A stretch of 64,000 nt of DNA from Terriglobia bacterium (GTDB lineage Bacteria; Acidobacteriota; Terriglobia; 20CM-2-55-15). The notes beneath the pieces are model-generated. The model made no database searches. It was not told the origin of the DNA and was given only the letters and a program-made list of their open reading frames with translations. The position numbers and the translations under genes are program-made. This document shows positions 1 through 64,000 of the stretch, piece after piece. The stretch lies in NCBI GenBank assembly GCA_965218585.1, contig CBDCLE010000019.1, positions 64,001 to 128,000 on the forward strand, in the 5' to 3' direction. Each line of letters opens with the position of its first letter. Within the stretch, counting starts at the first letter, position 1.

Positions 1-98
1 ACGTCGAAGGAGTTCTGCGGAAGTTCACAATGAGTGACGCTGCTGGAGATATCCTTATCGATTGAGACGTCCGGAGACGGCGGGGGGGGGCAGATCCG

Positions 99-767
99 AT
101 GAAGTGGCCACGCATCGACTTCAGTCGACGTAATCTCTTAATTGGTTTTGTAGTGATGGTGGTCGGCGCGGGGATCGCCTATCTACTGATTCCGGAATTA
201 TTGGTTTGGTCAGGCACCTTGTTGATTGCCGAAGTCGAACCGTTTCCGGCCGATGCAATCGTGGTCCTGGGTGGCGGCGGACCCGACCGGGCCCGCGAAG
301 CGGCGGACCTTTTCAACGATCGTTTCGCACCCAGGGTTGTGGTGACAACCGAAGAACCGCCGGATAACTATCGCGAGCTGGCCGCGTTGGGCATTGAGCT
401 GGTCTTGCCCCATGAGAACTATCTTCGGGTTCTCAGAGGGTTCGGAGTCAGAGACCAGGATATCGTCCGGATCGAAGACACCAGCAGCGAATCGATGGAT
501 GAGTTGATCGGGGTGCGTGAGTTCGCCGCAGGACAGGGCTGGCGCCGACTTATCATCGTGACATCAAACTATCATTCGCGCCGCGCGCTTCTGATAAGCG
601 AATACGTTTTTGGCGACGACTGGCAGACTGCCGTAATCGGTTCCCGCTACAGCGAGTTCCGGCCCAATGGATGGTGGCAGGAGGTCCGTCACGTTCGTAC
701 GTTTCTGATCGAGTTCCAGAAGCTCCTCGCCTACGAACTCTACCTGCGGCCCAGACTCTTGTTCTGA
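99..767 (+). CDS. YdcF/DUF218 (ElyC/SanA-like) family membrane-anchored protein
   Basis: N-terminal TM helix; motifs ADAIVVLGGG, IIVTSNYHSRRA and C-terminal EFQKL typical of DUF218. Confidence 0.85.
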   Translation: MKWPRIDFSRRNLLIGFVVMVVGAGIAYLLIPELLVWSGTLLIAEVEPFPADAIVVLGGGGPDRAREAADLFNDRFAPRVVVTTEEPPDNYRELAALGIELVLPHENYLRVLRGFGVRDQDIVRIEDTSSESMDELIGVREFAAGQGWRRLIIVTSNYHSRRALLISEYVFGDDWQTAVIGSRYSEFRPNGWWQEVRHVRTFLIEFQKLLAYELYLRPRLLF

Positions 768-793
768 TTTTTCTTTACAAACACGGCCCCGCT

Positions 794-2158
794 GAGGTCG
801 TTCCAATCGGTGTGTAAAAAGAGAAGGCGGTGTACGCTTTCGGTGAATTCGAAACCGTAAGCAATCCCGGCAGCAATCGGGAGAAAGGTACACCACCCAT
901 GAAGAAGAAGAACATACCGGCATCAGTGGCGTCAACGAACGCGTATGAAGGTTTGGAGGACTGGGCGCGATCCCGGGTCCAAGTCTGGCTACAGGAGCTG
1001 CTCGAGGACGAAGTCACTCAATTTCTGGGTCGGGAAAAGTTGGAGCGGAGTCCGAATCGACGAGGATACCGGAACGGTCACGGGAAACCGCGACGCTTCG
1101 CAATGATGAACGGTACGATGGAGGTTCGACGACCTCGGGTTTGAAACACCGCCGAGCGGTTCGAGAGTCAGATCCTGCCGTATTTTCGACGGAAATCGAA
1201 ACAGCTGGGCGAGCTACTTCCCGATCTCTACCTCCACGGTCTGGCCACAGGGGACTTCGAGCAGGCCATGCGCGGACTGCTTGGCGCTGGCGCTCCGTTG
1301 TCGCGAGCATCGATCCAACGACTGAAATCGACCTGGCAGTTGGAGTATGACGAGTGGGTCCAGCAGGACCTGTCCGGCCTCGAGGTCGTGTACCAGTGGG
1401 CAGACGGCTTGTACGTGAAAGCGGGGATCGCGAAAGAGCGAGCGGCATTGCTGGTGATCATCGGAGCCTTGTCAGACGGGCGCAAAGTGGTGTTGGCCTG
1501 TGAGAGCGGGCAGCGGGAAAGCAAGGAGTCCTGGAGCCGCATTCTGCGCAATCTCCAGAGACGGGGCCTGAAGCTGGGACGGCTGACTGTCGCGGACGGT
1601 CACCTGGGCATCTGGTCCGCGCTGGCCGAGCAACAGCCCCAGGGCCAGGAACAACGCTGCTGGCACCACAAGTCGATCAACGTGGTCGATCATCTGCCGA
1701 AGACCGAGCAGCCCGCGGCCAGACAGCTGCTTCATGGGATGGCCTTCGCGAACTCCCGCGCGGTCTGCGAACGAAAGCGGGATCAGTTCGTCCGCCGATA
1801 TGAGAAGAACTATCCCAAAGCGGGTGAGACGCTGTTGCGGGACTGGGACCGGATGATTACTTTCTATGAGTTCCCGAAACAACACTGGGTGCATCTTAGA
1901 ACGACCAACATCGTCGAATCGCCCTTCGACATGGTTCGCCTCCGCACCAACGCCGCTCGCCGATTCAAGCGTGTCGAGAATGCAACGGCAATGATCTGGA
2001 AGCTACTACGTGTCGCTGAGAAGGCTTGGCGACACTTAAAAGGATCCGAACTCTTACAAGAGGTCTATGATGGTCAGCAATTCGCTGACAGCATCAGAGT
2101 CGTGATGAAATCGAAGGCCGCCGCCTGATGACTTTTACACACCTTTTGTAATGACCTC
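794..2158 (+). mobile_element. IS256-family insertion sequence (~1365 bp) with 8-bp target-site duplication
   Basis: Imperfect terminal IRs GAGGTCGTTCCAATCGGTGTGTAAAA (from 794) and reverse complement GAGGTCATTACAAAAGGTGTGTAAAA (ending 2158); GCCCCGCT duplicated at 786-793 and 2159-2166; encloses a Mutator-type transposase. Confidence 0.93.
899..2128 (+). pseudogene. IS256 transposase with an in-frame TGA at 1142-1144
   Basis: GYRNG, RRPRV*NTAERFES, WADGLY, VADGHLG, QRCWHHK and LRTTNIVES motifs; ORFs 830-1144 and 1268-2128 share a frame, consistent with CGA>TGA. Confidence 0.88.
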
Positions 2159-2173
2159 GCCCCGCTGTATAAT
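2146..2173 (+). promoter_or_regulatory. Putative sigma70 hybrid promoter: -35 TTGTAA inside the IS right end, -10 TATAAT in host DNA
   Basis: TTGTAA 2146-2151, 16-bp spacer, TATAAT 2168-2173, upstream of the galT-like start at 2230. Confidence 0.5.
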
Positions 2174-2229
2174 TCAGCTACTGGCAGATGAAAGACATGT
2201 GTGGGGAACGCTTTCTTGAAGGAGCGGCC

Positions 2230-3243
2230 ATGTCTGAACTGCGCTTCAATCGCATCACCGGGGACTGGGTGATTATTGCCACCGAGCGGTCCCACAAACC
2301 CGAAGAATTCATTACAGAGCAAGATACGTCGGACCCGCCTGTCCGGGTAGACAAATGTCCTTTCTGTCCTGGCAACGAAAGCAGCTCGGAAACGCTGTCC
2401 CGGACGGACAGAGGCGAATCCTGGGGGGTTCGGCTTGTCCGCAACAAATTTCCTGCGCTGTCGCCCTCGGAGATCAAGCGGAAGAGCGGGAGCAACATGC
2501 GGAGGTCCATGACAGGCTTCGGTCACCACGATGTCGTGATCGAACACCCCGAACACAATCGGTGGCTCTGAAGACAACCGGTGAGTGGTATATCCGAAGT
2601 CTTCGAGACGATTCGGAAGCGTTATGCCGAACTCGGACAGGATCCCCGAATCGAACTGGTCGTCCCCTTCAAGAACCACGGCCGATCGTCCGGGACCTCG
2701 ATATTACACCCGCACTCTCAGGTGGTTGGAACACCGATCATGCCCGCCGATGTCCGTCGACGCGTTTGGGATGCTGTCCGGTATTTCGACGAGAACTCAC
2801 AGTGCCTGTTCTGTTCCGTTATCGAAGACGAGTGTGAATTTGGAGAGCGTGTCGTCCATAAGACTCGTGGATTCGTGAGTTTCATTCCGTACGCAGCACT
2901 ATCACCTTTTCACATCATGTTGTTCTCGACCGAGCACTCTCCGGACTTCGGGCAGCTATCGGAAACGAATCTTTCGGATCTGGCCGAGCATCTGAAAGCC
3001 GTGCTGTCCAAGATCGAACTCGCCCTGCTGGGTCCGGATTTCAATTTCGTCGTCCGCTCCGTGTTCGCCGATCGCACCGATCCGCGAAGTTACCACTGGT
3101 ACCTCTCGATCATTCCACATGTTTCTCGTGTGGCGGGGTTTGAGATGGGTTCGGGGATGTTTATCAACCCCTCGATTCCGGAGGAGACCGCCAGGTTTTT
3201 GCGTGAAGTACCGATTGCCGCGACTGCTCAGGGGGTTGTATAG
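2230..3243 (+). pseudogene. galT: Galactose-1-phosphate uridylyltransferase-family (GalT/HIT) gene with an in-frame TGA at 2569-2571
   Basis: MSELRFNRITGDWVIIATER, CPFCPGNE, NKFPAL, HPHSQ active-site motif, GFEMGSG; the two ORFs are in the same frame; GAAGGAG RBS. Confidence 0.85.
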
Positions 3244-4217
3244 CCGCTGCGTGTCCGGACTGAGTAGTTGTTCCGATCGCGAATGCGAACCCGAATCTCG
3301 CGGAAGCCCGCCTCGGAAGGATTCGAAGGATAGTATCCGAGAGAGTACTGGTTTCGAAGCTCAGCGGACACTTCATCGAGTACTACGTCGATGTCGTCGC
3401 TGGTGCCCCCTGCCCACGTGCGGGTTACCTTGAAGGCCTGACCTCCACTGGCTTCGGCGAAATCGTTCAGGACGTCCATGTCCACAGGGCCTTCTCTGGG
3501 CGGTCTTCGAAGGATGTTTGCTGAACCGGGAAGGGATGTGCCGGGCCAATCGAAGCGAACGTGTTCTGCGGGGTTTCCAAACCGCATGGCGTCGATACCG
3601 AGTCCGTAAACAAGAACTTCAGTTTCTTCGACCGCGTCGAGTGCATCCCCCAGGCCGAATTCGCTTGCTGTATCCGACCCATCCGTAAGTACGAGAATCG
3701 CCCTTTTGTCGTGGCGTCCCTTTTCCACGGTGTCGAGGCTTGATACCAGCGCATCATAAAGAGACGTACCGCCCCATGGGCGGGCCTCAAGTAACGCTCT
3801 GGAAAGCTGTCTTCGATCGCTCGTCAGGTCCTGGATCAATGAAACACGATCGGAAAAGGTCATGAAAAATACGTCGTCATCCTCGTGCAGCGTTCCCACA
3901 AAGCGTTCGACTGCAGCCAAGGCTGTGTTGATCCGCTTCAACATACTGGCGCTCGTGTCCAGAACGATGCCGATGCTCAAAGGGACGTCACGATCCTGGG
4001 TAAAGTGGACGATCTGTTGAGAAACACCCTCGTCTTCGACGATGAAATCTTCCGGGCCGAGTCCCGTCACATAACGGCCTTCCTCATCGGTGACTGTCGC
4101 CACTACGTTGACCAGTTCCACATCTACTCGAAAAGTGGCTTGTCCACTAGCTGTTGTCGTTGTGAGGATCGATAATGCCGTGAGAATCGATCCTACGACC
4201 TTGAGTTGGGTGTTCAT
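3228..4217 (-). CDS. Secreted VWA-domain protein (Acidobacterial VWFA type)
   Basis: Signal peptide, FRVDVELVNVVATVTD, MIDAS motif DTSASM, GGTSLYDAL, LTDG, QYSLGYYP. Confidence 0.9.
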   Translation of the reverse strand: MNTQLKVVGSILTALSILTTTTASGQATFRVDVELVNVVATVTDEEGRYVTGLGPEDFIVEDEGVSQQIVHFTQDRDVPLSIGIVLDTSASMLKRINTALAAVERFVGTLHEDDDVFFMTFSDRVSLIQDLTSDRRQLSRALLEARPWGGTSLYDALVSSLDTVEKGRHDKRAILVLTDGSDTASEFGLGDALDAVEETEVLVYGLGIDAMRFGNPAEHVRFDWPGTSLPGSANILRRPPREGPVDMDVLNDFAEASGGQAFKVTRTWAGGTSDDIDVVLDEVSAELRNQYSLGYYPSNPSEAGFREIRVRIRDRNNYSVRTRSGYTTP

Positions 4218-4965
4218 CAGTGCGTCATCGCGTAAACGACGAAATTGATACCCATTCGGAAGGCTTCGGTTGAAGGCCGGAGAGGGTAGCGCGCCTGGTC
4301 AATCCAATCCCAGAAATTCGCGAGGTCGTTGTTATAGCAGGCGATGACGGCAACGTCGCCTTCATCGTTCAGCAATCCGTAGTAGAAGGAGTCTCCACCG
4401 GGAACGTACGGGGCCATGACGTTCAGGTCTTCGAGATCGAAGAACGCGTGGAATATCGGATGGCTTATCGTCAGCGAGACGAACTCCTTGTCTGGAAAGG
4501 CTCGTCGGAATTGCTGACGCATCGTCGCGAACTGGTCGGGCCCGTCAAAATCGTCGATGAGTACGAACCTCCCCGGTTGACGTACTGTCGAAGGTTTTCA
4601 ACTTCCAGGTCGGTGAGTGCCATCTCTCCCGGTTCTGAAACATACGTGAAAGGGTGATCGAAAACCCCATCGGTACCCAGATCTACGATCTGGTAGGACG
4701 TTGAACTTACATTCACGCCCGTGGTTTCTGAAATCAACTGGGCAATGTGTTGCTCCGAGTACGGATAGTTATGGGACCAGCCCATGTTTCCAAAGCGGCC
4801 GTTGCCTTGGAATCTCCATCGGGCGATGACCAGTTCGGTTGCCGGCGGGTTGTTCTGATCGATAAAGGTTCTCCCGAAGCGGCCGAACCTCTGTCCGTAA
4901 ACGAGAAGCGAGCCAATCAGGACTAACACGCCGACGAGCAGCGTTATTAGTTTCGGATGTCGCAT
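4217..4965 (-). pseudogene. DUF4159-family protein, frameshifted near 4570
   Basis: WSHNYP, PFTYVSEPG, LRQYVNRGG, then after a shift FVLIDDFDG...HPIFHAFFD...GINFVVYAMTH; could be a 1-bp sequencing error. Confidence 0.8.
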
Positions 4966-5043
4966 GGGTGCGTCAGGTAAAGCTTAGCCCGATTGGGATT
5001 GGAGGGGGAAAGATTCGAGGTAATCTTTCCAGCGAACTCGAAA

Positions 5044-6177
5044 TCAGGTCAGCCGGCGTTCCAGAAGCGGATTGATACGCGACAGAACTTCGTAAGCGAT
5101 CGTGCCGGTCTTTTCTGCTAGTTCCTCTGCGGTGATTTCACTCGTTCCCTGACGTCCTATGAGGACGACCTCGTCGTCCAGGTTGGTATCCACGTCTGTC
5201 ACGTCCAGTACGGTCATGTTCATGGCCACTCGCCCAACAACTGGAACCGACCCTCCACCGACGAGCGCACGTCCGGAATTCGAGAGCGCGCGATCATAGC
5301 CTTCGTAGTAACCGACGGGAACAACGGCGAGCGTCGTTGGGCGTGTGGCTTGGAAAGATAATCCGTATCCCACGTACTCTCCCGTTTCGATCTTTTTCAG
5401 CTGGGCGATTCGTGTCTTCCAGGTCAGGACGGGTTCGAGGTTGATCCCCCGCCCGCGCTCTCTTGCCGCGACCTGAGTTTCACGTGAAGGCCACACTCCG
5501 TAAGCGCCTATACCCAGGCGGACCAGCGTGAAATGGGTTTCCGGGTAAAGAAGGCCACCTGCCGTTGCGTTGGTGTGGATCTGGGGTGGTGAAGCCCCGC
5601 TATCCCTCAGTTGGGCAATTGCATTCTGGAAACGCTCCAGCTGCAAATTTGCAAACGAGGGATCGAGGGTGTCCTCAATGTTGGCGAAGTGTGTATATAC
5701 GCCTTCGATCTCGATTTGGGAAAGATTCTTCACAAACCGGCCAAAAGTTCCGACTTCATCCAAAGGAATCCCTTGCCTGTTCGTGCCGGTTTCTATCTTC
5801 AGGTGGACTCTTGCAGTCTTTTTCGCCCTCTGGGCGGCTTCCGACAGGGCTTCGGCGACGTCCTGACGGTAGACGACCTGCCGGAAGTCGTTCGCCACTA
5901 TCTGGTCTGCGTCCTCGACCTTGGAATAGCCCAGGATCAGCACGGGTTTTCCGGGGGCCACCTCGCGGACTTCGATGGCCTCGGTGAGTGAGTCGACACC
6001 GAACCAGTCGACGTCGTTCTTGATGGCGTCGGAGACAACACGGAGTCCGTGTCCGTATGCGTTGGATTTGACCACGACCATGAGATTCGTGCCTGAGGAA
6101 AGGACACTTCGAAATGATTCCAGGTTGTTCCGGAGCCGACTGCCGCTGATCTCGATCCAGGATTCGTTCAAACTCAA
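5044..6177 (-). CDS. alr: Alanine racemase
   Basis: VVKSNAYGHG (PLP lysine), HLKIETG, THFA, VRLG, VGYG, GRVAMN, TIAYEV. Confidence 0.95.
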   Translation of the reverse strand: MSLNESWIEISGSRLRNNLESFRSVLSSGTNLMVVVKSNAYGHGLRVVSDAIKNDVDWFGVDSLTEAIEVREVAPGKPVLILGYSKVEDADQIVANDFRQVVYRQDVAEALSEAAQRAKKTARVHLKIETGTNRQGIPLDEVGTFGRFVKNLSQIEIEGVYTHFANIEDTLDPSFANLQLERFQNAIAQLRDSGASPPQIHTNATAGGLLYPETHFTLVRLGIGAYGVWPSRETQVAARERGRGINLEPVLTWKTRIAQLKKIETGEYVGYGLSFQATRPTTLAVVPVGYYEGYDRALSNSGRALVGGGSVPVVGRVAMNMTVLDVTDVDTNLDDEVVLIGRQGTSEITAEELAEKTGTIAYEVLSRINPLLERRLT

Positions 6178-6259
6178 ACGACACTCAACCTTCGGTAGGA
6201 AATTCCCAGCCCCATGCTCACCAGATGCGGATCAATTATACGGTATGCTTAGGGGCCCA

Positions 6260-7009
6260 ATGTCTCAGGGTCACAATCCACCTGCCAGTATCGAATTTCA
6301 AGATGTGAACTACAGGCTGGAGTCCGGGAAGTCCATCGTTGAAGGCCTCAACCTTCGGATTGCGCCGGGTACCTCAGTGGTTCTTCTCGGTCGTAGTGGG
6401 TCGGGTAAGACGACGACGTTGAAGCTGGTGAACCGATTGCTCGAGCCCTCGAATGGCCGGATCGCCGTGGATGGCACTTCAACTCTTGAATGGGATCCGA
6501 TCCGTTTACGCCGGCATATCGGGTACGTGATCCAGGAAGTCGGCCTCTTTCCCCATTTTACTGTTTCTGAGAATGTAGCTCTCGTGCCGTCGCTCGAAGG
6601 CTGGAGTCTGGAGAGGACCGGCCAGCGCGTCCGGGAAATGCTGGGATTGGTGGGTCTCGACCCGCACGATTTCGGCAGCCGCTATCCTGACGAGTTATCG
6701 GGAGGACAACGCCAGAGGGTCGGCGTGGCGCGAGCCCTCGCGGTCGATCCCACGGTGCTGCTTCTGGATGAACCATTCGGGGCGCTCGATCCGATCACCC
6801 GGGCCGAGATCCGGCAGGAGTTTCGAAGCTTACAGGGCCGTTTGAAAAAGACCATGGTGTTCGTGACTCATGATGTGAGCGAAGCCTTCGTTCTGGCCGA
6901 CCTCATTGGGCTCATGAAAGAGGGGAGGCTTCTTGCTCTCGTGCCGCCTGAAGACTTCAGAGAGCTTGACGAGCCTGAAGCGCGACAGTTTATGAGGTCG
7001 CGGACATGA
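6260..7009 (+). CDS. Osmoprotectant (glycine betaine/choline) ABC transporter ATP-binding subunit
   Basis: GRSGSGKTT, IGYVIQEVGLFPH, LSGGQRQRVGVARALA, LLDEPFGALDP; start chosen at ATG 6260. Confidence 0.9.
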   Translation: MSQGHNPPASIEFQDVNYRLESGKSIVEGLNLRIAPGTSVVLLGRSGSGKTTTLKLVNRLLEPSNGRIAVDGTSTLEWDPIRLRRHIGYVIQEVGLFPHFTVSENVALVPSLEGWSLERTGQRVREMLGLVGLDPHDFGSRYPDELSGGQRQRVGVARALAVDPTVLLLDEPFGALDPITRAEIRQEFRSLQGRLKKTMVFVTHDVSEAFVLADLIGLMKEGRLLALVPPEDFRELDEPEARQFMRSRT

Positions 7010-7656
7010 ACATCTTCGAATACATGCTCAGGAATTGGGCCGAGGTCGCCGAACTGACACTGGAACACCTCGTTCTTGTCGGAATATCGACCTCGCTGGC
7101 GATTCTGATCGGTTTTCCACTCGGCGTGATAATGACGCGCCGTGAAAGTTTGAGCCGGCCGATCCTGACGTTTGCCAACATAATGCAGACCATTCCCAGT
7201 CTGGCGCTCTTCGGTTTTCTCATACCGATTCCTTTTATCGGTGGTATCGGTGCGAGGACTGCTATTGTTGCGTTGTTGCTGTACTCGTTGCTGCCCATCA
7301 TTCGCAACACCTACACCGGCATTACGCATGTGGACCCAGCCGTTCGCGAAGCGGCGCTGGGAATGGGAATGACCGACCGGCAGCTCTTGATGCGAGTCGA
7401 GATCCCGCTGGCTATGGGCGTGATCTTTGCGGGGATCCGGGTCGCCACCGTTATCGCGGTCGGTTTGGCGACGATCGCCGCTGCAATCGGAGCCGGCGGT
7501 TTGGGCACCTACATATTCAGAGGGGTCTCGATGGTCGATTCACAACTGATTCTGGCAGGCGCCGTACCCGCGGCGGTGATGGCCCTGCTCGCAGATTTCG
7601 GTTTGGGCCGCGTCGAGCGCCACTGGAGCCGGCACCGCAGGAGGAGTGAGGGTTGA
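7006..7656 (+). CDS. Osmoprotectant ABC transporter permease
   Basis: QTIPSLALFG, EAALGMGM loop, IGAGGLG; ATGA overlap with the ATPase gene. Confidence 0.9.
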   Translation: MNIFEYMLRNWAEVAELTLEHLVLVGISTSLAILIGFPLGVIMTRRESLSRPILTFANIMQTIPSLALFGFLIPIPFIGGIGARTAIVALLLYSLLPIIRNTYTGITHVDPAVREAALGMGMTDRQLLMRVEIPLAMGVIFAGIRVATVIAVGLATIAAAIGAGGLGTYIFRGVSMVDSQLILAGAVPAAVMALLADFGLGRVERHWSRHRRRSEG

Positions 7657-8558
7657 GTCGGCAAATCTTAGGGCTTTCGCCCATTCCGCTATCGCGGATT
7701 CTTTGGATCGTCCTCGGACTGAAACTGATCGCAGGGTGTTCTGGCTCGAACCAGATCGTGATCGGGTCCAAGAACTTCACCGAACAGATCATCCTGGGTG
7801 AAATGATTGCCCAGCACCTGGAGAATCAAACCGAACTCTCAGTTGAAAGAAGGTTTAACCTGGGAGGTTCGTTTGTCTGCCATCAGGGCTTGATCGCAGG
7901 ACAGCTGGACATTTATGTCGAATACACTGGGACCGCACTGGCTGCGATCCTAGAAGAGCCACTCCTGACCGATCCAGAGGCTGTGCTGACGCGAGTTCGA
8001 CAGGTTTACCGCGAGAATTTTGACGTCGAGTGGATGGAACCGCTCGGGTTTAACAACACCTTTGCGATCCTTGTCCGCGGAGAAGACGCCCGGCGGCTCG
8101 ACCTCTCGAGCATTTCCGACGTCGCTCCCTACACTTCCGAGTGGACAGCGGGCTTCGGTTTCGAATTCGCTCAGCGCGAGGATGGCTATCCCGGATTGGC
8201 CCAGATCTACGGCTTGCAGTTTCCGGAAACACCACGTGTGATGGAATTGGGCCTAACATACCAGGCTCTGGCTGACGGGCAGGTCGATTTGATCGCAGGA
8301 AACTCAACCGACGGGCTGATCGACGTACTCGACCTGGCCATGCTTGCCGACGACCTGCAATATTTTCCGCCATACGACGCGGTGCCTATCGTTCGACAGG
8401 AAACCCTGGAACAGCATCCTGAAGTCGAGGAGGCTCTCCGGTTTCTCGGTGACCTCATTTCCGAGGCTGAAATGCGACAGCTCAACTACCGTGTCGATGG
8501 CGAACGCGAAGACGTTGCCGTGGTTGTCAGCGAGTTTCTTGCCTCGAAGAGACCTTGA
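7653..8558 (+). CDS. Osmoprotectant ABC transporter substrate-binding lipoprotein (OpuCC/OsmX-like)
   Basis: Lipobox IAGC, IGSKNFTEQ, YVEYTGT, GFNNT, REDGY, FPPY. Confidence 0.9.
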   Translation: MSRQILGLSPIPLSRILWIVLGLKLIAGCSGSNQIVIGSKNFTEQIILGEMIAQHLENQTELSVERRFNLGGSFVCHQGLIAGQLDIYVEYTGTALAAILEEPLLTDPEAVLTRVRQVYRENFDVEWMEPLGFNNTFAILVRGEDARRLDLSSISDVAPYTSEWTAGFGFEFAQREDGYPGLAQIYGLQFPETPRVMELGLTYQALADGQVDLIAGNSTDGLIDVLDLAMLADDLQYFPPYDAVPIVRQETLEQHPEVEEALRFLGDLISEAEMRQLNYRVDGEREDVAVVVSEFLASKRP

Positions 8559-8601
8559 TTCAGTATCGGCTGACGGCTGGAAAATTCAGGGTGACCTTTT
8601 A

Positions 8602-9867
8602 CTAAAACGCATTCACGACGTCCTGAACGGCGATCACAGCGAAGAAGACGAGGACCGTTATGAGCAGCACGTTCGTAATCCGACTGTTCTTCTTGATCGG
8701 CGAATCCCATGCGACCTTGTTGTTCAGGTAGAGCAGCGTCGCTGCCAGAAACGGGAAGAAGAAGCTGCCGACGACCGTGTAGGTGATCAGGAGTAAGAGA
8801 GGCCGGTTGAGAAAAGCGAAAGGAATCGGTATCAGGACTATGGCAAGGAGTGCGATCCGATAGGGTGTGCTGTTTGCTTCTTTGAGCCGATCCCGCACGT
8901 CCTGAGGATACTTACGAACGATTCCGTAAATATCGGCGAACATGTAGGGAACGCCCTGCCAGACTCCCAGTAGAGAAGACGCGACAGCCCCCCAGAAACC
9001 GATCGAATAGGCCAGGGATCCGAACGGCCCGAGAGTTGTTCCGAGCATAGCGGCCATTTGCGGGACTGCGGTAGCGCTGTCGAGTTCAACGCCGCTCGTA
9101 AAGAAAGCGCGGTTGGCCATCATGAGAACCGCTATAGCAAGCGCCGCGGTCATCGTGTATGCGATCAGAAGGTCGATTCGTACGTATCGCAACGAACCGG
9201 CGCCCGTTATCTTCTCTTCCCGCATCCAGTAGTTGTAGTTGATCACTGTAATCGTCCCGCCGACGCCGCCGATCAGTGCCAGCAGTGACGTTGTGCTGCC
9301 CGGAGGAACGGTGGGAACCACAAGGCCCCTGACGGCCCCTCCAAGATCCTGGAAGGTCAGTACCGCGCAAGCGACAATTCCGACGACCATGATGCCTATC
9401 AACGCCCGCATCAGTTTTTCAAACCCCTGGAAACCCCCTATCCACACCAACGCTCCTCCGAGAAGGCTATGGATTACGGCTCCCCACGACGTGGGAATTG
9501 CACCTCCCGTCAGATTAGAAATTCCCAATCCGCATGCATTGGCCATAGCAGCACTCACCGCGACTGTCCAGAGGAGCAGATAGGCGCCGAAATAGACCTG
9601 AACCCAACCGGGAAGATATTCAGCCCAACCTTCCAGAATCGTTTTGTCCGTTGCGAGTTGCCAGCGTGCGAGTCCTTCGTTGAGAACGAACTTGAAAAAC
9701 GCGCCCAGGACGACTGCCCAGATCAGTACGAGGCCGTATCTGGCCCCACCCACCGTCGCCGCCGTCAGATCTCCTGCGCCGATGCCCGTAGCGGCCACCA
9801 TCATGCCCGGACCGACCAGGGTCGCTAATCCGAACTTACGTCCCACACCTGTTGTCGTTGTTGACAT
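8602..9867 (-). CDS. Nramp-like family divalent metal/solute transporter
   Basis: About 11 TM segments; GPGMMVAATGIGAGDL and GGVGGTIT motifs. Confidence 0.75.
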   Translation of the reverse strand: MSTTTTGVGRKFGLATLVGPGMMVAATGIGAGDLTAATVGGARYGLVLIWAVVLGAFFKFVLNEGLARWQLATDKTILEGWAEYLPGWVQVYFGAYLLLWTVAVSAAMANACGLGISNLTGGAIPTSWGAVIHSLLGGALVWIGGFQGFEKLMRALIGIMVVGIVACAVLTFQDLGGAVRGLVVPTVPPGSTTSLLALIGGVGGTITVINYNYWMREEKITGAGSLRYVRIDLLIAYTMTAALAIAVLMMANRAFFTSGVELDSATAVPQMAAMLGTTLGPFGSLAYSIGFWGAVASSLLGVWQGVPYMFADIYGIVRKYPQDVRDRLKEANSTPYRIALLAIVLIPIPFAFLNRPLLLLITYTVVGSFFFPFLAATLLYLNNKVAWDSPIKKNSRITNVLLITVLVFFAVIAVQDVVNAF

Positions 9868-10235
9868 TCGATTGGATCAGAAACGGCCACTCCCGAAGAC
9901 GGGCCCGTGCTGAAAGCTTCTCATGTTCTGACTACTCCGACTCCCCGACCGCCGTCTTGGTCTTCGCCTCTGCCTCTATTTGCGCCAGGCGAGTGACGCT
10001 AGAGAACGGTTCCGCTTGCCCACAGATTGGCAGGATGAGACTGGTTGGATCGGACGGGATCCGTCTCGCCCAGCCCGGAGCGTTCATCCTTCCAATAGGT
10101 GTCCCCATAGGGATTGAATCGGAGATAATCGACGACCCGGATCAGTAAACTCGGGCCGGGGAACACAACGCGCGTATGCTAGCATGAGTGGCTTTTCCTG
10201 GACTGCGGAATCCTGGTAAGTTGTTGGATTAGACA

Positions 10236-12914
10236 GTGATGACAACGCGAATTGAAATTTCCGGAGAACCCGTACATTCCATATCGGATGCATGGTTTCT
10301 GGAAAGGCTGGACGAGTGGGCCGACAAGGACCCCACACGCTTCGCCTTTGCTGTCGATCATTCCGATCGTCTAGAGGAGTACTCGTACGAGGATGTCTCC
10401 CAACATTCTCGACGCGTAGCAGCGAGTCTTGCGGCGAAGGGGATCGGCGCCGGAGACCGGGTCGGGATACTCATGGAAAACTGTCCCCATTGGGTGTTCG
10501 CCCTCCTCGGGATTCTCCGTGTCGGAGGTGTTGGTGTACCGTTGTCGACACTCTTGCCAGCTCCGTCCGTTCGGAGGCTGGTTGACCACGCCGAATGCCG
10601 TCTTGTGTTTGCTGACGAGTCGAATCTTGACACGATCCTGGAGGCGCTCAAGGGAAGCCCGATTCCGGTTGTTGCAACCGCGACGGATCCGGCAGTCCAG
10701 AACTGGGAGTCGTTCCTCGAGAAAGGTGAGGGAACAGAGTGGACGCCTGCCCTCTCTCCTGATGGTACTGCAGTGTTGATGTACACGTCGGGAACGACTG
10801 GAGATCCTAAAGGTGTGCGGATATCCACGAAAGGTATTTCACAGGACATCTACGGCATCGTAGAGTTGCTCGAACTTTCGCCGGATCATCGCATTCTGTC
10901 CGTTCTGCCTTTTTCCCATGTCCTGCCGCTTGTGGCTAACGGGCTCGGTGCTCTGGCCGCGGGTTGTGGTGTTGTCTTTCTAACTGCGATTTCACCTCAA
11001 CGTATCGTGGATGCTTTCAAACGTTACCGAATCAGTTTTTTCGTTTGCGTGCCCCAGTTTTTCTATGCCGTTCACAAGAAGATCTTTGGTCAGGTCGCAG
11101 AACTCGGATGGGTTCAGCGAAAGCTGTTCAAGCTGCTGCTGGGTCTATCCAGAAGGGTCAACAACCCGAGACTGAGCCGCCGGTTATTTTCCAAGATCCA
11201 TCAGTCCGTTGGCCCTGACCTTGATCTTCTTGTTACAGGCGGTTCGCGTTTCGAACCTGCCGTGGCCGAGGATTTCCAGGCTCTGGGCTACACGATGGTG
11301 CAGGCGTACGGACTGACAGAAACCAGCGCAGCTGCCACGATCACACCGGTGAGTCGCAATGCAGTTGGAACCGTTGGCCTCCCTCTCAGAGGTGTCAGCG
11401 TTCGCATCGACCATCCCAACGACACAGGTGTCGGCGAGGTGTGTATTGCGGGTGCCGTTCTGATGCAGGGGTACTACCGCAATCCCGAAGCTACGGATGA
11501 AGCTGTGAAGAACGGGTGGTTGCACACGGGTGACCTCGGAAAGTTGGACAAAGAGGGCAACCTGACTCTTACTGGGCGAAGCAAGGACGTGATCGTTCTC
11601 TCAAACGGAAAGAACATCTATCCGGAAGAGGTCGAGGAGCACCTCGAAAAATGCCCCTACATCAAGGAAATGTGCGTGATGGGAATGCCCGACACCTCGG
11701 GACCCGGAGACACGCTTCACGCTGTCGTGGTTCCTGATCTGGATGAATTCCGCAGGCTCAACCAGACTTCGATTGCCGAAATGATCCGTTACGAGTTGGA
11801 AAATCGTTCGAAAGAGTTGGCGTCTTTCATGCGAGTCCATTCCATGACGGTTCGGAACGAACCCCTTCCACGCACCTTGACGCGGAAGCTCAAGAGGTTC
11901 GAGATCTACGAAGAGGAGACCGCGCAGTCCCGGTCCGAGAGAACCCCTGAGGGAGGCGTCACTGACCACGAACAGTTAGCCGAAGGCATCGGAAAGGCCG
12001 TGGCCGAAGCTATCCATGACGCGAAACAAGATGTCGGGGCCCTGGAACCTGATATGAACTTCGATCTCGACCTGGGATTCGACTCCCTGGGCCGGGTCGA
12101 ACTTTTAGCCGAGATCGAGGCCGAGCTAGGCGTCGAGATTCCGGAAGATAGGTTGAACCAAATCCTCACGATTGGAGAGCTTGTACAGGCTCTCGAAGAT
12201 GCTGGACGGATCGATGGCGATGGCCCGAGGGGTTGGAAAGGGAAGCTTACCGGCGATGGAGACGAGGAGCTTGCGCGCCAGTACATAAAGCAATCGCGCG
12301 CGAGTCTTACGTTCTTCGGTTTCCCGACGATCCGGTTGCTTGGGATGATCGCCAAAATCCCGTTCCGTACGAAGACAAGGGGACTGGAAAAACTTCCCGC
12401 TACTGGACCCTACCTTATTTGTCCAAACCACGTGTCCTACCTCGACCCGTTCCTGCTGTGCTCGGTCCTTCCATTCCGTGTGATTCGGGACATATTCATC
12501 CTGGGATATACCGATTATTTCGAAGGACCAATCAGCAGCAGACTGGGAAGTAGTGTCAACATCGTACCCGTCGACCCAAACGCCAATCTCACACGCGCCA
12601 TGCGAATTGCAGCCGTTGGCCTTCGGAAGAATAGAATCCTGCTGGTGTTTCCTGAGGGTGAGCGTAGCATCGACGGTAATTTGGCGGAGTTCAAAAAGGG
12701 CGCGTCGATTCTTTCTGTGGAATTGAGCGTACCGATCGTTCCTGTGGGAATAAGCGGGACGTTTGAAGCCTGGCCACGGGGTGGCGAACTTCACGCGCAT
12801 CCCGTCGAGATCAGGATCGGAGATCCAATTTATCCAGACGGAAGCGAGCCGGGTGACCGGTACGAGGTGCTCAACGACACACTAAAAGACGCGATTGGCC
12901 GGCTTCTGAAATAG
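10236..12914 (+). CDS. Tridomain acyl-AMP ligase / acyl carrier / lysophospholipid acyltransferase protein
   Basis: YTSGTTGDPKG, YGLTE, TGDLG (AMP-binding); DLGFDSLGRVEL (phosphopantetheine Ser); PNHVSYLD and FPEGERS (PlsC-type). Confidence 0.9.
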   Translation: MMTTRIEISGEPVHSISDAWFLERLDEWADKDPTRFAFAVDHSDRLEEYSYEDVSQHSRRVAASLAAKGIGAGDRVGILMENCPHWVFALLGILRVGGVGVPLSTLLPAPSVRRLVDHAECRLVFADESNLDTILEALKGSPIPVVATATDPAVQNWESFLEKGEGTEWTPALSPDGTAVLMYTSGTTGDPKGVRISTKGISQDIYGIVELLELSPDHRILSVLPFSHVLPLVANGLGALAAGCGVVFLTAISPQRIVDAFKRYRISFFVCVPQFFYAVHKKIFGQVAELGWVQRKLFKLLLGLSRRVNNPRLSRRLFSKIHQSVGPDLDLLVTGGSRFEPAVAEDFQALGYTMVQAYGLTETSAAATITPVSRNAVGTVGLPLRGVSVRIDHPNDTGVGEVCIAGAVLMQGYYRNPEATDEAVKNGWLHTGDLGKLDKEGNLTLTGRSKDVIVLSNGKNIYPEEVEEHLEKCPYIKEMCVMGMPDTSGPGDTLHAVVVPDLDEFRRLNQTSIAEMIRYELENRSKELASFMRVHSMTVRNEPLPRTLTRKLKRFEIYEEETAQSRSERTPEGGVTDHEQLAEGIGKAVAEAIHDAKQDVGALEPDMNFDLDLGFDSLGRVELLAEIEAELGVEIPEDRLNQILTIGELVQALEDAGRIDGDGPRGWKGKLTGDGDEELARQYIKQSRASLTFFGFPTIRLLGMIAKIPFRTKTRGLEKLPATGPYLICPNHVSYLDPFLLCSVLPFRVIRDIFILGYTDYFEGPISSRLGSSVNIVPVDPNANLTRAMRIAAVGLRKNRILLVFPEGERSIDGNLAEFKKGASILSVELSVPIVPVGISGTFEAWPRGGELHAHPVEIRIGDPIYPDGSEPGDRYEVLNDTLKDAIGRLLK

Positions 12915-12978
12915 GGATGGTGTTTTGACGATTGAGGTGCCGGGCGCAGGAATCGAGGGAAGGTTGTTTCCTGCAGAG

Positions 12979-15132
12979 CTATGTAACCCTGGAGATCGCT
13001 CGCATGGCGTTAAGAAGCTTCCAACTTTCATCAGCGGCGTTCAGGTCTGGAGAAGCGGGGTCGTACAGGGCTCGTGTAGCCAGTCCGCTGATTCCACGAA
13101 ACGTATTCGGCACCGGTAGGCCTTGCGATTCGAGTTTCGTGATGTAATCCACAGGGCTCTCATGCACTTGCCTTACGGGATATCCTCTAAGCTTCATAAG
13201 ATTCAAGGCCTTCAGATAATCTCGCACCACCTTGCCACGTGAAGGTCCGGCAAGCGATCCATATCCCCCAACGCGTCCCTTGGGCGGTCGTCTTCGCCGG
13301 AGTTTTACAAAGAACGCCCACAGCGCTGCAAACACGACGGAAGCCGAGAGGATGGCCATGAATACCGGCAGCTCGTTAAAGGTGGTTACTGCTGCGACAG
13401 TCCCAATCGCAACGCCAGGCATTCCGAACAACCAACTTGCGAATTGAGTGCGCATGACGTCCTGGGCCGTCCGGGTAGCACCTATAGAACCGGCGTCCAG
13501 AGCCCATGGTGAATCAGGACGGGGAGTAGGAGCGAAAGCGACCCACCCATGCTCGATGAACTTTATTTCCACCCACGCGTGGGCATCTTGAAATCTTACA
13601 GTGTGAGCGCCAGTCAGACTACTGTAGACGCCCGGGACGTAACCTGTTGCCACACGAGCGGGCAATCCCACCAATCTTGCCATCACCGCCATCGCGGTTG
13701 CGAACTGAGCGCAATAGCCAGCCTGTCGCCCGAAAAGAAAGTCGTCAACTACATCGCCGAACGGCGAGAGTGGGGGAACACTCAGGTCATATCGAAAGTT
13801 GATGAGAAGGTACTGCTCAAGACGAGCCGCCTTTTGGAAATCCGATGTGGATTCTGCAACGATGTCGTTGGCGAGGTTCTCAACCCGCTGAGGAACAACA
13901 AGCGGTTCCTGCCTCTCCAGGTAGCCAAAGTCGACGGAATCAAGAATCAACTGGTCCGGCGTTAGATCGGGAACGGCGGAAGTTACGCTGTAGCTATTGG
14001 CTGCGCGTAATCGCTCGAAGTTCCGAGGGAGGCTGGATGAGAAACCTACGGTTCCGGTTGCGTCCAAGATGGCGACATATCCGGGGCTGTATCCCGTGAA
14101 GATGGCGTTCGGTTGTATCACTTGAGGGGAGAAGGTTTGTACGTAGCGTCCGAATCCCAGTCCTCTTAGTGAGGCATCGCTAAACCTCAGTCGTCCAAAT
14201 CGGTCCACCTCGATTTGCGACATCGTGTCGACGCTCCTCCAGCCTCTTCCGTCGTATTCTTCGAGGACTTGGCCACGCCAGAAACTAGCCAGGGGACTCC
14301 GAACGTACATCACGATGTCGTCTTCGCGTTCACCGGTGTACCCCAATGTGGCGTAACCGGAGGAAGGACTCATGCCAACTGTCCCCATGGCGCCAGCGTT
14401 ATTTGCCAAGTCTGAAGGCAGGAATCCGCTGGACTCGACTGTGTCGCCCGCAGCCAATGGAGCCGGTGTTGTGGGTCGGCCCACGGTCAGGTCCAGGCGA
14501 CTGGGGAGTGGAGAGGCGTCCTGGAGTAAGTAGGATTGAGGAACAACAAGAAAGACCCCGATGCTCACTATCAGCGTAATCGGGATGAGTCCTGTAATGG
14601 CGATTGCTAGACCTTCCATCCGGATCGAGCTCAGACGCTCAATCTGAATTGATTCGTTGGTGGAGTTTGCTGCAACAAAAAAGATCAGTGCGACAAGGCT
14701 AAACGCGAATATGAACACGAGAAACAAGGGTGTTAAGGCTGCCTCACTTGCCAGCAGAAGCACTGCCATGCTCAGAAGAAAAGAATCGTAAAGGCTGCGT
14801 AACGTGCGTAAGGTAAAGCTCGTCATCACTTGGAAGACGGCGAGTAGTTTTGCCATCAAGAAGAGCGAGCCACCTGTGACGATAATTATGAACTCGGCCC
14901 ACGTTGCCGAGATCAGCAAGAGCGCAATTGCGAAAATAGCCAGATCGAGCCGGAACTTTTTAGGTCGGACGGAAACGAGGTGTCCCACTCCTACAACAAG
15001 TATGAAGAGGATGTAGAGGGGGTTGCCCCCGGATGCCCATGAGACTGCGCCCAGTGCCAGAGCCGTTCCAGCGAAAGTAAGAATGTGTAGAAGAAATCTG
15101 GCTTGCCCCTCGAGAGTTCGTTCACCCTGCAC
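12979..15132 (-). CDS. Membrane transglutaminase-like protein (TgpA/DUF3488 type); 5' end uncertain
   Basis: About 6 N-terminal TMs, FWRGQV..YDGRGW, GYCAQFATAM (catalytic Cys), DAHAWVE; family DPTP appears as APTP. Confidence 0.85.
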   Translation of the reverse strand: MQGERTLEGQARFLLHILTFAGTALALGAVSWASGGNPLYILFILVVGVGHLVSVRPKKFRLDLAIFAIALLLISATWAEFIIIVTGGSLFLMAKLLAVFQVMTSFTLRTLRSLYDSFLLSMAVLLLASEAALTPLFLVFIFAFSLVALIFFVAANSTNESIQIERLSSIRMEGLAIAITGLIPITLIVSIGVFLVVPQSYLLQDASPLPSRLDLTVGRPTTPAPLAAGDTVESSGFLPSDLANNAGAMGTVGMSPSSGYATLGYTGEREDDIVMYVRSPLASFWRGQVLEEYDGRGWRSVDTMSQIEVDRFGRLRFSDASLRGLGFGRYVQTFSPQVIQPNAIFTGYSPGYVAILDATGTVGFSSSLPRNFERLRAANSYSVTSAVPDLTPDQLILDSVDFGYLERQEPLVVPQRVENLANDIVAESTSDFQKAARLEQYLLINFRYDLSVPPLSPFGDVVDDFLFGRQAGYCAQFATAMAVMARLVGLPARVATGYVPGVYSSLTGAHTVRFQDAHAWVEIKFIEHGWVAFAPTPRPDSPWALDAGSIGATRTAQDVMRTQFASWLFGMPGVAIGTVAAVTTFNELPVFMAILSASVVFAALWAFFVKLRRRRPPKGRVGGYGSLAGPSRGKVVRDYLKALNLMKLRGYPVRQVHESPVDYITKLESQGLPVPNTFRGISGLATRALYDPASPDLNAADESWKLLNAMRAISRVT

Positions 15133-15869
15133 AGGACTACTGTCAGACCATGATTCGAGAGTTCGTGGCGAGCTTGCATGTCTTCTCGCGAATCAAACCC
15201 TTCCATCATAACGACTACGATGTCCTGAGGATACTGAACCCCCAAAAGCTGCTGTAAGGCGGCTTGGTCGGCAGCGGAAATGGCCATAATTGAGATCCCT
15301 TTCGGATCCCTATAACTGAGCAACTCGCTTACCGATGGTTGCGGCTCGGCCTGTATGCGCGCCAGATGTTCGAGTACGTTATGCCAGTTTGTGAGGTCCG
15401 TCTTTGTGCCGCCCGGCCACATTCGAAACGGTCGTCCATCGTTGAAGGCGTAACGGGCAAGGCTCGCTGCAATTTTTATCGCGTATTCCAGTGTCGTCTC
15501 CCGGCCCGTTCCGAGGTTTACTCCCGGATTGAACGCCATTCTCAGTTCTACCCGAGGCGTCTGGTCAAACTGTTTCACCATGAGTCGTCCACTTCTTGCG
15601 GAGTTCTTCCAATGGATGTGTCGGAGATCGTCTGATTGTTGAAATTCCCGGGAGCTTCTCACCTCCCCGGCGTAAGTTGGCCGACTAAACCTTGGCGAAT
15701 CACCCTGAAGAGCACCTTGGTTGACGGCGATATCTAGGGGCAACACCTTCGGATACACAGTCACTTCCATTGGGGCGGCGAGAGAGCGGACTGCCTGAAA
15801 GAATCCAAACGGGGCTGAGCTCTGCACGCGAAGCGGGGGGAACGAGTACACGCCCCGGCGGTAACAGGT
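14991..15869 (-). pseudogene. DUF58-family protein, 5'-truncated by IS21
   Basis: RRGVYSFPPL..PFGFF, VTVYP, REFQQSDDLRHIHWKNSAR, EYAIKIAASLA; upstream sequence is the IS end; 3' end overlaps the TgpA start. Confidence 0.8.
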
Positions 15870-16072
15870 TCGCTTTGACAACGTAAAAAGAGCCCACCCC
15901 GATCGAGTAAAAAGGACCCACCCCCCGGGTTAATGGTTTGTAAGTAAATCCGCCGTCGGGGTTGCGGGAAGTGTGGAAGCCGAAAGCTTCCAAGCCGCGG
16001 TGGTAACGCGCCGGCTTTGCAGCGGGTTTCCACGGTGGCGGCACTTTCCACAGCCGCTCGCTCGCGTGTGTT

Positions 16073-16864
16073 TCACGCGGAGCCTTCGGCGGACCGGGGT
16101 TTCTTCTTCCGCTTGTTGGCGGCACCGAGACTCTCGGTGAACCGGATGCTTTCCCAATCGAACTGATGAATCGCGCAGTGATGGGTCAATCGGTCCAACA
16201 GGGCCGCGGTCAGGGCGGCATCGCCGAACACGCTGGTCCACTGCGCAAACGGCAGGTTCGACGTCACGATGAGGGAACCCTTTTCGTACCGGTCCGAGAA
16301 GACCTGAAACAGCAACTGGGCACCCTCGGCCGAGAACGGGATATAGCCGACCTCGTCGACGATGAGCAGCTCGAAGCGGGACAACTTCGCCAGTTGCTGC
16401 TTCAACTGTCGCTCCTCACGGGACTCGATCAGCGAATTGACCCGCCCCGCGGCCGTGGTGAACCCGACGCGGTAGCCCCTCCGGCAGGCTTCCACGCCCC
16501 ACACCGTCGCGGCGTGAGTCTTGCCGGTGCCGTGCTTGCCCAACAACACAACGTTCTCGCACCGGGTGATGGTGTCGCACTCGGCATAGTCGCGCACCTG
16601 GACCGCATCCAGTGCCGGCCACTTGTTCAGGTCGGTCGTTTCCAGGGTTTTCAACCGTGGGAACCGGGCCGTGCGCAACCGGCGCTGGATCTGATTGGCT
16701 TGCCGCTGTTCCAACTCACGACTGGCCAGAGCCAGCAGAAAGCCGGGGTACCCCTCGCCGGCTTCCTTGGCCTGCCGGCCGTATTCCCGCCAGGCACGGA
16801 CCATGGCCGGCAACCGGAGCTGCCGCAATGCGTCGTCCAGGACCACCTCCTGACCCGGAGTCAT
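16073..16864 (-). CDS. istB: IstB AAA+ ATPase
   Basis: GKHGTGKT Walker [25 protein letters not shown]. Confidence 0.95.
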   Translation of the reverse strand: MTPGQEVVLDDALRQLRLPAMVRAWREYGRQAKEAGEGYPGFLLALASRELEQRQANQIQRRLRTARFPRLKTLETTDLNKWPALDAVQVRDYAECDTITRCENVVLLGKHGTGKTHAATVWGVEACRRGYRVGFTTAAGRVNSLIESREERQLKQQLAKLSRFELLIVDEVGYIPFSAEGAQLLFQVFSDRYEKGSLIVTSNLPFAQWTSVFGDAALTAALLDRLTHHCAIHQFDWESIRFTESLGAANKRKKKPRSAEGSA

Positions 16865-18390
16865 CGCACACCTCCAGCCAACAGGTCGTATCGATTCAGA
16901 TCGGTTCCGGCAATCGCCCGGTCCGTGATCCCGGGCATCAGTCCGGACTCAAGCGGGGCATGGGATCGGGCGGGCGCGTCCTCCCGCATCAGAATGTGCC
17001 GCACCGCTTCCAGTTCGGCGCAGTGGGCATCGAGCGCATCCTGGACGGCGGCCGACACCCGGCCCAGATCCCAGTCCTGGTGGAGTTGCAGGATGCTGAT
17101 GAACTCCCGGGTGCCCCGGCTGTACCCATGCCGGTCCCGCAACCGCTCCAGCACCGTCTCGTAATGGGCCGGCCACTGGGGCCGCCACTGCCGGATCGGG
17201 CGGGCACTCTCAAACGAGGCCACCTTCCGCCGGATCAACTCCAGGTAGTGCAACGGATCGGTCCGCCAGTCGCTATGACCGAAGGCGCGGGCATGTTCGG
17301 CCACCTTCTTCTGGTCCGCGTAAAAGCTCACCCGGTCACAGCCGATATGGGCCCAGAGCCGGCGTCCCACATACGCGGTCGGCACCGAGTAGCGGTTCGA
17401 ATCCACCTGGGCGGCCTGGTACCGGCTGATCCGCACGCCCACCACCTTCGTGTTTTCGAATGGCGTCTCGGGCAGCGCCAACAGGCGCTCTTTCTCGACC
17501 GCGTGCCGTTCCCCGATCGTGCGGGCGTCGGCCCGGCCGCCGATCCGGCGCTGCTCGTCGGTCGCGCAGCGTTCCAGCAGCTGCGCGTTCAGTTCCTCGA
17601 AGTCGGCCACCTCGGGAATCGGCACCAGGAAATTCCGGCGTGCGAAACCGATCAGGCCCTCGACACCACCTTTCTCCTGGCCCCGGGCCGGATTACAGAA
17701 CCGCGCTTCAAAGGTGTAGTGGGCTCGTAACGCCGTGAACCGGTCCTGCTCGATCCGGGCCTTCCCCCTCAGAATCCGCCTCACAGCTGTCTTCAGGTTA
17801 TCGAAGACCACGGCCGGGAATACGCCGCCGTACCAGCCGAACGCCCGGATGTGACCGTCCAGGAACATCGCCTGCCGTTCCCGCGGATACGCCCGCACGA
17901 ACGACTTGCCCGAGTACCGGCTCCGCATGCAGAACAGTTTGACCTGAACGTCTTCACCCTTCATCCGGACCCAGCCCGTCCCCCAGTCCACTTCCGCTTC
18001 CCGCGCCTGTTCCGGATCCAGCGGCACCACCGCCCCCGGCCGGTGCCAGCCCAAACGCATCTTCCGCTCCCGGACCCATCGCCGCACCGTCGGCTCGGCT
18101 CCGGTGAACCCATGTTCATCGACCAGGCGCCGCCATACCCGGTGCGCCGTGTGCCGCTGCTTGACCGGCTGCTCCCGATCGGCCCGCAGCCAGCCCTCCA
18201 CGATCCCGGCCACCGGGTCCATCACCGGACAGGCCGGCTCCTTCTCCCGCCGATACTTCGGCTCCTGGCCGGCCAATACTTTCCGGACCGTCCGTCTCGT
18301 GTGCCCGGTCTCCCGGGCGATCTGTCGAATGCTTTTCTTGTAAACTCGATGTGCGGTCCTGACCATCTCGTACTGATCCATCCCTAACAA
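16861..18390 (-). CDS. istA: IstA DDE transposase
   Basis: N-terminal HTH, EVDWG, VFDNLKTAV, EKGGVE, NRYSVP. Confidence 0.95.
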   Translation of the reverse strand: MLGMDQYEMVRTAHRVYKKSIRQIARETGHTRRTVRKVLAGQEPKYRREKEPACPVMDPVAGIVEGWLRADREQPVKQRHTAHRVWRRLVDEHGFTGAEPTVRRWVRERKMRLGWHRPGAVVPLDPEQAREAEVDWGTGWVRMKGEDVQVKLFCMRSRYSGKSFVRAYPRERQAMFLDGHIRAFGWYGGVFPAVVFDNLKTAVRRILRGKARIEQDRFTALRAHYTFEARFCNPARGQEKGGVEGLIGFARRNFLVPIPEVADFEELNAQLLERCATDEQRRIGGRADARTIGERHAVEKERLLALPETPFENTKVVGVRISRYQAAQVDSNRYSVPTAYVGRRLWAHIGCDRVSFYADQKKVAEHARAFGHSDWRTDPLHYLELIRRKVASFESARPIRQWRPQWPAHYETVLERLRDRHGYSRGTREFISILQLHQDWDLGRVSAAVQDALDAHCAELEAVRHILMREDAPARSHAPLESGLMPGITDRAIAGTDLNRYDLLAGGVR

Positions 18391-18479
18391 CTCCTTATCC
18401 TCCCTCCGCCATGCCGGTTCATCCAGGCACTCGCCGGGGGAGGCTATCAGGGTGAGTCCTTTTTACGTTATCGAAATCA

Positions 18480-18727
18480 GGGGAGAACACCGGATTCTCG
18501 AAAATCGCGCGCTCCCCGACTGTGGTCACGAAATTTCCTTGGCGGTCGAATACGGTGAGTACTCGAGCGTTGGCCTCAAACTGTTGCGCATTCCGTATGG
18601 CATTGGCCTCGTCGTCGGCGTTGGCTGGGGTCGGCACCTGGGCCATGGCGGGCACAGGAGCCATGAGCAGGGCAGCAGACAGAGCAGCCCCCGTGATCAC
18701 GATCGCAACCTGGTCAGCATTCCTCAT
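18480..18727 (-). pseudogene. N-terminal fragment of a secreted TolB/PD40-repeat-like protein cut by IS21 #1
   Basis: Signal peptide ending AMA-Q, VFDRQG and PVFSPD motif immediately followed by the IS end; GGAGGG RBS. Confidence 0.55.
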
Positions 18728-18778
18728 GAGGAACCCTCCTTGCGGGGGTCGGCACCCGCCACACTCTTTACTCAGATT

Positions 18779-19138
18779 TCAACAGTTTTGCGGACACAAC
18801 GACACAACCTGGCCCTCGGGCAGGGTGATCATGCGAATGAGCCCAGAGAGAGAGCCGTCCCTGGCGCGACTGGCTTCCACCGTCACAGTCTCGCCGATGG
18901 CGTTCTCGAAATCGCTCTTATCGGCGCCCGCGAACGACCACGTTTCCACCAGCCCCTGGTCGCTCGTCACGTCGACGAACAAGTAGATGTGCGGATTCCT
19001 CCAGTCGAGCTCGGTGAGCGTGCCGATCCGTGTGAATCGCTGGTCAAAGTCGAAGACTACCGACATATTGTGGTGCGCCCATGCCGATCCCGTGACAATG
19101 ACGGCAAGAGCAATGGAAGCAAACATGCGCTTTTTCAT
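18779..19138 (-). CDS. DUF6152-family secreted OB-fold-like protein
   Basis: Signal peptide AWA-HH, FD, GTLTELDWRNPH, GETVTV. Confidence 0.75.
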   Translation of the reverse strand: MKKRMFASIALAVIVTGSAWAHHNMSVVFDFDQRFTRIGTLTELDWRNPHIYLFVDVTSDQGLVETWSFAGADKSDFENAIGETVTVEASRARDGSLSGLIRMITLPEGQVVSLCPQNC

Positions 19139-19164
19139 GCGGTGCTCCTGTGCCTATGCCACGC

Positions 19165-19245
19165 TCCTCGGCCCAGATTCTTCCATAGCACCCGCACCTA
19201 GCTGCTCGTGGATCTCATAGGGACCGAGTTTGGTGCCGATTCCAT
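19165..19245 (-). pseudogene. Short remnant of a Ser/Thr protein kinase N-terminus
   Basis: Minus strand reads ATG GA(A) ATC GGC ACC AAA CTC GGT CCC TAT GAG ATC... = (ME)IGTKLGPYEIHEQLGAGAM, matching the kinase start pattern GTxLGPYEIxxxLGAGGMG. Confidence 0.6.
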
Positions 19246-19652
19246 CGTTTTGGTGTGTCGTTAACTGGACCGTGAAATTCTCTGTAAATTCAACTACAGG
19301 TGGGGTTTATTAGCAAGAAAACTGTCAACGCTTGGTAATTCGCGCAATTCTCAACGTCCGACAAGATGATTTATCAGGACTTGAGGATGGATTCGTACGG
19401 ATAGCCGGTTATACAGGCAAGTGACTCGCATCGGGACTGGGATTTCCAGAAACCGCTTCTGGCCCCTTGAGTTGCACGAATCCTAAACACTAGGCGACAT
19501 TTCGTTACCGAATCGTTGCGGACTTCAAACAAGAAGGTTTGCGGGCGGAGTGCCACCCACTAAAGGCACCAACACCCGTACCAAAACCAGTTTGATGCCT
19601 TCGTAGTAAATTGCGAATTGTCCAGACCGATCAGACTCTGGACGTGTTTCGA

Positions 19653-21278
19653 CTAGAAATTGAACAGGTTCGTGAACTTGACGATCAACGCTCGCTCGAC
19701 GACCTGCCCGTTGTCGGCCGAACGTCGGTCGTTGTAGTATGTTGAAGCGGAGATTGGAGCTCACCTCGTCCCGTTCGGCGTTGTACTGGATAAAGGCATT
19801 AAAAAATGCACGTGCCGTGAACGCATATACGAACCGCAGGCCCAACGGGTCGGTTGTAAAGCTTCCGCGGGTCAAATCCACCTGGTTGCGTGCGTAATTC
19901 ACGTCAACGTTGACGCGATAGTTCGGTTTTACGCTTAAATTGGCCGTAAATGATTCGCTCTCCCCGTCCCAGAACTTGCCCCACTCGACGCTGCCGCCTC
20001 CACTGATCTTCCTGCTCGAATCGCTCGAGGCACTGACCCTCTGCCTCCGGTACACATAGTCCCCCTCGGGAATGAGAATCCCCGGACGGATCCGAAACAC
20101 ACGGTTCAATCGTTCGAACCTTTCGGTTAACGTGTAATTGATCGAGGCGCCGTTCTGAAAGCGAATCCCCAGGTTCAGGTTCTGGGTTCGCGTTTCGACC
20201 TGTTCGGTCGTACCGTCTTCAAAATACTCCAGAGTCGTCCCGAAGATCAGATTTCGAACCGAGCGACTGCTTCGGATGAGCGGATTGAAAGAAAACTCTC
20301 CCGTGTACTTGGTTGCGTTCGGACGACGGACGAAACCGACTTCTGGATTGAAGTTCGTCTGGATAGCGTCGTAGGCTCCGGCAATGACCAGTTCGTCGTC
20401 GCGCCAGCCCGCAGCGAACTTCCGGGCCTGATCCTTCCCTCCAGACCCGGCGTGTCGGTCTTAAGAACGTATGCATCGAAATTGAGCCGGTTCGAGAACT
20501 GAAAAAATGCATCGACGCCGAAGAGCCGATTGTAGTCGCCTGTTACGGTGGAGTCGCGGTTGGTAACAATGCCCCCGACCCAGGAGTTCCTCAGGAGGTT
20601 CTGCTTCACCCGACCGACCGTATAGGTGTTCGACGGCGTCGACCCGGTCGACGCCGTCTTCATCGTCAGGAACCCGACGTCGTAACGGCCCACCTGACCC
20701 GTGACCCGTGCTCCGCCTACAATCGGAATCGGAGTTCCCTGGGCACTGAGACCGATCCGCCGGCTGAAGAAGGGAACGAGATCGTTTCGGAAGCTCCGAC
20801 CCTGGCCACCTCCCAGGTTGAAGGTACCGGCGTTCTCAAGAAAGAACTCTCTTTTTTCTGGGAAGAAGAGGTTGAAGCGGGTGAGATTGACCTGCTGCTG
20901 GTCCACCTCGACCTGTGCGAAATCGGTCCGATACGTCGCATCCAGCGTCAACGACTGAGTTAACCCGTATTTGACGTCCACTCCCCCGTCGTAATCCTGA
21001 TCTGTAACCCAATCCCCGAACGGATTACCGCCGGATCGCGTCTGGGTAAATCCCGCTATTGCGAACGGCTTTACTTTCAGATTCCGGCCCGGCCGGATGT
21101 TTTCAATACCTCTCAACGTACCCGCCATCGAGACGCGCGTGGTCTGAAAGCGTCGCGGTATGGGTGACCAGTTGCTCTCATCATTAATGCGCCGAACAGT
21201 CCGCAGCATGTTGAGACCCCATTCCTGCGACGACGCGTTGGAGAATCGCAACGTGTTGAACGGGATCTGGAACTCGAC
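19653..21278 (-). pseudogene. DUF5916-family outer-membrane protein pseudogene, 5'-truncated by IS21 #2
   Basis: VEFQIPFNTLRF, TDFAQVEVDQQQVNLTRFNLFFPEKREFFLENAG, FFSRRIGL, C-terminal VKFTNLFNF*; split over several frames; paralogous to 44949-47153. Confidence 0.85.
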
Positions 21279-21385
21279 TGTTGATTTGCACCCAAAACTG
21301 ATCCACTTAAAGCGGGTATTTGCATCGAAATTTGACCCACGTGTATACCCATTCCTGCCGATTAACAGAGCAGGAGGGCAAAGGA

Positions 21386-22777
21386 GTGATAGACGTGGCG
21401 ATATTGAGTGTGATCAGACGCTGGCATGTACGAGAGGGCGTATCGATTCGAGAGATCAGCAGGCGAACGAAGCTGTCGCGCAATACGATCCGGAAGCACT
21501 TGGCGAGCGGCGCTCTGGAGGCGGTCTATCCGAAGCGCAGGAGCCGGAGCAAAGTGGACGGCTACGCCGAGTTGCTGGCGTCGTGGCTGAAGCGGGAATC
21601 GGCCCGGGGTCGCAAGGAGCGGCGTAATCTCAAACAGCTGCACGGCGAGTTGATGAAGCTTGGCTACACGGGGTCCTATGACCGTGTGGCGGCGTTTGCG
21701 CGGGTATGGCGGCGCCAACAGCAAGAAGCCTCGAAGGTGAGCCGGGACACGTTCGTGCCGCTGGTGTTTGCGCCCGGCGAAGCGTTCCAGTTCGACTGGA
21801 GCGAGGACTGGGTGGTCATCGGCGGTGAACGCACGAAGCTGATGGTGGCGCAGTTCAAACTCTGCCACAGCCGGGCGTTCATGCTGCCCCAGGTGGTCAA
21901 CGCCCGGTTCAAGGCGATGGTGAGCCATTTCCTGTTCGAAGCGGAGTTCTGCACGCCTGGCGCCGGATGGGAGAAAGGCCAGATCGAGAAGAACGTCCGG
22001 GACGCGCGGCCCCGTCTGTTCCATGACGCGCCTGAGTTTGCTGGCTTCCGTGACGTGAACGTGTGGCTTGAGCGGCGATGCCGGGGTCTCTGGGACGAGA
22101 TCCATCACCCGGAGCAGCCCCAGCGTACAGTCGCCGAGGTCTGGGCCGATGAGCACGCGCATCTGATGCGCATGCCGACGCCGTTCGATGGCTTTGTCGA
22201 GCACACCAAGCGTGTTTCTCCGGCCTGCCTTATCGCCTTCGCGCGTAATCGCTACAGCGTGCCGGCCGCGTTTGCCAACCGGCCGGTCAGTGTCCGCGTC
22301 TACGCCGAACGCATCGTGATTGCCGCCGAAGGCCAGGTCATCGCTGAGCATCCGCGGGTGATCGCGCGCGGGCGCGACTGCCGGTCAGGGCGAACCGTCT
22401 ACGACTGGCGCCACTACCTGAGCGTCCTCCAACGAAAACCGGGCGCGTTGAGGAACGGCGCTCCCTTCGCCGAGCTTCCCCAACCTTTCAAGCGCCTCCA
22501 GGCGGCGCGGCTCAAGCGACCTGGCGGGGACCGGGAGATGGTGGAGATCCTGGCGCTGGTGCTGCACCACGATGAGCCGGCGGTGCTGCGTGCCGCCGAG
22601 ATCGCACTCGCAGCCGGGGCCGCCTCCAAGCAACATGTGCTCAATATCCTGAGCCGGTTACTGGAAGCCTCGCCGCCCAGCCTCATCGATATACCCGATG
22701 CGTTGACACTGCTCAATGAACCGAAGGCCGATGTTCATCGCTACGACCGCTTGAGAGGAGATGGCCATGTCATCTGA
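21386..22777 (+). pseudogene. istA: IstA transposase with an in-frame internal deletion (~44 aa) removing the DN catalytic segment
   Basis: FQFDWS, GWEKGQIE and NRYSVP are present; SRAFML joins directly to PQVVNARF, whereas the other IstA here has AYP...FDNLKTAV...GK at this position. Confidence 0.85.
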
Positions 22778-23540
22778 ATCTCTGGTCAGCGCGCTGAGGT
22801 CGCTCAAACTCCATGGCATGGCGCAAGCGGTCGATGAACTCGCGCGGCAAGGCGCTCCGGCTTTCTCAAACATAGAGCCCATGCTCCACACCTTAACCGA
22901 GGCCGAGGTCGCCGAGCGCGAGGTCCGCTCCATCAACTACCAGATGAGGACCGCCCGCTTCCCAGCCTATCGCGACCTCTCCAACTTCGACTTCAATGAA
23001 AGCCCCGTTGATGAGGCACTGCTCAGCTCACTGTATCGATGTGACTTCGTCGCCGACGCTCACAACATCGTGATGATCGGCGGACCGGGCACCGGCAAGA
23101 CCCATCTCGCCACGGCCATCGGCGTGCAGGCCATCACTCACCATCGCCTCAGAGTCCGGTTCTTCTCCACTATCGAACTCGTCAACACGCTGGAACAGGA
23201 GAAAGCCAAGGGTAAGACTGGGCAGATCGCCAACCGGCTCCTGCAAGTCGATTTGGTCATTCTCGATGAACTCGGCTATCTGCCGTTCTCGCAGGCCGGC
23301 GGCGCCTTGCTGTTCCACCTGCTGAGCAAACTCTACGAGCGCACCCGCAGGGTCCTCACCACCAACCTTGCCTTCGGTGAATGGCCCCGGGTCTTCAACG
23401 ACACGAAGATGACCGCCGCGCTGCTCGACCGCCTCACCCACCATTGCCACATCGTCGAAACCGGCAATGACAGTTACCGTTTTAGAAACAGTTCCACACA
23501 CACAAAGGAGACTAAACCCCGGAAAAACCCCAACCCATGA
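22761..23540 (+). CDS. istB: IstB AAA+ ATPase
   Basis: [46 protein letters not shown]. Confidence 0.95.
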
Positions 23541-23613
23541 GCCATAATCCGGCTCTCTAACCCGGGTCAATTTTCAATGCAAAACCCGGATCACTTTTCC
23601 GTGCAAATTAACA

Positions 23614-23753
23614 AAGCCGGGATAGGAAGGGGTCGTGGGCGCGGATTCCTGTCTCCACTCTCCGGCAACCACGTCGAGAGTTGAAAAAAAACCAATCAGA
23701 AATAGGGACACGCCGAGGACGGCGCCGCCAAAAAGCAAGGTTTTGGAGTATCT
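23614..23753 (-). pseudogene. N-terminal (signal/TM) fragment of the gene following the barrel gene, cut by IS21 #2
   Basis: MRYSKTLLFGGAVLGVSLFLIGFF... starts about 25 bp after the barrel stop and runs into the IS right end. Confidence 0.5.
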
Positions 23754-23778
23754 CATTGAGCGTTCCGCCCGCAATATA

Positions 23779-26006
23779 TCAGAAAGTCAGTTCAGCCTCG
23801 AAGAAGGTCGATATCAAAGATTTCGACGTATAAATGTCGCGGAACCCCTTACCTGGTATCAGGGTCGCGACGCCTCCTGTAAAGATGATGTTGTTGTTCA
23901 ACCAGGGGCGGTATTCAGCTCCGATGCTGAACTCCGGCCCGATGAAGCGTTCGATGTCCGATTGAAAAAGCACTGCTTCGAAGACTTCGGTGTGAACGAA
24001 CGAAAGGACGTTCAGATTCGCCGAGGCCTTCCATTTGGGCGTCAATTCGGCATCGATTCCAGCGTTGAAGATCATCAGCCCGGGATTGACGAAATTGGCC
24101 TGCCCTTCGTCTTTCGAACTCCTGAGACTGGGGTTCAGACTGAAGCGCTGATTGAGAGCCACGGCGGTACCCGTGAGCCGGATCTCCTGACGGTTCCACA
24201 AGCTCACGCCTCCGCCGGCAAAGAAAGGGACATCGACGATGCTGTCGAAGCCACGGGAGCGATTGTCGCGAAGATTGTCGTCACCGGAGGCAAAGTAGAA
24301 GGAACCCTTGTACCTCCTCCAGTCGCGGTCTATGGACACCTCCAACGCCACCATCTGTGCATTGATGTCGGAGTCGACGGGTCCAAAGAAATCCCCAGCG
24401 ATCTGATTGGGCCGCTCCTTCCCCAGGACCTGGTAAAACGCGTGGTTTACGTTCCAAACGCCGAAATGTCCGTCACCTGCCCACCCCAGATACGCAGCGT
24501 TGATGCTTTTGGGAACGACGTTCGAAATCGGGGCCGGCCGGACCAGGAGATCGTTCTCGTTGAAATGAACGCTGGGGAGATCGTTGTTGAAGTGAACGCT
24601 GAACTGGGCGGTGTAACCCTCCTTGACGAAATCCTGGATGTAGTAGTTGGCAACCATGACGTGTTGACGGCGCCAGTCGAATGTGTTGAGAAGGCTGTTG
24701 GTGTCCTTCTCCATCATGTAGAAGTAGGCGAGGTTGTACTGGTGCTTGTTCGACTTGAGGTTGCCGAAGAAACGGATACCGGGCTGATTGTCGAGAAACA
24801 CGAAGCCTCTGAAATCGCTGTTGAAGAACTGGGTGCCGGCTCGGACGGATAGAAAATCGAAGAAAGGACTGGTTTCGGCCAGCCTGACTTCGACGAAAGC
24901 CTCTTCGAGGGAACTGTGGACGTCATTTCGGGTTGTGCCTCTCCTGATGTCAACGTTGACCAGCCCAAGTTCCTCGACGTTCAGGTAGTTGTAATTCACG
25001 GCCGGTGTGAAACGAAAGCGCAGATCGAACGGTCTGAACTGCGTATAGCCGCGAAACAGATCCGCCGTAAACTCAAACTGCTGCACCAACTGGAACTGAT
25101 CGCCGCGACTGAAAAACCCGGGCTCACCGGGACGCTGGGAGCTGGGGGGCCGGCCACCGGAAGGCTTCGATATTCGGCTATGGTTTCGCTCCGGCCCTCG
25201 AGGGCCAGGAACCAGTTGCTCCCCAGAATCGGGTAGTCGCCTTTGAGGACGTTTAAATTGTAAGGGTCGATGGGACTTCCGGTAACGAAAGGATACGTCT
25301 CGCTGAGCGAGGTCCCATAGCGGTCCCATCTCGGAAAACCGATACGCCAGCGATCGTCCACGAGGACGAAGTCCAGACTGGCTATGCTCGTCGCCGCTCC
25401 GCCTCCGGCATTACCCAGCGGCAGAAACCGAGGCGCCACTCCAGGGAGACTGCGCGTAGCTTCCAGGGGCACTTCCTCTGGCCTCGGGCGAACGGCCGGA
25501 GTGGGAGGAAAGGACTCGGGATCCTCCAATACGGCGGGGCTATCCGCTGGCTGCCGGCGCCTTGGACGGGGCGTGAGTCCGACTGTGTCGGGTGTCGGGA
25601 TTTCTACGCTCAGAGTCAGTTCCTGTCCTGCCTCCAGGCGGAATCGTTGAGGCAAGCTCTGCCGTGCCGGTCCCTCGAGGATGGATGCGACCAGCAGGTA
25701 CTCGCCAGCGGGAAGTCCGGTAATCAGAAACTGGCCGTCCCTATCAGAGACCGTCCCAAAAGTAAGCTCTGTGGCTTCCAGGCTGGCGATCAACTGAACC
25801 CGCGCGAGGGGACGCCCGACCTGGTCTGTGACCTGGCCGGCAACGTTCCCAAGTAGGGAAGCCGGCGCCTGTTCGGGTCTTCGAATCTGGGCCGTGGATT
25901 CTGTCGGCAACCAGACGCACCCCCACACACACCCTGCCAAGAGCAGACAGAACAAGGCCGGGCTTACCCTTTTCCGGCACAGGAACCCAATCATTGAGCT
26001 TTTCAC
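23779..26006 (-). pseudogene. Outer-membrane beta-barrel-like protein with an N-terminal carboxypeptidase-regulatory-like domain; one frameshift at a G6 run near 25145
   Basis: Signal peptide, GQVTDQVG.PL..TVSDRDGQF.ITGLPAGEYLL, Pro/Arg linker, amphipathic strands rich in F/Y/W/N, terminal EAELTF; the frameshift may be a homopolymer error. Confidence 0.7.
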
Positions 26007-27794
26007 CTACTCGGATTGCGATTGAACTTCAGATAGGGGAGTCTTGCCCTGTCTATGATTACCCGATCTGCCAGGATTTCGGCGGGTGCCTCAAAGCCGG
26101 TGGCTCCACCCGCCGAGACGACGTCATCCTGTTCCACCCCGTCCCCGCTGATTCCGAGTCCTCCGACCAGTTGGCCATTCTTGTAGAGCGGCACGCTTCC
26201 CGGAAAGAAGACTACGCCATTCGTGTTCGGCGGATTTCGATCGTCGAATCCCTGTGAGCAAGGGTTGGCCAGATCGTATACGAACAGATCGAAGAAAGGT
26301 CCGGCCGAACTGCCGCTGATACCGGGAGGGTATAAGGGTTGGCTGCCGAAATTGATGGTTCGGTTCGTGACCGCGGTAAGAGGAGGTACCTCGAGGAGAT
26401 CTCCTTCCTTCCCGTCTTCCCCCTCCTCCCCGGCCCTCGCCGCCCGTTCGGGACCACTGAAGTAGACCACGTTGCGGGACTTGGCCACGGCTACATCGAT
26501 GCTGAAGACGGTGGCATCCGGCATCCGGTACAGGCCTAGTAGATTACCGTCCAGGTCCGAGACCGCTATCACCATCCGGGTTCGACTTCCCAGAGGCAAC
26601 CGAATCGCCGCCCGCGTCTGTTCGGCCGTTCGAATGGACTGAAGGATGATCCGTTCGACTTCATCCGGACCGAGAAGCAGGCTGCCACGTGGTCGGTCCG
26701 GGCCTCCGACCAACCATCCTTCGGCAGCACCCTTTCCGGGACGAATGAATATATTTCCACCCGGGTCTTTGTCGAGGGCAAGATACTCTCCACCCAGACC
26801 GCCTGGTTGGGTGAACAGAGGCTGCCGCGTGTTCCGTACAAAGGGCAGGCGGATTCCGTCCACGAAAACGGCAAACGGCGGCCCCACGCAGGCTCCGGGA
26901 CCAAAAACCAACGTCCCCCGGGGAGCGATGCTGGCCACGAGAGCGGCGAATTCTGCATGATCGGGAGGAGGGCCAAAAACGCCAACGCCGCCGACCAGCC
27001 TGCAGTCCTTGAAAATGGGAATGCCGCCTCCATGAACCTGTGCGGGAAAGGAATCAGACTTCTCTTCCTCGGCTACGTCGACCAGTCGCCCGTCTTCAAA
27101 GCGACCCGTGTATTTGCCGGTATAGGGTCCCAGCCGCAACCCTCCCGTGATTCTCCATTGCAGGGCAAACGATCATCAGACTCGCCAGCAAGAAGGCCGG
27201 CATTGACCTGGTTTCTGACCTGGAGTTCCCGGAGAGACGTGGCGCGAGGAACACACTTACCGGGATTGAAAGCCACGTTGAAAGCACAGCCGCGGTTGGT
27301 GTTCTCGATGCCGTAGAGCGCTCCGTTGGGAAGGAAGTCGATGCCGGGCGGGAAGTTCTTCTGGCTGATGAAGCGAACCGTTCGTGAAGAAAGAGGCGCC
27401 TAATCGTTACTGAAAAAGCCACCGGTTCGAGCCAACGCAACAGCCCGCTCGGAATTCTCGAAAGTGGAGAGAGTCTTTTGCCAGACTGCCAGAATGTGCC
27501 CCGCGCGATCGGTGACTGCCACCGAAAACCCTTGAGAATCGAGAGCCCGAACTGCCGCCTGGATAATCGTATCGATCTCGTCGGTCGAAAGTCCCGCGGG
27601 GTCGTCGGGCGCATCGCAGAAATCATCAGACAGTATTTCGAGATTGGCGCGGAGAGACCGATCGGGATCGTTCACGCTCTGACCCGGACCTGGGCCGGCA
27701 GGGCTTGGCTCGCCAGAACCGGGAGAAAAGCGGTCGCAAGAATCAGGCATAGAAGTCGCGCGGATGGCAGCAAGGTCCGTCTGTGATTCGACAT
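26003..27794 (-). pseudogene. Secreted protein with two GlcG/HbpS (heme-binding-like) domains; frameshifts near 27680 and 27135 and an in-frame TAG at 27400-27402
   Basis: Signal MSNHRRTLL..LCLILATAFL from ATG 27794; domain 1 SVAVTDRAG...GGIPIFKDCRLVGGVGVFG; domain 2 IAVSDLDG..AVAKSR...PGSVPLYKNGQLVGGLGISG. Confidence 0.78.
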
Positions 27795-27811
27795 CGCGGT
27801 ATTATCTACCA

Positions 27812-29170
27812 ATGGTTCCACCCCCGCAAGAAGGTCGACTCGCCCAGTCGCGGCGATGTTTGAGGGTAGCCAACACCAGGCGATTCAGCCTATTTATCGT
27901 GCTGTTCGCGCTCTGGTCATCGCCCCGGGGCCTCGAGGCACAGCAACTGGATAACGTCCTGGGTGTCTCCAGTTGCGCCACCTCGGCGTGTCACGGGTCG
28001 GCCATTCCACGCACACAAACGAGAATCCTACGCAACGAGTTCCGCACCTGGCTGGAAGAAGACTCTCATTCGGATGCTTACGACGTACTGCTCGGGGAAG
28101 ATTCCAGGCAGATCATTCGGAACCTGCAAGGCTTCGGTTCGCCGATTGAATCCGCCGAGACCAGTGCGGTATGTCTGGACTGCCACGCCACCAGCCAGGA
28201 TCGGTCACACGTCACCGACGGTGTATCGTGCGAATCCTGTCACGGAGGGGCCCGAGCCTGGATCGATCGCCACGACGAAGTCTCTTCGCCGGAAGAGGCA
28301 TTGGCGTTGGGCATGGTCCCGACATGGGAACCGGAAACACGAGCCGATGTCTGCTTGTCGTGCCACCTTGGAACAGAGGAACAATTCGTGACTCACGAGA
28401 TCATGGCTGCAGGACATCCGCGACTTGCTTTCGAACTCGAGACCTTCACGTATCGCCAGCCAGCCCACTTCTCTGGCCCGGAAACCGGCTCATACTCAGA
28501 GAGAAAGCCGGAATCGGCTGACAGCGGCCGGGTCTGGGCCATCGGCCAGGGCGTCCACCTGAGAAACTATGCGCGCCTTCTAAGCTCTTCTCCGGGTGAA
28601 TCCAGGTGGCCCGAGTTCGCCAAGTTCGATTGCTTCAGCTGCCACCAGGCTGTGGAGCGGGACCAGGGACCGCCCGAACCCCCAACTGTCGGTTCGGGGC
28701 TTCTTGCTCTGAATCGTTCGAGCGCGCTGATGTTCCGCGAGGTGATCGCCGTTCTGGACCCGGAACATCTCGAGAGTCTCGATGTTCAGATGGACAGTCT
28801 TGATCAAGCTCTGGCCGAGCCAGGGAGCGAACTTCGCCGAGTCGGGGAAAGCATCGTCGAGATCGTCTCGGCCGATCTGGGGCACATCGCCACCCGGGAG
28901 TGGGACCGGAGTGACCTGCTGGCCCTTCTCGACCGTCTGACCTCTCCCCGGCTGGCAGCTACTTACCGAACGTACGCCGATGCGGAACAGGTCACGATGG
29001 CGGTTCAGGCCCTTGTGGCGGGACTAGAGAACGATCAGGTACCGGACCAGTTGAACCCGGCCCTGAGGTCTTTGACGTCCCTGTTCGAGGCAACCACCGA
29101 CGAGTTTGCTTTTCGAATAGGGGCTTTTCGGGAAAACCTCGCAGATTTCCGTCGATCTCTACCTCCCTAG
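27812..29170 (+). CDS. Periplasmic multiheme cytochrome c (c554-like), 5 heme motifs; start uncertain
   Basis: Signal ending LEA-Q; CATSACH (CX4CH), CLDCH, GVSCESCHG, CLSCH, CFSCH; helical C-terminal domain. Confidence 0.88.
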   Translation: MVPPPQEGRLAQSRRCLRVANTRRFSLFIVLFALWSSPRGLEAQQLDNVLGVSSCATSACHGSAIPRTQTRILRNEFRTWLEEDSHSDAYDVLLGEDSRQIIRNLQGFGSPIESAETSAVCLDCHATSQDRSHVTDGVSCESCHGGARAWIDRHDEVSSPEEALALGMVPTWEPETRADVCLSCHLGTEEQFVTHEIMAAGHPRLAFELETFTYRQPAHFSGPETGSYSERKPESADSGRVWAIGQGVHLRNYARLLSSSPGESRWPEFAKFDCFSCHQAVERDQGPPEPPTVGSGLLALNRSSALMFREVIAVLDPEHLESLDVQMDSLDQALAEPGSELRRVGESIVEIVSADLGHIATREWDRSDLLALLDRLTSPRLAATYRTYADAEQVTMAVQALVAGLENDQVPDQLNPALRSLTSLFEATTDEFAFRIGAFRENLADFRRSLPP

Positions 29171-29209
29171 GACCGAGGAGGGCCAAGCTCAAAGAACCGC
29201 ACGTGCGAA

Positions 29210-31236
29210 TTACTCGGAGCGGAGAAGGCCGTATCTGGGCCGATGAAAGCTATGGCAGAGTACGCACGGGGAAGTCACGCGCTGTGCGCTGGGTGTGGCG
29301 CCAGTGTGGCATTCCAGGCAAAGTTGGATCTGGGGCAACAGCAGGGCGGAATCAGCTTCGGCCTCACTCACACCGCTGTGGCAATCCTCGCATTCCGAGA
29401 TTGAATCGTGGGCCTGGTGGCTGAAGACGGCGGCCGGCATCCAGCCGATGCCTTCGGTAGAGGGCACCGGGGTGAGGCGCTCGACTTCGGCGATTTCGCC
29501 GGTCCCACTGACGGTGTGACATTCCACGCACACGCCTTCGCTTCCCAGCAGCCTGTCCAGCGCGCGAGCGGTTCGTTCTTCGGCCCAGGCCACCAGACCC
29601 AGCCTCTCCACTTCGCTGATCTCTCGACCCGGTCGACGGCGAGCGGGTAGCGGCGCCTCCGGGTCGCGTGCTTCGCCTTCCAGGGCCAGTGCCGAATAGA
29701 ACTGGAACGTGCTTGCCGATACGAGGACGACTTCTTCATGAGGAGCCTCGTCATCTTCATGGAGGGCGTCAAACGCGAGCGAATGACAGCTCTGGCAGTC
29801 TCTCTCAAAAAGAGTCGGCATCATGGTGGTCCCGGCAGGTTCCGGCCGGTGGCAGTCTCGACACTCCAACTGGATGTCCTGGTCCCGGGCATCCTTGATC
29901 GGCCATCAAGGTGAGACTCGTGCGCGAATGGGACACCGGATCGGACCAGAGGGAGGTCTCCTCCCTGCGGAACGCGTTCACGCTGCCCGCTGTCCACATC
30001 GATTGTTGCCGAGGGACGGAATGCAGGGTGACTGGTGGCAAAGTCGCCGGCGTCGAGCAGATCGGTCGCAGCAAACACCGAAGCCAGACCGGAGTGACAG
30101 CCCTCACACGTGGTGTCGCTGACCGAGGCCAGGGCACGAATCTCGTTGTGCTCCAGATGGCAGGACGTGCATTGCTGTTCCGCTAAGATTTCCACAACCT
30201 CGTTCGCGCGCGAGGAATGCGTACCGATACTCGGATGGCAGTCTAGACATGCAACCTCTGGGACTGACCGAAAAACGTTGATGTGACATGTTTCGCAATC
30301 ATCTGCGAAGTACTGATGCGAAGGAGCCAGTGGACCCGGATTCCAGCTTCGAGTCAGGGAGTTGTTCCCGAGGAAGTTGCCGCTCGATCCACTCTGGCTC
30401 AAAGGCAGCACCAGGAAACCCCAAAACACAGCAAGGCCCAACACCCAGGACAGCCGTCTCCGCGTCAGCAGGAGGCCCGAGATTCCCAGCTTCGTCCGCT
30501 TTTCGAGTTCTTCAGCCGCATGGCCCTGGGATTCGATCTTCTCGATTTCCAGCGCAAGATCCTCGCCCTTAGCGGGTTCAACGACACGGAGTTCGTGATG
30601 GCCGATGCGAACAAGTGTGCCCGGATTGAGGACTTGAGGCGCCGTCTTGAAATGACCGTTGACAGTGAAGTGATCGCCTTCCAGCAGATCCAGGCGCACC
30701 TGGCCCCGGAAGATCTCCATTTTGGCGTGATTGAGTGCGACCGACAGTTCCGGAATATATTCCTCGTCGATATCGGCGATATTCCCGAGGAGCGCGGCTA
30801 TCTTCTGACCGGACCGATTCTCGGTCATGGATTCCGGAATGAAGCTGTAGAAAAGAACCCCTCCTATACCCGAAAGAATCACCAGCGACATCAGAACATA
30901 GGCCAGCGTGTGGACGTTCCAGCCGAACTGGAAGCCGCTGTGAAGCGGCACCAACACCAGGAGCACTAGACCCAGGTAAACGTGAGCCGAGAGCCAGCCT
31001 CGTAGCGGCGCACTCGGAACCTTGTAGTAAGTGCGTTTTCGGACTCCGAACCACATGAGCCAGATCATCATGCCGAACGAAACCGTGCCCAGCAGATAGC
31101 CAAACCCCGTACCGCCGTTGTGTCCGCCGACTGGGGTATAGACCGCGTAACCTGCGAGCGCCACTCCAAGCAGCAGAAGCGCAGTCTTGAGATAGCGGAA
31201 TCCCCTGTATACCCAGAATGCCTCGTGCAGGATCAT
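29210..31236 (-). pseudogene. Fusion of a 4-TM His-containing membrane domain, an FHA-like segment, a TM and a decaheme cytochrome c; frameshift near 29900
   Basis: WLSAHVYLG..LHSGF..VHTL; SVALNHA...FTVNG...IGHHELRV; CxxCH x10 (CETCH, CLDCH, CTSCH, CEGCH, CRDCH, CQSCH, CVECH, CEDCH, CLECH, CVLCH). Confidence 0.82.
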
Positions 31237-33714
31237 GTCTCGAGCGACTCCTCCATGACCTTCTCGACATACTCGGTAGGATCAACCCTCAGGACCGCTC
31301 CTGTTGGACAGGATTCTACGCATGCGGCCCGCTTACCGTTTGCACCGGGCCCTGCGGGAAGGTTCGAACAAAGGTCGCACTTTACGGTCAGTTTTTTTCT
31401 TCCTCGCTCCCCGCCGTTCGAGCCTCTCCAGCACCAAAGAAGAGACGCATGAGGAGATTGGGCGGGGGCGTCGGATCAACGGCGGCCATCTGGATCACGT
31501 CATAGGGACAGTTCGTCGCACAGTTTCCGCAACCAATGCAGTTGTCCATGATGTAGACTTCGCCGCTCGGTTTGCGACGGATCGCGTCGGGCGGGCAGTC
31601 CATCATGCACTTGGGATTCTCGCAGTGGCGACAGGAGGTCGGGATGTGCAGGGTGGCAAAAGTCGGCCCGGCCTCGCGGTCAAGACGTGACACACCACCA
31701 TGAGTCCCGGCGCAAGCCTTTTCGCAGTTGTCGCAACGGATGCAGAGCGACTCGTCTACGAGCAGAATGTCTGTGGCTTCACCGGCTCCCGCTTCCATCA
31801 GGAACTCGACGATGCCTCCGGCCCGCCGGTCGGAACTGCGAAGAGCGTTTTCGATCAAACGCTCGTTGGCCGTCTTCTTCTGCTCCCGATGGATTTCGGG
31901 GTGACGTTCATGAAAGCTGGCGATTGTGCGGGCAGGCAGACGGATGGTTTCGGTCAGGACGCTTGCCTGAACCGTCGCGTTTCTCCTGGCATCCGGAGCA
32001 AAGAAGGCCATCTCGCCGACCACGTTGCCCGCAGGAAGGTAGGCCAGGACCTGCCTCTCCTGATCCTTCAATCGCCAGACCGTCACCGATCCCCGGCGAA
32101 TCAGATGTAAACCGTTGTTGGGATCGCCCTCGTGGAAGAGTTCTTCTCCCTTCTTATAGGTTTCCACCATCTCTTATAGGTTTCCACCATCGCCTGAGCC
32201 GCTAACTCCTGCAGTTCTTCCACCAGCACATCCGGCGCCAGCCCGGTCTGGAGTTTCCTGCGAACGAATACCTCATCGATTATGTTGTCCACTTCCGGCA
32301 CCGAACTCTTCAGCCTGATCATCGATAAGCGCGGCGTCTCGATCAGAACGCACTGGTCCCCGGCAATCACTGTCGAGGATCTCCTACGGCCGGAGATCAA
32401 GCTCATCTCGCCAAAGAACTCGCCTTCCCCCAGAACGAATTTTTGCTGCGTGGGTAGGGAGTCGGGGAGCCGGTCGATGTCGGTGTCGGCATCGGAGGGC
32501 GGTGCCACGATCTGGACCCTGCCTCGCAGGATGGAATAGAAGCTATCGCTGTAATCATTGCGCTCGAATATGACCTCGCCTTCCGAAGGGGAGTGAATCG
32601 TCGAGTCCACAAGAAACTCGCGGAGCTGAATCCGGGTGATGTTACTGAAGATGGGAAGCTTCCGACCGATCTCTTCAAGAATGGAATCAACGCTTACCTC
32701 GAGAGTCCCGAAAACGTTTTCTAGTAGAGGCTCGTCAGCGGGAGTCACTGGATTTCCCAGTATCTGCTCAACGACTTCGTAGCCCTGGTTAACGCAGTTC
32801 TTGATCAGCGGATAGCCGGCCACAGCACCGATCAGATACAGGCCGGCCACGTTGGACTCATAACGGTCCGAGATGACGGGCGCGGCGGCCGGGTCCGGTG
32901 TAGGGAACTCGATGTTCAGACTCTCCAGAAATTTGCGGGGAGCGACGGCTCCCAGTCGACCAATGACGAGACTCGCCTCCACCCGCACCTCGCCGTCAGA
33001 CGTCTCCAGAACAATGTGATCCTCCTCGATCCTCTTGGGTCGTGAGGTGGGATAGTGGGTGATCTCACCCGACTCGATAGCCGCTTCAATCAGAGCACGG
33101 TTCTTCGGTTTCGCCTTGGGAAACTCCTCGCCCCGGTTAACAATCGAAACGTCGTTCTGTTGGGCCAGAGCCAGCGCGTTTTCGATACCCGCATCGCCGA
33201 CTCCGACGACGACGATTTGCCGGCCTTGGAACGCCGCCGGATCGTCAAGCTGGTACGCGACATGGGGCCGTCCCTGGCCCGGCACTCCGAACTTGCGCAA
33301 GTTGCCCTGGACACCAAAGGCAAGAACTGCGTTTCTGGACTTCAGGCGTTCGCCGTTCTTCAGGATCAGGGTGAAGAGGCCATCAGAAGTCTCGAGACCT
33401 GCGAGTTCGACACCCGGATCGCAAACCAGATTCGTTCCTGCTGCCTGGGTTTGCACCCGCCATGTCTCCAGAACCTCTTCCCGACTACCCTCCGCGAAGC
33501 CGAGGGCCATGTCCGAGTGTAACTGAAGCCTGGACGGCTCGGCCATGACCAGCTTGCCTTTCTGATACCGGAAGACCGTTTCGGCAAGGTTTCCCCGCTC
33601 GAGTACGATATGGGAAACGCCTCGTCTGGCTGCCTGGGCACCCGCAGCGAGGCCTGCGGGCCCTCCGCCGACTATAGCAATCTCGAAAGTTTTCTGGATA
33701 TCAGTCTCCTGCAT
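31233..33714 (-). pseudogene. FAD/NAD(P)H oxidoreductase (TrxB/YpdA-like) + two cNMP-binding domains + NrfC/DmsB-like 4x[4Fe-4S] domain; broken at 32152-32191 and near 31395
   Basis: IVGGGPAG, VVGVGDAGIE; FFGEMSLISGRRRSSTV and VVGEMAFF..RRNATV; CIRCDNCEKAC, CRHCENPKC..DCP, CIGCGNCATNCP, KCDLC..ACVESCP; restored stop overlaps the next ATG (ATGA 31233-31236). Confidence 0.88.
32152..32191. repeat. Perfect 20-bp tandem duplication TCTTATAGGTTTCCACCATC x2
   Basis: Units at 32152-32171 and 32172-32191; causes the frameshift (MVETYK appears in both ORFs). Confidence 0.95.
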
Positions 33715-35059
33715 CCCCGGCCTCTAAAACAGATTCCTCGCCCCCAGTCGCTCGAGATCGCTGCTCCAGGAAACCGGAAACCAACCACGCCAGCCCTCCA
33801 AGGACCAGGGCAAAGATCAACCAACCCAACACCATCGTTACCAGCGAAGCACTCAACTCGGGCCATGGGTACTGACCCAGTACAGCACCACGATCAACCA
33901 TCCAGTGCCATGCCGTATGGGCCACCAGCACCGAGAGCACGATGATTCCGATGCGTTCGGTTACCACGTACCGGAACAGCAATGCCAGAGCCGGTATGAA
34001 CAGCGCGAGAACGAAGAGCTGCCCCAGTTCTACACCGACATTGAACGACACAAGGGAGCCGAGAAGGTGTGATCCGGCAAACTGCAGGGTTTCCCGGAGC
34101 GCAAATGAGAATCCGAAGCCGTGAATCAGTCCGAAACCAAGCGTGATCATCCACCGGCGTTCTACGTTCTTTGCGACGATGTTCTCGATCGCCATGTAGA
34201 CAATCGACATCGCGATGAGCGTTTCTACCAGCGGAGGAAACCATAGTGATGTTGGCGCGAGACCATACGCAGAAGCTATGAGCGTGATCGAGTGGGCAAA
34301 GGTAAAGGACGTGACCACGAGCAGGAGCGAGCGAAAACGGCGAATCGGAATCACGAGACACAACAGGAAGAGCAGATGGTCGATCCCGTCCAGAATGTGG
34401 AGGAATCCGAACCCTACAAACCGAGCCGCAGCCTGGTGCCACCGGGGATCGAGTGTGACGACGCCCGGATCGCCCAGAACTTCGAAGGCACGGACGGCAT
34501 CGCTCGGGAGCATGAATCGAATGACGGTAAGCACCTCGAGTCCCAGTCGCTCCAATCCTGGCCGTATGGAAAACTCGGACTGATCCGATTGAATCGGGTA
34601 CTCGAGCGCAACGTCGAGCATGGCCTGTTGCCAGAACAGGTCGACGTTTTCGTCCAACCGGAGGCCCGTGATGTGTTCCCGGGCCGTCTGGTAGGAGGCA
34701 AACGAAGGGTCCGACGGCAAGGACACACGTGCAGCTACTATCGCCGGGATGGGAAGACGGTCACCGTCCTCGTAGATCTCGATGTCGTTGGCAAGCCACA
34801 GCGTTGTGGCGTTCTGCAGCAGAGTGTCGATTCCCCTCAGTTCCAGGTAACCGGGTCCTCGGGTCGGCCAATTAATGTCGACCATGGCCTCCAGGGGAAC
34901 CCGTATCAAGACATTCAGCTTCTGCCCTTCGGGCTTGATCCATGCCTGAACCGTCACGTCGCTGGGTATTTCGTGGGCGAGAACTTCCAACGGCAGCAAC
35001 AGAACGATCAATGCCACGAGAAGACCAATTGGCCATCCTCTTCTGACTCGATTAATCAT
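33701..35059 (-). CDS. HupE/UreJ-family membrane protein with a periplasmic N-terminal domain
   Basis: Signal ending VLA-HE; GFLHILDGIDHLLF, FTFAHSITL, FGLIHGFGF, FNVGVELGQ. Confidence 0.85.
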   Translation of the reverse strand: MINRVRRGWPIGLLVALIVLLLPLEVLAHEIPSDVTVQAWIKPEGQKLNVLIRVPLEAMVDINWPTRGPGYLELRGIDTLLQNATTLWLANDIEIYEDGDRLPIPAIVAARVSLPSDPSFASYQTAREHITGLRLDENVDLFWQQAMLDVALEYPIQSDQSEFSIRPGLERLGLEVLTVIRFMLPSDAVRAFEVLGDPGVVTLDPRWHQAAARFVGFGFLHILDGIDHLLFLLCLVIPIRRFRSLLLVVTSFTFAHSITLIASAYGLAPTSLWFPPLVETLIAMSIVYMAIENIVAKNVERRWMITLGFGLIHGFGFSFALRETLQFAGSHLLGSLVSFNVGVELGQLFVLALFIPALALLFRYVVTERIGIIVLSVLVAHTAWHWMVDRGAVLGQYPWPELSASLVTMVLGWLIFALVLGGLAWLVSGFLEQRSRATGGEESVLEAGDAGD

Positions 35060-35217
35060 CTATGTAGAGGGAGGGTAATGAGATCAGCCGTGACCTGACA
35101 AGCGAAAAGCGAACGATTTAATCTTAGGCTCACTAAACCAAGGTGTATATACTGGCGCCCTCAGAACCACATCCTGGTTCCTTGATTTGTCCAGACTTGC
35201 TCGATAGAGGGGGGATC

Positions 35218-36402
35218 ATGCAAAAGTCGATACCTTACATTGTCATAACCTGCGTCGCGGCGTTCGCCGTGGCTGGTTGTGCCGGGGAAACCGCTGTCGA
35301 GGGTACGGCGACCGACCAAGTCGCTTCGGGGCCCCAGGCACCCATGTTCGAAGTGGATCCATTGTGGCCTAAGCCTTTGCCCAACCACTGGATCCTGGGT
35401 TCAACCATCGGCGTATCGGTCGATTCGCGGGATCACATCTGGGTGATTCACCGGCAAACAACTTTCAACGCGGGTACCGAAATCGGCGCCACTGCAGACC
35501 CTCCCATCGGCGTGTGTTGCGTTCCCGCCCCAAACGTTCTGGAATTTGATCAGGAAGGAAACCTGGTCAGCTACTGGGGTGGTCCCGGCGAAGGATACGA
35601 GTGGCCCGCATCCAATCACGGGATAACCGTCGATCACATGGACAACGTATGGATCGGCGGCAACGGCGAACCTGACGCGCATCTCCTGAAGTTCGCCCGC
35701 GATGGAACGTTTCTGATGCAGTTGGGACGCTCCGGTGGCAACGCCGGCAGCAATGACCTGGAAAATTTCGGACGCGTGGCCAAGATCTCGGTCGACCCGA
35801 ACACGAACGAGGCCTATATCGCTGATGGCTACCTCAACAAACGTGTCGCCGTCATCGATGCCAGCACTGGAGAGTTCAAGAGATACTGGGGCGCCTACGG
35901 TAACATGCCTGATGATACCGATCTGGGCCCCTACGATCCGGATGCGCCTCCCGCCCAACAATTTCGCACTCCGGTCCATTGCGCCGAGATCTCAAACGAC
36001 AACTTTGTCTACGTCTGCGACCGCGTGAATAATCGCATCCAGCAGTTCGGGACCGACGGCACGTTCGTTGACGAGGTAATCATCGCGCCGCAGACGCTCG
36101 GCGCGGGTTCGGCATGGGATCTCACGTTCTCGAGAGATCCGGAACAGTCTTATATCTATATGGTCGACGGCGTAAACGAAAAGGTCTACATCATCCAGCG
36201 CGACACACTCGAAGTCCTGACCAGCTTCGGCGACGGTGGACGATATCCCGGACAGTTTTTCGGCGTGCACAGCGTTGCCACCGATGCGGCCGGCAACATC
36301 TATACGACCGAAACTTACGAAGGAAAACGTCTGCAGAAATTCGTCTACATGGGTATGGGGCCCGTCACTGAACAGGATCAGGGCGTCGTCTGGCCGGAAT
36401 AG
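35218..36402 (+). CDS. NHL-repeat beta-propeller lipoprotein (PAL-like)
   Basis: Lipobox VAGC, FEVDPLWPKPLP, HGITVD, YIADGYLNKRV, VYVCDRVNNRIQ, HSVATDAAGNIYTTE. Confidence 0.8.
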   Translation: MQKSIPYIVITCVAAFAVAGCAGETAVEGTATDQVASGPQAPMFEVDPLWPKPLPNHWILGSTIGVSVDSRDHIWVIHRQTTFNAGTEIGATADPPIGVCCVPAPNVLEFDQEGNLVSYWGGPGEGYEWPASNHGITVDHMDNVWIGGNGEPDAHLLKFARDGTFLMQLGRSGGNAGSNDLENFGRVAKISVDPNTNEAYIADGYLNKRVAVIDASTGEFKRYWGAYGNMPDDTDLGPYDPDAPPAQQFRTPVHCAEISNDNFVYVCDRVNNRIQQFGTDGTFVDEVIIAPQTLGAGSAWDLTFSRDPEQSYIYMVDGVNEKVYIIQRDTLEVLTSFGDGGRYPGQFFGVHSVATDAAGNIYTTETYEGKRLQKFVYMGMGPVTEQDQGVVWPE

Positions 36403-36441
36403 ACCAGGAACGCCTGGATTCGCCGCTGAACCGGAGGAAGT

Positions 36442-38044
36442 ATGAACCCTAAAATGGGCCGGCGGACCTTTGTCCGGATGGCCGGCACGGCCGGAGCCGT
36501 CCTGGCCTCCGGGGGATGGGAACTCGCACACGGACAACAAGGGACCGCACTTGCGGCGCCAGGGCCGGATGCCGGAGAACGCGAACTGGTTTTGCTTGCC
36601 TTGGACGCCATCAAATCGGCCGGCGCCGCCTATGCCGACGTTCGGATTACCAGGCGGGATTGGGAATCGGTCAACACGCGTGAAAGACAGATCACCAGCG
36701 TCAACAACAACGAAAGTTATGGAATCGGGGTGCGGGCGCTCGTCGGAGGCTCCTGGGGATTTGCAGCAACTCAGGACCTCAGTGAAGCTGCTGTCGTCAG
36801 GGCCGCACGCGAAGCTGCGGCTGTGGCAGCCGCGAATGACCGTATCAATCCTGTCGAGACTGTCCTCGCTCCTGTCGAGGTCGTCGCCGACGGACGCTGG
36901 ATCACTCCGTACGAAATAGATCCCCTGGCGGTGTCGATCGAAGAAAAGGCCGAGCTGCTCTTCCGAACCAACGAGGAAGCCTTGAAAGTCGATGGCGTTC
37001 GCTTCGTAACGTCCGGCGTTTCCTCAGTGAGAGAAAGTCGATTGCTCGGTACAACAGACGGTTCGATGATTCAGCAGACTTTCTTCCGATTGCTTCCCTA
37101 CGTCAACGTTACTGCTGTTTCGAGCGATAATTCTGATTTTCAGAACCGGGATGCGGCGCTCTCACCTATGGGCAGCGGCTGGGAATATATTGTCGACCTT
37201 CAGCTACCCGAAAACGCTCTCCGCTGGGCCGAAGAGGCTGCGCGAAAGCTGACGGCCCCATCGGTAGAGCCCGGGGAATGGGATCTGGTCCTGGACCCGT
37301 CCCATTTGTGGCTGACGCTCCACGAATCGATCGGTCATCCGACGGAACTGGACCGTGCGGTGGGCTATGAGGCCAACTACGCAGGGACTTCCTTCCTCTC
37401 GCCACCTGAAGACGTTCTCAACAAATTCCAATACGGTCCGGAGTTCATGAACGTCGTTGGCAACCGAACCGAACTGGGTGGGTGCGCCACCTGCGGATGG
37501 GACGATGAAGGCGTTCCCGCAGGCAACTGGCCGATGATCGATAAAGGAATCTTCCGTCAACTACCAGACAACCCGCGAGTCGGCAGCGTGGATCTCGGAT
37601 CTAACGAACGTTTCAGACAGCCTGGGATGTTCCTATGGAGAGGGTTGGTGGGCTGTTCCCTTCCAGCGGATGCCGAACATCAGCCTGATGCCTAACGAAG
37701 AAAACATCAGCGAGGAGGAAGTCATCGCGGCAACCGATCGCGGAATCTATATCGAAGGGCGGGGCTCCTACTCGATCGACCAGCAGCGGTACAACTTTCA
37801 GTTTGGTGGGCAGAGTTTCTGGGAGATACGAGACGGCCGGCGCGGCCGCATGCTTCGCGATGTGGGATATCAGGCGCGCACACCGGACTTCTGGAATTCG
37901 ATGGCCCTGCTGGGAGGAGAACAGACCTACGAACTCGGCGCCACGTTCAACGATGGCAAGGGCCAGCCACCACAGGCCAACGCAGTCTCACATGGATGCC
38001 CGGTTGCCCTGTTCAGAAACGTCAACGTCATCAACACGGCATAA
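36442..38044 (+). pseudogene. tldD: TldD-family metalloprotease with a Tat signal; +1 frameshift near 37555
   Basis: GRRTFVRM twin-arginine, YADVRI, LHESIGHPTELDR, WDDEG; continues in another frame as FVNYQTTRE...QRMPN...GKGQP; could be a sequencing error. Confidence 0.85.
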
Positions 38045-38048
38045 GACG

Positions 38049-39410
38049 ATGCAGATTGAAAATACGGAAAGGCACGGCCTGTCATCAGATGAAGCACGTG
38101 AGTTAAGTCAGCGCATCCTCGGCTTTGCGCAGGCAGACAACACACGCGTAAATGTTTTCTCCGGAATTCGAGGGTTCACGCGCACCGCAGTCAACCGTGT
38201 AACGACTGCCGGGACTTCTGACGACACGACAGTGCGTATCACAAGCGTCTTCGGAAAACGCGTCGCCTCGGCAGATACAAACCAACTCGACGACACGTCC
38301 CTTGAGCGCGCAGTCGCCCAGTCTGAAGCACTCGCCCGTATTTCCCCGGAAGACCCTGAATATCTTCCCGAGTTGGGAGAGCAGGCGTTTCGGGAAGTGG
38401 ATGGTTATTACGCCAGTACCGGCGATCTGACCACGGAGTCGCGCGCCCGTGCCGCCTCCTCTGCAATCGACATCGTCGAAGAGTCGGATTCGGTAGCCGC
38501 CGGTTTCATCGATGTGAGGGCCGGCTCGGAGGCCATCGCGACATCGAACGGACTGTTCGGTTACCATTCGCAGACCAATGTGGCGTCAAGTCTGACAGTT
38601 CGAACGCCTGACGGCGGATCTTCCGGGTGGGCCGGCGACGAGGGTGCAGACTGGTCGTCGATCGATTCCGAACGAATCGCCGAAGATGCCGTCCAAAAGT
38701 GCCAGGACTGGCGTAACCCGACGCCGCTGGAGCCCGGCTTCTACGATGTCATTCTGGAACCGACGGCCGTCGGCAATCTGATGGTATTGATGATGAGGTC
38801 TTTCGGCGCGCGGCAGGCCGACGAGGGCCGAAGCTTCTTTTCCGGATTGGGCGGCGGCAACCGTCTGGGCGAGGAACTGTTCGACGAGCGTATAACGATC
38901 GTCAGCGACCCGGCCGAACCCAACAGCGAAACCCCGCCGTTCAGCCGAAGCGGATTGCCTGTGGGGCGCAACGTCTGGGTAGAAAATGGCGAATTGAAAA
39001 CTCTCTCATACTCCAGGTTCTGGGCTGAGGAGAAGGAGGTGGCGCCACGGCCGTTAGCTTCGAACCTCGTCATGTCCGGCGGAGATGCAACGCTCGAGGA
39101 CATGATTCGCGACACCCAACGCGGCGTTCTGATCACGCGCTTCTGGTACATTCGCAGCCTGAACCCGAGAACGATCGCCTACACGGGACTGACCCGGGAC
39201 GGCACGTTCCTGATTCAGGACGGACAGATTACCCGACCCGTCAATAACTTCCGCTTCAATCAGTCTCTCACCGACATGCTCGCCAGCATCGAGATGCTGG
39301 GCCGTCCCACACGTGTTTCGGCCTTCGGAGACGCTCAGAGCCCACCGATCGTCGTCCCTCCGCTTAAAGTCAGAAACTTTCAGCTCTCAAGCGTAAGTGA
39401 AGCAGTCTGA
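38049..39410 (+). CDS. TldE/PmbA-family protein
   Basis: LEPGFYDVILEP.AV, GRSFF, GVLITRFWY, TGLTRDG, VNNFRFN; no HExxH; directly follows tldD. Confidence 0.88.
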   Translation: MQIENTERHGLSSDEARELSQRILGFAQADNTRVNVFSGIRGFTRTAVNRVTTAGTSDDTTVRITSVFGKRVASADTNQLDDTSLERAVAQSEALARISPEDPEYLPELGEQAFREVDGYYASTGDLTTESRARAASSAIDIVEESDSVAAGFIDVRAGSEAIATSNGLFGYHSQTNVASSLTVRTPDGGSSGWAGDEGADWSSIDSERIAEDAVQKCQDWRNPTPLEPGFYDVILEPTAVGNLMVLMMRSFGARQADEGRSFFSGLGGGNRLGEELFDERITIVSDPAEPNSETPPFSRSGLPVGRNVWVENGELKTLSYSRFWAEEKEVAPRPLASNLVMSGGDATLEDMIRDTQRGVLITRFWYIRSLNPRTIAYTGLTRDGTFLIQDGQITRPVNNFRFNQSLTDMLASIEMLGRPTRVSAFGDAQSPPIVVPPLKVRNFQLSSVSEAV

Positions 39411-39431
39411 CCGGCAACGAGGGAAGTTCCG

Positions 39432-40511
39432 TCAACAGCGATCCGCGACATCAGCCGCAGCCGATAGAGCGCGACTCCTGGCCGCAAACTGTGTGGGGAC
39501 GTCACCCGCGCAAGGCAGAGTCTGGATCATCGGACTGTCATCGAGTGCATTCAATTCGATCGGGTCGGCCTGTAGCTTGAGATGCGCGAAAAGCGGCCGT
39601 CCACCACCGTCGATAGGGCGCAGATAGTCTTGGCTGCGAACTGCCGGCAAGAGCTTCAAACTCACCGAGCCGCGCACGTTACCACCAATCGCAAGAATTC
39701 GCCCGTCGGATTCGTCCAGTTTCACTACGATGTCACAGTGTGTCCGTGCACCGGCGCCGATCTGTCTGCGCCGTTCCGCGATGGTCTGATAGGCAGGCCG
39801 GCGGCCACTGCAGAGCAGGTCGCCTGGCTCGATAGCCGTATCGCCAACGTCGTATGCGACGAACGCCGCTCCGGTCGCAACGCCGTCACGGGCGCGGATG
39901 GCCTGGTCGATATATGTATGGTGGGCAATGGCGCGGCGGAACTGATCTCTATCGCCCAATCCACCTTCGCACATCACCCATGAAACGAAGGCAGCGGACC
40001 ACGGATCGCGCCATCTTGCCGCAACACCGTTACGCCCATTCCATGCAGCGTTCTGCCGGTCGAGAATCCAGGCGCCGTCCGGAGTGACCGCCCAGTAACC
40101 GGCGATTGAATCCGCGACCCGGGCCGATTCGACCGGGTCCCGACGCCGAAACCGACGTCGAGAATCTACTCCACTCACGCCAACCGTAAACTGAGGTCGC
40201 TCCTCAACCCTCGTCTGGTCGACGATCGTAAACCCAAAAAATCCCCATTCCTGCACCGCAATGTCGACGATCCGGCGACGGGTATCTCCAGTGGGAAGAA
40301 TCTCGCATGAGGTCCGCCGGATCGACATCTCTCCCGGCGCACCCTCGACCCGGTCCGTAGGAGGTGCCGCACCGAACTGTTCGGGAGGCAGCCGATCGAA
40401 AGGTGTTTCTTGCGCGTACCCGTTTAGTCCAAAGGGGACAAGCGTCAGCACGGCCAACAGTGAAAGAACCATCCTCAATATGAGTCTCCCCGATTCATTT
40501 TCGTCGAGCAT
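39432..40511 (-). CDS. DUF2272 (CHAP-like) secreted protein; start uncertain
   Basis: AVQEWGFFG, YW, PWSAAFVSWVM, HCDIVV, IGGNV. Confidence 0.75.
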   Translation of the reverse strand: MLDENESGRLILRMVLSLLAVLTLVPFGLNGYAQETPFDRLPPEQFGAAPPTDRVEGAPGEMSIRRTSCEILPTGDTRRRIVDIAVQEWGFFGFTIVDQTRVEERPQFTVGVSGVDSRRRFRRRDPVESARVADSIAGYWAVTPDGAWILDRQNAAWNGRNGVAARWRDPWSAAFVSWVMCEGGLGDRDQFRRAIAHHTYIDQAIRARDGVATGAAFVAYDVGDTAIEPGDLLCSGRRPAYQTIAERRRQIGAGARTHCDIVVKLDESDGRILAIGGNVRGSVSLKLLPAVRSQDYLRPIDGGGRPLFAHLKLQADPIELNALDDSPMIQTLPCAGDVPTQFAARSRALSAAADVADRC

Positions 40512-40610
40512 GGTAGCGCATTTTCGGCTTTCCACCGCGTTTATCAGGAAATTCTTTACACAACGGCGCAGAACCGGTAAGGCGGCCCTTTCGACTTCTG
40601 CCACAGGCTG

Positions 40611-43600
40611 CTAGTCTCCACCCAAAGTCTCAAGCTCTCGGAGGAATTCCCTTGCAGACCTCGGACGTTCCATACTTTTCGCCGCGAAGCACCACTCGAA
40701 AAAGGATTGCTGCCGGATTGGCGTGAACCGCCCCCCTGCCAAGTCATCGCGCCACTCCCTGGAGGGAATAACGGCGAAGGGCCGAGCGCCCGTCAGTACT
40801 TCGTAAGCGATGACACTGAGCGCCCATACATCCCAAGCGATATCGGGACTCTCTCCCGCCACCTGTTCCGGTGAGGCATAGGCTGGAGTGCCCACGAAAC
40901 GGCCCGCCACCATGCCGAGGGTAGAAACCGTCGCTTCGGGATCTTGCCGGGGAGGCATCAACCTGGCGACTCCAAAATCCAGAACCTTCACGGTTCGGTG
41001 CGATTCTGTATCGTCGTCCGTTAGGAAGATATTTTCGGGTTTCAGATCTCTATGGACGAGTCTGATTCGGTGCGCGGCGTCGACTGCGGCACATACGTCT
41101 CGGAGGATCTCGATCGTCTGGAAGGGTGTGAGGCGCTGTCGGCGGTTCAGCTCTTCTTTCAACGTCACACCAGCCAGAAGCTCCATGACCAAGAAACCAC
41201 CGACGCCCGCTTCAACACCATAGTCGTGCACAGTCACGACATTGGGATGAGCGAAACCGGCAGCGGCCCGGGCTTCACTGCGGAAGCGCTCTTCGGCTTC
41301 GGCACTTCCCACCCAATCTTCACGAATGACTTTTACGGCAACACGCCGGTCCAGAGCCTTGTCTTTCGCCTCGTACACCTTCCCCATGCCGCCGCTGCCT
41401 CTTCGACAGTCCAACCGATATCGACCCACCAGAGTCCGGGGAAATCGAAGCAGTTTCAGATTGCTGTCATCGTGAGGGCACGTTCCATCCGCCGAGTCAT
41501 AGCACACGCCACACTCCGGGCACTCACCGAAACCCTCCGCCGGAGCTCTTTCGATCAACGAGGATTGATCGACCAGCAAAGCAAGACCTGCAGCAATCGT
41601 TTCCAACAATTCCTGGTCCTCGCGCGTATAAGGTTCTTCGGACCGTTTGACACCCAAAACCAACAGCGCTTCCGTCTGGCCCGGCGTGGTAGCGATTGGG
41701 ACCAGGAGATCGATGCCAGCCCTTTGGATAAATTCGACCTCTTTGCCGGGTAGCTGTCCCTCGAGCCAGTGCGTGTCGGCCGCCAGAACTTCGAGCGGCT
41801 GATCCAACAGTCGGGCCAGGCCCACCAGCTTGCTGTCTGCGGAAAGAGGCGGAGGCGCCAATCCGGATGGAAGCGACGCGAGAGAACTATAATCGGGTTC
41901 TTCCGCCGCTCGGACCATCACCGAAACAAACTCGGGATGCAGGGAGGTTTCAATCTGCGCCAAAGTCCGGGGGAGAACGCGCTCGATCGTGCCGGCCTCG
42001 CGGATCTCTCTGACGACCTGGCGGAGCACCTGTTGTGCATCATATTGTTCCCGGAAGAAACGCCGGTCCAGCGTCTTGAGCCAGCTCTTCCGCCGCCAAT
42101 GAGCCGCAAAGACCAATCCGCTTAACCCGGCGTAGGCCCAGCCTCGATTCTGTAAGATGCCGGCGAGCGATTGCTGACTGTTCGCCAGCATGTCTATCAC
42201 CAGAATGCCAGCCAGAATCGGCACCAAAGCCAGGATCACGCCACGCGCCAGCGCGTACTGCAACCCTTGCCGGATAATGACGGAGATGTCGAGGATGCGA
42301 TGTCGGACGATCGCATAGCCCAGAGCTATCTGAAGGGCCACGTCGGCCGGAACGACGAGCGCCTGAAATAAAAGACCTCCTTCAGCCAATCCGAAACCCC
42401 AGACGTTCGCGGACCAGAAACGCCCAAAGGCCCCCGCAAGGCTGATCGCCGCCCCCAACATCAACACGCGGACGCGGCGCCTCAAGTTCACGTCTGTCAG
42501 GCGGTAATAGCCGATGACGAGGATCGCAAAGCCGGCAACCAAGTACAACGGCGTACGCAGAAATGCAGCTTGGGAAACCCACTCTGGAGTGGAGGGGGAC
42601 GACTCGAACATCCGGATCGTCGCATTGAAATCGAAGACCCGCCAGGGGAGCGTCGCGAGAACCGGGAGCCAGATCACAATCCACGGCCAGCGGGAACGAA
42701 ACAGTCGCTTCGGAAAGACAACGAAGAAGGACAGAAAGATACCCTCGACGAGGAACCGGCTGAGGGTCGGAATCCACAGCAAGACTTCAAAAACGCCGGG
42801 AATCTGCCGCCAAGCCTGGGCCCAACCGTTAGGCAAACCGTAAACGATAGACACGGTCAGGATCAACCAGGCGCCGAGCCTCGCCGTCGGATCTCTGGGC
42901 CGGAGAAAAATGATCAGAATGCCGAGGACAAGGCCACTGAGAACGCGAGCGACATATTGAAGATACCCGTTCGCCAGACGGTTCTCCCACGTGGCTTCCC
43001 GGGGCGTGAACTGGATCTGGAGTCGCTGGCCCCCTCTCAGAATTTCCCAGGTTTGCGTTCGGCCGACTTCATGGTTCGCGTTCACGGCGGCCCAGTCGCT
43101 CGTCCCACCAACTGTTCGGTCGTCCACAGACAGGACTCGATCTCCAGGGCGCAATCCGGCTTGGAAGAGCAAGGCGTCAGAGGCAACCCCCTCGACCCTC
43201 ATCACACCGTCGTCGAAGTTAGCTTCCAGTCCTTCCAGATCGGATGGCCCCCAGACGATCAGATACGTCGCAAGCATCTGTATCGCCAAGATGGATGCGA
43301 CGAACACATACATCCACCATGGCAAGAGGGGGAGGTTTCTCCTCAGGGTAGCCGTAGCGGTGGAATAGCGCCGCCTCGATCGTCGCGGCAATGGGCGTAC
43401 GAAATCCGCCGGCGTCTTGGTCTCGTCGAGGCTGGCTGCGATAGCGGCAATCTGGATCCCCAGGACGCCCATGTCGGCGGGTCGGTTCTCCGGATCCTTC
43501 TCTAAGCATCGCCTCAATACTCCATGGATTCTCGGATCGAGACCATCGGGTAAGGCCTCCCACCGTGGCTCTCGGCCCAGAACATCCCGAAGGATGTCTG

Positions 43601-44516
43601 CCGCCCCCTCCCCTTGAAACGCCGGAGTTCCAACCAACATCTCATAAAGGATGGAACCAAACGACCAGACGTCCGTCCGCTCGTCCACGGTTTGCCCACG
43701 CGCCTGCTCCGGGCTCATATAGCGCGGTGTTCCCAGAACGATTCCGGCTTCTGTGCCGGCCCAGGTAATCGTTAGTCCATCCGAAGGATCCGAACCACCG
43801 CCGGTCGTCACGGCCTTCGCGAGCCCGAAGTCGAGAACATTCACCATGCCGTCGGGCGTGATCTTGATATTGGCCGGCTTGAGGTCCCGATGCAGGATGC
43901 CTTTTGCATGCGCCGTCTCCAGTGCGTCGGCGATCTGAGCGGTGATCGCGAGAGCTTCGCTCACGGGTAGCGCGCCCCTTGAGAGACGTTCCTTTAGTGT
44001 TTCGCCCGGCACCAACTCAAGGACCAAGGCTCGGTTTCCATCGAACTCTTCGATACTGTAGATGGACGCGATGTTCGGGTGGTTCAGCGAGGCGAGCAGC
44101 CGGGCCTCCCGACGGAATCTCTGCGCTTGGTCGGAATCGGCAGCGAAGAATCGGGGCAGGATCTTGATTGCCACTTCTCGATCGAGATCGGTGTCCCGGG
44201 CGCGAAACACTTCGCCCATACCGCCTTTCCCGATCAGCGCGAGTATCTCATGCCGCCCAATCCGCGTTCCAACTGCGACCGGCGATTCATTTCGTTTCGG
44301 AGAAAACGCCTGAGCGTTGCGGGGAGGGCCGGTCTCAGTTGAATCTAACGCGTCAGTCACTTCGGCATGACGGAGTACGGATTCGACCTGCTTTCTGAGC
44401 TTGTCATCGCCCGCACATGCTTCCTCGAGGAAACGTGCGCGCTCAGAGGGCTGTTTCTCCAGGGCAGCGTTGAACAGCGACTCGATTTGCTCGAACCGAG
44501 TGTCGGTCACTCTCAT
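40611..44516 (-). CDS. Membrane protein with two Hanks-type Ser/Thr kinase domains flanking PDZ, multi-TM and GAF-like regions
   Basis: Kinase 1: GKGGMGEV, VAIK, HRDLKPAN, DFG. PDZ: AGLRPGDRVLSVD. About 8 TMs. LGVKRSEEPY..ED and CPECGVC..CP. Kinase 2: GSGGMGKV, VAVK, HRDLKPEN, DFG. Confidence 0.9.
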   Translation of the reverse strand: MRVTDTRFEQIESLFNAALEKQPSERARFLEEACAGDDKLRKQVESVLRHAEVTDALDSTETGPPRNAQAFSPKRNESPVAVGTRIGRHEILALIGKGGMGEVFRARDTDLDREVAIKILPRFFAADSDQAQRFRREARLLASLNHPNIASIYSIEEFDGNRALVLELVPGETLKERLSRGALPVSEALAITAQIADALETAHAKGILHRDLKPANIKITPDGMVNVLDFGLAKAVTTGGGSDPSDGLTITWAGTEAGIVLGTPRYMSPEQARGQTVDERTDVWSFGSILYEMLVGTPAFQGEGAADILRDVLGREPRWEALPDGLDPRIHGVLRRCLEKDPENRPADMGVLGIQIAAIAASLDETKTPADFVRPLPRRSRRRYSTATATLRRNLPLLPWWMYVFVASILAIQMLATYLIVWGPSDLEGLEANFDDGVMRVEGVASDALLFQAGLRPGDRVLSVDDRTVGGTSDWAAVNANHEVGRTQTWEILRGGQRLQIQFTPREATWENRLANGYLQYVARVLSGLVLGILIIFLRPRDPTARLGAWLILTVSIVYGLPNGWAQAWRQIPGVFEVLLWIPTLSRFLVEGIFLSFFVVFPKRLFRSRWPWIVIWLPVLATLPWRVFDFNATIRMFESSPSTPEWVSQAAFLRTPLYLVAGFAILVIGYYRLTDVNLRRRVRVLMLGAAISLAGAFGRFWSANVWGFGLAEGGLLFQALVVPADVALQIALGYAIVRHRILDISVIIRQGLQYALARGVILALVPILAGILVIDMLANSQQSLAGILQNRGWAYAGLSGLVFAAHWRRKSWLKTLDRRFFREQYDAQQVLRQVVREIREAGTIERVLPRTLAQIETSLHPEFVSVMVRAAEEPDYSSLASLPSGLAPPPLSADSKLVGLARLLDQPLEVLAADTHWLEGQLPGKEVEFIQRAGIDLLVPIATTPGQTEALLVLGVKRSEEPYTREDQELLETIAAGLALLVDQSSLIERAPAEGFGECPECGVCYDSADGTCPHDDSNLKLLRFPRTLVGRYRLDCRRGSGGMGKVYEAKDKALDRRVAVKVIREDWVGSAEAEERFRSEARAAAGFAHPNVVTVHDYGVEAGVGGFLVMELLAGVTLKEELNRRQRLTPFQTIEILRDVCAAVDAAHRIRLVHRDLKPENIFLTDDDTESHRTVKVLDFGVARLMPPRQDPEATVSTLGMVAGRFVGTPAYASPEQVAGESPDIAWDVWALSVIAYEVLTGARPFAVIPSREWRDDLAGGRFTPIRQQSFFEWCFAAKSMERPRSAREFLRELETLGGD

Positions 44517-44685
44517 CTCCAATCCCACTGAGATCCGGCGCGGACAGCACCGGATCACTCATGGGGAACCTGGTCTCCTTTTGGTCGACCAGGTTTGTCC
44601 GACCCATGGCAGTCCTCCGACGGATTTCACTGAGAGATGTTGAACAGACTACACCGCAGGCGGGCACAAACACTAGCAGTCCCTG

Positions 44686-44765
44686 GGTAGTGGTCTAGTT
44701 TCCATTTCAAAGGGCATCAGTACAGCTACTTTCGTTCCAAACTAGACCAGTACCAGTCCCTGGTA
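44686..44765. repeat. Intergenic 16-bp inverted repeat with associated short direct repeats
   Basis: GGTAGTGGTCTAGTTT (44686-44701) vs AAACTAGACCAGTACC (44739-44754), 15/16 complementary; CAGTCCCTGG occurs twice; TACCAG-TCC-CTGGTA palindrome. Confidence 0.7.
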
Positions 44766-44948
44766 TCTGTTGACGCAGATGGAAGACCCAACCGCGGGAC
44801 TCAGGACGAAACTTCAGTTGGGCGCGGAATCTTGGCAAAGCCCCGAGCCTTCACTCGTGCCCTGTAGAACGAATCAAAAGATGTTCGATAATATAGTTAC
44901 TTTCGCGCGTCCCCGAAAATCGTTCGGCGAACGAAGAGAAAGAAAGCC

Positions 44949-47153
44949 ATGAAACTTGTTCCCAGACCATACCCGTTCGTGAGAACTGTTTTGGTGTTGC
45001 TACTGGGGTTGGCAGCAGCTTGGGAATTAGCGGCACAGGACCCAGACGGAGCCTTGCGCGCGAGGGCCGCCCCTGCAGTCTCCCCGATAGTACTTGACGG
45101 TGTTCTCTCCGAATCGGACTGGCGGTCGGCGATTCCAATTGGAGAACTTCAGCAACGGGAACCTCTTGAAGGAGTCCCCCCAACCGAAAACACGGAGGTC
45201 CGCGTGCTGTATGACGCGAACACTCTTTATATCGGCGTCATTTGCGGAGACTCCGACCCGGAAGGAATCATCGCTACGCAGATGTCCCGCGACGCCGACC
45301 TCTCGGTGGATGACCGCATCGAGATCCTTCTGGACACCTTCCAGGACCGACGCAACGCATTCTATTTTGCGACTAACCCAGCGGGCGCGCTCGTTGACGG
45401 CCTGATCATTGAAAACGGTGAACTCAACAGCGACTGGGATGCAATCTGGGACGTTCGCACCGCACAGAACGGAGATGGATGGACCGCCGAATTCGCCATT
45501 CCGTTTAAGAGCTTGAGTTTTGCTCCGACGCTTGATTCCTGGGGCTTCAACGTATCCCGCTCGATCAGCCGGAAAATCGAAGAGGACCGCTGGGCCGGAG
45601 CACGTCTCGACGTCGAGTTTGTTCAGGTCTCCGAAGCGGGTGACATCGAAGGCTTGACCGGAATCGAACAAGGGCGCGGCCTCGACGTTCGACCCTTTGT
45701 CTCGGGACGATGGATCAATTCTCCGCGGAACCAGAACGATCTGACCGATGGTGACGTGGGTGGGGACATTTTCTACAACATCACGCCCGGCCTTCGCTTG
45801 ACGGCCACGATCAACACGGACTTCGCCGAAACCGAGGTCGACGATCGCCAGATCAACCTGGACCGGTTTGCTCTCTTCTTTCCGGAAAAACGGTCCTTTT
45901 TTTTGGAAAACGCAGGCGTGTTCGATTTTGGCGTCAGTGGGGGATTCGGCCCAACGCTGCTTCCCTTCTTCAGCCGAAAGATAGGGCTACTGGAAGGGCA
46001 GGAAGTTCCAATTCTGGGTGGCGCTAAACTGGCCGGCAAGGTGGGTCGCTTTGATGTCGGCGTCTTGAACGTGGGAACCCGGGAAACCGACTTCGCCCAG
46101 GAGAAAAACTTCTTCGTTTCTCGCATCAAGCGGAACATATGGAACCAGAGTTACTTCGGCATGATCTACACTGACGGAAATCCAGCAGGGTCGTCTTCGG
46201 CGCGAACGTTCGGGGCGGACATACTCCTCGGCACGTCGAACTTCCTGGGCACCCAGAGCAACTTCAACGTCCAGGCTTTTGCGATGGGCGTCAGCAACGA
46301 AGGAGTTTCCGGCGAATCCGGCGCCTACCGACTTGCCGTCGCATACCCCAATGACCTTTGGGAAATTGAAGCCGGATGGCTCCGGACCGAGCGGAACTTT
46401 CAGCCGGCACTCGGTTTCGTCGCGCGCGCGGACACTACGCGTTTGGATTTTTCAGTGAATTTCGCGCCCCGTCCTACGGATTTTCTTGGACTGCGCCAGA
46501 TGCTGCACCAGCTCGACCTTACACACTACAGGCGGATCGACACCGGACAGGTTGAAAGTTGGTCGCTTTTTACAGTGCCACTCAATTGGACATGGAACTC
46601 CGGCGACCGATTCGAATTGAGCTGGTGGGGACTCTTCGAACGGCTCTTCGAGCCGTTCGAGATCTCGGACGGTGTGGTATTACAGTCGGGCGATTACAGA
46701 TGGAATCGTTACCGGGTGGAGTTCTTCACGTCGAACAACCGTCCGTGGAAGCTGGACACAACCTGGTGGTTCGGCACATTCTGGTCGGGCCGTGCCCACG
46801 AGCTGTCGGGTCAGTTTCAATACAAACTGGCTCCTAACCTGGATGCGGCCGCAAGCTACAACTTAACGTTCGCCCGTCTCCCCGAGGGCAACTTTGCCGC
46901 ACGGATCCTCACCCTGCGCGCTGATTATTCCCTCAGTCCGTTTTTGACCTTCTTCAACCTGGTGCAATTCGACAACGATTCACACAACCTGGGGTGGCAA
47001 AGCCGCGTCCGGTGGATCCTCGAGCCGGGGCGCGACCTGTTTTTCGTTTTCAATCAGGGATGGATTCAAGAACAGCAGCCAGACGGGAGGACACGTTTTC
47101 GCAAAACAGATACGGGGGTTACTGCAAAGCTTCAATACACGTTTCGCTTCTGA
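44949..47153 (+). CDS. CBM9-like + DUF5916 outer-membrane protein
   Basis: Signal peptide, LDGVLSESDW, GWTAEFAIPF, NTDFAETEVD, FFPEKRSFFLEN, terminal QYTFRF. Confidence 0.85.
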   Translation: MKLVPRPYPFVRTVLVLLLGLAAAWELAAQDPDGALRARAAPAVSPIVLDGVLSESDWRSAIPIGELQQREPLEGVPPTENTEVRVLYDANTLYIGVICGDSDPEGIIATQMSRDADLSVDDRIEILLDTFQDRRNAFYFATNPAGALVDGLIIENGELNSDWDAIWDVRTAQNGDGWTAEFAIPFKSLSFAPTLDSWGFNVSRSISRKIEEDRWAGARLDVEFVQVSEAGDIEGLTGIEQGRGLDVRPFVSGRWINSPRNQNDLTDGDVGGDIFYNITPGLRLTATINTDFAETEVDDRQINLDRFALFFPEKRSFFLENAGVFDFGVSGGFGPTLLPFFSRKIGLLEGQEVPILGGAKLAGKVGRFDVGVLNVGTRETDFAQEKNFFVSRIKRNIWNQSYFGMIYTDGNPAGSSSARTFGADILLGTSNFLGTQSNFNVQAFAMGVSNEGVSGESGAYRLAVAYPNDLWEIEAGWLRTERNFQPALGFVARADTTRLDFSVNFAPRPTDFLGLRQMLHQLDLTHYRRIDTGQVESWSLFTVPLNWTWNSGDRFELSWWGLFERLFEPFEISDGVVLQSGDYRWNRYRVEFFTSNNRPWKLDTTWWFGTFWSGRAHELSGQFQYKLAPNLDAAASYNLTFARLPEGNFAARILTLRADYSLSPFLTFFNLVQFDNDSHNLGWQSRVRWILEPGRDLFFVFNQGWIQEQQPDGRTRFRKTDTGVTAKLQYTFRF

Positions 47154-47244
47154 CCCGATTCTGGTTTCGGATACATACAGAGCCTCTCATTGCTCACTGT
47201 GACCCGACAACAATGGCCGGATATATCCAGTTGCGCACTGAATC

Positions 47245-47631
47245 CTATAGGAGCGAGTCGTCGATCGGATTGGAAGCGGGAACGCTTCGGCGCTGAGGCT
47301 CTTCGGGTGGGGAGCCCTTCTTCGGATCCACATATCGGCTCAACCGCGTTCTGGAACCACCAAAGAAACTCTCGATGAGCTCGCTCACCGCCTGGGCTCT
47401 TGCCTGGTTTTCCGTAAAACTGGGTTCGTAGACGTGCGCGCGCGATTTCTTCGTGCGCCCGAGGGCTCCCTTCTTGAACAGGCGATCCATTACTGTCATG
47501 ACGGTGGTGTAGGCCAGTTTACGTTCCGGGAGCAGATCCGCCTGTACTTCGCGCACAAGTGCGGAACCACGACGCCATAGAGATTTCATGATCGCGAGTT
47601 CCAGCGGAGTCAGGTTGGTAGGGTCGCTCAA
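47245..47631 (-). CDS. BlaI/MecI/CopY-family transcriptional repressor
   Basis: LTPLELAIMKSLW, LAYTTVMTVMDRLFKKG, FFGGS. Confidence 0.9.
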   Translation of the reverse strand: MSDPTNLTPLELAIMKSLWRRGSALVREVQADLLPERKLAYTTVMTVMDRLFKKGALGRTKKSRAHVYEPSFTENQARAQAVSELIESFFGGSRTRLSRYVDPKKGSPPEEPQRRSVPASNPIDDSLL

Positions 47632-47897
47632 GGATCAAACTCTCTCTTACGATCTTCAAGAACTTCGATGAGTTCTCGCGCTTCAGCTTTTCCCGGTGAA
47701 CGAACCGGAATCGACCGGATACGAAACTTCAGAATCCGATGTGGTAGGAGAACCGACACCACATCATCGATGTGTAAGTCCCGGCCCGCCCGCGCAACGT
47801 GGTCATTGACCCGAACGTGTCCTGCGTCGCAGGTTGCTTTGGCCATAGAACGCCGTGGTATCACACGGCACCACTTGAGAAATTGATCGAGGCGCAA
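47628..47897 (-). CDS. S4 RNA-binding protein (Hsp15/RqcP-like)
   Basis: MRLDQFLK..RRSMAKATCDAGHVRVN. Confidence 0.85.
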   Translation of the reverse strand: MRLDQFLKWCRVIPRRSMAKATCDAGHVRVNDHVARAGRDLHIDDVVSVLLPHRILKFRIRSIPVRSPGKAEARELIEVLEDRKREFDP

Positions 47898-47924
47898 AAA
47901 GAATACCGGAAGGAACGCGATCCG

Positions 47925-48914
47925 CTAGGGGAGCGAACCCGTATCGACGTATCCATCCCGAACCGACACGAAACCGGTCTTTCGGAGGTCGATCAAATAG
48001 TCCCGAACACCCGGCTCAAGGCGCTCGTTGAAGAGCACACCCTCTACCTCCTGCCGCGCCAGATCAAAGGGCAGTATTCCGCCATCGTGCTGATCCTGAA
48101 GTTTCAAGATGACGAGTTCACCTGCCAGTTCCCTCACGCCACTCACATCTCCGCGTCCGAGTTCGCCAATGATTTCCTCGTAATCCTCGCGGAGTGAGCC
48201 ACTGGGAAGATAACCCAAGTCTCCACCACTGGCGCCCGTCGGCGCTTCGGAAACTTCTGCCGCAACCACGCCGAAATCCTCTCCATCGCTTTCGATACGA
48301 CGGAGAGCTTCCTCAGCCCCGGTCCGGACTTCTTCGACCTGCTCAGTCGTCAAGTCGGTTGTTTCGAACACGATCTCCTGGACCCGGTTTCCTTCGGGTC
48401 GGTCAAAGTCGTTCAGGTGTTCATCGTAGTACGTCCGCATTTCTTCAGTCGTAATTACGATCCTGGAGTAGACCTCCTGCTGGATGACCTGTTGGGTTAC
48501 ATATTGCGTCCGAATAGTGTCCTTGAAGACTTCGACGTCAGTTCCCTGTCCGGCGATCGCAGCTTCGAGGTCCTCGAGCGTCTCAAAGTCGAATTCCTGC
48601 CGCATCTGCTCCATCGTACGGATCACCTCAAGATCGGTCCGAATCCCAAACTCTTCGCCTTTCTGCATCAACAAGCTGCGGTCAATCAGGTCTCGCAGCG
48701 CATCCTGTTCAGCTTGGGCGACGGCTTCGTCGAGTTGGTCGCTCTCGAGTTGTTGCCCCAATTCTTCGCGCATCAACAGGCTCTGACGCTGCAGATCCGA
48801 CAGCAGAATCACCTCGTTGTTGACCTGAACGATTACCCTGTCAATCGTTCGCTGTGCATGGCCAGTACCAGCCAACAGAAAAATTCCGATAACGGTTAGC
48901 GTTAAACGATTCAT
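47925..48914 (-). CDS. SurA/PrsA-like parvulin peptidyl-prolyl isomerase
   Basis: Signal peptide, IDRVIVQVNNEVILLSDL, FGVVAAEVSE..GGDLG. Confidence 0.85.
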   Translation of the reverse strand: MNRLTLTVIGIFLLAGTGHAQRTIDRVIVQVNNEVILLSDLQRQSLLMREELGQQLESDQLDEAVAQAEQDALRDLIDRSLLMQKGEEFGIRTDLEVIRTMEQMRQEFDFETLEDLEAAIAGQGTDVEVFKDTIRTQYVTQQVIQQEVYSRIVITTEEMRTYYDEHLNDFDRPEGNRVQEIVFETTDLTTEQVEEVRTGAEEALRRIESDGEDFGVVAAEVSEAPTGASGGDLGYLPSGSLREDYEEIIGELGRGDVSGVRELAGELVILKLQDQHDGGILPFDLARQEVEGVLFNERLEPGVRDYLIDLRKTGFVSVRDGYVDTGSLP

Positions 48915-48968
48915 CGAAGTCCTCGCCGAATGGGATGTGGGCAAATGTTCCGAAAGATCAAGGATATA

Positions 48969-51900
48969 TCAAGACACCTCCTCGAGCACACTCTGTATGC
49001 TTTCGAAAATGCTCCGCCCGGGACCTGGAGGCTTGATTCGAAGCGTCGCAGGGGGAGCAAAGACGACATCCGGGTCCCCCTCAACCAGTTGGACGATCCG
49101 CTCGGGGTCGATGTGAGCTTTTTGATCAAATACGATGTTGATAGCATCCCGTTTGCGTTCGATCAGATGGACACCAAGCGACCGGCCTCGAAGCCGCAGA
49201 CGAGCATATTCGAGGAGGTTCCGGATGGCATCCGGTAGCGATCCAAAGCGGTCTTCCAGATCCTGATACTGAAGGTCAATGGCCCCCTCGGTTCGGGCAG
49301 AGGCGATGCTCTTATACATACGCAAGCGCAGCATCTCATCAGGAACGAAGCTCTCGGGTATCTTCAGGTCTGAGCCGAGTCGAATCGTCGTTTCGACTTC
49401 GGGAGCGACTTCACCCGTCCGTAGTTCCTCCATGGTTCGTTCCAGCATCTGACAGTACAGGTCAAAACCAATCGCCTCGATGTGTCCATGCTGCTGTCCT
49501 CCCAGCAGATTGCCCGCACCACGGAGTTCGAGATCAAGAGCTGCTATGCGAAAACCGGCGCCCAATTCGCTGAATTCACGAATGGCAGCAAGCCGACGCC
49601 GGGCAATCGGTGTCAGCACCTTGTCGGAAGGAATCAGCAGATACGCATACGCGCGTCGATTGGATCGGCCTACACGCCCACGCAACTGATAGAGTTGCGA
49701 CAGACCGTAACGATCCGCCCTGTTGACGATCAGTGTATTCGCCAGGGGTATGTCCAGACCATTCTCGATGATGGTCGTTGCGACAAGAACGTCGAATTCA
49801 TGGTGCATGAAGCGCAACATGACGTTCTCCAATTCTTTTTCTCTCATCTGGCCGTGCCCGACCGCGATACGTGCCCTGGGACATATGCGACGGATGAAAT
49901 CTGCCAGGGAATAGATGGACTGGACCCGGTTGTGGACCAGATACACCTGCCCGCCCCGGTCCAGTTCAAAATTGATCGCGTTTTCTATGACCTGTGGATT
50001 GAACTTGAGGACAGAAGTATTGATCGCAAGTCGGTCCCGCGGAGGCGTTTCGATGACCGACATGTCCCGCAATCCCGTCAGAGCCATGTGAAGAGTTCTC
50101 GGAATCGGCGTTGCGGTCATCGTCAGTACGTCCACCTGTTTCTTGAGCTGCTTCAGGCGTTCCTTGTGGGCAACTCCGAAACGCTGTTCCTCGTCGACAA
50201 TCAAAAGGCCGAGATCGTGGAAATGGACATCCTTTGAAAGGATCCGGTGCGTCCCGATCACAACGTCAACCTTTCCGGCTCCGGCCTCAGACACGATCTG
50301 TTTCTGTTCTTTGGGCCCTACGAAACGACTGAGCATCGCGATCGACATCGGAAAGGCAGCGAATCGCTCTTTGAATGTTTCATAGTGCTGAAAGGTGAGC
50401 ACGGTTGTTGGAGCCAGGACAGCAACCTGTTTGCCGTCGGAAACCGCTTTGAACACAGCACGCATTGCAACCTCGGTCTTGCCGTAACCGACGTCTCCGC
50501 AGATCAACCGATCCATCGGAGTCTGCAGTTCCATGTCATCCTTTATTTCCCTGATCGAAGTGTGCTGATCCTCGGTCTCTTCGTACTGGAAGGCTTCCTC
50601 GAATTCTGTCTGCCACTCTGTGTCGGGCGAAAATGCGTGTCCCAACGCCACCTTCCGTTCGGCATAGAGCTGCAACAGTTCCTGGGCCATGTCACGAATG
50701 GCCCTTCGGACCTTTGCTTTTCTCTGGACCCAGGTCGTACCACCCAGGCGGTCGAGCTTGGGATGGCTGCCCTCGGTCGCCGAATACTTCTGGACCAGGT
50801 CCAGCCGGTCCAGTGGAACGTAGAGACGGTCGCCGTCGTGGTAGGTCAAGACCATGCACTCCTGGCCGTGAATGGTCTCGAGCCCTCCGTAATTGCCAAC
50901 GCCATGGTCGACATGAACCACGTAGTTCCCGGGTTTGAGATCCTGTAGATCGGAAAGGAAGGTAGAGATCCTGCTCTTGGAACGGCGCGACGGAGTGAAA
51001 TGCTCTGTTTCGTCGAGTATGTCCGTCTCGGCGAAAACCTCCAGGCCGACATCGGGAAGCCTGAAACCGCTGGAAATTCGCCCGACGGCAACGACAGGGG
51101 CGTTCCCATCTGTGGGCGCTTTAAGCGGAGCATCCCCAAACTCGGTCAGGATCGGTAGTTCATATTCGTGCAGAATGTCGCGCAGACGCTCGGCCATTCC
51201 AACTGTGCTGCCCATCAGGAGAACCTGCCGACCCGCCTCGAAGGAATCGCGAATCGTCTCTACCATCTCGCGCATCCGCCCATGGAAACGCCGGGCAGGT
51301 TGTCCAATGACAAGAAAATCCGAGCCACCGGCACCCAGTTCTTCCAAACCTAACCTGGGGTACTTATCCAATACCGACGTCACTTCATCGGAAGAGAGAA
51401 ACAACTGCTCTGGTCCAAGAGCCAGGCCTCCAACGGATTCAGTCTGCCGAAATCGGTGCTCCAACGTATCGCAATACTCCGCGTATCCCTTGTCTAACAA
51501 CTCCGGCTCATCCAGAACAAAGACGGCTTCGTCGAGATAGTGGACGAGTGTCGATTCGAGAGGCTGAAGAAGAGGAATCAGGAACTGGGAACCGGGGAAG
51601 GGTTCACCATCATCGGCCAGGGCCAGCTTTTCGTTCAAGTCGTCGTGGTAGCGCTCTTCCTCCCATTGTCCGCGAGCCTTCCCGGCCCAATCCCGAAACA
51701 TTTCGCGCGTCACAAACTGCTCCTGCATCGGAAGGATGTCGATTCGCCGAAGAGGGTTCGTGGACCGCTGATCGTCTGGATCGAACTCGCGAATTGATTC
51801 AACCGTGTCGCCAAAGAATTCGATCCGGGCGGGATTGGACATCAAGGGTGAAAACACGTCGACGATTCCACCCCGTTCAGAGAACTCGCCTACCGAGCCG

Positions 51901-52454
51901 ACTGGCTCCTGGGCCACGTAACCGGCAGTGGACAAGTGCTCCAGCATGAGTTCCTGGGAGAGTTCGTCACCCAGTGTGATGTGGAGACCGCAGGAGTCGA
52001 AGCTGGTTGGCCGCGGCAGGCGGCTGCCCAGTGCCCGGACACTGGTCGCGACGATATCCGCGTCCCCCGAGCGGAGCCGCCAGAGCGTACGGGCCCGGGC
52101 CTGTCCGATGTCGGCGTGGGGCGAGAGCCCCGAGTAGGGATCGGTGTCCCAGGCCGGAAAACTGGAAACGCGATCCGCCGAACGTTCATTGAGCTCGGAA
52201 TGGAAATACCCGATGTCCGAGGAAAGACTCTCCGTGGCCGTTTCCTCACGCGTCACCAGCACGATCGGCCGTCGAAGGCTCTGCCACAGGGCAGCCAGAA
52301 ACAAACCTTTCACCGATCCACCACCGAGACCCGCAACGGTCACCGGCTCCTGGTTCTTCAGAGTTTCGGCCGCAATCCGGCGGACGTCGGCGACTTCCAG
52401 AATTCTGGACAGAGACTCACGGAGTTTGTTCCGCGGAAGATTCTGAAGGGACAC
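48969..52454 (-). CDS. mfd: Transcription-repair coupling factor
   Basis: RGGIVDVF, VVHVDHGVG, CGDVGYGKTEVA, DEEQRFGV, TATPIPRT, QLRGRVGRS, DLELRGAGNLLG. Confidence 0.97.
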   Translation of the reverse strand: MSLQNLPRNKLRESLSRILEVADVRRIAAETLKNQEPVTVAGLGGGSVKGLFLAALWQSLRRPIVLVTREETATESLSSDIGYFHSELNERSADRVSSFPAWDTDPYSGLSPHADIGQARARTLWRLRSGDADIVATSVRALGSRLPRPTSFDSCGLHITLGDELSQELMLEHLSTAGYVAQEPVGSVGEFSERGGIVDVFSPLMSNPARIEFFGDTVESIREFDPDDQRSTNPLRRIDILPMQEQFVTREMFRDWAGKARGQWEEERYHDDLNEKLALADDGEPFPGSQFLIPLLQPLESTLVHYLDEAVFVLDEPELLDKGYAEYCDTLEHRFRQTESVGGLALGPEQLFLSSDEVTSVLDKYPRLGLEELGAGGSDFLVIGQPARRFHGRMREMVETIRDSFEAGRQVLLMGSTVGMAERLRDILHEYELPILTEFGDAPLKAPTDGNAPVVAVGRISSGFRLPDVGLEVFAETDILDETEHFTPSRRSKSRISTFLSDLQDLKPGNYVVHVDHGVGNYGGLETIHGQECMVLTYHDGDRLYVPLDRLDLVQKYSATEGSHPKLDRLGGTTWVQRKAKVRRAIRDMAQELLQLYAERKVALGHAFSPDTEWQTEFEEAFQYEETEDQHTSIREIKDDMELQTPMDRLICGDVGYGKTEVAMRAVFKAVSDGKQVAVLAPTTVLTFQHYETFKERFAAFPMSIAMLSRFVGPKEQKQIVSEAGAGKVDVVIGTHRILSKDVHFHDLGLLIVDEEQRFGVAHKERLKQLKKQVDVLTMTATPIPRTLHMALTGLRDMSVIETPPRDRLAINTSVLKFNPQVIENAINFELDRGGQVYLVHNRVQSIYSLADFIRRICPRARIAVGHGQMREKELENVMLRFMHHEFDVLVATTIIENGLDIPLANTLIVNRADRYGLSQLYQLRGRVGRSNRRAYAYLLIPSDKVLTPIARRRLAAIREFSELGAGFRIAALDLELRGAGNLLGGQQHGHIEAIGFDLYCQMLERTMEELRTGEVAPEVETTIRLGSDLKIPESFVPDEMLRLRMYKSIASARTEGAIDLQYQDLEDRFGSLPDAIRNLLEYARLRLRGRSLGVHLIERKRDAINIVFDQKAHIDPERIVQLVEGDPDVVFAPPATLRIKPPGPGRSIFESIQSVLEEVS

Positions 52455-52455
52455 G

Positions 52456-52944
52456 CTACGTCTTTCCCAGACGGGAGAGGACGCGCTCGACTACGCCGGT
52501 ACTCGACTGACCCTCGACTAACAGCACGGCAACTACTTTGCCACCCCATGCCTCGACTTCTTCCTGCCCGACGATACCCTTGTCCTTCCAATCGGATCCC
52601 TTGACAAGTACGTCGGGATGGATCTCGAGGATCGCCTCCAGAGGTGTGTCTTCATCGAAAACACACACGAAGTCAACCGGCTCCATCGCGCTCAACACTT
52701 CGGCCCGCTCTGATTGATCAAAGATCGGGCGTCCTTCGCCTTTCAATCGCCGGACCGATTCGTTGCTGTTTATCGCGACAACCAGAACGTCACCATGCTC
52801 CCGGGCCGCCCGGAACAGTTCGATATGCCCAGGATGAAGTATGTCGAAGCAGCCATTCGTGAACACCACGCGTTTACCCTCAGCCTTCAAATCAGGAACA
52901 ATCGCGGCCAGGGAATCGACGGTTTCTATCTTGTGGGTGGACAT
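52456..52944 (-). CDS. rfaE2: D-glycero-beta-D-manno-heptose 1-phosphate adenylyltransferase
   Basis: VFTNGCFDILHPGH, NSNESVRRLKGEGRP, PDVLVKGSDW, SSTG. Confidence 0.9.
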   Translation of the reverse strand: MSTHKIETVDSLAAIVPDLKAEGKRVVFTNGCFDILHPGHIELFRAAREHGDVLVVAINSNESVRRLKGEGRPIFDQSERAEVLSAMEPVDFVCVFDEDTPLEAILEIHPDVLVKGSDWKDKGIVGQEEVEAWGGKVVAVLLVEGQSSTGVVERVLSRLGKT

Positions 52945-53014
52945 GTGCTTGTGGGGTTTCCAGAGGATTCAGACCGCTGGTTTTGCAGTCCCAAAGTAGT
53001 ATAGCATCGCCGTT

Positions 53015-54394
53015 GTGCGTCTCCGGCTGACGGCCATAGCCCTGTGTTCGGGTGCTTTTCTCGTGGGATGGTTGGGTCTTCGGTCTGCGGCACCAGACAC
53101 GGTTCGAGGTGTCCTGCCCCTTGACCCGGCGACGCCTTACATACGCTTCGTACCCGATTCTTCACCTACCACAACGGCTGTCCTCGTTCACGGCCTGAAC
53201 TCCAACAAGGAATTCATGCAAACGTTCGCGATGGCGCTGGCCGATGCGGGCGTGGACACTTACGCCATTGACCTTCCCGGCCACGGAGACTCGTCAGCGC
53301 CCTTCAACTATGCGAACAGTCTTCGGGCAGTCACCTCCCTGCTCGATACGTTCGAGCGTCAACCTGTCGTCGTCGGTCATTCAATGGGCGGTGGTTTGCT
53401 CGCCGATCTGGCACCCTTACGCGAGTTTGAAACGATGCTCCTTCTCTCTCCCGTGCCCGTACCCGTAGAGGACTTTCCTGCCCGGCGGCTTCTGATAGTC
53501 AGCGGCGCGCTTGAAGCTCCACGGGTCAACGCGTTTTTCCCCACCTTGATAGAATCCGCAAGCGGCGAGACCCTCTGGTTGAAGTTTCCTGACGCAGGTC
53601 ATTCCACCGCCCTGTTTGCCCCTGGAAAGATTCGACAAGTGGTGGAATGGGTCGTCGGTGACGAGGTCTCATCACGGACAACCGAACGCTACGTGTGGCT
53701 GCTGCTCATCGCTCTGGCCGGCATCACCGCTGGATGGGTGCTCCTCCCCAGGGGGGAAACCCCGACTCTCACTCGGCGCCCGCCGGTGCTCGGGCCCACG
53801 CTCGTCGGCTACGTCGCCGCTTCGGGAGTGGTGATCCTGTTGCTGCGCTTCGTCAACCCGATGGGGTGGCTCAACCTGTTCGCCGCGGACTATCTGGCCG
53901 GTTTCATCCTGGTGACGGGACTTCTACTCTGGAGAGGAAGTGGCTTCTCGATGACAGGCAGAGGCGTAACCGTCGGTGCGCTGGCGGCTGTCTACGCCGT
54001 CACAGTGCTGCTGGGGGGCGTTGGCGGAAATCTGATTCATCTCGTTCCCTCCGGGATCCAGTGGCTCTGGTTCCCCGTATTGACCCTAGCCAGTCTGCCG
54101 CTGTTCCTCCATGACGAACTGGCGCTTCGACCCATCCCGGTCGCATGGAAACGCTGGGGCATGTTCCTGCTGACCCGAATCATCCTGTGGGCCGCCGTCG
54201 TTATCGGGGTGCTACTCCTGAACACAGACAAAGAATTTCTCGTTCTGATCATGCATCTGATCGTAGTGTTCTGGATAGTGCTTTGGGGAATCACCGGTTT
54301 GATCGCCCGCCGGACGGGAGAGGCGGGCGCCGCGGCACTGTTCGCAGCGATTGTGCATGGGTGGGCCCTTGCTGCCGTGTTTGTAAGGATCTGA
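53015..54394 (+). CDS. Alpha/beta-hydrolase with a C-terminal multi-TM domain
   Basis: LVHG, DLPGHGDS, GHSMGG nucleophile elbow, AGH; about 7 C-terminal TMs. Confidence 0.8.
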   Translation: MRLRLTAIALCSGAFLVGWLGLRSAAPDTVRGVLPLDPATPYIRFVPDSSPTTTAVLVHGLNSNKEFMQTFAMALADAGVDTYAIDLPGHGDSSAPFNYANSLRAVTSLLDTFERQPVVVGHSMGGGLLADLAPLREFETMLLLSPVPVPVEDFPARRLLIVSGALEAPRVNAFFPTLIESASGETLWLKFPDAGHSTALFAPGKIRQVVEWVVGDEVSSRTTERYVWLLLIALAGITAGWVLLPRGETPTLTRRPPVLGPTLVGYVAASGVVILLLRFVNPMGWLNLFAADYLAGFILVTGLLLWRGSGFSMTGRGVTVGALAAVYAVTVLLGGVGGNLIHLVPSGIQWLWFPVLTLASLPLFLHDELALRPIPVAWKRWGMFLLTRIILWAAVVIGVLLLNTDKEFLVLIMHLIVVFWIVLWGITGLIARRTGEAGAAALFAAIVHGWALAAVFVRI

Positions 54395-54397
54395 ACC

Positions 54398-54421
54398 AAG
54401 GTCAGGCCTGACTCTGACCTT
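54398..54421. terminator. Hairpin between convergent genes (possible terminator or REP-like palindrome)
   Basis: AAGGTCAG-GCCTGACT-CTGACCTT, 8-bp stem. Confidence 0.4.
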
Positions 54422-54445
54422 CAGTGTAGAGGCTGAAAATCGTTT

Positions 54446-55129
54446 CTACCGGCCCGCAGCGATATCTCTGAGCAGACTGAAGGAACGGCCGAGTTGAAAA
54501 GCGTGGGAATAGGCTGTTCCGTTTCTCAAAACCTGTGTCCAGTTGGAGCGCCGCCTGGCCTCGCTCGTTGCTAGACTCCGCCAGTCGCCGAGTCTCTCGA
54601 ACGCCAGAGGCATTGACCGATCGATCTCTTCACGAACCACGTCTTCGACATTATCGATCGCCCGGAGTTCAATATCGATCAGGGCCTGTGCTTGAACTTC
54701 CTGGCTCGACCCCGGAAAAGCAAAGTTCGGACGACCATCTGATGCCATTCGTCCGTCATAGGAGCGCAGGATGTAACCGGCTAACCGCTCGGTCGCCTGA
54801 GCCAGGCTTAGAGCGACACAGTCAGTGGAACCTCCGGTAACCAAGCAGACGGCCTGTAGGGGTCCCCGCACCCGTGTTGGTCCCAAAACCTCGACGGGAT
54901 ATACAGTTGGCAAAGGACCAACCTGGGGTGCCGGGACTGGCGCGGGTACGGGCAAGGGAGTCGGTGCGACAGGAACCGGTATGGGTGTCTGGGTCGTCAC
55001 GGGAAGCGTCTGAGCGATGGCAACCGGGACATGGACGACCATCAAGATCGCTGACACGAACGCCAGAACCCGCCAGTTTCGGAAACAGTTCAGGTCCACT
55101 TCAAACTCTCCCATTCGTTTCGTTCCCAT
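54446..55129 (-). CDS. Hypothetical secreted protein with a Pro/Val/Thr-rich N-terminal linker
   Basis: Hydrophobic signal ending AIA-Q, then PVTTQTPIPVPVAPTPLPVPAP; co-oriented with neighbours. Confidence 0.55.
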   Translation of the reverse strand: MGTKRMGEFEVDLNCFRNWRVLAFVSAILMVVHVPVAIAQTLPVTTQTPIPVPVAPTPLPVPAPVPAPQVGPLPTVYPVEVLGPTRVRGPLQAVCLVTGGSTDCVALSLAQATERLAGYILRSYDGRMASDGRPNFAFPGSSQEVQAQALIDIELRAIDNVEDVVREEIDRSMPLAFERLGDWRSLATSEARRRSNWTQVLRNGTAYSHAFQLGRSFSLLRDIAAGR

Positions 55130-55153
55130 AGGATGCTTCGATCGGGAAACGGA

Positions 55154-56656
55154 CTATTGCTCCGCGATGGCGTGGTATTCGCCCTCGGTGAAATTGAGGA
55201 TGTCTCTGAGATTGAGTTCCTCAGGATTTCGTTCATACGCCTGACGGTACAGTCGGAGTGCGACCTCGAAATCTTCAGACGAAGGATCGGCTTTCGCCGT
55301 CAACGCAAAACCGCGCTCGAGCAGCGACCACGTTTCGTAGTCGTATTGCTCTTGGGGTGTCCGCCCAAGGACGGCGTCGTCAAAGCTTTCTTGGATGACT
55401 TGTCGGAGGCACGCGGCGTCACACCGCGGACACTGGCCCATTCCCGAGGTCAGACCGGCAAAGTATCGGTGCGCATCCCGGACATCCAGGTCATCCGGAT
55501 AGCGTTCCCGGGCCGTGGTCAGCCATTCGAAACTTTCTTCCCAATCGGTGCGACCCACTTCCAGCGCGTCCAGCAGCACGGTCGTGCGGTTCTTGCTCGC
55601 TGGAGCAGGAACCCGAAGAGCGTTGCCCGACTGCTGCACCCATTGGGTCTGCGCCTGCCGAGACATCGATGCCAACGCCGGGGTAGTCGACGGCGCCCGA
55701 AGGACACTGGGATCCACCGTGATGGGCCGATCGCCATCAAGGTCCCGCAAATCTACGACATTCGAATCTACAAAGACGGAAGCGTTGGAACCGGTCGCTG
55801 GAGTGCGCGTCCCGAGCCCGCTTGAAGGCTGATCTGCACCCGCCACTGCATCGCTAAGGTTCGTGTCGGGATCAGAATCGAAGTCCGATCCCACCGGTAC
55901 GGCGTTCCCGCCGTCAGCCCCAAGGCTATCGGAAATCCCACCAAGAACGTCGTCGATCCGCCCCGCGGCCCGCGCCAACTCCTCGGCCCGCCGCTGACGT
56001 TCCAACTCGGCCTGCCGAGCCTGCTCGGCTTGAATCTGGGCAAGACTGTTCCGGGCGCGCCGCATGTTCTCCCGAATCGCATCGTAAGTCCGGGCGTATA
56101 GAGAACCCGGGTTGTACGTAAAATCGGGGTTGCCGGACATCGCCTCAAGACCCGCTTCGAACAGAGCGATCGCCTGCGCGTAGTTACCTGTATAAGAGAC
56201 CCTCATCCCCAACTCGTTCAGAGTATCCGCCAAATTCTCGTTAATGATCCCGTCGCGACCATACCGGAGGCGCGCGGCCTCAGTGAAGAGCCGAGCTGCG
56301 GTCTCCAGATCACCTGAGTTTCGCGCGTCCCAGGCCTGTCGGCGGAGCTGGGCAGCCTGTTGTCCGCGGATGGCATCCTCGGACGCCTCTATCGGGCCGT
56401 CATCGTCGTCACCAAAGCCAAACAGCTTCCCAAGGGCATCAAAAAGATCACCAAAAGTAGGGCCCGAACCGCCCGAACCGCCGCCGGTATTGCCACCACC
56501 GCCGCTACCATCCCCACCACAACCCAACGGACTCTCCACACAACCGCTGGGACCGACGTCAGGAACCTGGGCCTGAGCTTCCGTAATTCCAAAAAGAAGG
56601 ACCACTGACGCAACCGTACCCAAGCAGACTGCCAAGCGTCTCATCGCAAACTCCAT
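55154..56656 (-). CDS. Hypothetical secreted TPR-like/coiled-coil protein
   Basis: Signal AQA-Q, Gly-rich linker, TPR-like helices (GDLETAARLFTEAARL, GNYAQAIALFEAGL, ALRLYRQAYERNP). Confidence 0.65.
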   Translation of the reverse strand: MEFAMRRLAVCLGTVASVVLLFGITEAQAQVPDVGPSGCVESPLGCGGDGSGGGGNTGGGSGGSGPTFGDLFDALGKLFGFGDDDDGPIEASEDAIRGQQAAQLRRQAWDARNSGDLETAARLFTEAARLRYGRDGIINENLADTLNELGMRVSYTGNYAQAIALFEAGLEAMSGNPDFTYNPGSLYARTYDAIRENMRRARNSLAQIQAEQARQAELERQRRAEELARAAGRIDDVLGGISDSLGADGGNAVPVGSDFDSDPDTNLSDAVAGADQPSSGLGTRTPATGSNASVFVDSNVVDLRDLDGDRPITVDPSVLRAPSTTPALASMSRQAQTQWVQQSGNALRVPAPASKNRTTVLLDALEVGRTDWEESFEWLTTARERYPDDLDVRDAHRYFAGLTSGMGQCPRCDAACLRQVIQESFDDAVLGRTPQEQYDYETWSLLERGFALTAKADPSSEDFEVALRLYRQAYERNPEELNLRDILNFTEGEYHAIAEQ

Positions 56657-56893
56657 AAGGGAAAGCTATGCGATCCCGGTCGTAAACCCGAAACGCACCT
56701 GCGAATAACATTCTAACACGCTGAAAAAGAAAGACTTAATGGATATTAGCATGGGTGTCACAACCTGACCAACGATTAGCGACACCTCCACATCATCTGC
56801 TCATTAGTCGATACCTCGTTCTGGTATGACCCGTGGCGTTTGGCGGTCTTGGGCAGGCGATGGGAGTCGTCCCGGGGCTTGATGACGATCGTA

Positions 56894-57745
56894 CTAACAG
56901 CGAAATACGGAACCGCGGCGATTGGTGGCCGACGGTGGGGCCCCAGCGACCGGCACCCAAATCTCCTCTTGGTCGTTCCAAGCAAGGTCGTACCACACCC
57001 CCCCGATTTGGCCCAGTTTCACCGGGCCGCGCGCGCGCAACAACCGACCGTCCGGCCCCCGTTCACTGACATAAGCGATGTGGTCAGCCTCGATGTAGAC
57101 TCCAGTCGAACGACCCTCGCGCAACCGGTCAACGGTTCTCTGGGACCATAACTGCCAGTATTGGCGGTCTGAACTCTCGTTTGTGGGGTAGTACGTCTGA
57201 CCTGCTATCCGCACCGTACTATTGCTGTTCAGGACCCTGTCCGCACGCATCTGGAAAACGTCGCGTAGGGTCGGTATGGAACCGACGCCTCCGGGAAACT
57301 CGAAATCGTTGTCACCCCTGACGCGCCTGAAGTCGATGTTTCCGTTCGGGTCGATCCTCAGCCGGTACTCTCGGGCCGTAGGGTTGCTGCTGGTGTCGTC
57401 CAGGGTAAACGTCGCGTCCCTGCAGTTGATCAGAAAGCGCCGGCCATAGACGTCATTTGTATTGGTGATGTCGTAGATCTCGAGCTGAGCCGTCATTACT
57501 GCGCCAGGGGGTGACCCCTCGAAGGTGCGCTCGGAGCGAGCAACCATAGAGATTGCGCGACCATCGAGATAAAACACGTTGCGGTCGCCCCAACGCCCGA
57601 ACAGGTTAGCGGCGCTCCACGGTCCACCCCGGTCGGAGGACTGCCGGAGTAGCTCAGCCTTCGCCTCCGTTGGACGTAAAGAGGCAGGAAGCACGCTAGT
57701 AGCAAGCGTCAATATCAGAAGGAGGATCAGGCGGCGCGTGGTCAC
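56894..57745 (-). CDS. Hypothetical secreted protein
   Basis: GTG start, RRLILLLILTLATSVL signal, beta-rich body; the upstream ORF extension is antisense to the ABC permease and was disregarded. Confidence 0.55.
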   Translation of the reverse strand: MTTRRLILLLILTLATSVLPASLRPTEAKAELLRQSSDRGGPWSAANLFGRWGDRNVFYLDGRAISMVARSERTFEGSPPGAVMTAQLEIYDITNTNDVYGRRFLINCRDATFTLDDTSSNPTAREYRLRIDPNGNIDFRRVRGDNDFEFPGGVGSIPTLRDVFQMRADRVLNSNSTVRIAGQTYYPTNESSDRQYWQLWSQRTVDRLREGRSTGVYIEADHIAYVSERGPDGRLLRARGPVKLGQIGGVWYDLAWNDQEEIWVPVAGAPPSATNRRGSVFRC

Positions 57746-57833
57746 GGGCCGAATGTAACAGGGCAGCACAACGTATTCCAAGAAAAAGGAGACACAGAGC
57801 TCTGACACCTTTTTCTTGTGCTTTAATGGTTCC

Positions 57834-58979
57834 GTGAAGTTCCTCCCGCTGATCCTCAAAAATACCTTTCGAAACAAGCGACGGACGCTCCTGACCGTGC
57901 TCAGTATCGGGATGTCGCTTTTCCTGATCAGCACCTTGCGAACGCTCTTGACCTCGCTGGAAGATCCGGACATGACGCCCGACTCGGCCCTTCGCGTCGT
58001 GACGCGTCACAAGGTCTCGCTCGCGAACGTGATGCCGATCGCCTACAAGGACCGCATCGCTCAGGTTGCCGGCGTGACCGCCGTCAACGCGCAACAGTGG
58101 TTCGGCGGCATGTATCAAGATCCGGCGAATTTCTTTGCGAACTTTGCCGTCGATCATGAAACCTTCTTCGAAGTTTACCCGGACATCCAGACCGGCCCCG
58201 AAGCGCGAGCGGCATTCGAAACGGGACGGACCGCCTCACTGGTGGGCGAGGATCTCGCGGAACGGTTCGGTTGGGAAGTCGGCCAGCGCGTCACACTGGA
58301 AGGTGTCATCTTCCCGTTCGACGTGGAAACCTTAATCGCGGGCTTCGTCACGGGCGCCAACAGCGAGAACGTTTTCTATTTCCGGTGGGACTACTTCGAC
58401 GAGTTGTTCGACCGTGAGGGTGTCTCCGGAACTTTCATTGTCCGCGTCGAAGACGCAGACACCGTGCCTGAAGTCGCCGAAGCCATCGATGCCGGGTTTG
58501 ACAGCACGAATACGCCGACAAAGACCGAGAGCGAACAGGCGTTCGTTCTCGGTTTCATGGAGATGTGGGGGAACATCCGGGCGCTCATCGTGAGCATCTC
58601 CACCGTCGTCCTTTTCACGATCATTCTGGTTGCAGCCAACACGATGGCAATGTCGATTCGGGAACGCACGGGCGAAATCGCAATACTGAAGACGATCGGA
58701 TTCCGCGGCCCTCAGGTCCTGGGTCTGGTAATCGCCGAGTCGCTGCTGATCGCTGTGACCGGGGGTCTGGTTGGAGCGCTCGGTGCCCGCTACATTTACG
58801 CTGGCGTCAATTTCAGCGCGATGACGATGGGTTTTATTCCCCAGTTCATCGTGCGATGGGACACGGTCGGACTGGCTCTTGTTATCGCCGTCGGCGTGGC
58901 CATGGTCAGCACGTTCATCCCCGCATACAGCGCCTCGCGTCTGGCAATTGTGGACGCCGTCCGGCGAAGGGGCGAATAG
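57834..58979 (+). CDS. MacB/FtsX-like ABC exporter permease 1
   Basis: KNTFRNKRRTLLT, ANTMAMSIRERTGEIAILKTIGF, C-terminal PAYSASRL. Confidence 0.9.
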   Translation: MKFLPLILKNTFRNKRRTLLTVLSIGMSLFLISTLRTLLTSLEDPDMTPDSALRVVTRHKVSLANVMPIAYKDRIAQVAGVTAVNAQQWFGGMYQDPANFFANFAVDHETFFEVYPDIQTGPEARAAFETGRTASLVGEDLAERFGWEVGQRVTLEGVIFPFDVETLIAGFVTGANSENVFYFRWDYFDELFDREGVSGTFIVRVEDADTVPEVAEAIDAGFDSTNTPTKTESEQAFVLGFMEMWGNIRALIVSISTVVLFTIILVAANTMAMSIRERTGEIAILKTIGFRGPQVLGLVIAESLLIAVTGGLVGALGARYIYAGVNFSAMTMGFIPQFIVRWDTVGLALVIAVGVAMVSTFIPAYSASRLAIVDAVRRRGE

Positions 58980-58998
58980 GCCGCCACCGAGACGAACG

Positions 58999-60138
58999 TT
59001 GATACCCATCCGATACAACCTGCGCAGCCTCATCCGACGGCGCATGGGCACGCTCATGACGATCCTCGGCGTGGCCTTGACGGTCGGAATCTTCGTCTCG
59101 GTTCTGGCACTGGTCCGGGGGCTTCAGAATACCTACAGCGATACGGGGGGGCCGCTGAATCTGCTTGTAATCCGGGAGGGCTCCCAGTCGGAAACCAACA
59201 GTTTCTTCGATCGAGACGTCAAGGGGATTGTCGAGACGATGGACGGCGTCAGCCAGCTCTCCGGCGAAATCATCATCCTGATCAGTCATCCGCGCGCGAC
59301 GGGAGAGGAGGCAAACGTCCTTGTCCGTGGCGTTTCTGAAAATGCCATGGACCTGCGGCCGGCCATGGAGATCGTCCAAGGCCGGATGTTTCGTCCGGGG
59401 TTGCGGGAAGTCATCGTCAGTCAGTCGGTTTCCAACCGCTTCGCCGGAGCCGGACTCGGCGAGCGAATGCGGATTGGTCAAATCGATTGGGATGTCGTGG
59501 GAATATTCGACGCCGGGAGGACTGCCTACGACTCCGAAATCTGGGCCAGCTACGACGAGTTATCCGGCGAGTTCGAGCGTCCGATCTATTCCTCGCTGAT
59601 CTTTCGTGCCACGGACGCGTCGGCCATTCCCGCCCTGGAGCAACGCATTCTCGACGACCGGCGTCTCCAGCTGGATGTGTTTCGCGAGATCGAATACTTT
59701 CGATCGCAGACATCCACGGCCCTACCGATCCAGATTATCGGTACGTTCATTGCTGTCATCATGGCGATCGGGTCCAGTTTCGCGGTGATGAACACGATGT
59801 ACTCGGCCACGGCATATCGGACTCGGGAAATAGCGACACTCCGGATGCTTGGGTTCCGCCGCAGGGACGTTCTGGCCTCGTTCTTCGTCGAGTCCCTGAT
59901 TCTGGCCCTGGCCGGAGGCGTGGTCGGATGCATCCTGGCCCTGCCGGTCAACGGGATCTCGACGGGAACTCTGAATATCGCCACCTTTTCCGAGGTTCTC
60001 TTCGAATTCCGCATCACCCGGGAACTGATGGCGCAGGGGATGATCTTCGCTGCCGTGATGGGTGTCGCCGGCGGCATCCTCCCAGCCCGGCTGGCCGCCC
60101 GTTTACCTATTATTCGTGCGTTGAGAACAGAGGTATAG
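58999..60138 (+). CDS. MacB/FtsX-like ABC exporter permease 2
   Basis: IPIRYNLRSL, NTMYSA..RTREIATLRMLGF, PARLAARLP; TTG start. Confidence 0.9.
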   Translation: MIPIRYNLRSLIRRRMGTLMTILGVALTVGIFVSVLALVRGLQNTYSDTGGPLNLLVIREGSQSETNSFFDRDVKGIVETMDGVSQLSGEIIILISHPRATGEEANVLVRGVSENAMDLRPAMEIVQGRMFRPGLREVIVSQSVSNRFAGAGLGERMRIGQIDWDVVGIFDAGRTAYDSEIWASYDELSGEFERPIYSSLIFRATDASAIPALEQRILDDRRLQLDVFREIEYFRSQTSTALPIQIIGTFIAVIMAIGSSFAVMNTMYSATAYRTREIATLRMLGFRRRDVLASFFVESLILALAGGVVGCILALPVNGISTGTLNIATFSEVLFEFRITRELMAQGMIFAAVMGVAGGILPARLAARLPIIRALRTEV

Positions 60139-60197
60139 TGTCTTTGTGTCGAAGTGGTATCGGGCAGCGAGGCTCAGAAAACGGCGGATCTTAATAA

Positions 60198-61541
60198 ATG
60201 GACGAACTTTCCAACGAGTTACACAAACTGAAGATCGACAAATCTAAACGGATCCGTCACCGGGAAGGTCCGTCGCTGGGATGGATCCTATTGCTCGGTG
60301 GCGTCTTCGCCGGTGTCGTTGGGGGAATATTCCTGTTCCGAAGCGCGACCGGAGTGGTGGGTGTTCAGACAATCCGCCCCCGCACCGAATCGTCGGAAGC
60401 TGCAGTCCTGGTCGCCACCGGATACGTCGTCCCGCACCACCGGATCGAGCTGGGCACGAAAATCCTTGGCCGGGTCGAGTGGGTGGGCGTTGAAAAGGGA
60501 GACTCGGTCCAGGCCGGTGAAGTTCTGGTCCGGCTCGAGGCTCGGGAATACCGTGCGCAACTGGACCGAGCACTCGCGGTCCTCGAAGTCACCGAAGCCC
60601 AATTCGCGGAATTGGACCGGGGTTCGCGCCCCGAAGAGATCGAGCGGGCTCGGGCTGCGGTTGAGGGCGCCGAGGCACAACTCCGCGCCGACGAGGCGAG
60701 TTACCGGAGAATCGAGGCCCTGGTCAACGAAGGTGTGTTCACGCCCGAAAACCTCGACGACGCCCTCGGGCGTCGCGACGTCTCCCGAGCGAGCCTGGAG
60801 ACTTTGAGGCAGGAATACGAGCTGGTTTTGCTCGGCCCGCGCACCGAACAGATCGATGCGGCCCGAGCCGAAGTCGGACGGGCCCTGGCCGACGTGGCCT
60901 TTGCCGAAACCCAGATGGATGCTGTCGAGATCCGGGCTCCGATCGCAGGCGTGATCCTTGAACGAATCGTGGAGCCGGGCGAAATGGTGACGACGTCCTT
61001 TGTGGGAGACCGGGGGGCCAACTCTTCTACAGTAGCCTTGGCGGATCTCTCCGATCTCCAGGTCGAACTCGACATCAGCCAGAACGATTTCAACCGTATA
61101 CTGCCCCAGCACCCGTGTACGGTCGTCACCGATGCTTATCCCGATCATCCCTATGACTGCGCCGTAGCCGAGATCGCTCCCGAGGCAGACCGGCAGCGGG
61201 CAACGATTCAGGTCAAGGTGCAGGTGTTCGATCCGGACGCTCAAATCAAACCTGAAATGAACGCGCGCGTCACTTTCCTGAATCCTGAGGTTTCGGAGCT
61301 GGCGACCCCAACCCCACGGGTTTCCATTCCCTCGAACTCTGTTATCGAAGATACCCCTTCAGGATCGGGGGTTTTCCTCCTGGTGAACGAAACCGTAGAA
61401 CTCCGTCCGATCACGGTGTCTGGAGAACAGGGCGAATGGAGCTACGTGTCAGAGGGCCTTTCAGGAAACGAAACGGTCATCGTCGGCCCGGACCTTACCG
61501 TTCTGAGGGCCGGGGACCGCGTCGGGTCGCGCCCCGAGTGA
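60198..61541 (+). CDS. Efflux periplasmic adaptor subunit (MacA/HlyD-like)
   Basis: TM anchor, [19 protein letters not shown] lipoyl half-motif, long helical hairpin, [18 protein letters not shown]. Confidence 0.9.
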
Positions 61542-61545
61542 GGCC

Positions 61546-62220
<675 letters not shown>

Positions 62221-62258
62221 CGAAGGCCGGATACACGCAAAGTAAGGATGGGACTGTG

Positions 62259-62292
62259 AGGGCGGGCACGAGGGCCCCGTACCCGCCTTTCT
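62259..62292. terminator. Probable intrinsic terminator between convergent genes
   Basis: AGGGCGGGCACG-AGGGCCC-CGTACCCGCCTT followed by TCT; GC-rich stem with one mismatch. Confidence 0.55.
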
Positions 62293-62299
62293 GTGCAGC

Positions 62300-63535
62300 C
62301 TAGTCTTTTATTTCCACCAGGCCCACGCGGTTCGAGCTGGTCTGGTGAATGAGCAGGTTGCCGGCCTCGGTCACCCAGAAATTCCGGACGATCCCGACAC
62401 CGGAAGGAATAGCCCAACTCTGGAACTCTTCCGTTGCCGGGTCGAACCGTACCAGCGCATCGGGCCTCATCCCCGACTCGTTGTACCAGACGACGTCGTC
62501 TACTACCGTGAAAGCGTACGGATGGGAATCCGGGCCACTCGGTGAAGGCCACTCCTTGATCTCGCCCGTCTCCGGGTTGAGGCTTCCGATACGGCCCATG
62601 GTTGAGTTTCCGTACCAGACCATGCCGTCGCTGGCAATTCCGAGCCGACGAATACGCGACGCTTCGTTCGGTACCTCGTAATAGCGTACCGCCATCGTCT
62701 CCGGATTGAGGGCCCCGATCTTGTTCGTTCCGTTGTAAGCGATCCAGACCGTACCGTCGGGACCTACCTGGATACCATACGGCCTCTGCTCGGTGTCAAT
62801 CTCGGTGATCTCTCCGGTCTCCGGACTCAGGCGCCCGAGCATGCTGGCCCCCTGGGCGGTGAAGAAGAGCCTGCCGTTCGGGTGGAAGACGGCGCTATGG
62901 GGATCCCGGGCCTCGGTCTCGTATTCAGTGACCACGCCGGTCTTGGGATCCAGTTTGCCGACCGTGCCGTTACTGTTGCCCGTGTACCAGATGTTCCCGT
63001 CGGAGTCTGGAACGATGGTGTGCGGACGCGAGGCGGGCGGCAGGCGAAACTCTTCCATTTCACCCGTCTCCGGATCGAGCCTTCCGGCAAGGCTGGCCCA
63101 CATCCCTGTCCACCAGATCGAACCGTCCGGCGCTTCTGCCGGGTCGCGCGACCGCTGGCCCAGCGTCGGAACCATCCATTCGGTGATCTCGATCTCTGCG
63201 TCACCCGGAACCAGGGTGGGACGCCTTCCGGGCCGTTCGGGGAAGTTGTCGGCCAGATACCCGGCTACGGTGTCGGCCTGAGCATCCGGCAGCGCCACCA
63301 TCGTGGCTGCCAGCATCTTCCAGTCGTCCCGGTCGTAACCCGACGAGCCCACTATCTGCCCGAGTCCATGGCAACTCGTGCACTGACTCTGGACGAGTTC
63401 CTGGCCCGCGCCTGCCGGCAGTTGGATCTGCTGGCCACCTCGGCCGCCCCGTCCACGTTGCGCCTCTGCCGGCGCAGCGATAACCAAACAGAGGACCGCC
63501 ACCGCGGTCAAGACTAAGAACACTTTGCTTCGCAT
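62300..63535 (-). CDS. Secreted monoheme cytochrome c fused to a Vgb-like beta-propeller
   Basis: GAGGT RBS, signal AEA-Q, CTSCH with a distal Met, repeats such as PDGSIWWT..GRLDPETGE. Confidence 0.85.
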   Translation of the reverse strand: MRSKVFLVLTAVAVLCLVIAAPAEAQRGRGGRGGQQIQLPAGAGQELVQSQCTSCHGLGQIVGSSGYDRDDWKMLAATMVALPDAQADTVAGYLADNFPERPGRRPTLVPGDAEIEITEWMVPTLGQRSRDPAEAPDGSIWWTGMWASLAGRLDPETGEMEEFRLPPASRPHTIVPDSDGNIWYTGNSNGTVGKLDPKTGVVTEYETEARDPHSAVFHPNGRLFFTAQGASMLGRLSPETGEITEIDTEQRPYGIQVGPDGTVWIAYNGTNKIGALNPETMAVRYYEVPNEASRIRRLGIASDGMVWYGNSTMGRIGSLNPETGEIKEWPSPSGPDSHPYAFTVVDDVVWYNESGMRPDALVRFDPATEEFQSWAIPSGVGIVRNFWVTEAGNLLIHQTSSNRVGLVEIKD

Positions 63536-63751
63536 AGGTTTTACCTCGAACTTTGAATCATTCGCGTCGGTGTTGCACCGATTCCTAAATCGTTGCCGCC
63601 TACTCCTCGGCAGATACAAAACCATTGAATGTAAACAGTATGGGCCGATACTACACTTCGCCAGCAGCATGGGCAAGCCCTTCCAGCGGGCGGCATCCAT
63701 CAACCTCAAACTACGACCACGCTCACTGAAGGGTTACAGAAATGGACCCAC

Positions 63752-64000
63752 TCAAGTCTGACGCCTGACCCACTCTCGGGCACCGGCCGAAAGCAGATCT
63801 CCGACGACAACCAGAACGGCCCCCAAGAGAATCAGGAAGAACATCTCGTCGTAGAAGTTGCGGGCCCGGGCGTCCTGAATCCAGAACCCCAATGAGGAAA
63901 TTCCCAACATCCCAAGAACTGTTGCCTCCCGCACGCAGGTCTCCCAACGGTAGAGGAAGAACAGCAGGAAGCGCGAAAAAGCGAGCGGAAAAAACGCCGA
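63752..64000 (-). CDS. C-terminal part of a PhnE/PtxC-like ABC permease (runs off the window)
   Basis: YRWETCVREATVLGMLGISSLG resembles the PhnE RxExNxRxxxxLGxVGAGGxG motif. Confidence 0.65.
   Translation of the reverse strand, partial: SAFFPLAFSRFLLFFLYRWETCVREATVLGMLGISSLGFWIQDARARNFYDEMFFLILLGAVLVVVGDLLSAGAREWVRRQT

Follow-up and report, generated by a model that had tools for sequence, protein, structure and literature searches.

The 64,000-nucleotide stretch of Terriglobia bacterium DNA analyzed here (the window) carries a decayed, IS-flanked copy of a redox system of seven genes, conserved but experimentally uncharacterized. On balance, we think it probable that intact versions of this system pass electrons from NAD(P)H through a flavo-FeS protein and haem b to a decahaem c. 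All of the genes and domains listed in a first-pass annotation of the sequence are present at the positions it gave, mostly on the minus strand (Table 1), and its impression of a damaged copy was correct: there is a 20-nt duplication, frame changes, a stop codon, a deletion, and loss of the seventh gene. Its interpretation of the cluster as a signal-gated trans-envelope electron conduit is partly supported. The cluster is widespread in other bacteria but has no experimental characterization in the literature that we searched.

Table 1. Features of the cluster and its surroundings, by position in the window
Feature	Position	Strand	Characteristics
IS21-family element	21320..23540	+	istA 21320..22777, istB 22761..23540; abuts truncated seventh gene
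Seventh-gene remnant	23684..23755	-	~24 codons; signal-peptide-like in translation
Outer-membrane barrel pseudogene	23779..26006	-	Signal peptide, N-terminal CarboxypepD_reg domain, then barrel
GlcG/HbpS-like multi-domain pseudogene	26003..27794	-	PF03928, 75.4 bits (cut-off 25)
c554-like 'pentahaem'	27764..29170	+	One CX4CH and four CxxCH; signal peptide; Pfam PF13435, 34.4 bits
Fused TM/FHA/haem pseudogene	29210..31236	-	ORF 31236..29821 joined with 29869..29210; four His-bearing TM helices, partial FHA, one further TM helix, 10 CxxCH (four from motif count, six read off the translation)
~480-bp deletion junction	30745..30770		About codon 160, ~30757
Flavoprotein pseudogene	31233..33714	-	TrxR/YpdA-like FAD/NAD(P)H domain, two cNMP-binding domains, four Cys4 FeS motifs
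T7 run (A7 on coding strand)	31392..31398		Second flavoprotein frame change
20-nt perfect tandem duplication	32152..32191		Copies 32152-32171 and 32172-32191; shifts flavoprotein frame
HupE_UreJ_2 membrane protein	33701..35059	-	Pfam, 142.2 bits; outside conserved cluster

Relatives of the flavoprotein are encoded on at least 719 stretches in a collection that holds one genome per species. Among the best 80 loci, neighboring genes encode an FHA-haem protein in 63, a protein with five transmembrane (TM) helices in 57, GlcG in 48, a barrel in 46, a large decahaem in 43, and a c554-like cytochrome in 31. When only the 27 loci with full 10-kb flanks are counted, the FHA-decahaem gene is present in all of them and always adjacent to the flavoprotein gene; the remaining components are found at frequencies of 23/27 (5-TM), 21/27 (large decahaem), 20/27 (GlcG/HbpS and also barrel), and 12/27 (c554-like). 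The first-pass annotation had allowed that the genes might not co-occur in other genomes; they do, and the cluster is conserved across many of them. Named carriers (MAGs or isolates) are mostly Lysobacterales, Nevskiales-like bacteria, Alcanivorax, and Burkholderiales, and the genes flanking the related loci gave no consistent functional hint. The core trio (flavoprotein, 5-TM protein, and FHA-decahaem) occurs without the outer module in 5 of the 27 full loci, so the modules do not have to work together as a single conduit. The window cluster was probably acquired horizontally: an orthologue is absent from all four same-genus genomes checked, and the cluster lies alongside an IS21 element (Pfam IstB_IS21, 266.4 bits; Mu-transpos_C_2). 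At its other end, the HupE_UreJ_2 gene, which shares 14 nt with the start of the flavoprotein gene, occurs in none of the 80 related loci.

Pfam matches on the flavoprotein comprise Pyr_redox_2/3, two cNMP_binding domains, and Fer4 motifs, and its nearest solved sequences are TrxR/YpdA (1e-18), HycB3/HycB (3e-12), and PKA-R. Mapped by tblastn against an intact 824-aa orthologue, the window gene runs through three reading frames (33714..32170, 32170..31388, and 31394..31233); the peptide MVETYK is present in both ORFs flanking the duplication. The third frame holds the fourth Cys motif, and its TGA overlaps the next ATG, which bears out the ATGA junction reported earlier at 31233-31236. Intact copies are soluble, cytoplasmic proteins whose FAD-NAD(P)H domain is FNR/TrxR-like but has no redox disulfide, and no cysteine of the FAD domain is invariant across the family. 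All 16 FeS cysteines are invariant, and they would bind four [4Fe-4S] clusters in a HycB/NrfC-like chain. Both cNMP phosphate-binding cassettes are conserved (GE...R-S-A-T), and conserved motifs are likewise what suggests control by cyclic nucleotide and phospho-Thr.

The next gene on the minus strand is a composite. Its residues 1-160 correspond to TM1-4 of the 5-TM cytochrome-b-like protein and are followed, in frame, by the second half of an FHA domain, one TM helix, and a decahaem c domain, with a frame change at ~29902. The ~480-bp deletion took the cytoplasmic helical domain and TM5 with its two conserved His residues, along with the N-terminal half of the FHA domain, including its Gly-Arg motif. 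Close relatives of the decayed genes are found intact, namely, P0001 (763 aa, 94% identical) and P0123 (279 aa), the latter 95% identical to window residues 1-160 only. This corrects the first-pass reading: everywhere else, the TM domain and the FHA-decahaem have a gene each, and only the deletion fuses them here. In the intact FHA-decahaem, a cytoplasmic FHA domain and a periplasmic decahaem c domain flank a single TM helix, and nearly all full-length copies from the best 80 loci have 10 CxxCH.

Across 31 sequences of the 5-TM protein, H84, H98, and H108 never vary, and conservation of H256 and H270 is 90% or higher. Because these residues include two pairs, each spaced 14 residues apart (H84/H98 on TM3 and H256/H270 on TM5), the protein is most likely a dihaem cytochrome b, with two b haems predicted to be stacked across the membrane. 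The Pfam Ni_hydr_CYTB model scores 28.5 bits (E = 1.6e-6), just below its 30.1-bit cut-off, and some homologues carry a precomputed PF01292 assignment; Pfam gave no family for the Alcanivorax protein, and a PDB profile search reached only E = 0.046. The AF2 model (pLDDT 91) had no Foldseek match at E <= 1e-3, and its best VIA matches (Z up to 10.8) were to generic helical bundles and nothing specific.

In a paralogous system from the same phylum, two cNMP domains, the FeS domain, and a 5-TM-like domain occur in one protein in all four loci fetched, and in two of these the neighboring gene encodes FHA, TM, multihaem, TM, Fer4, and Pyr_redox parts. A simpler pair of genes (L007) encodes a 5-TM-like protein and a Fer4/flavoprotein. 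Because paralogues fuse the same domains in other combinations, gene structure argues for the flavoprotein, 5-TM protein, and FHA-decahaem forming a single complex. Complex prediction for the 5-TM protein and the FeS domain lends this weak support, with a score of 0.52 (best of three controls, 0.00), agreement between runs in at least 2% of contacts, and a partner pLDDT of at least 68, although one of the three runs scored 0.08. In calibration on 157 solved complexes and 215 mismatched pairs, 116 of the former and 2 of the latter reached the pass mark. Both of those mismatched pairs and only 18 of the 157 solved complexes passed with scores no higher than 0.60.

The outer module is decayed as well. 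The signal peptide, first domain, and remainder of the GlcG/HbpS protein lie in three different frames (two frame changes), with an in-frame stop at ~27402. This gene had been described as encoding a secreted double GlcG/HbpS protein; the family holds, but the orthologues have three HbpS-like stretches rather than two. Its 4-nt overlap with the barrel ORF (26003-26006) is as first reported, and so is the terminal Phe of the barrel, which ends in ...AELTF. The barrel gene changes frame at ~25150-25170, beside a G6 run at 25144. The 'pentahaem' gene appears intact, its true start probably lying downstream of 27794. The seventh gene starts at ~23755, just ahead of the IS21 element. Intact clusters have at this position a decahaem of ~1,285 aa with LVIVD repeats, for which tblastn found no match in the window or the genome; the first-pass annotation had recognized the truncation but missed the component. 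Altogether, the copy has at least five frameshifts, spread over four genes, besides the stop codon and the deletion. The window copy cannot work: four of its genes are frameshifted, the seventh gene is gone, and TM5, with the haem ligands it carries, and half of the FHA domain are missing.

In intact copies, we propose that electrons would pass from NAD(P)H to FAD, along four FeS clusters to two b haems, and on to 10 c haems, with cyclic nucleotide and FHA/phospho-Thr contacts probably gating the path. Thermodynamic reasoning alone would favor the outward direction. In most clusters, the outer module (a secreted triple GlcG/HbpS protein, an AlgE-like barrel, and the large decahaem with its LVIVD beta-propeller, often joined by the c554-like cytochrome) may be where the chain ends, in the periplasm or at the cell surface, with the barrel a channel rather than a cytochrome sheath. 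The earlier proposal of a link from NAD(P)H to the periplasm is thus strengthened by the dihaem His pattern and the paralogue fusions; its extension to the extracellular side is not, and the barrel is unlikely to be an MtrB-like sheath.

Other routes for the electrons deserve consideration. The cytochrome b and decahaem pair could exchange electrons with the quinone pool, either outward, as a CbcL-like quinol oxidase, or inward, with quinone accepting electrons from Fe(II) oxidases of the outer membrane, the flavoprotein being in either direction a regulator or side branch rather than the electron source. We regard this as unlikely, although it has precedent: Geobacter CbcL is a fusion of a dihaem b with a multihaem c domain, and members of the Ni_hydr_CYTB family, to which the 5-TM protein is weakly similar, commonly interact with quinones. 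A Ferrigenium preprint (10.64898/2026.01.22.701106) also proposes that an FHA-nonahaem links Fe(II) oxidation to quinone reduction and reports its expression in all four conditions tested. A flavoprotein outside the electron path is, however, hard to explain, because paralogues fuse the four-cluster FeS domain to a cytochrome-b-like domain and the flavoprotein to a multihaem protein; the unbroken adjacency of the flavoprotein and FHA-haem genes in the full loci likewise counts against it. Moving electrons inward from Fe(II) to NAD(P)+ would in addition be thermodynamically unfavorable, opposed by the redox span as well as the membrane potential. Quite improbable, in our judgment, is a genuine MtrCAB/Pcc-type porin-cytochrome conduit, in which a multihaem would thread the barrel and pass electrons to a decahaem outside the cell that reduces minerals or electrodes. 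The barrel, large decahaem, and periplasmic cytochrome are encoded together in 20 to 21 of the 27 full loci, the barrel orthologues end in an aromatic residue, and the large decahaem weakly matches MtrC/MtrF domain II/IV (16.6 bits; cut-off, 30). Yet the AF2 model of the Alcanivorax sp. 1008 barrel orthologue (pLDDT 74.9, pTM 0.74), a beta-barrel and not the soluble protein that the first-pass annotation had considered possible, has ~18 strands and best matches AlgE (PDB 4afk and 3rbh; E = 4e-16; TM 0.67, normalized to the target) and OprD/Occ channels, not MtrB, and the ESM Atlas sets the barrel beside Alginate_exp clusters. A barrel predicted to be ~18-stranded and AlgE-like is unlikely to enclose a decahaem in the manner of MtrB. 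Moreover, the NCBIfam DmsE/MtrA model reaches only 23.7 bits on the c554-like protein (cut-off, 192.2), and the named carriers come from groups that, to our knowledge, are not known metal reducers.

We give very little credence to the idea that the lesions are assembly or sequencing artefacts and that the organism itself has an intact, working cluster. Two of them do lie at or near homopolymers (T7 at 31392 and G6 at 25144), an extra T at 29902, exactly at the frame change, is present in one near-identical X2 contig, the source genome is a 26-contig assembly, and at least one gene outside the cluster (TldD-like, 36442..37695) also looks truncated. Against this, read errors do not typically take the form of a perfect 20-nt tandem duplication, a deletion of ~480 bp, a stop codon in frame, or the disappearance of a gene next to IS21, and long neighboring genes (1,315, 1,161, and 892 aa) are open. 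Several lesions are also common to contigs from other sequencing runs, which are of low depth (2-4) and of which the best matching, X1, may be the assembly's own source sample. The duplication is spanned ungapped by X1 (record 4), the only run that covers it; the deletion junction is crossed ungapped by X1 and X2 contigs, and the barrel frame change is crossed ungapped by X1 and X4 contigs. The same T7 occurs in X1 and, ungapped, in X3, and X3 and X4 represent two other studies; a 93%-identical X2 contig has one T more at this run.

Full-text searches found no characterized system with this layout, as the first-pass annotation had supposed, but the layout is not wholly unreported. Section 6.3.2 of the 2026 preprint (bioRxiv 10.64898/2026.01.22.701106) presents a Ferrigenium straubiae 'NHC' (FHA-nonahaem cytochrome c) cluster, its function stated as unknown, which by its description appears to be the core trio of the window's family, and a table in PMC10734462 lists a 'Forkhead-associated protein, 10 haems' cluster for 27 Gallionellaceae genomes. 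As presented there, both resemble the cluster here in having a cytoplasmic FHA domain, one TM helix, and periplasmic multihaem c, and in having neighboring genes for a five-TM and a [4Fe-4S] protein. The preprint reports no redox motif in its TM protein; its section 6.3.2 and related passages mention no cNMP, flavoprotein domain, GlcG, barrel, or LVIVD decahaem; and it proposes inward flow to quinone, in contrast to the outward flow favored here.

With MtrCAB/Pcc, the cluster shares multihaem c cytochromes and an outer-membrane beta-barrel encoded together and a large decahaem, possibly at the cell surface. It differs in the ~18-stranded barrel, in having no MtrA/DmsE-family decahaem by NCBIfam, in an inner-membrane feed of flavo-FeS plus cytochrome b instead of a CymA/NapC quinol dehydrogenase, and in its added cNMP, FHA, and GlcG parts. 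Sequence identity of the barrel to the alginate exporter AlgE is only 10-12%, Pfam Alginate_exp does not match it, and its gene sits among cytochrome genes rather than those for polysaccharide synthesis. CbcL and the transmembrane Hmc/Tmc/Qrc complexes of sulfate reducers also combine a membrane cytochrome b with a periplasmic multihaem c domain, and Hmc/Tmc have cytoplasmic FeS subunits too, giving electron transfer across the inner membrane; these systems are, however, tied to quinol or CCG-type FeS proteins and lack an NAD(P)H flavoprotein, cNMP, and FHA, and the scores of the NCBIfam HmcA, HmcB, TmcA, and QrcA/C models fall far short of their cut-offs. NOX/ferric-reductase-domain enzymes and type-B succinate:quinone oxidoreductases, the latter with a five-helix dihaem b anchor, follow the same logic, from a cytoplasmic nicotinamide or organic donor to flavin (to FeS) to two b haems stacked through the membrane, and they have paired His 13-14 residues apart on two helices, as here. 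PDB profile, Foldseek, and VIA searches did not place the 5-TM protein in either group by sequence or fold; the acceptor here would be a decahaem c, where those enzymes use O2, Fe(III), or quinone, and the predicted FeS chain is of the HycB/NrfC type.

The locus in the window is a pseudogene cluster, a decayed copy of a widespread system that is a variant of known multihaem electron-transfer machinery. From 33714 to 23779 the minus strand carries five reading units, all in pieces, and the plus strand one intact gene (see the table of features). Pfam bore out the domain list of the first-pass annotation, which had read the region as a signal-gated trans-envelope electron conduit. The two junctions it described are also present, an ATG/TGA overlap at 31236..31233 and a 4-nt overlap at 26003-26006. 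That observation was confirmed as a whole, including the remark that the copy looks damaged: measured against intact orthologues, it contains frameshifts, an in-frame stop, a deletion, and a stub.

Features of the cluster and its surroundings in the window, and related loci in other genomes (prefix L)
Feature	Coordinates	Strand	Source
Pyr_redox_2/3 + cNMP_binding	33714..32101	-	Pfam
cNMP_binding + Fer4 motifs	32170..31388	-	Pfam
Cytochrome c3/c7-type multihaem motifs	31236..29821 and 29869..29210	-	Pfam
Cytochrome c554-like protein	27764..29170	+	Pfam
HbpS-like domains	27139..26003	-	Pfam
CarboxypepD_reg	26006..24996	-	Pfam
516-aa ORF ending ...AELTF	25329..23779	-	Pfam: no family
HupE_UreJ_2 membrane protein, 452 aa	33701-35059	-	
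TldD/PmbA-like ORF	36442-37695	+	
1,315-aa protein with two Ser/Thr kinase domains	40611-44558	-	
IS21	21320..23540		
DUF5916 gene fragment	20247..21251		
Second IS21-like istA (inside 16073-18390)	16861..18390	-	
Paralogous system	L099:2619-5156		
Paralogous system	L100:2711-5185		
Paralogous system	L101:852-3299 and 3429-6001		
Paralogous system	L102:1-2608 and 2692-5433		
Two-gene form	L007:3-863 and 880-2304		
FTR1 iron permease fused to cytochrome c	L013:7605-9668		

The damage touches every minus-strand gene of the cluster. In the flavoprotein gene, 20 nt are perfectly duplicated in tandem (32152-32191), the frame changes at a T7 run (31392-31398), and the fourth FeS cysteine motif lies in a shifted frame. 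Through a deletion of ~480 bp, the 5-TM gene passes at codon 160 straight into the middle of the FHA domain, with loss of TM5, including H256 and H270, and of the FHA Gly-Arg motif; P0123, an intact relative of 279 aa that is 95% identical, aligns with window residues 1-160 only. The 5-TM copy in the window lacks TM5, and its FHA copy, which starts downstream of the Gly-Arg motif, gave no Pfam match. There is a frame change at ~29902 in the haem domain, another at ~25150-25170 in the barrel, and two plus an in-frame stop in the GlcG gene. The seventh gene is reduced to a signal-peptide-like stub of about 24 codons beside an IS21 element; with the query used, neither the window nor the 95%-complete genome yielded its large product.

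Long-read homopolymer errors were considered as the full cause of the frameshifts and rejected, because the 20-nt duplication, the ~480-bp deletion, the stop, and the loss of the seventh gene are not typical of read errors. Contigs from public sequencing runs (X1-X4, low depth, 2-4) agree with the window. X1, which may come from the assembly's own source sample, is gapless over 23750-26860 and 27302-33720; X3, from another study, is identical to the window over the T7 stretch; and X4, from a third study, is gapless across the barrel frame change. X2, which shares its sample with X1, spans the deletion junction and has an additional T at 29902; it also shows, in a 93%-identical strain, a T-run that is longer by one T. 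Long neighbouring genes outside the cluster are open. None of four same-genus genomes has an orthologue, which fits acquisition followed by decay, and the worth of the window copy itself is solely as an example of such loss. Outside the cluster, just positions 2-87 of 220 in the third-domain profile are matched by the TldD/PmbA-like ORF, which has an odd C-terminal tail and thus probably another frameshift. As a tentative pointer to the host's taxonomy, the best named relatives of Mfd, at 64-68% identity, bear the labels Terriglobia or Acidobacteria.

The IS21 element has adjacent istA and istB genes (IstB_IS21, 266.4 bits; Mu-transpos_C_2, 69.4 bits). A repeat search of 15500-24000 revealed neither terminal repeats of this element nor repeats common to it and a second, different IS21-like element, whose istA lies in the GC-richest stretch of the window (16001-18000, 0.652). 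Between the two elements sits a DUF5916 gene fragment matching profile positions 7-99 of 572 only.

To place this copy among its relatives, we scanned a single genome of each prokaryotic species with an alignment of 21 flavoproteins. At least 719 stretches, among 728 pattern matches listed, encode a flavoprotein relative, and with at least 719 species-level genomes carrying one the family is not rare. The best 80 of these loci were kept with flanks of up to 10 kb per side. Their titles are mostly those of Alpha-, Beta-, and Gammaproteobacteria, four being isolates, and they also include two "Ca. Sulfotelmatobacter" MAGs, a Verrucomicrobiia MAG, and a Binatia MAG, the closest among the best 80 listed (60% identity). 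Each gene was counted by tblastn with the window pieces, by blastp with intact orthologues, and in the 27 loci with full flanks, which give the cleaner picture because contig ends cut many loci short.

Co-occurrence of cluster genes with the flavoprotein relative in the best 80 loci
Gene	tblastn (/80)	blastp (/80)	Full-flank (/27)
5-TM protein	59 (fused TM/FHA piece)	57	23
FHA-haem / haem domain	59 (haem C-terminal piece)	63	27
GlcG protein	47	48	20
Barrel	45	46	20
Large seventh protein		43	21
c554-like protein	31	31	12

The genes do co-occur in other genomes, as the gene-neighbourhood check proposed by the first-pass annotation was meant to establish. In the four full-flank loci lacking a 5-TM match, the genes are so ordered that the one for the 5-TM protein falls past the locus edge. 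A core trio of flavoprotein, 5-TM protein, and FHA-decahaem protein stands alone in 5 of the 27; elsewhere it is accompanied by genes of an outer module (GlcG/HbpS protein, barrel, large seventh protein, and often the c554-like cytochrome). Cultured carriers include Alcanivorax sp. 1008, Stagnimonas aquatica THS-13, and Oceanibacterium hippocampi CECT 7691, as well as Tahibacter aquaticus DSM 21667 with the core trio only, and the system is thus directly testable.

Pfam analysis of the flanking genes of 18 loci (60 ORFs out of 139 candidates) revealed no recurrent neighbour besides the cluster and no consistent hint of a substrate; FecR, a Ser/Thr kinase, and an FTR1-cytochrome c fusion were sighted once each. 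The HupE_UreJ_2 gene, which overlaps the flavoprotein start by 14 nt in the window, occurs in none of the 80 related loci (the best 80 of at least 719), and the gene upstream in the Binatia locus L013 is instead the FTR1 fusion. In the window, the c554-like gene is flanked by the FHA-haem and GlcG genes but encoded on the other strand, and at 27794 its longest ORF overlaps the GlcG start; other loci have it either upstream of the flavoprotein gene or following that of the large decahaem.

The flavoproteins form a large family of ~800-aa proteins, and the top match to the window copy, P0001, is intact, 763 aa long, and 94% identical. Their FAD/NAD(P)H domain is closest to TrxR/YpdA. Identity as a thioredoxin reductase or a YpdA bacillithiol-disulfide reductase was nevertheless rejected, as the NCBIfam scores are far below the cut-offs (TIGR01292, 53 bits versus 343; TIGR04018, 136 versus 339.9) and no invariant cysteine occurs in the FAD domain across 21 and 24 aligned sequences. 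Both cNMP_binding domains (PF00027) of the window score above the cut-off of 27.5 bits (48.2 and 66.2). Their phosphate-binding cassettes are preserved, with G434, E435, and R442-444 invariant and T447 nearly so in the first, and G559, E560, R570, and A572 invariant and T573 nearly so in the second. All 16 FeS cysteines of the four motifs are invariant in the alignment, and Fer4_11 reaches 34.2 bits in the window (cut-off, 26.2). The FeS domain is nearest to HycB/NrfC-type four-cluster subunits, its PDB matches being HycB3 (3e-12) and HycB (9e-12).

The 5-TM protein (~280 aa; 355 cluster representatives match its profile at E <= 1e-30) is expected to be a dihaem cytochrome b, a concrete and checkable candidate role suggested by its histidines. 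Among 31 sequences H84, H98, and H108 never vary, and conservation of H256 and H270 is at least 90%. TM3 bears H84 and H98 and TM5 bears H256 and H270, the two histidines of each pair being 14 residues apart, the spacing expected for two b haems stacked across the membrane, as in cytochrome b and NOX-type proteins. The Ni_hydr_CYTB family (PF01292, cytochrome b561) gave 28.5 bits for the L013 protein, just under its cut-off of 30.1, and no match for that of L048, a locus of another genome; some homologues carry a precomputed PF01292 assignment. An AF2 model (pLDDT 91) had no Foldseek match in the PDB at E <= 1e-3, VIA wide returned generic helical bundles only (best Z 10.8), and the best PDB profile hit was at E 0.046. 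These searches of a predicted structure neither confirm nor exclude a known cytochrome b fold.

In the FHA protein, an N-terminal FHA domain is followed by a single TM helix, and almost every full-length copy contains 10 CxxCH motifs. In orthologues the domain (PF00498) scores 22.8 and 37.8 bits (cut-off, 20.7), and G42, R43, and H60 of its Gly-Arg and His phosphopeptide-binding motifs are at least 90% conserved. The GlcG/HbpS protein is of a secreted or lipoprotein type; PF03928 (75.4 bits versus a cut-off of 25) matches two stretches in the window ORF and three in orthologues, and the nearest solved sequences, 2a2l (1.1e-5) and EfgA 6bws (3.5e-5), are small ligand-binding proteins. In intact clusters the seventh gene, known to the first-pass annotation as a truncated gene only, encodes ~1,250-1,300 aa with 10 CxxCH motifs and C-terminal LVIVD repeats (PF08309, 54 and 66.1 bits versus a cut-off of 20.2), and the large decahaem matched no PDB sequence better than E = 0.28.

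That these parts act together is supported by gene order and by domain fusions, a classical sign of one machine. The 5-TM profile matches 54 of 301 sampled genomes at E <= 1e-10 (a tally including genome G000 and the unpublished G086, which enters no other result here), and 21 of 58 match rows fall within open frames of at least 600 aa. These belong in part to a paralogous system in the window's own phylum that divides the same domains differently. In all four same-phylum loci fetched, one protein of 815-913 aa combines two cNMP domains, four FeS motifs, and a C-terminal 5-TM-like domain, a fusion that puts the FeS chain on the cytoplasmic side of the cytochrome b. Two of these loci have, next to that gene, one for a protein with FHA, TM, multihaem c, TM, ferredoxin, and Pyr_redox flavoprotein segments. 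A minimal two-gene form in a same-class genome (L007) consists of a 286-aa 5-TM-like protein followed by a Zn-ribbon/ferredoxin/Pyr_redox_3 protein, with no cNMP domain, FHA domain, or c haems. Complex prediction lends weak support to a contact between the 5-TM protein and the FeS domain: the score was 0.52 and that of the best of three controls 0.00, in a range (<=0.60) where the calibration passes were 18 of the 157 solved complexes and both mismatched pairs. Over the whole calibration, passes numbered 116 for those 157 complexes and 2 for the 215 mismatched pairs; the runs agreed on at least 2% of contacts, with partner pLDDT of at least 68.

The interpretation given by the first-pass annotation was borne out in part: the fusions favour the link from NAD(P)H to the periplasm that it had proposed, and the rest of it, a conduit through the outer membrane, gained no support. 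An MtrB-like barrel has ~26 strands and sheathes a periplasmic decahaem. In contrast, the AF2 model of the Alcanivorax sp. 1008 orthologue (30 aligned sequences; pLDDT 74.9, pTM 0.74) has 91 disordered N-terminal residues followed by ~18 strands, and its top structural matches in the PDB are AlgE (E = 4e-16) and then OprD/Occ channels. Nor does any protein qualify as the MtrA/DmsE decahaem (NCBIfam TIGR03508), the best score being 23.7 bits, for the c554-like protein, versus a cut-off of 192.2; neither of these MtrCAB features was found. Being AlgE-like, the barrel is read as a channel that passes some substrate or product, not as the sheath of a cytochrome. Its likeness to Alginate_exp is one of fold and ESM-feature similarity (0.96) only, with no Pfam family, the Alginate export family (PF13372) included, assigned to the window pieces at E <= 0.01 or to the orthologue of locus L019 at E <= 0.001. 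In agreement with the model, nearby ESM Atlas clusters are hypothetical proteins, some with CarboxypepD_reg and some with Alginate_exp. CarboxypepD_reg stands at the N terminus of the window barrel and is missing from most orthologues; ESM Atlas clusters combining it with a barrel are commonest in Planctomycetota.

In the mechanism we propose, electrons would pass from NAD(P)H through FAD, four [4Fe-4S] clusters, and two haem b to ten haem c in the periplasm. We favour outward flow, because electrons drawn inward from the usual periplasmic donors to NAD(P)+ would have to climb in redox potential and also move against the membrane potential. Judging from motif conservation, the cNMP and FHA domains may be placed to gate or assemble the module; the outer module is probably the periplasmic or surface end of the chain, with the barrel as a putative channel for substrate or product. 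Functional analogues include MtrCAB/Pcc conduits, CbcL, Hmc/Tmc complexes, NOX enzymes, and type-B complex II. It is conceivable, and in our judgment rather doubtful, that the intact clusters are a counterpart of NOX and ferric reductases that spans the whole envelope: a cNMP-gated, FHA-controlled NAD(P)H dehydrogenase feeding a new dihaem cytochrome b family, a 10-haem wire, and a periplasmic or surface decahaem-propeller enzyme, independently of the quinone pool. To our knowledge, the bacterial pathways known for electron export start at that pool. A route from cytoplasmic NAD(P)H, switched by cyclic nucleotide and phospho-Thr, would, if real, tie metabolism to extracellular redox reactions in a different way. 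It would let both aerobic heterotrophs and iron oxidisers use reducing power from the cytoplasm outside the cell on demand, for example to reduce Fe(III) or Mn, to form superoxide, or to detoxify oxidants.

Full-text literature searches yielded no experimental characterisation of the system, in keeping with the first-pass annotation, which knew of none with this layout, and papers on LVIVD and DUF336 concerned unrelated proteins only. The portions available to us of a preprint on Ferrigenium straubiae (bioRxiv 10.64898/2026.01.22.701106) describe an FHA-nonahaem cytochrome beside five-TM and [4Fe-4S] proteins, expressed in all four conditions tested; they call its function unknown, state that the FHA-multihaem combination was previously unreported, and propose inward flow to quinone, opposite to the direction favoured here. 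A role as candidate dihaem cytochrome b is offered here for the 5-TM protein, to which that 2026 preprint, in the same portions, could assign none. In a Gallionellaceae pangenome table (PMC10734462), as far as available, 27 genomes are credited with a "Forkhead-associated protein" that has 10 haems. Both proteins are likened to the window family by their descriptions in these partial sources, not by sequence.

Two flavoprotein relatives of 928 aa each, P0055 and P0059, have FHA domains (PF00498, PF16697) in the same polypeptide, a further connection of FHA with the flavoprotein. Some 7 kb away from the cluster, the window encodes the 1,315-aa protein, which joins PDZ and GAF domains to its two Ser/Thr kinase domains, and at locus L090 of another genome the core trio is immediately followed downstream by the gene of a kinase-FGE-sulfatase protein. 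Each is a candidate source of phospho-Thr for the FHA domain, though not a conserved neighbour.
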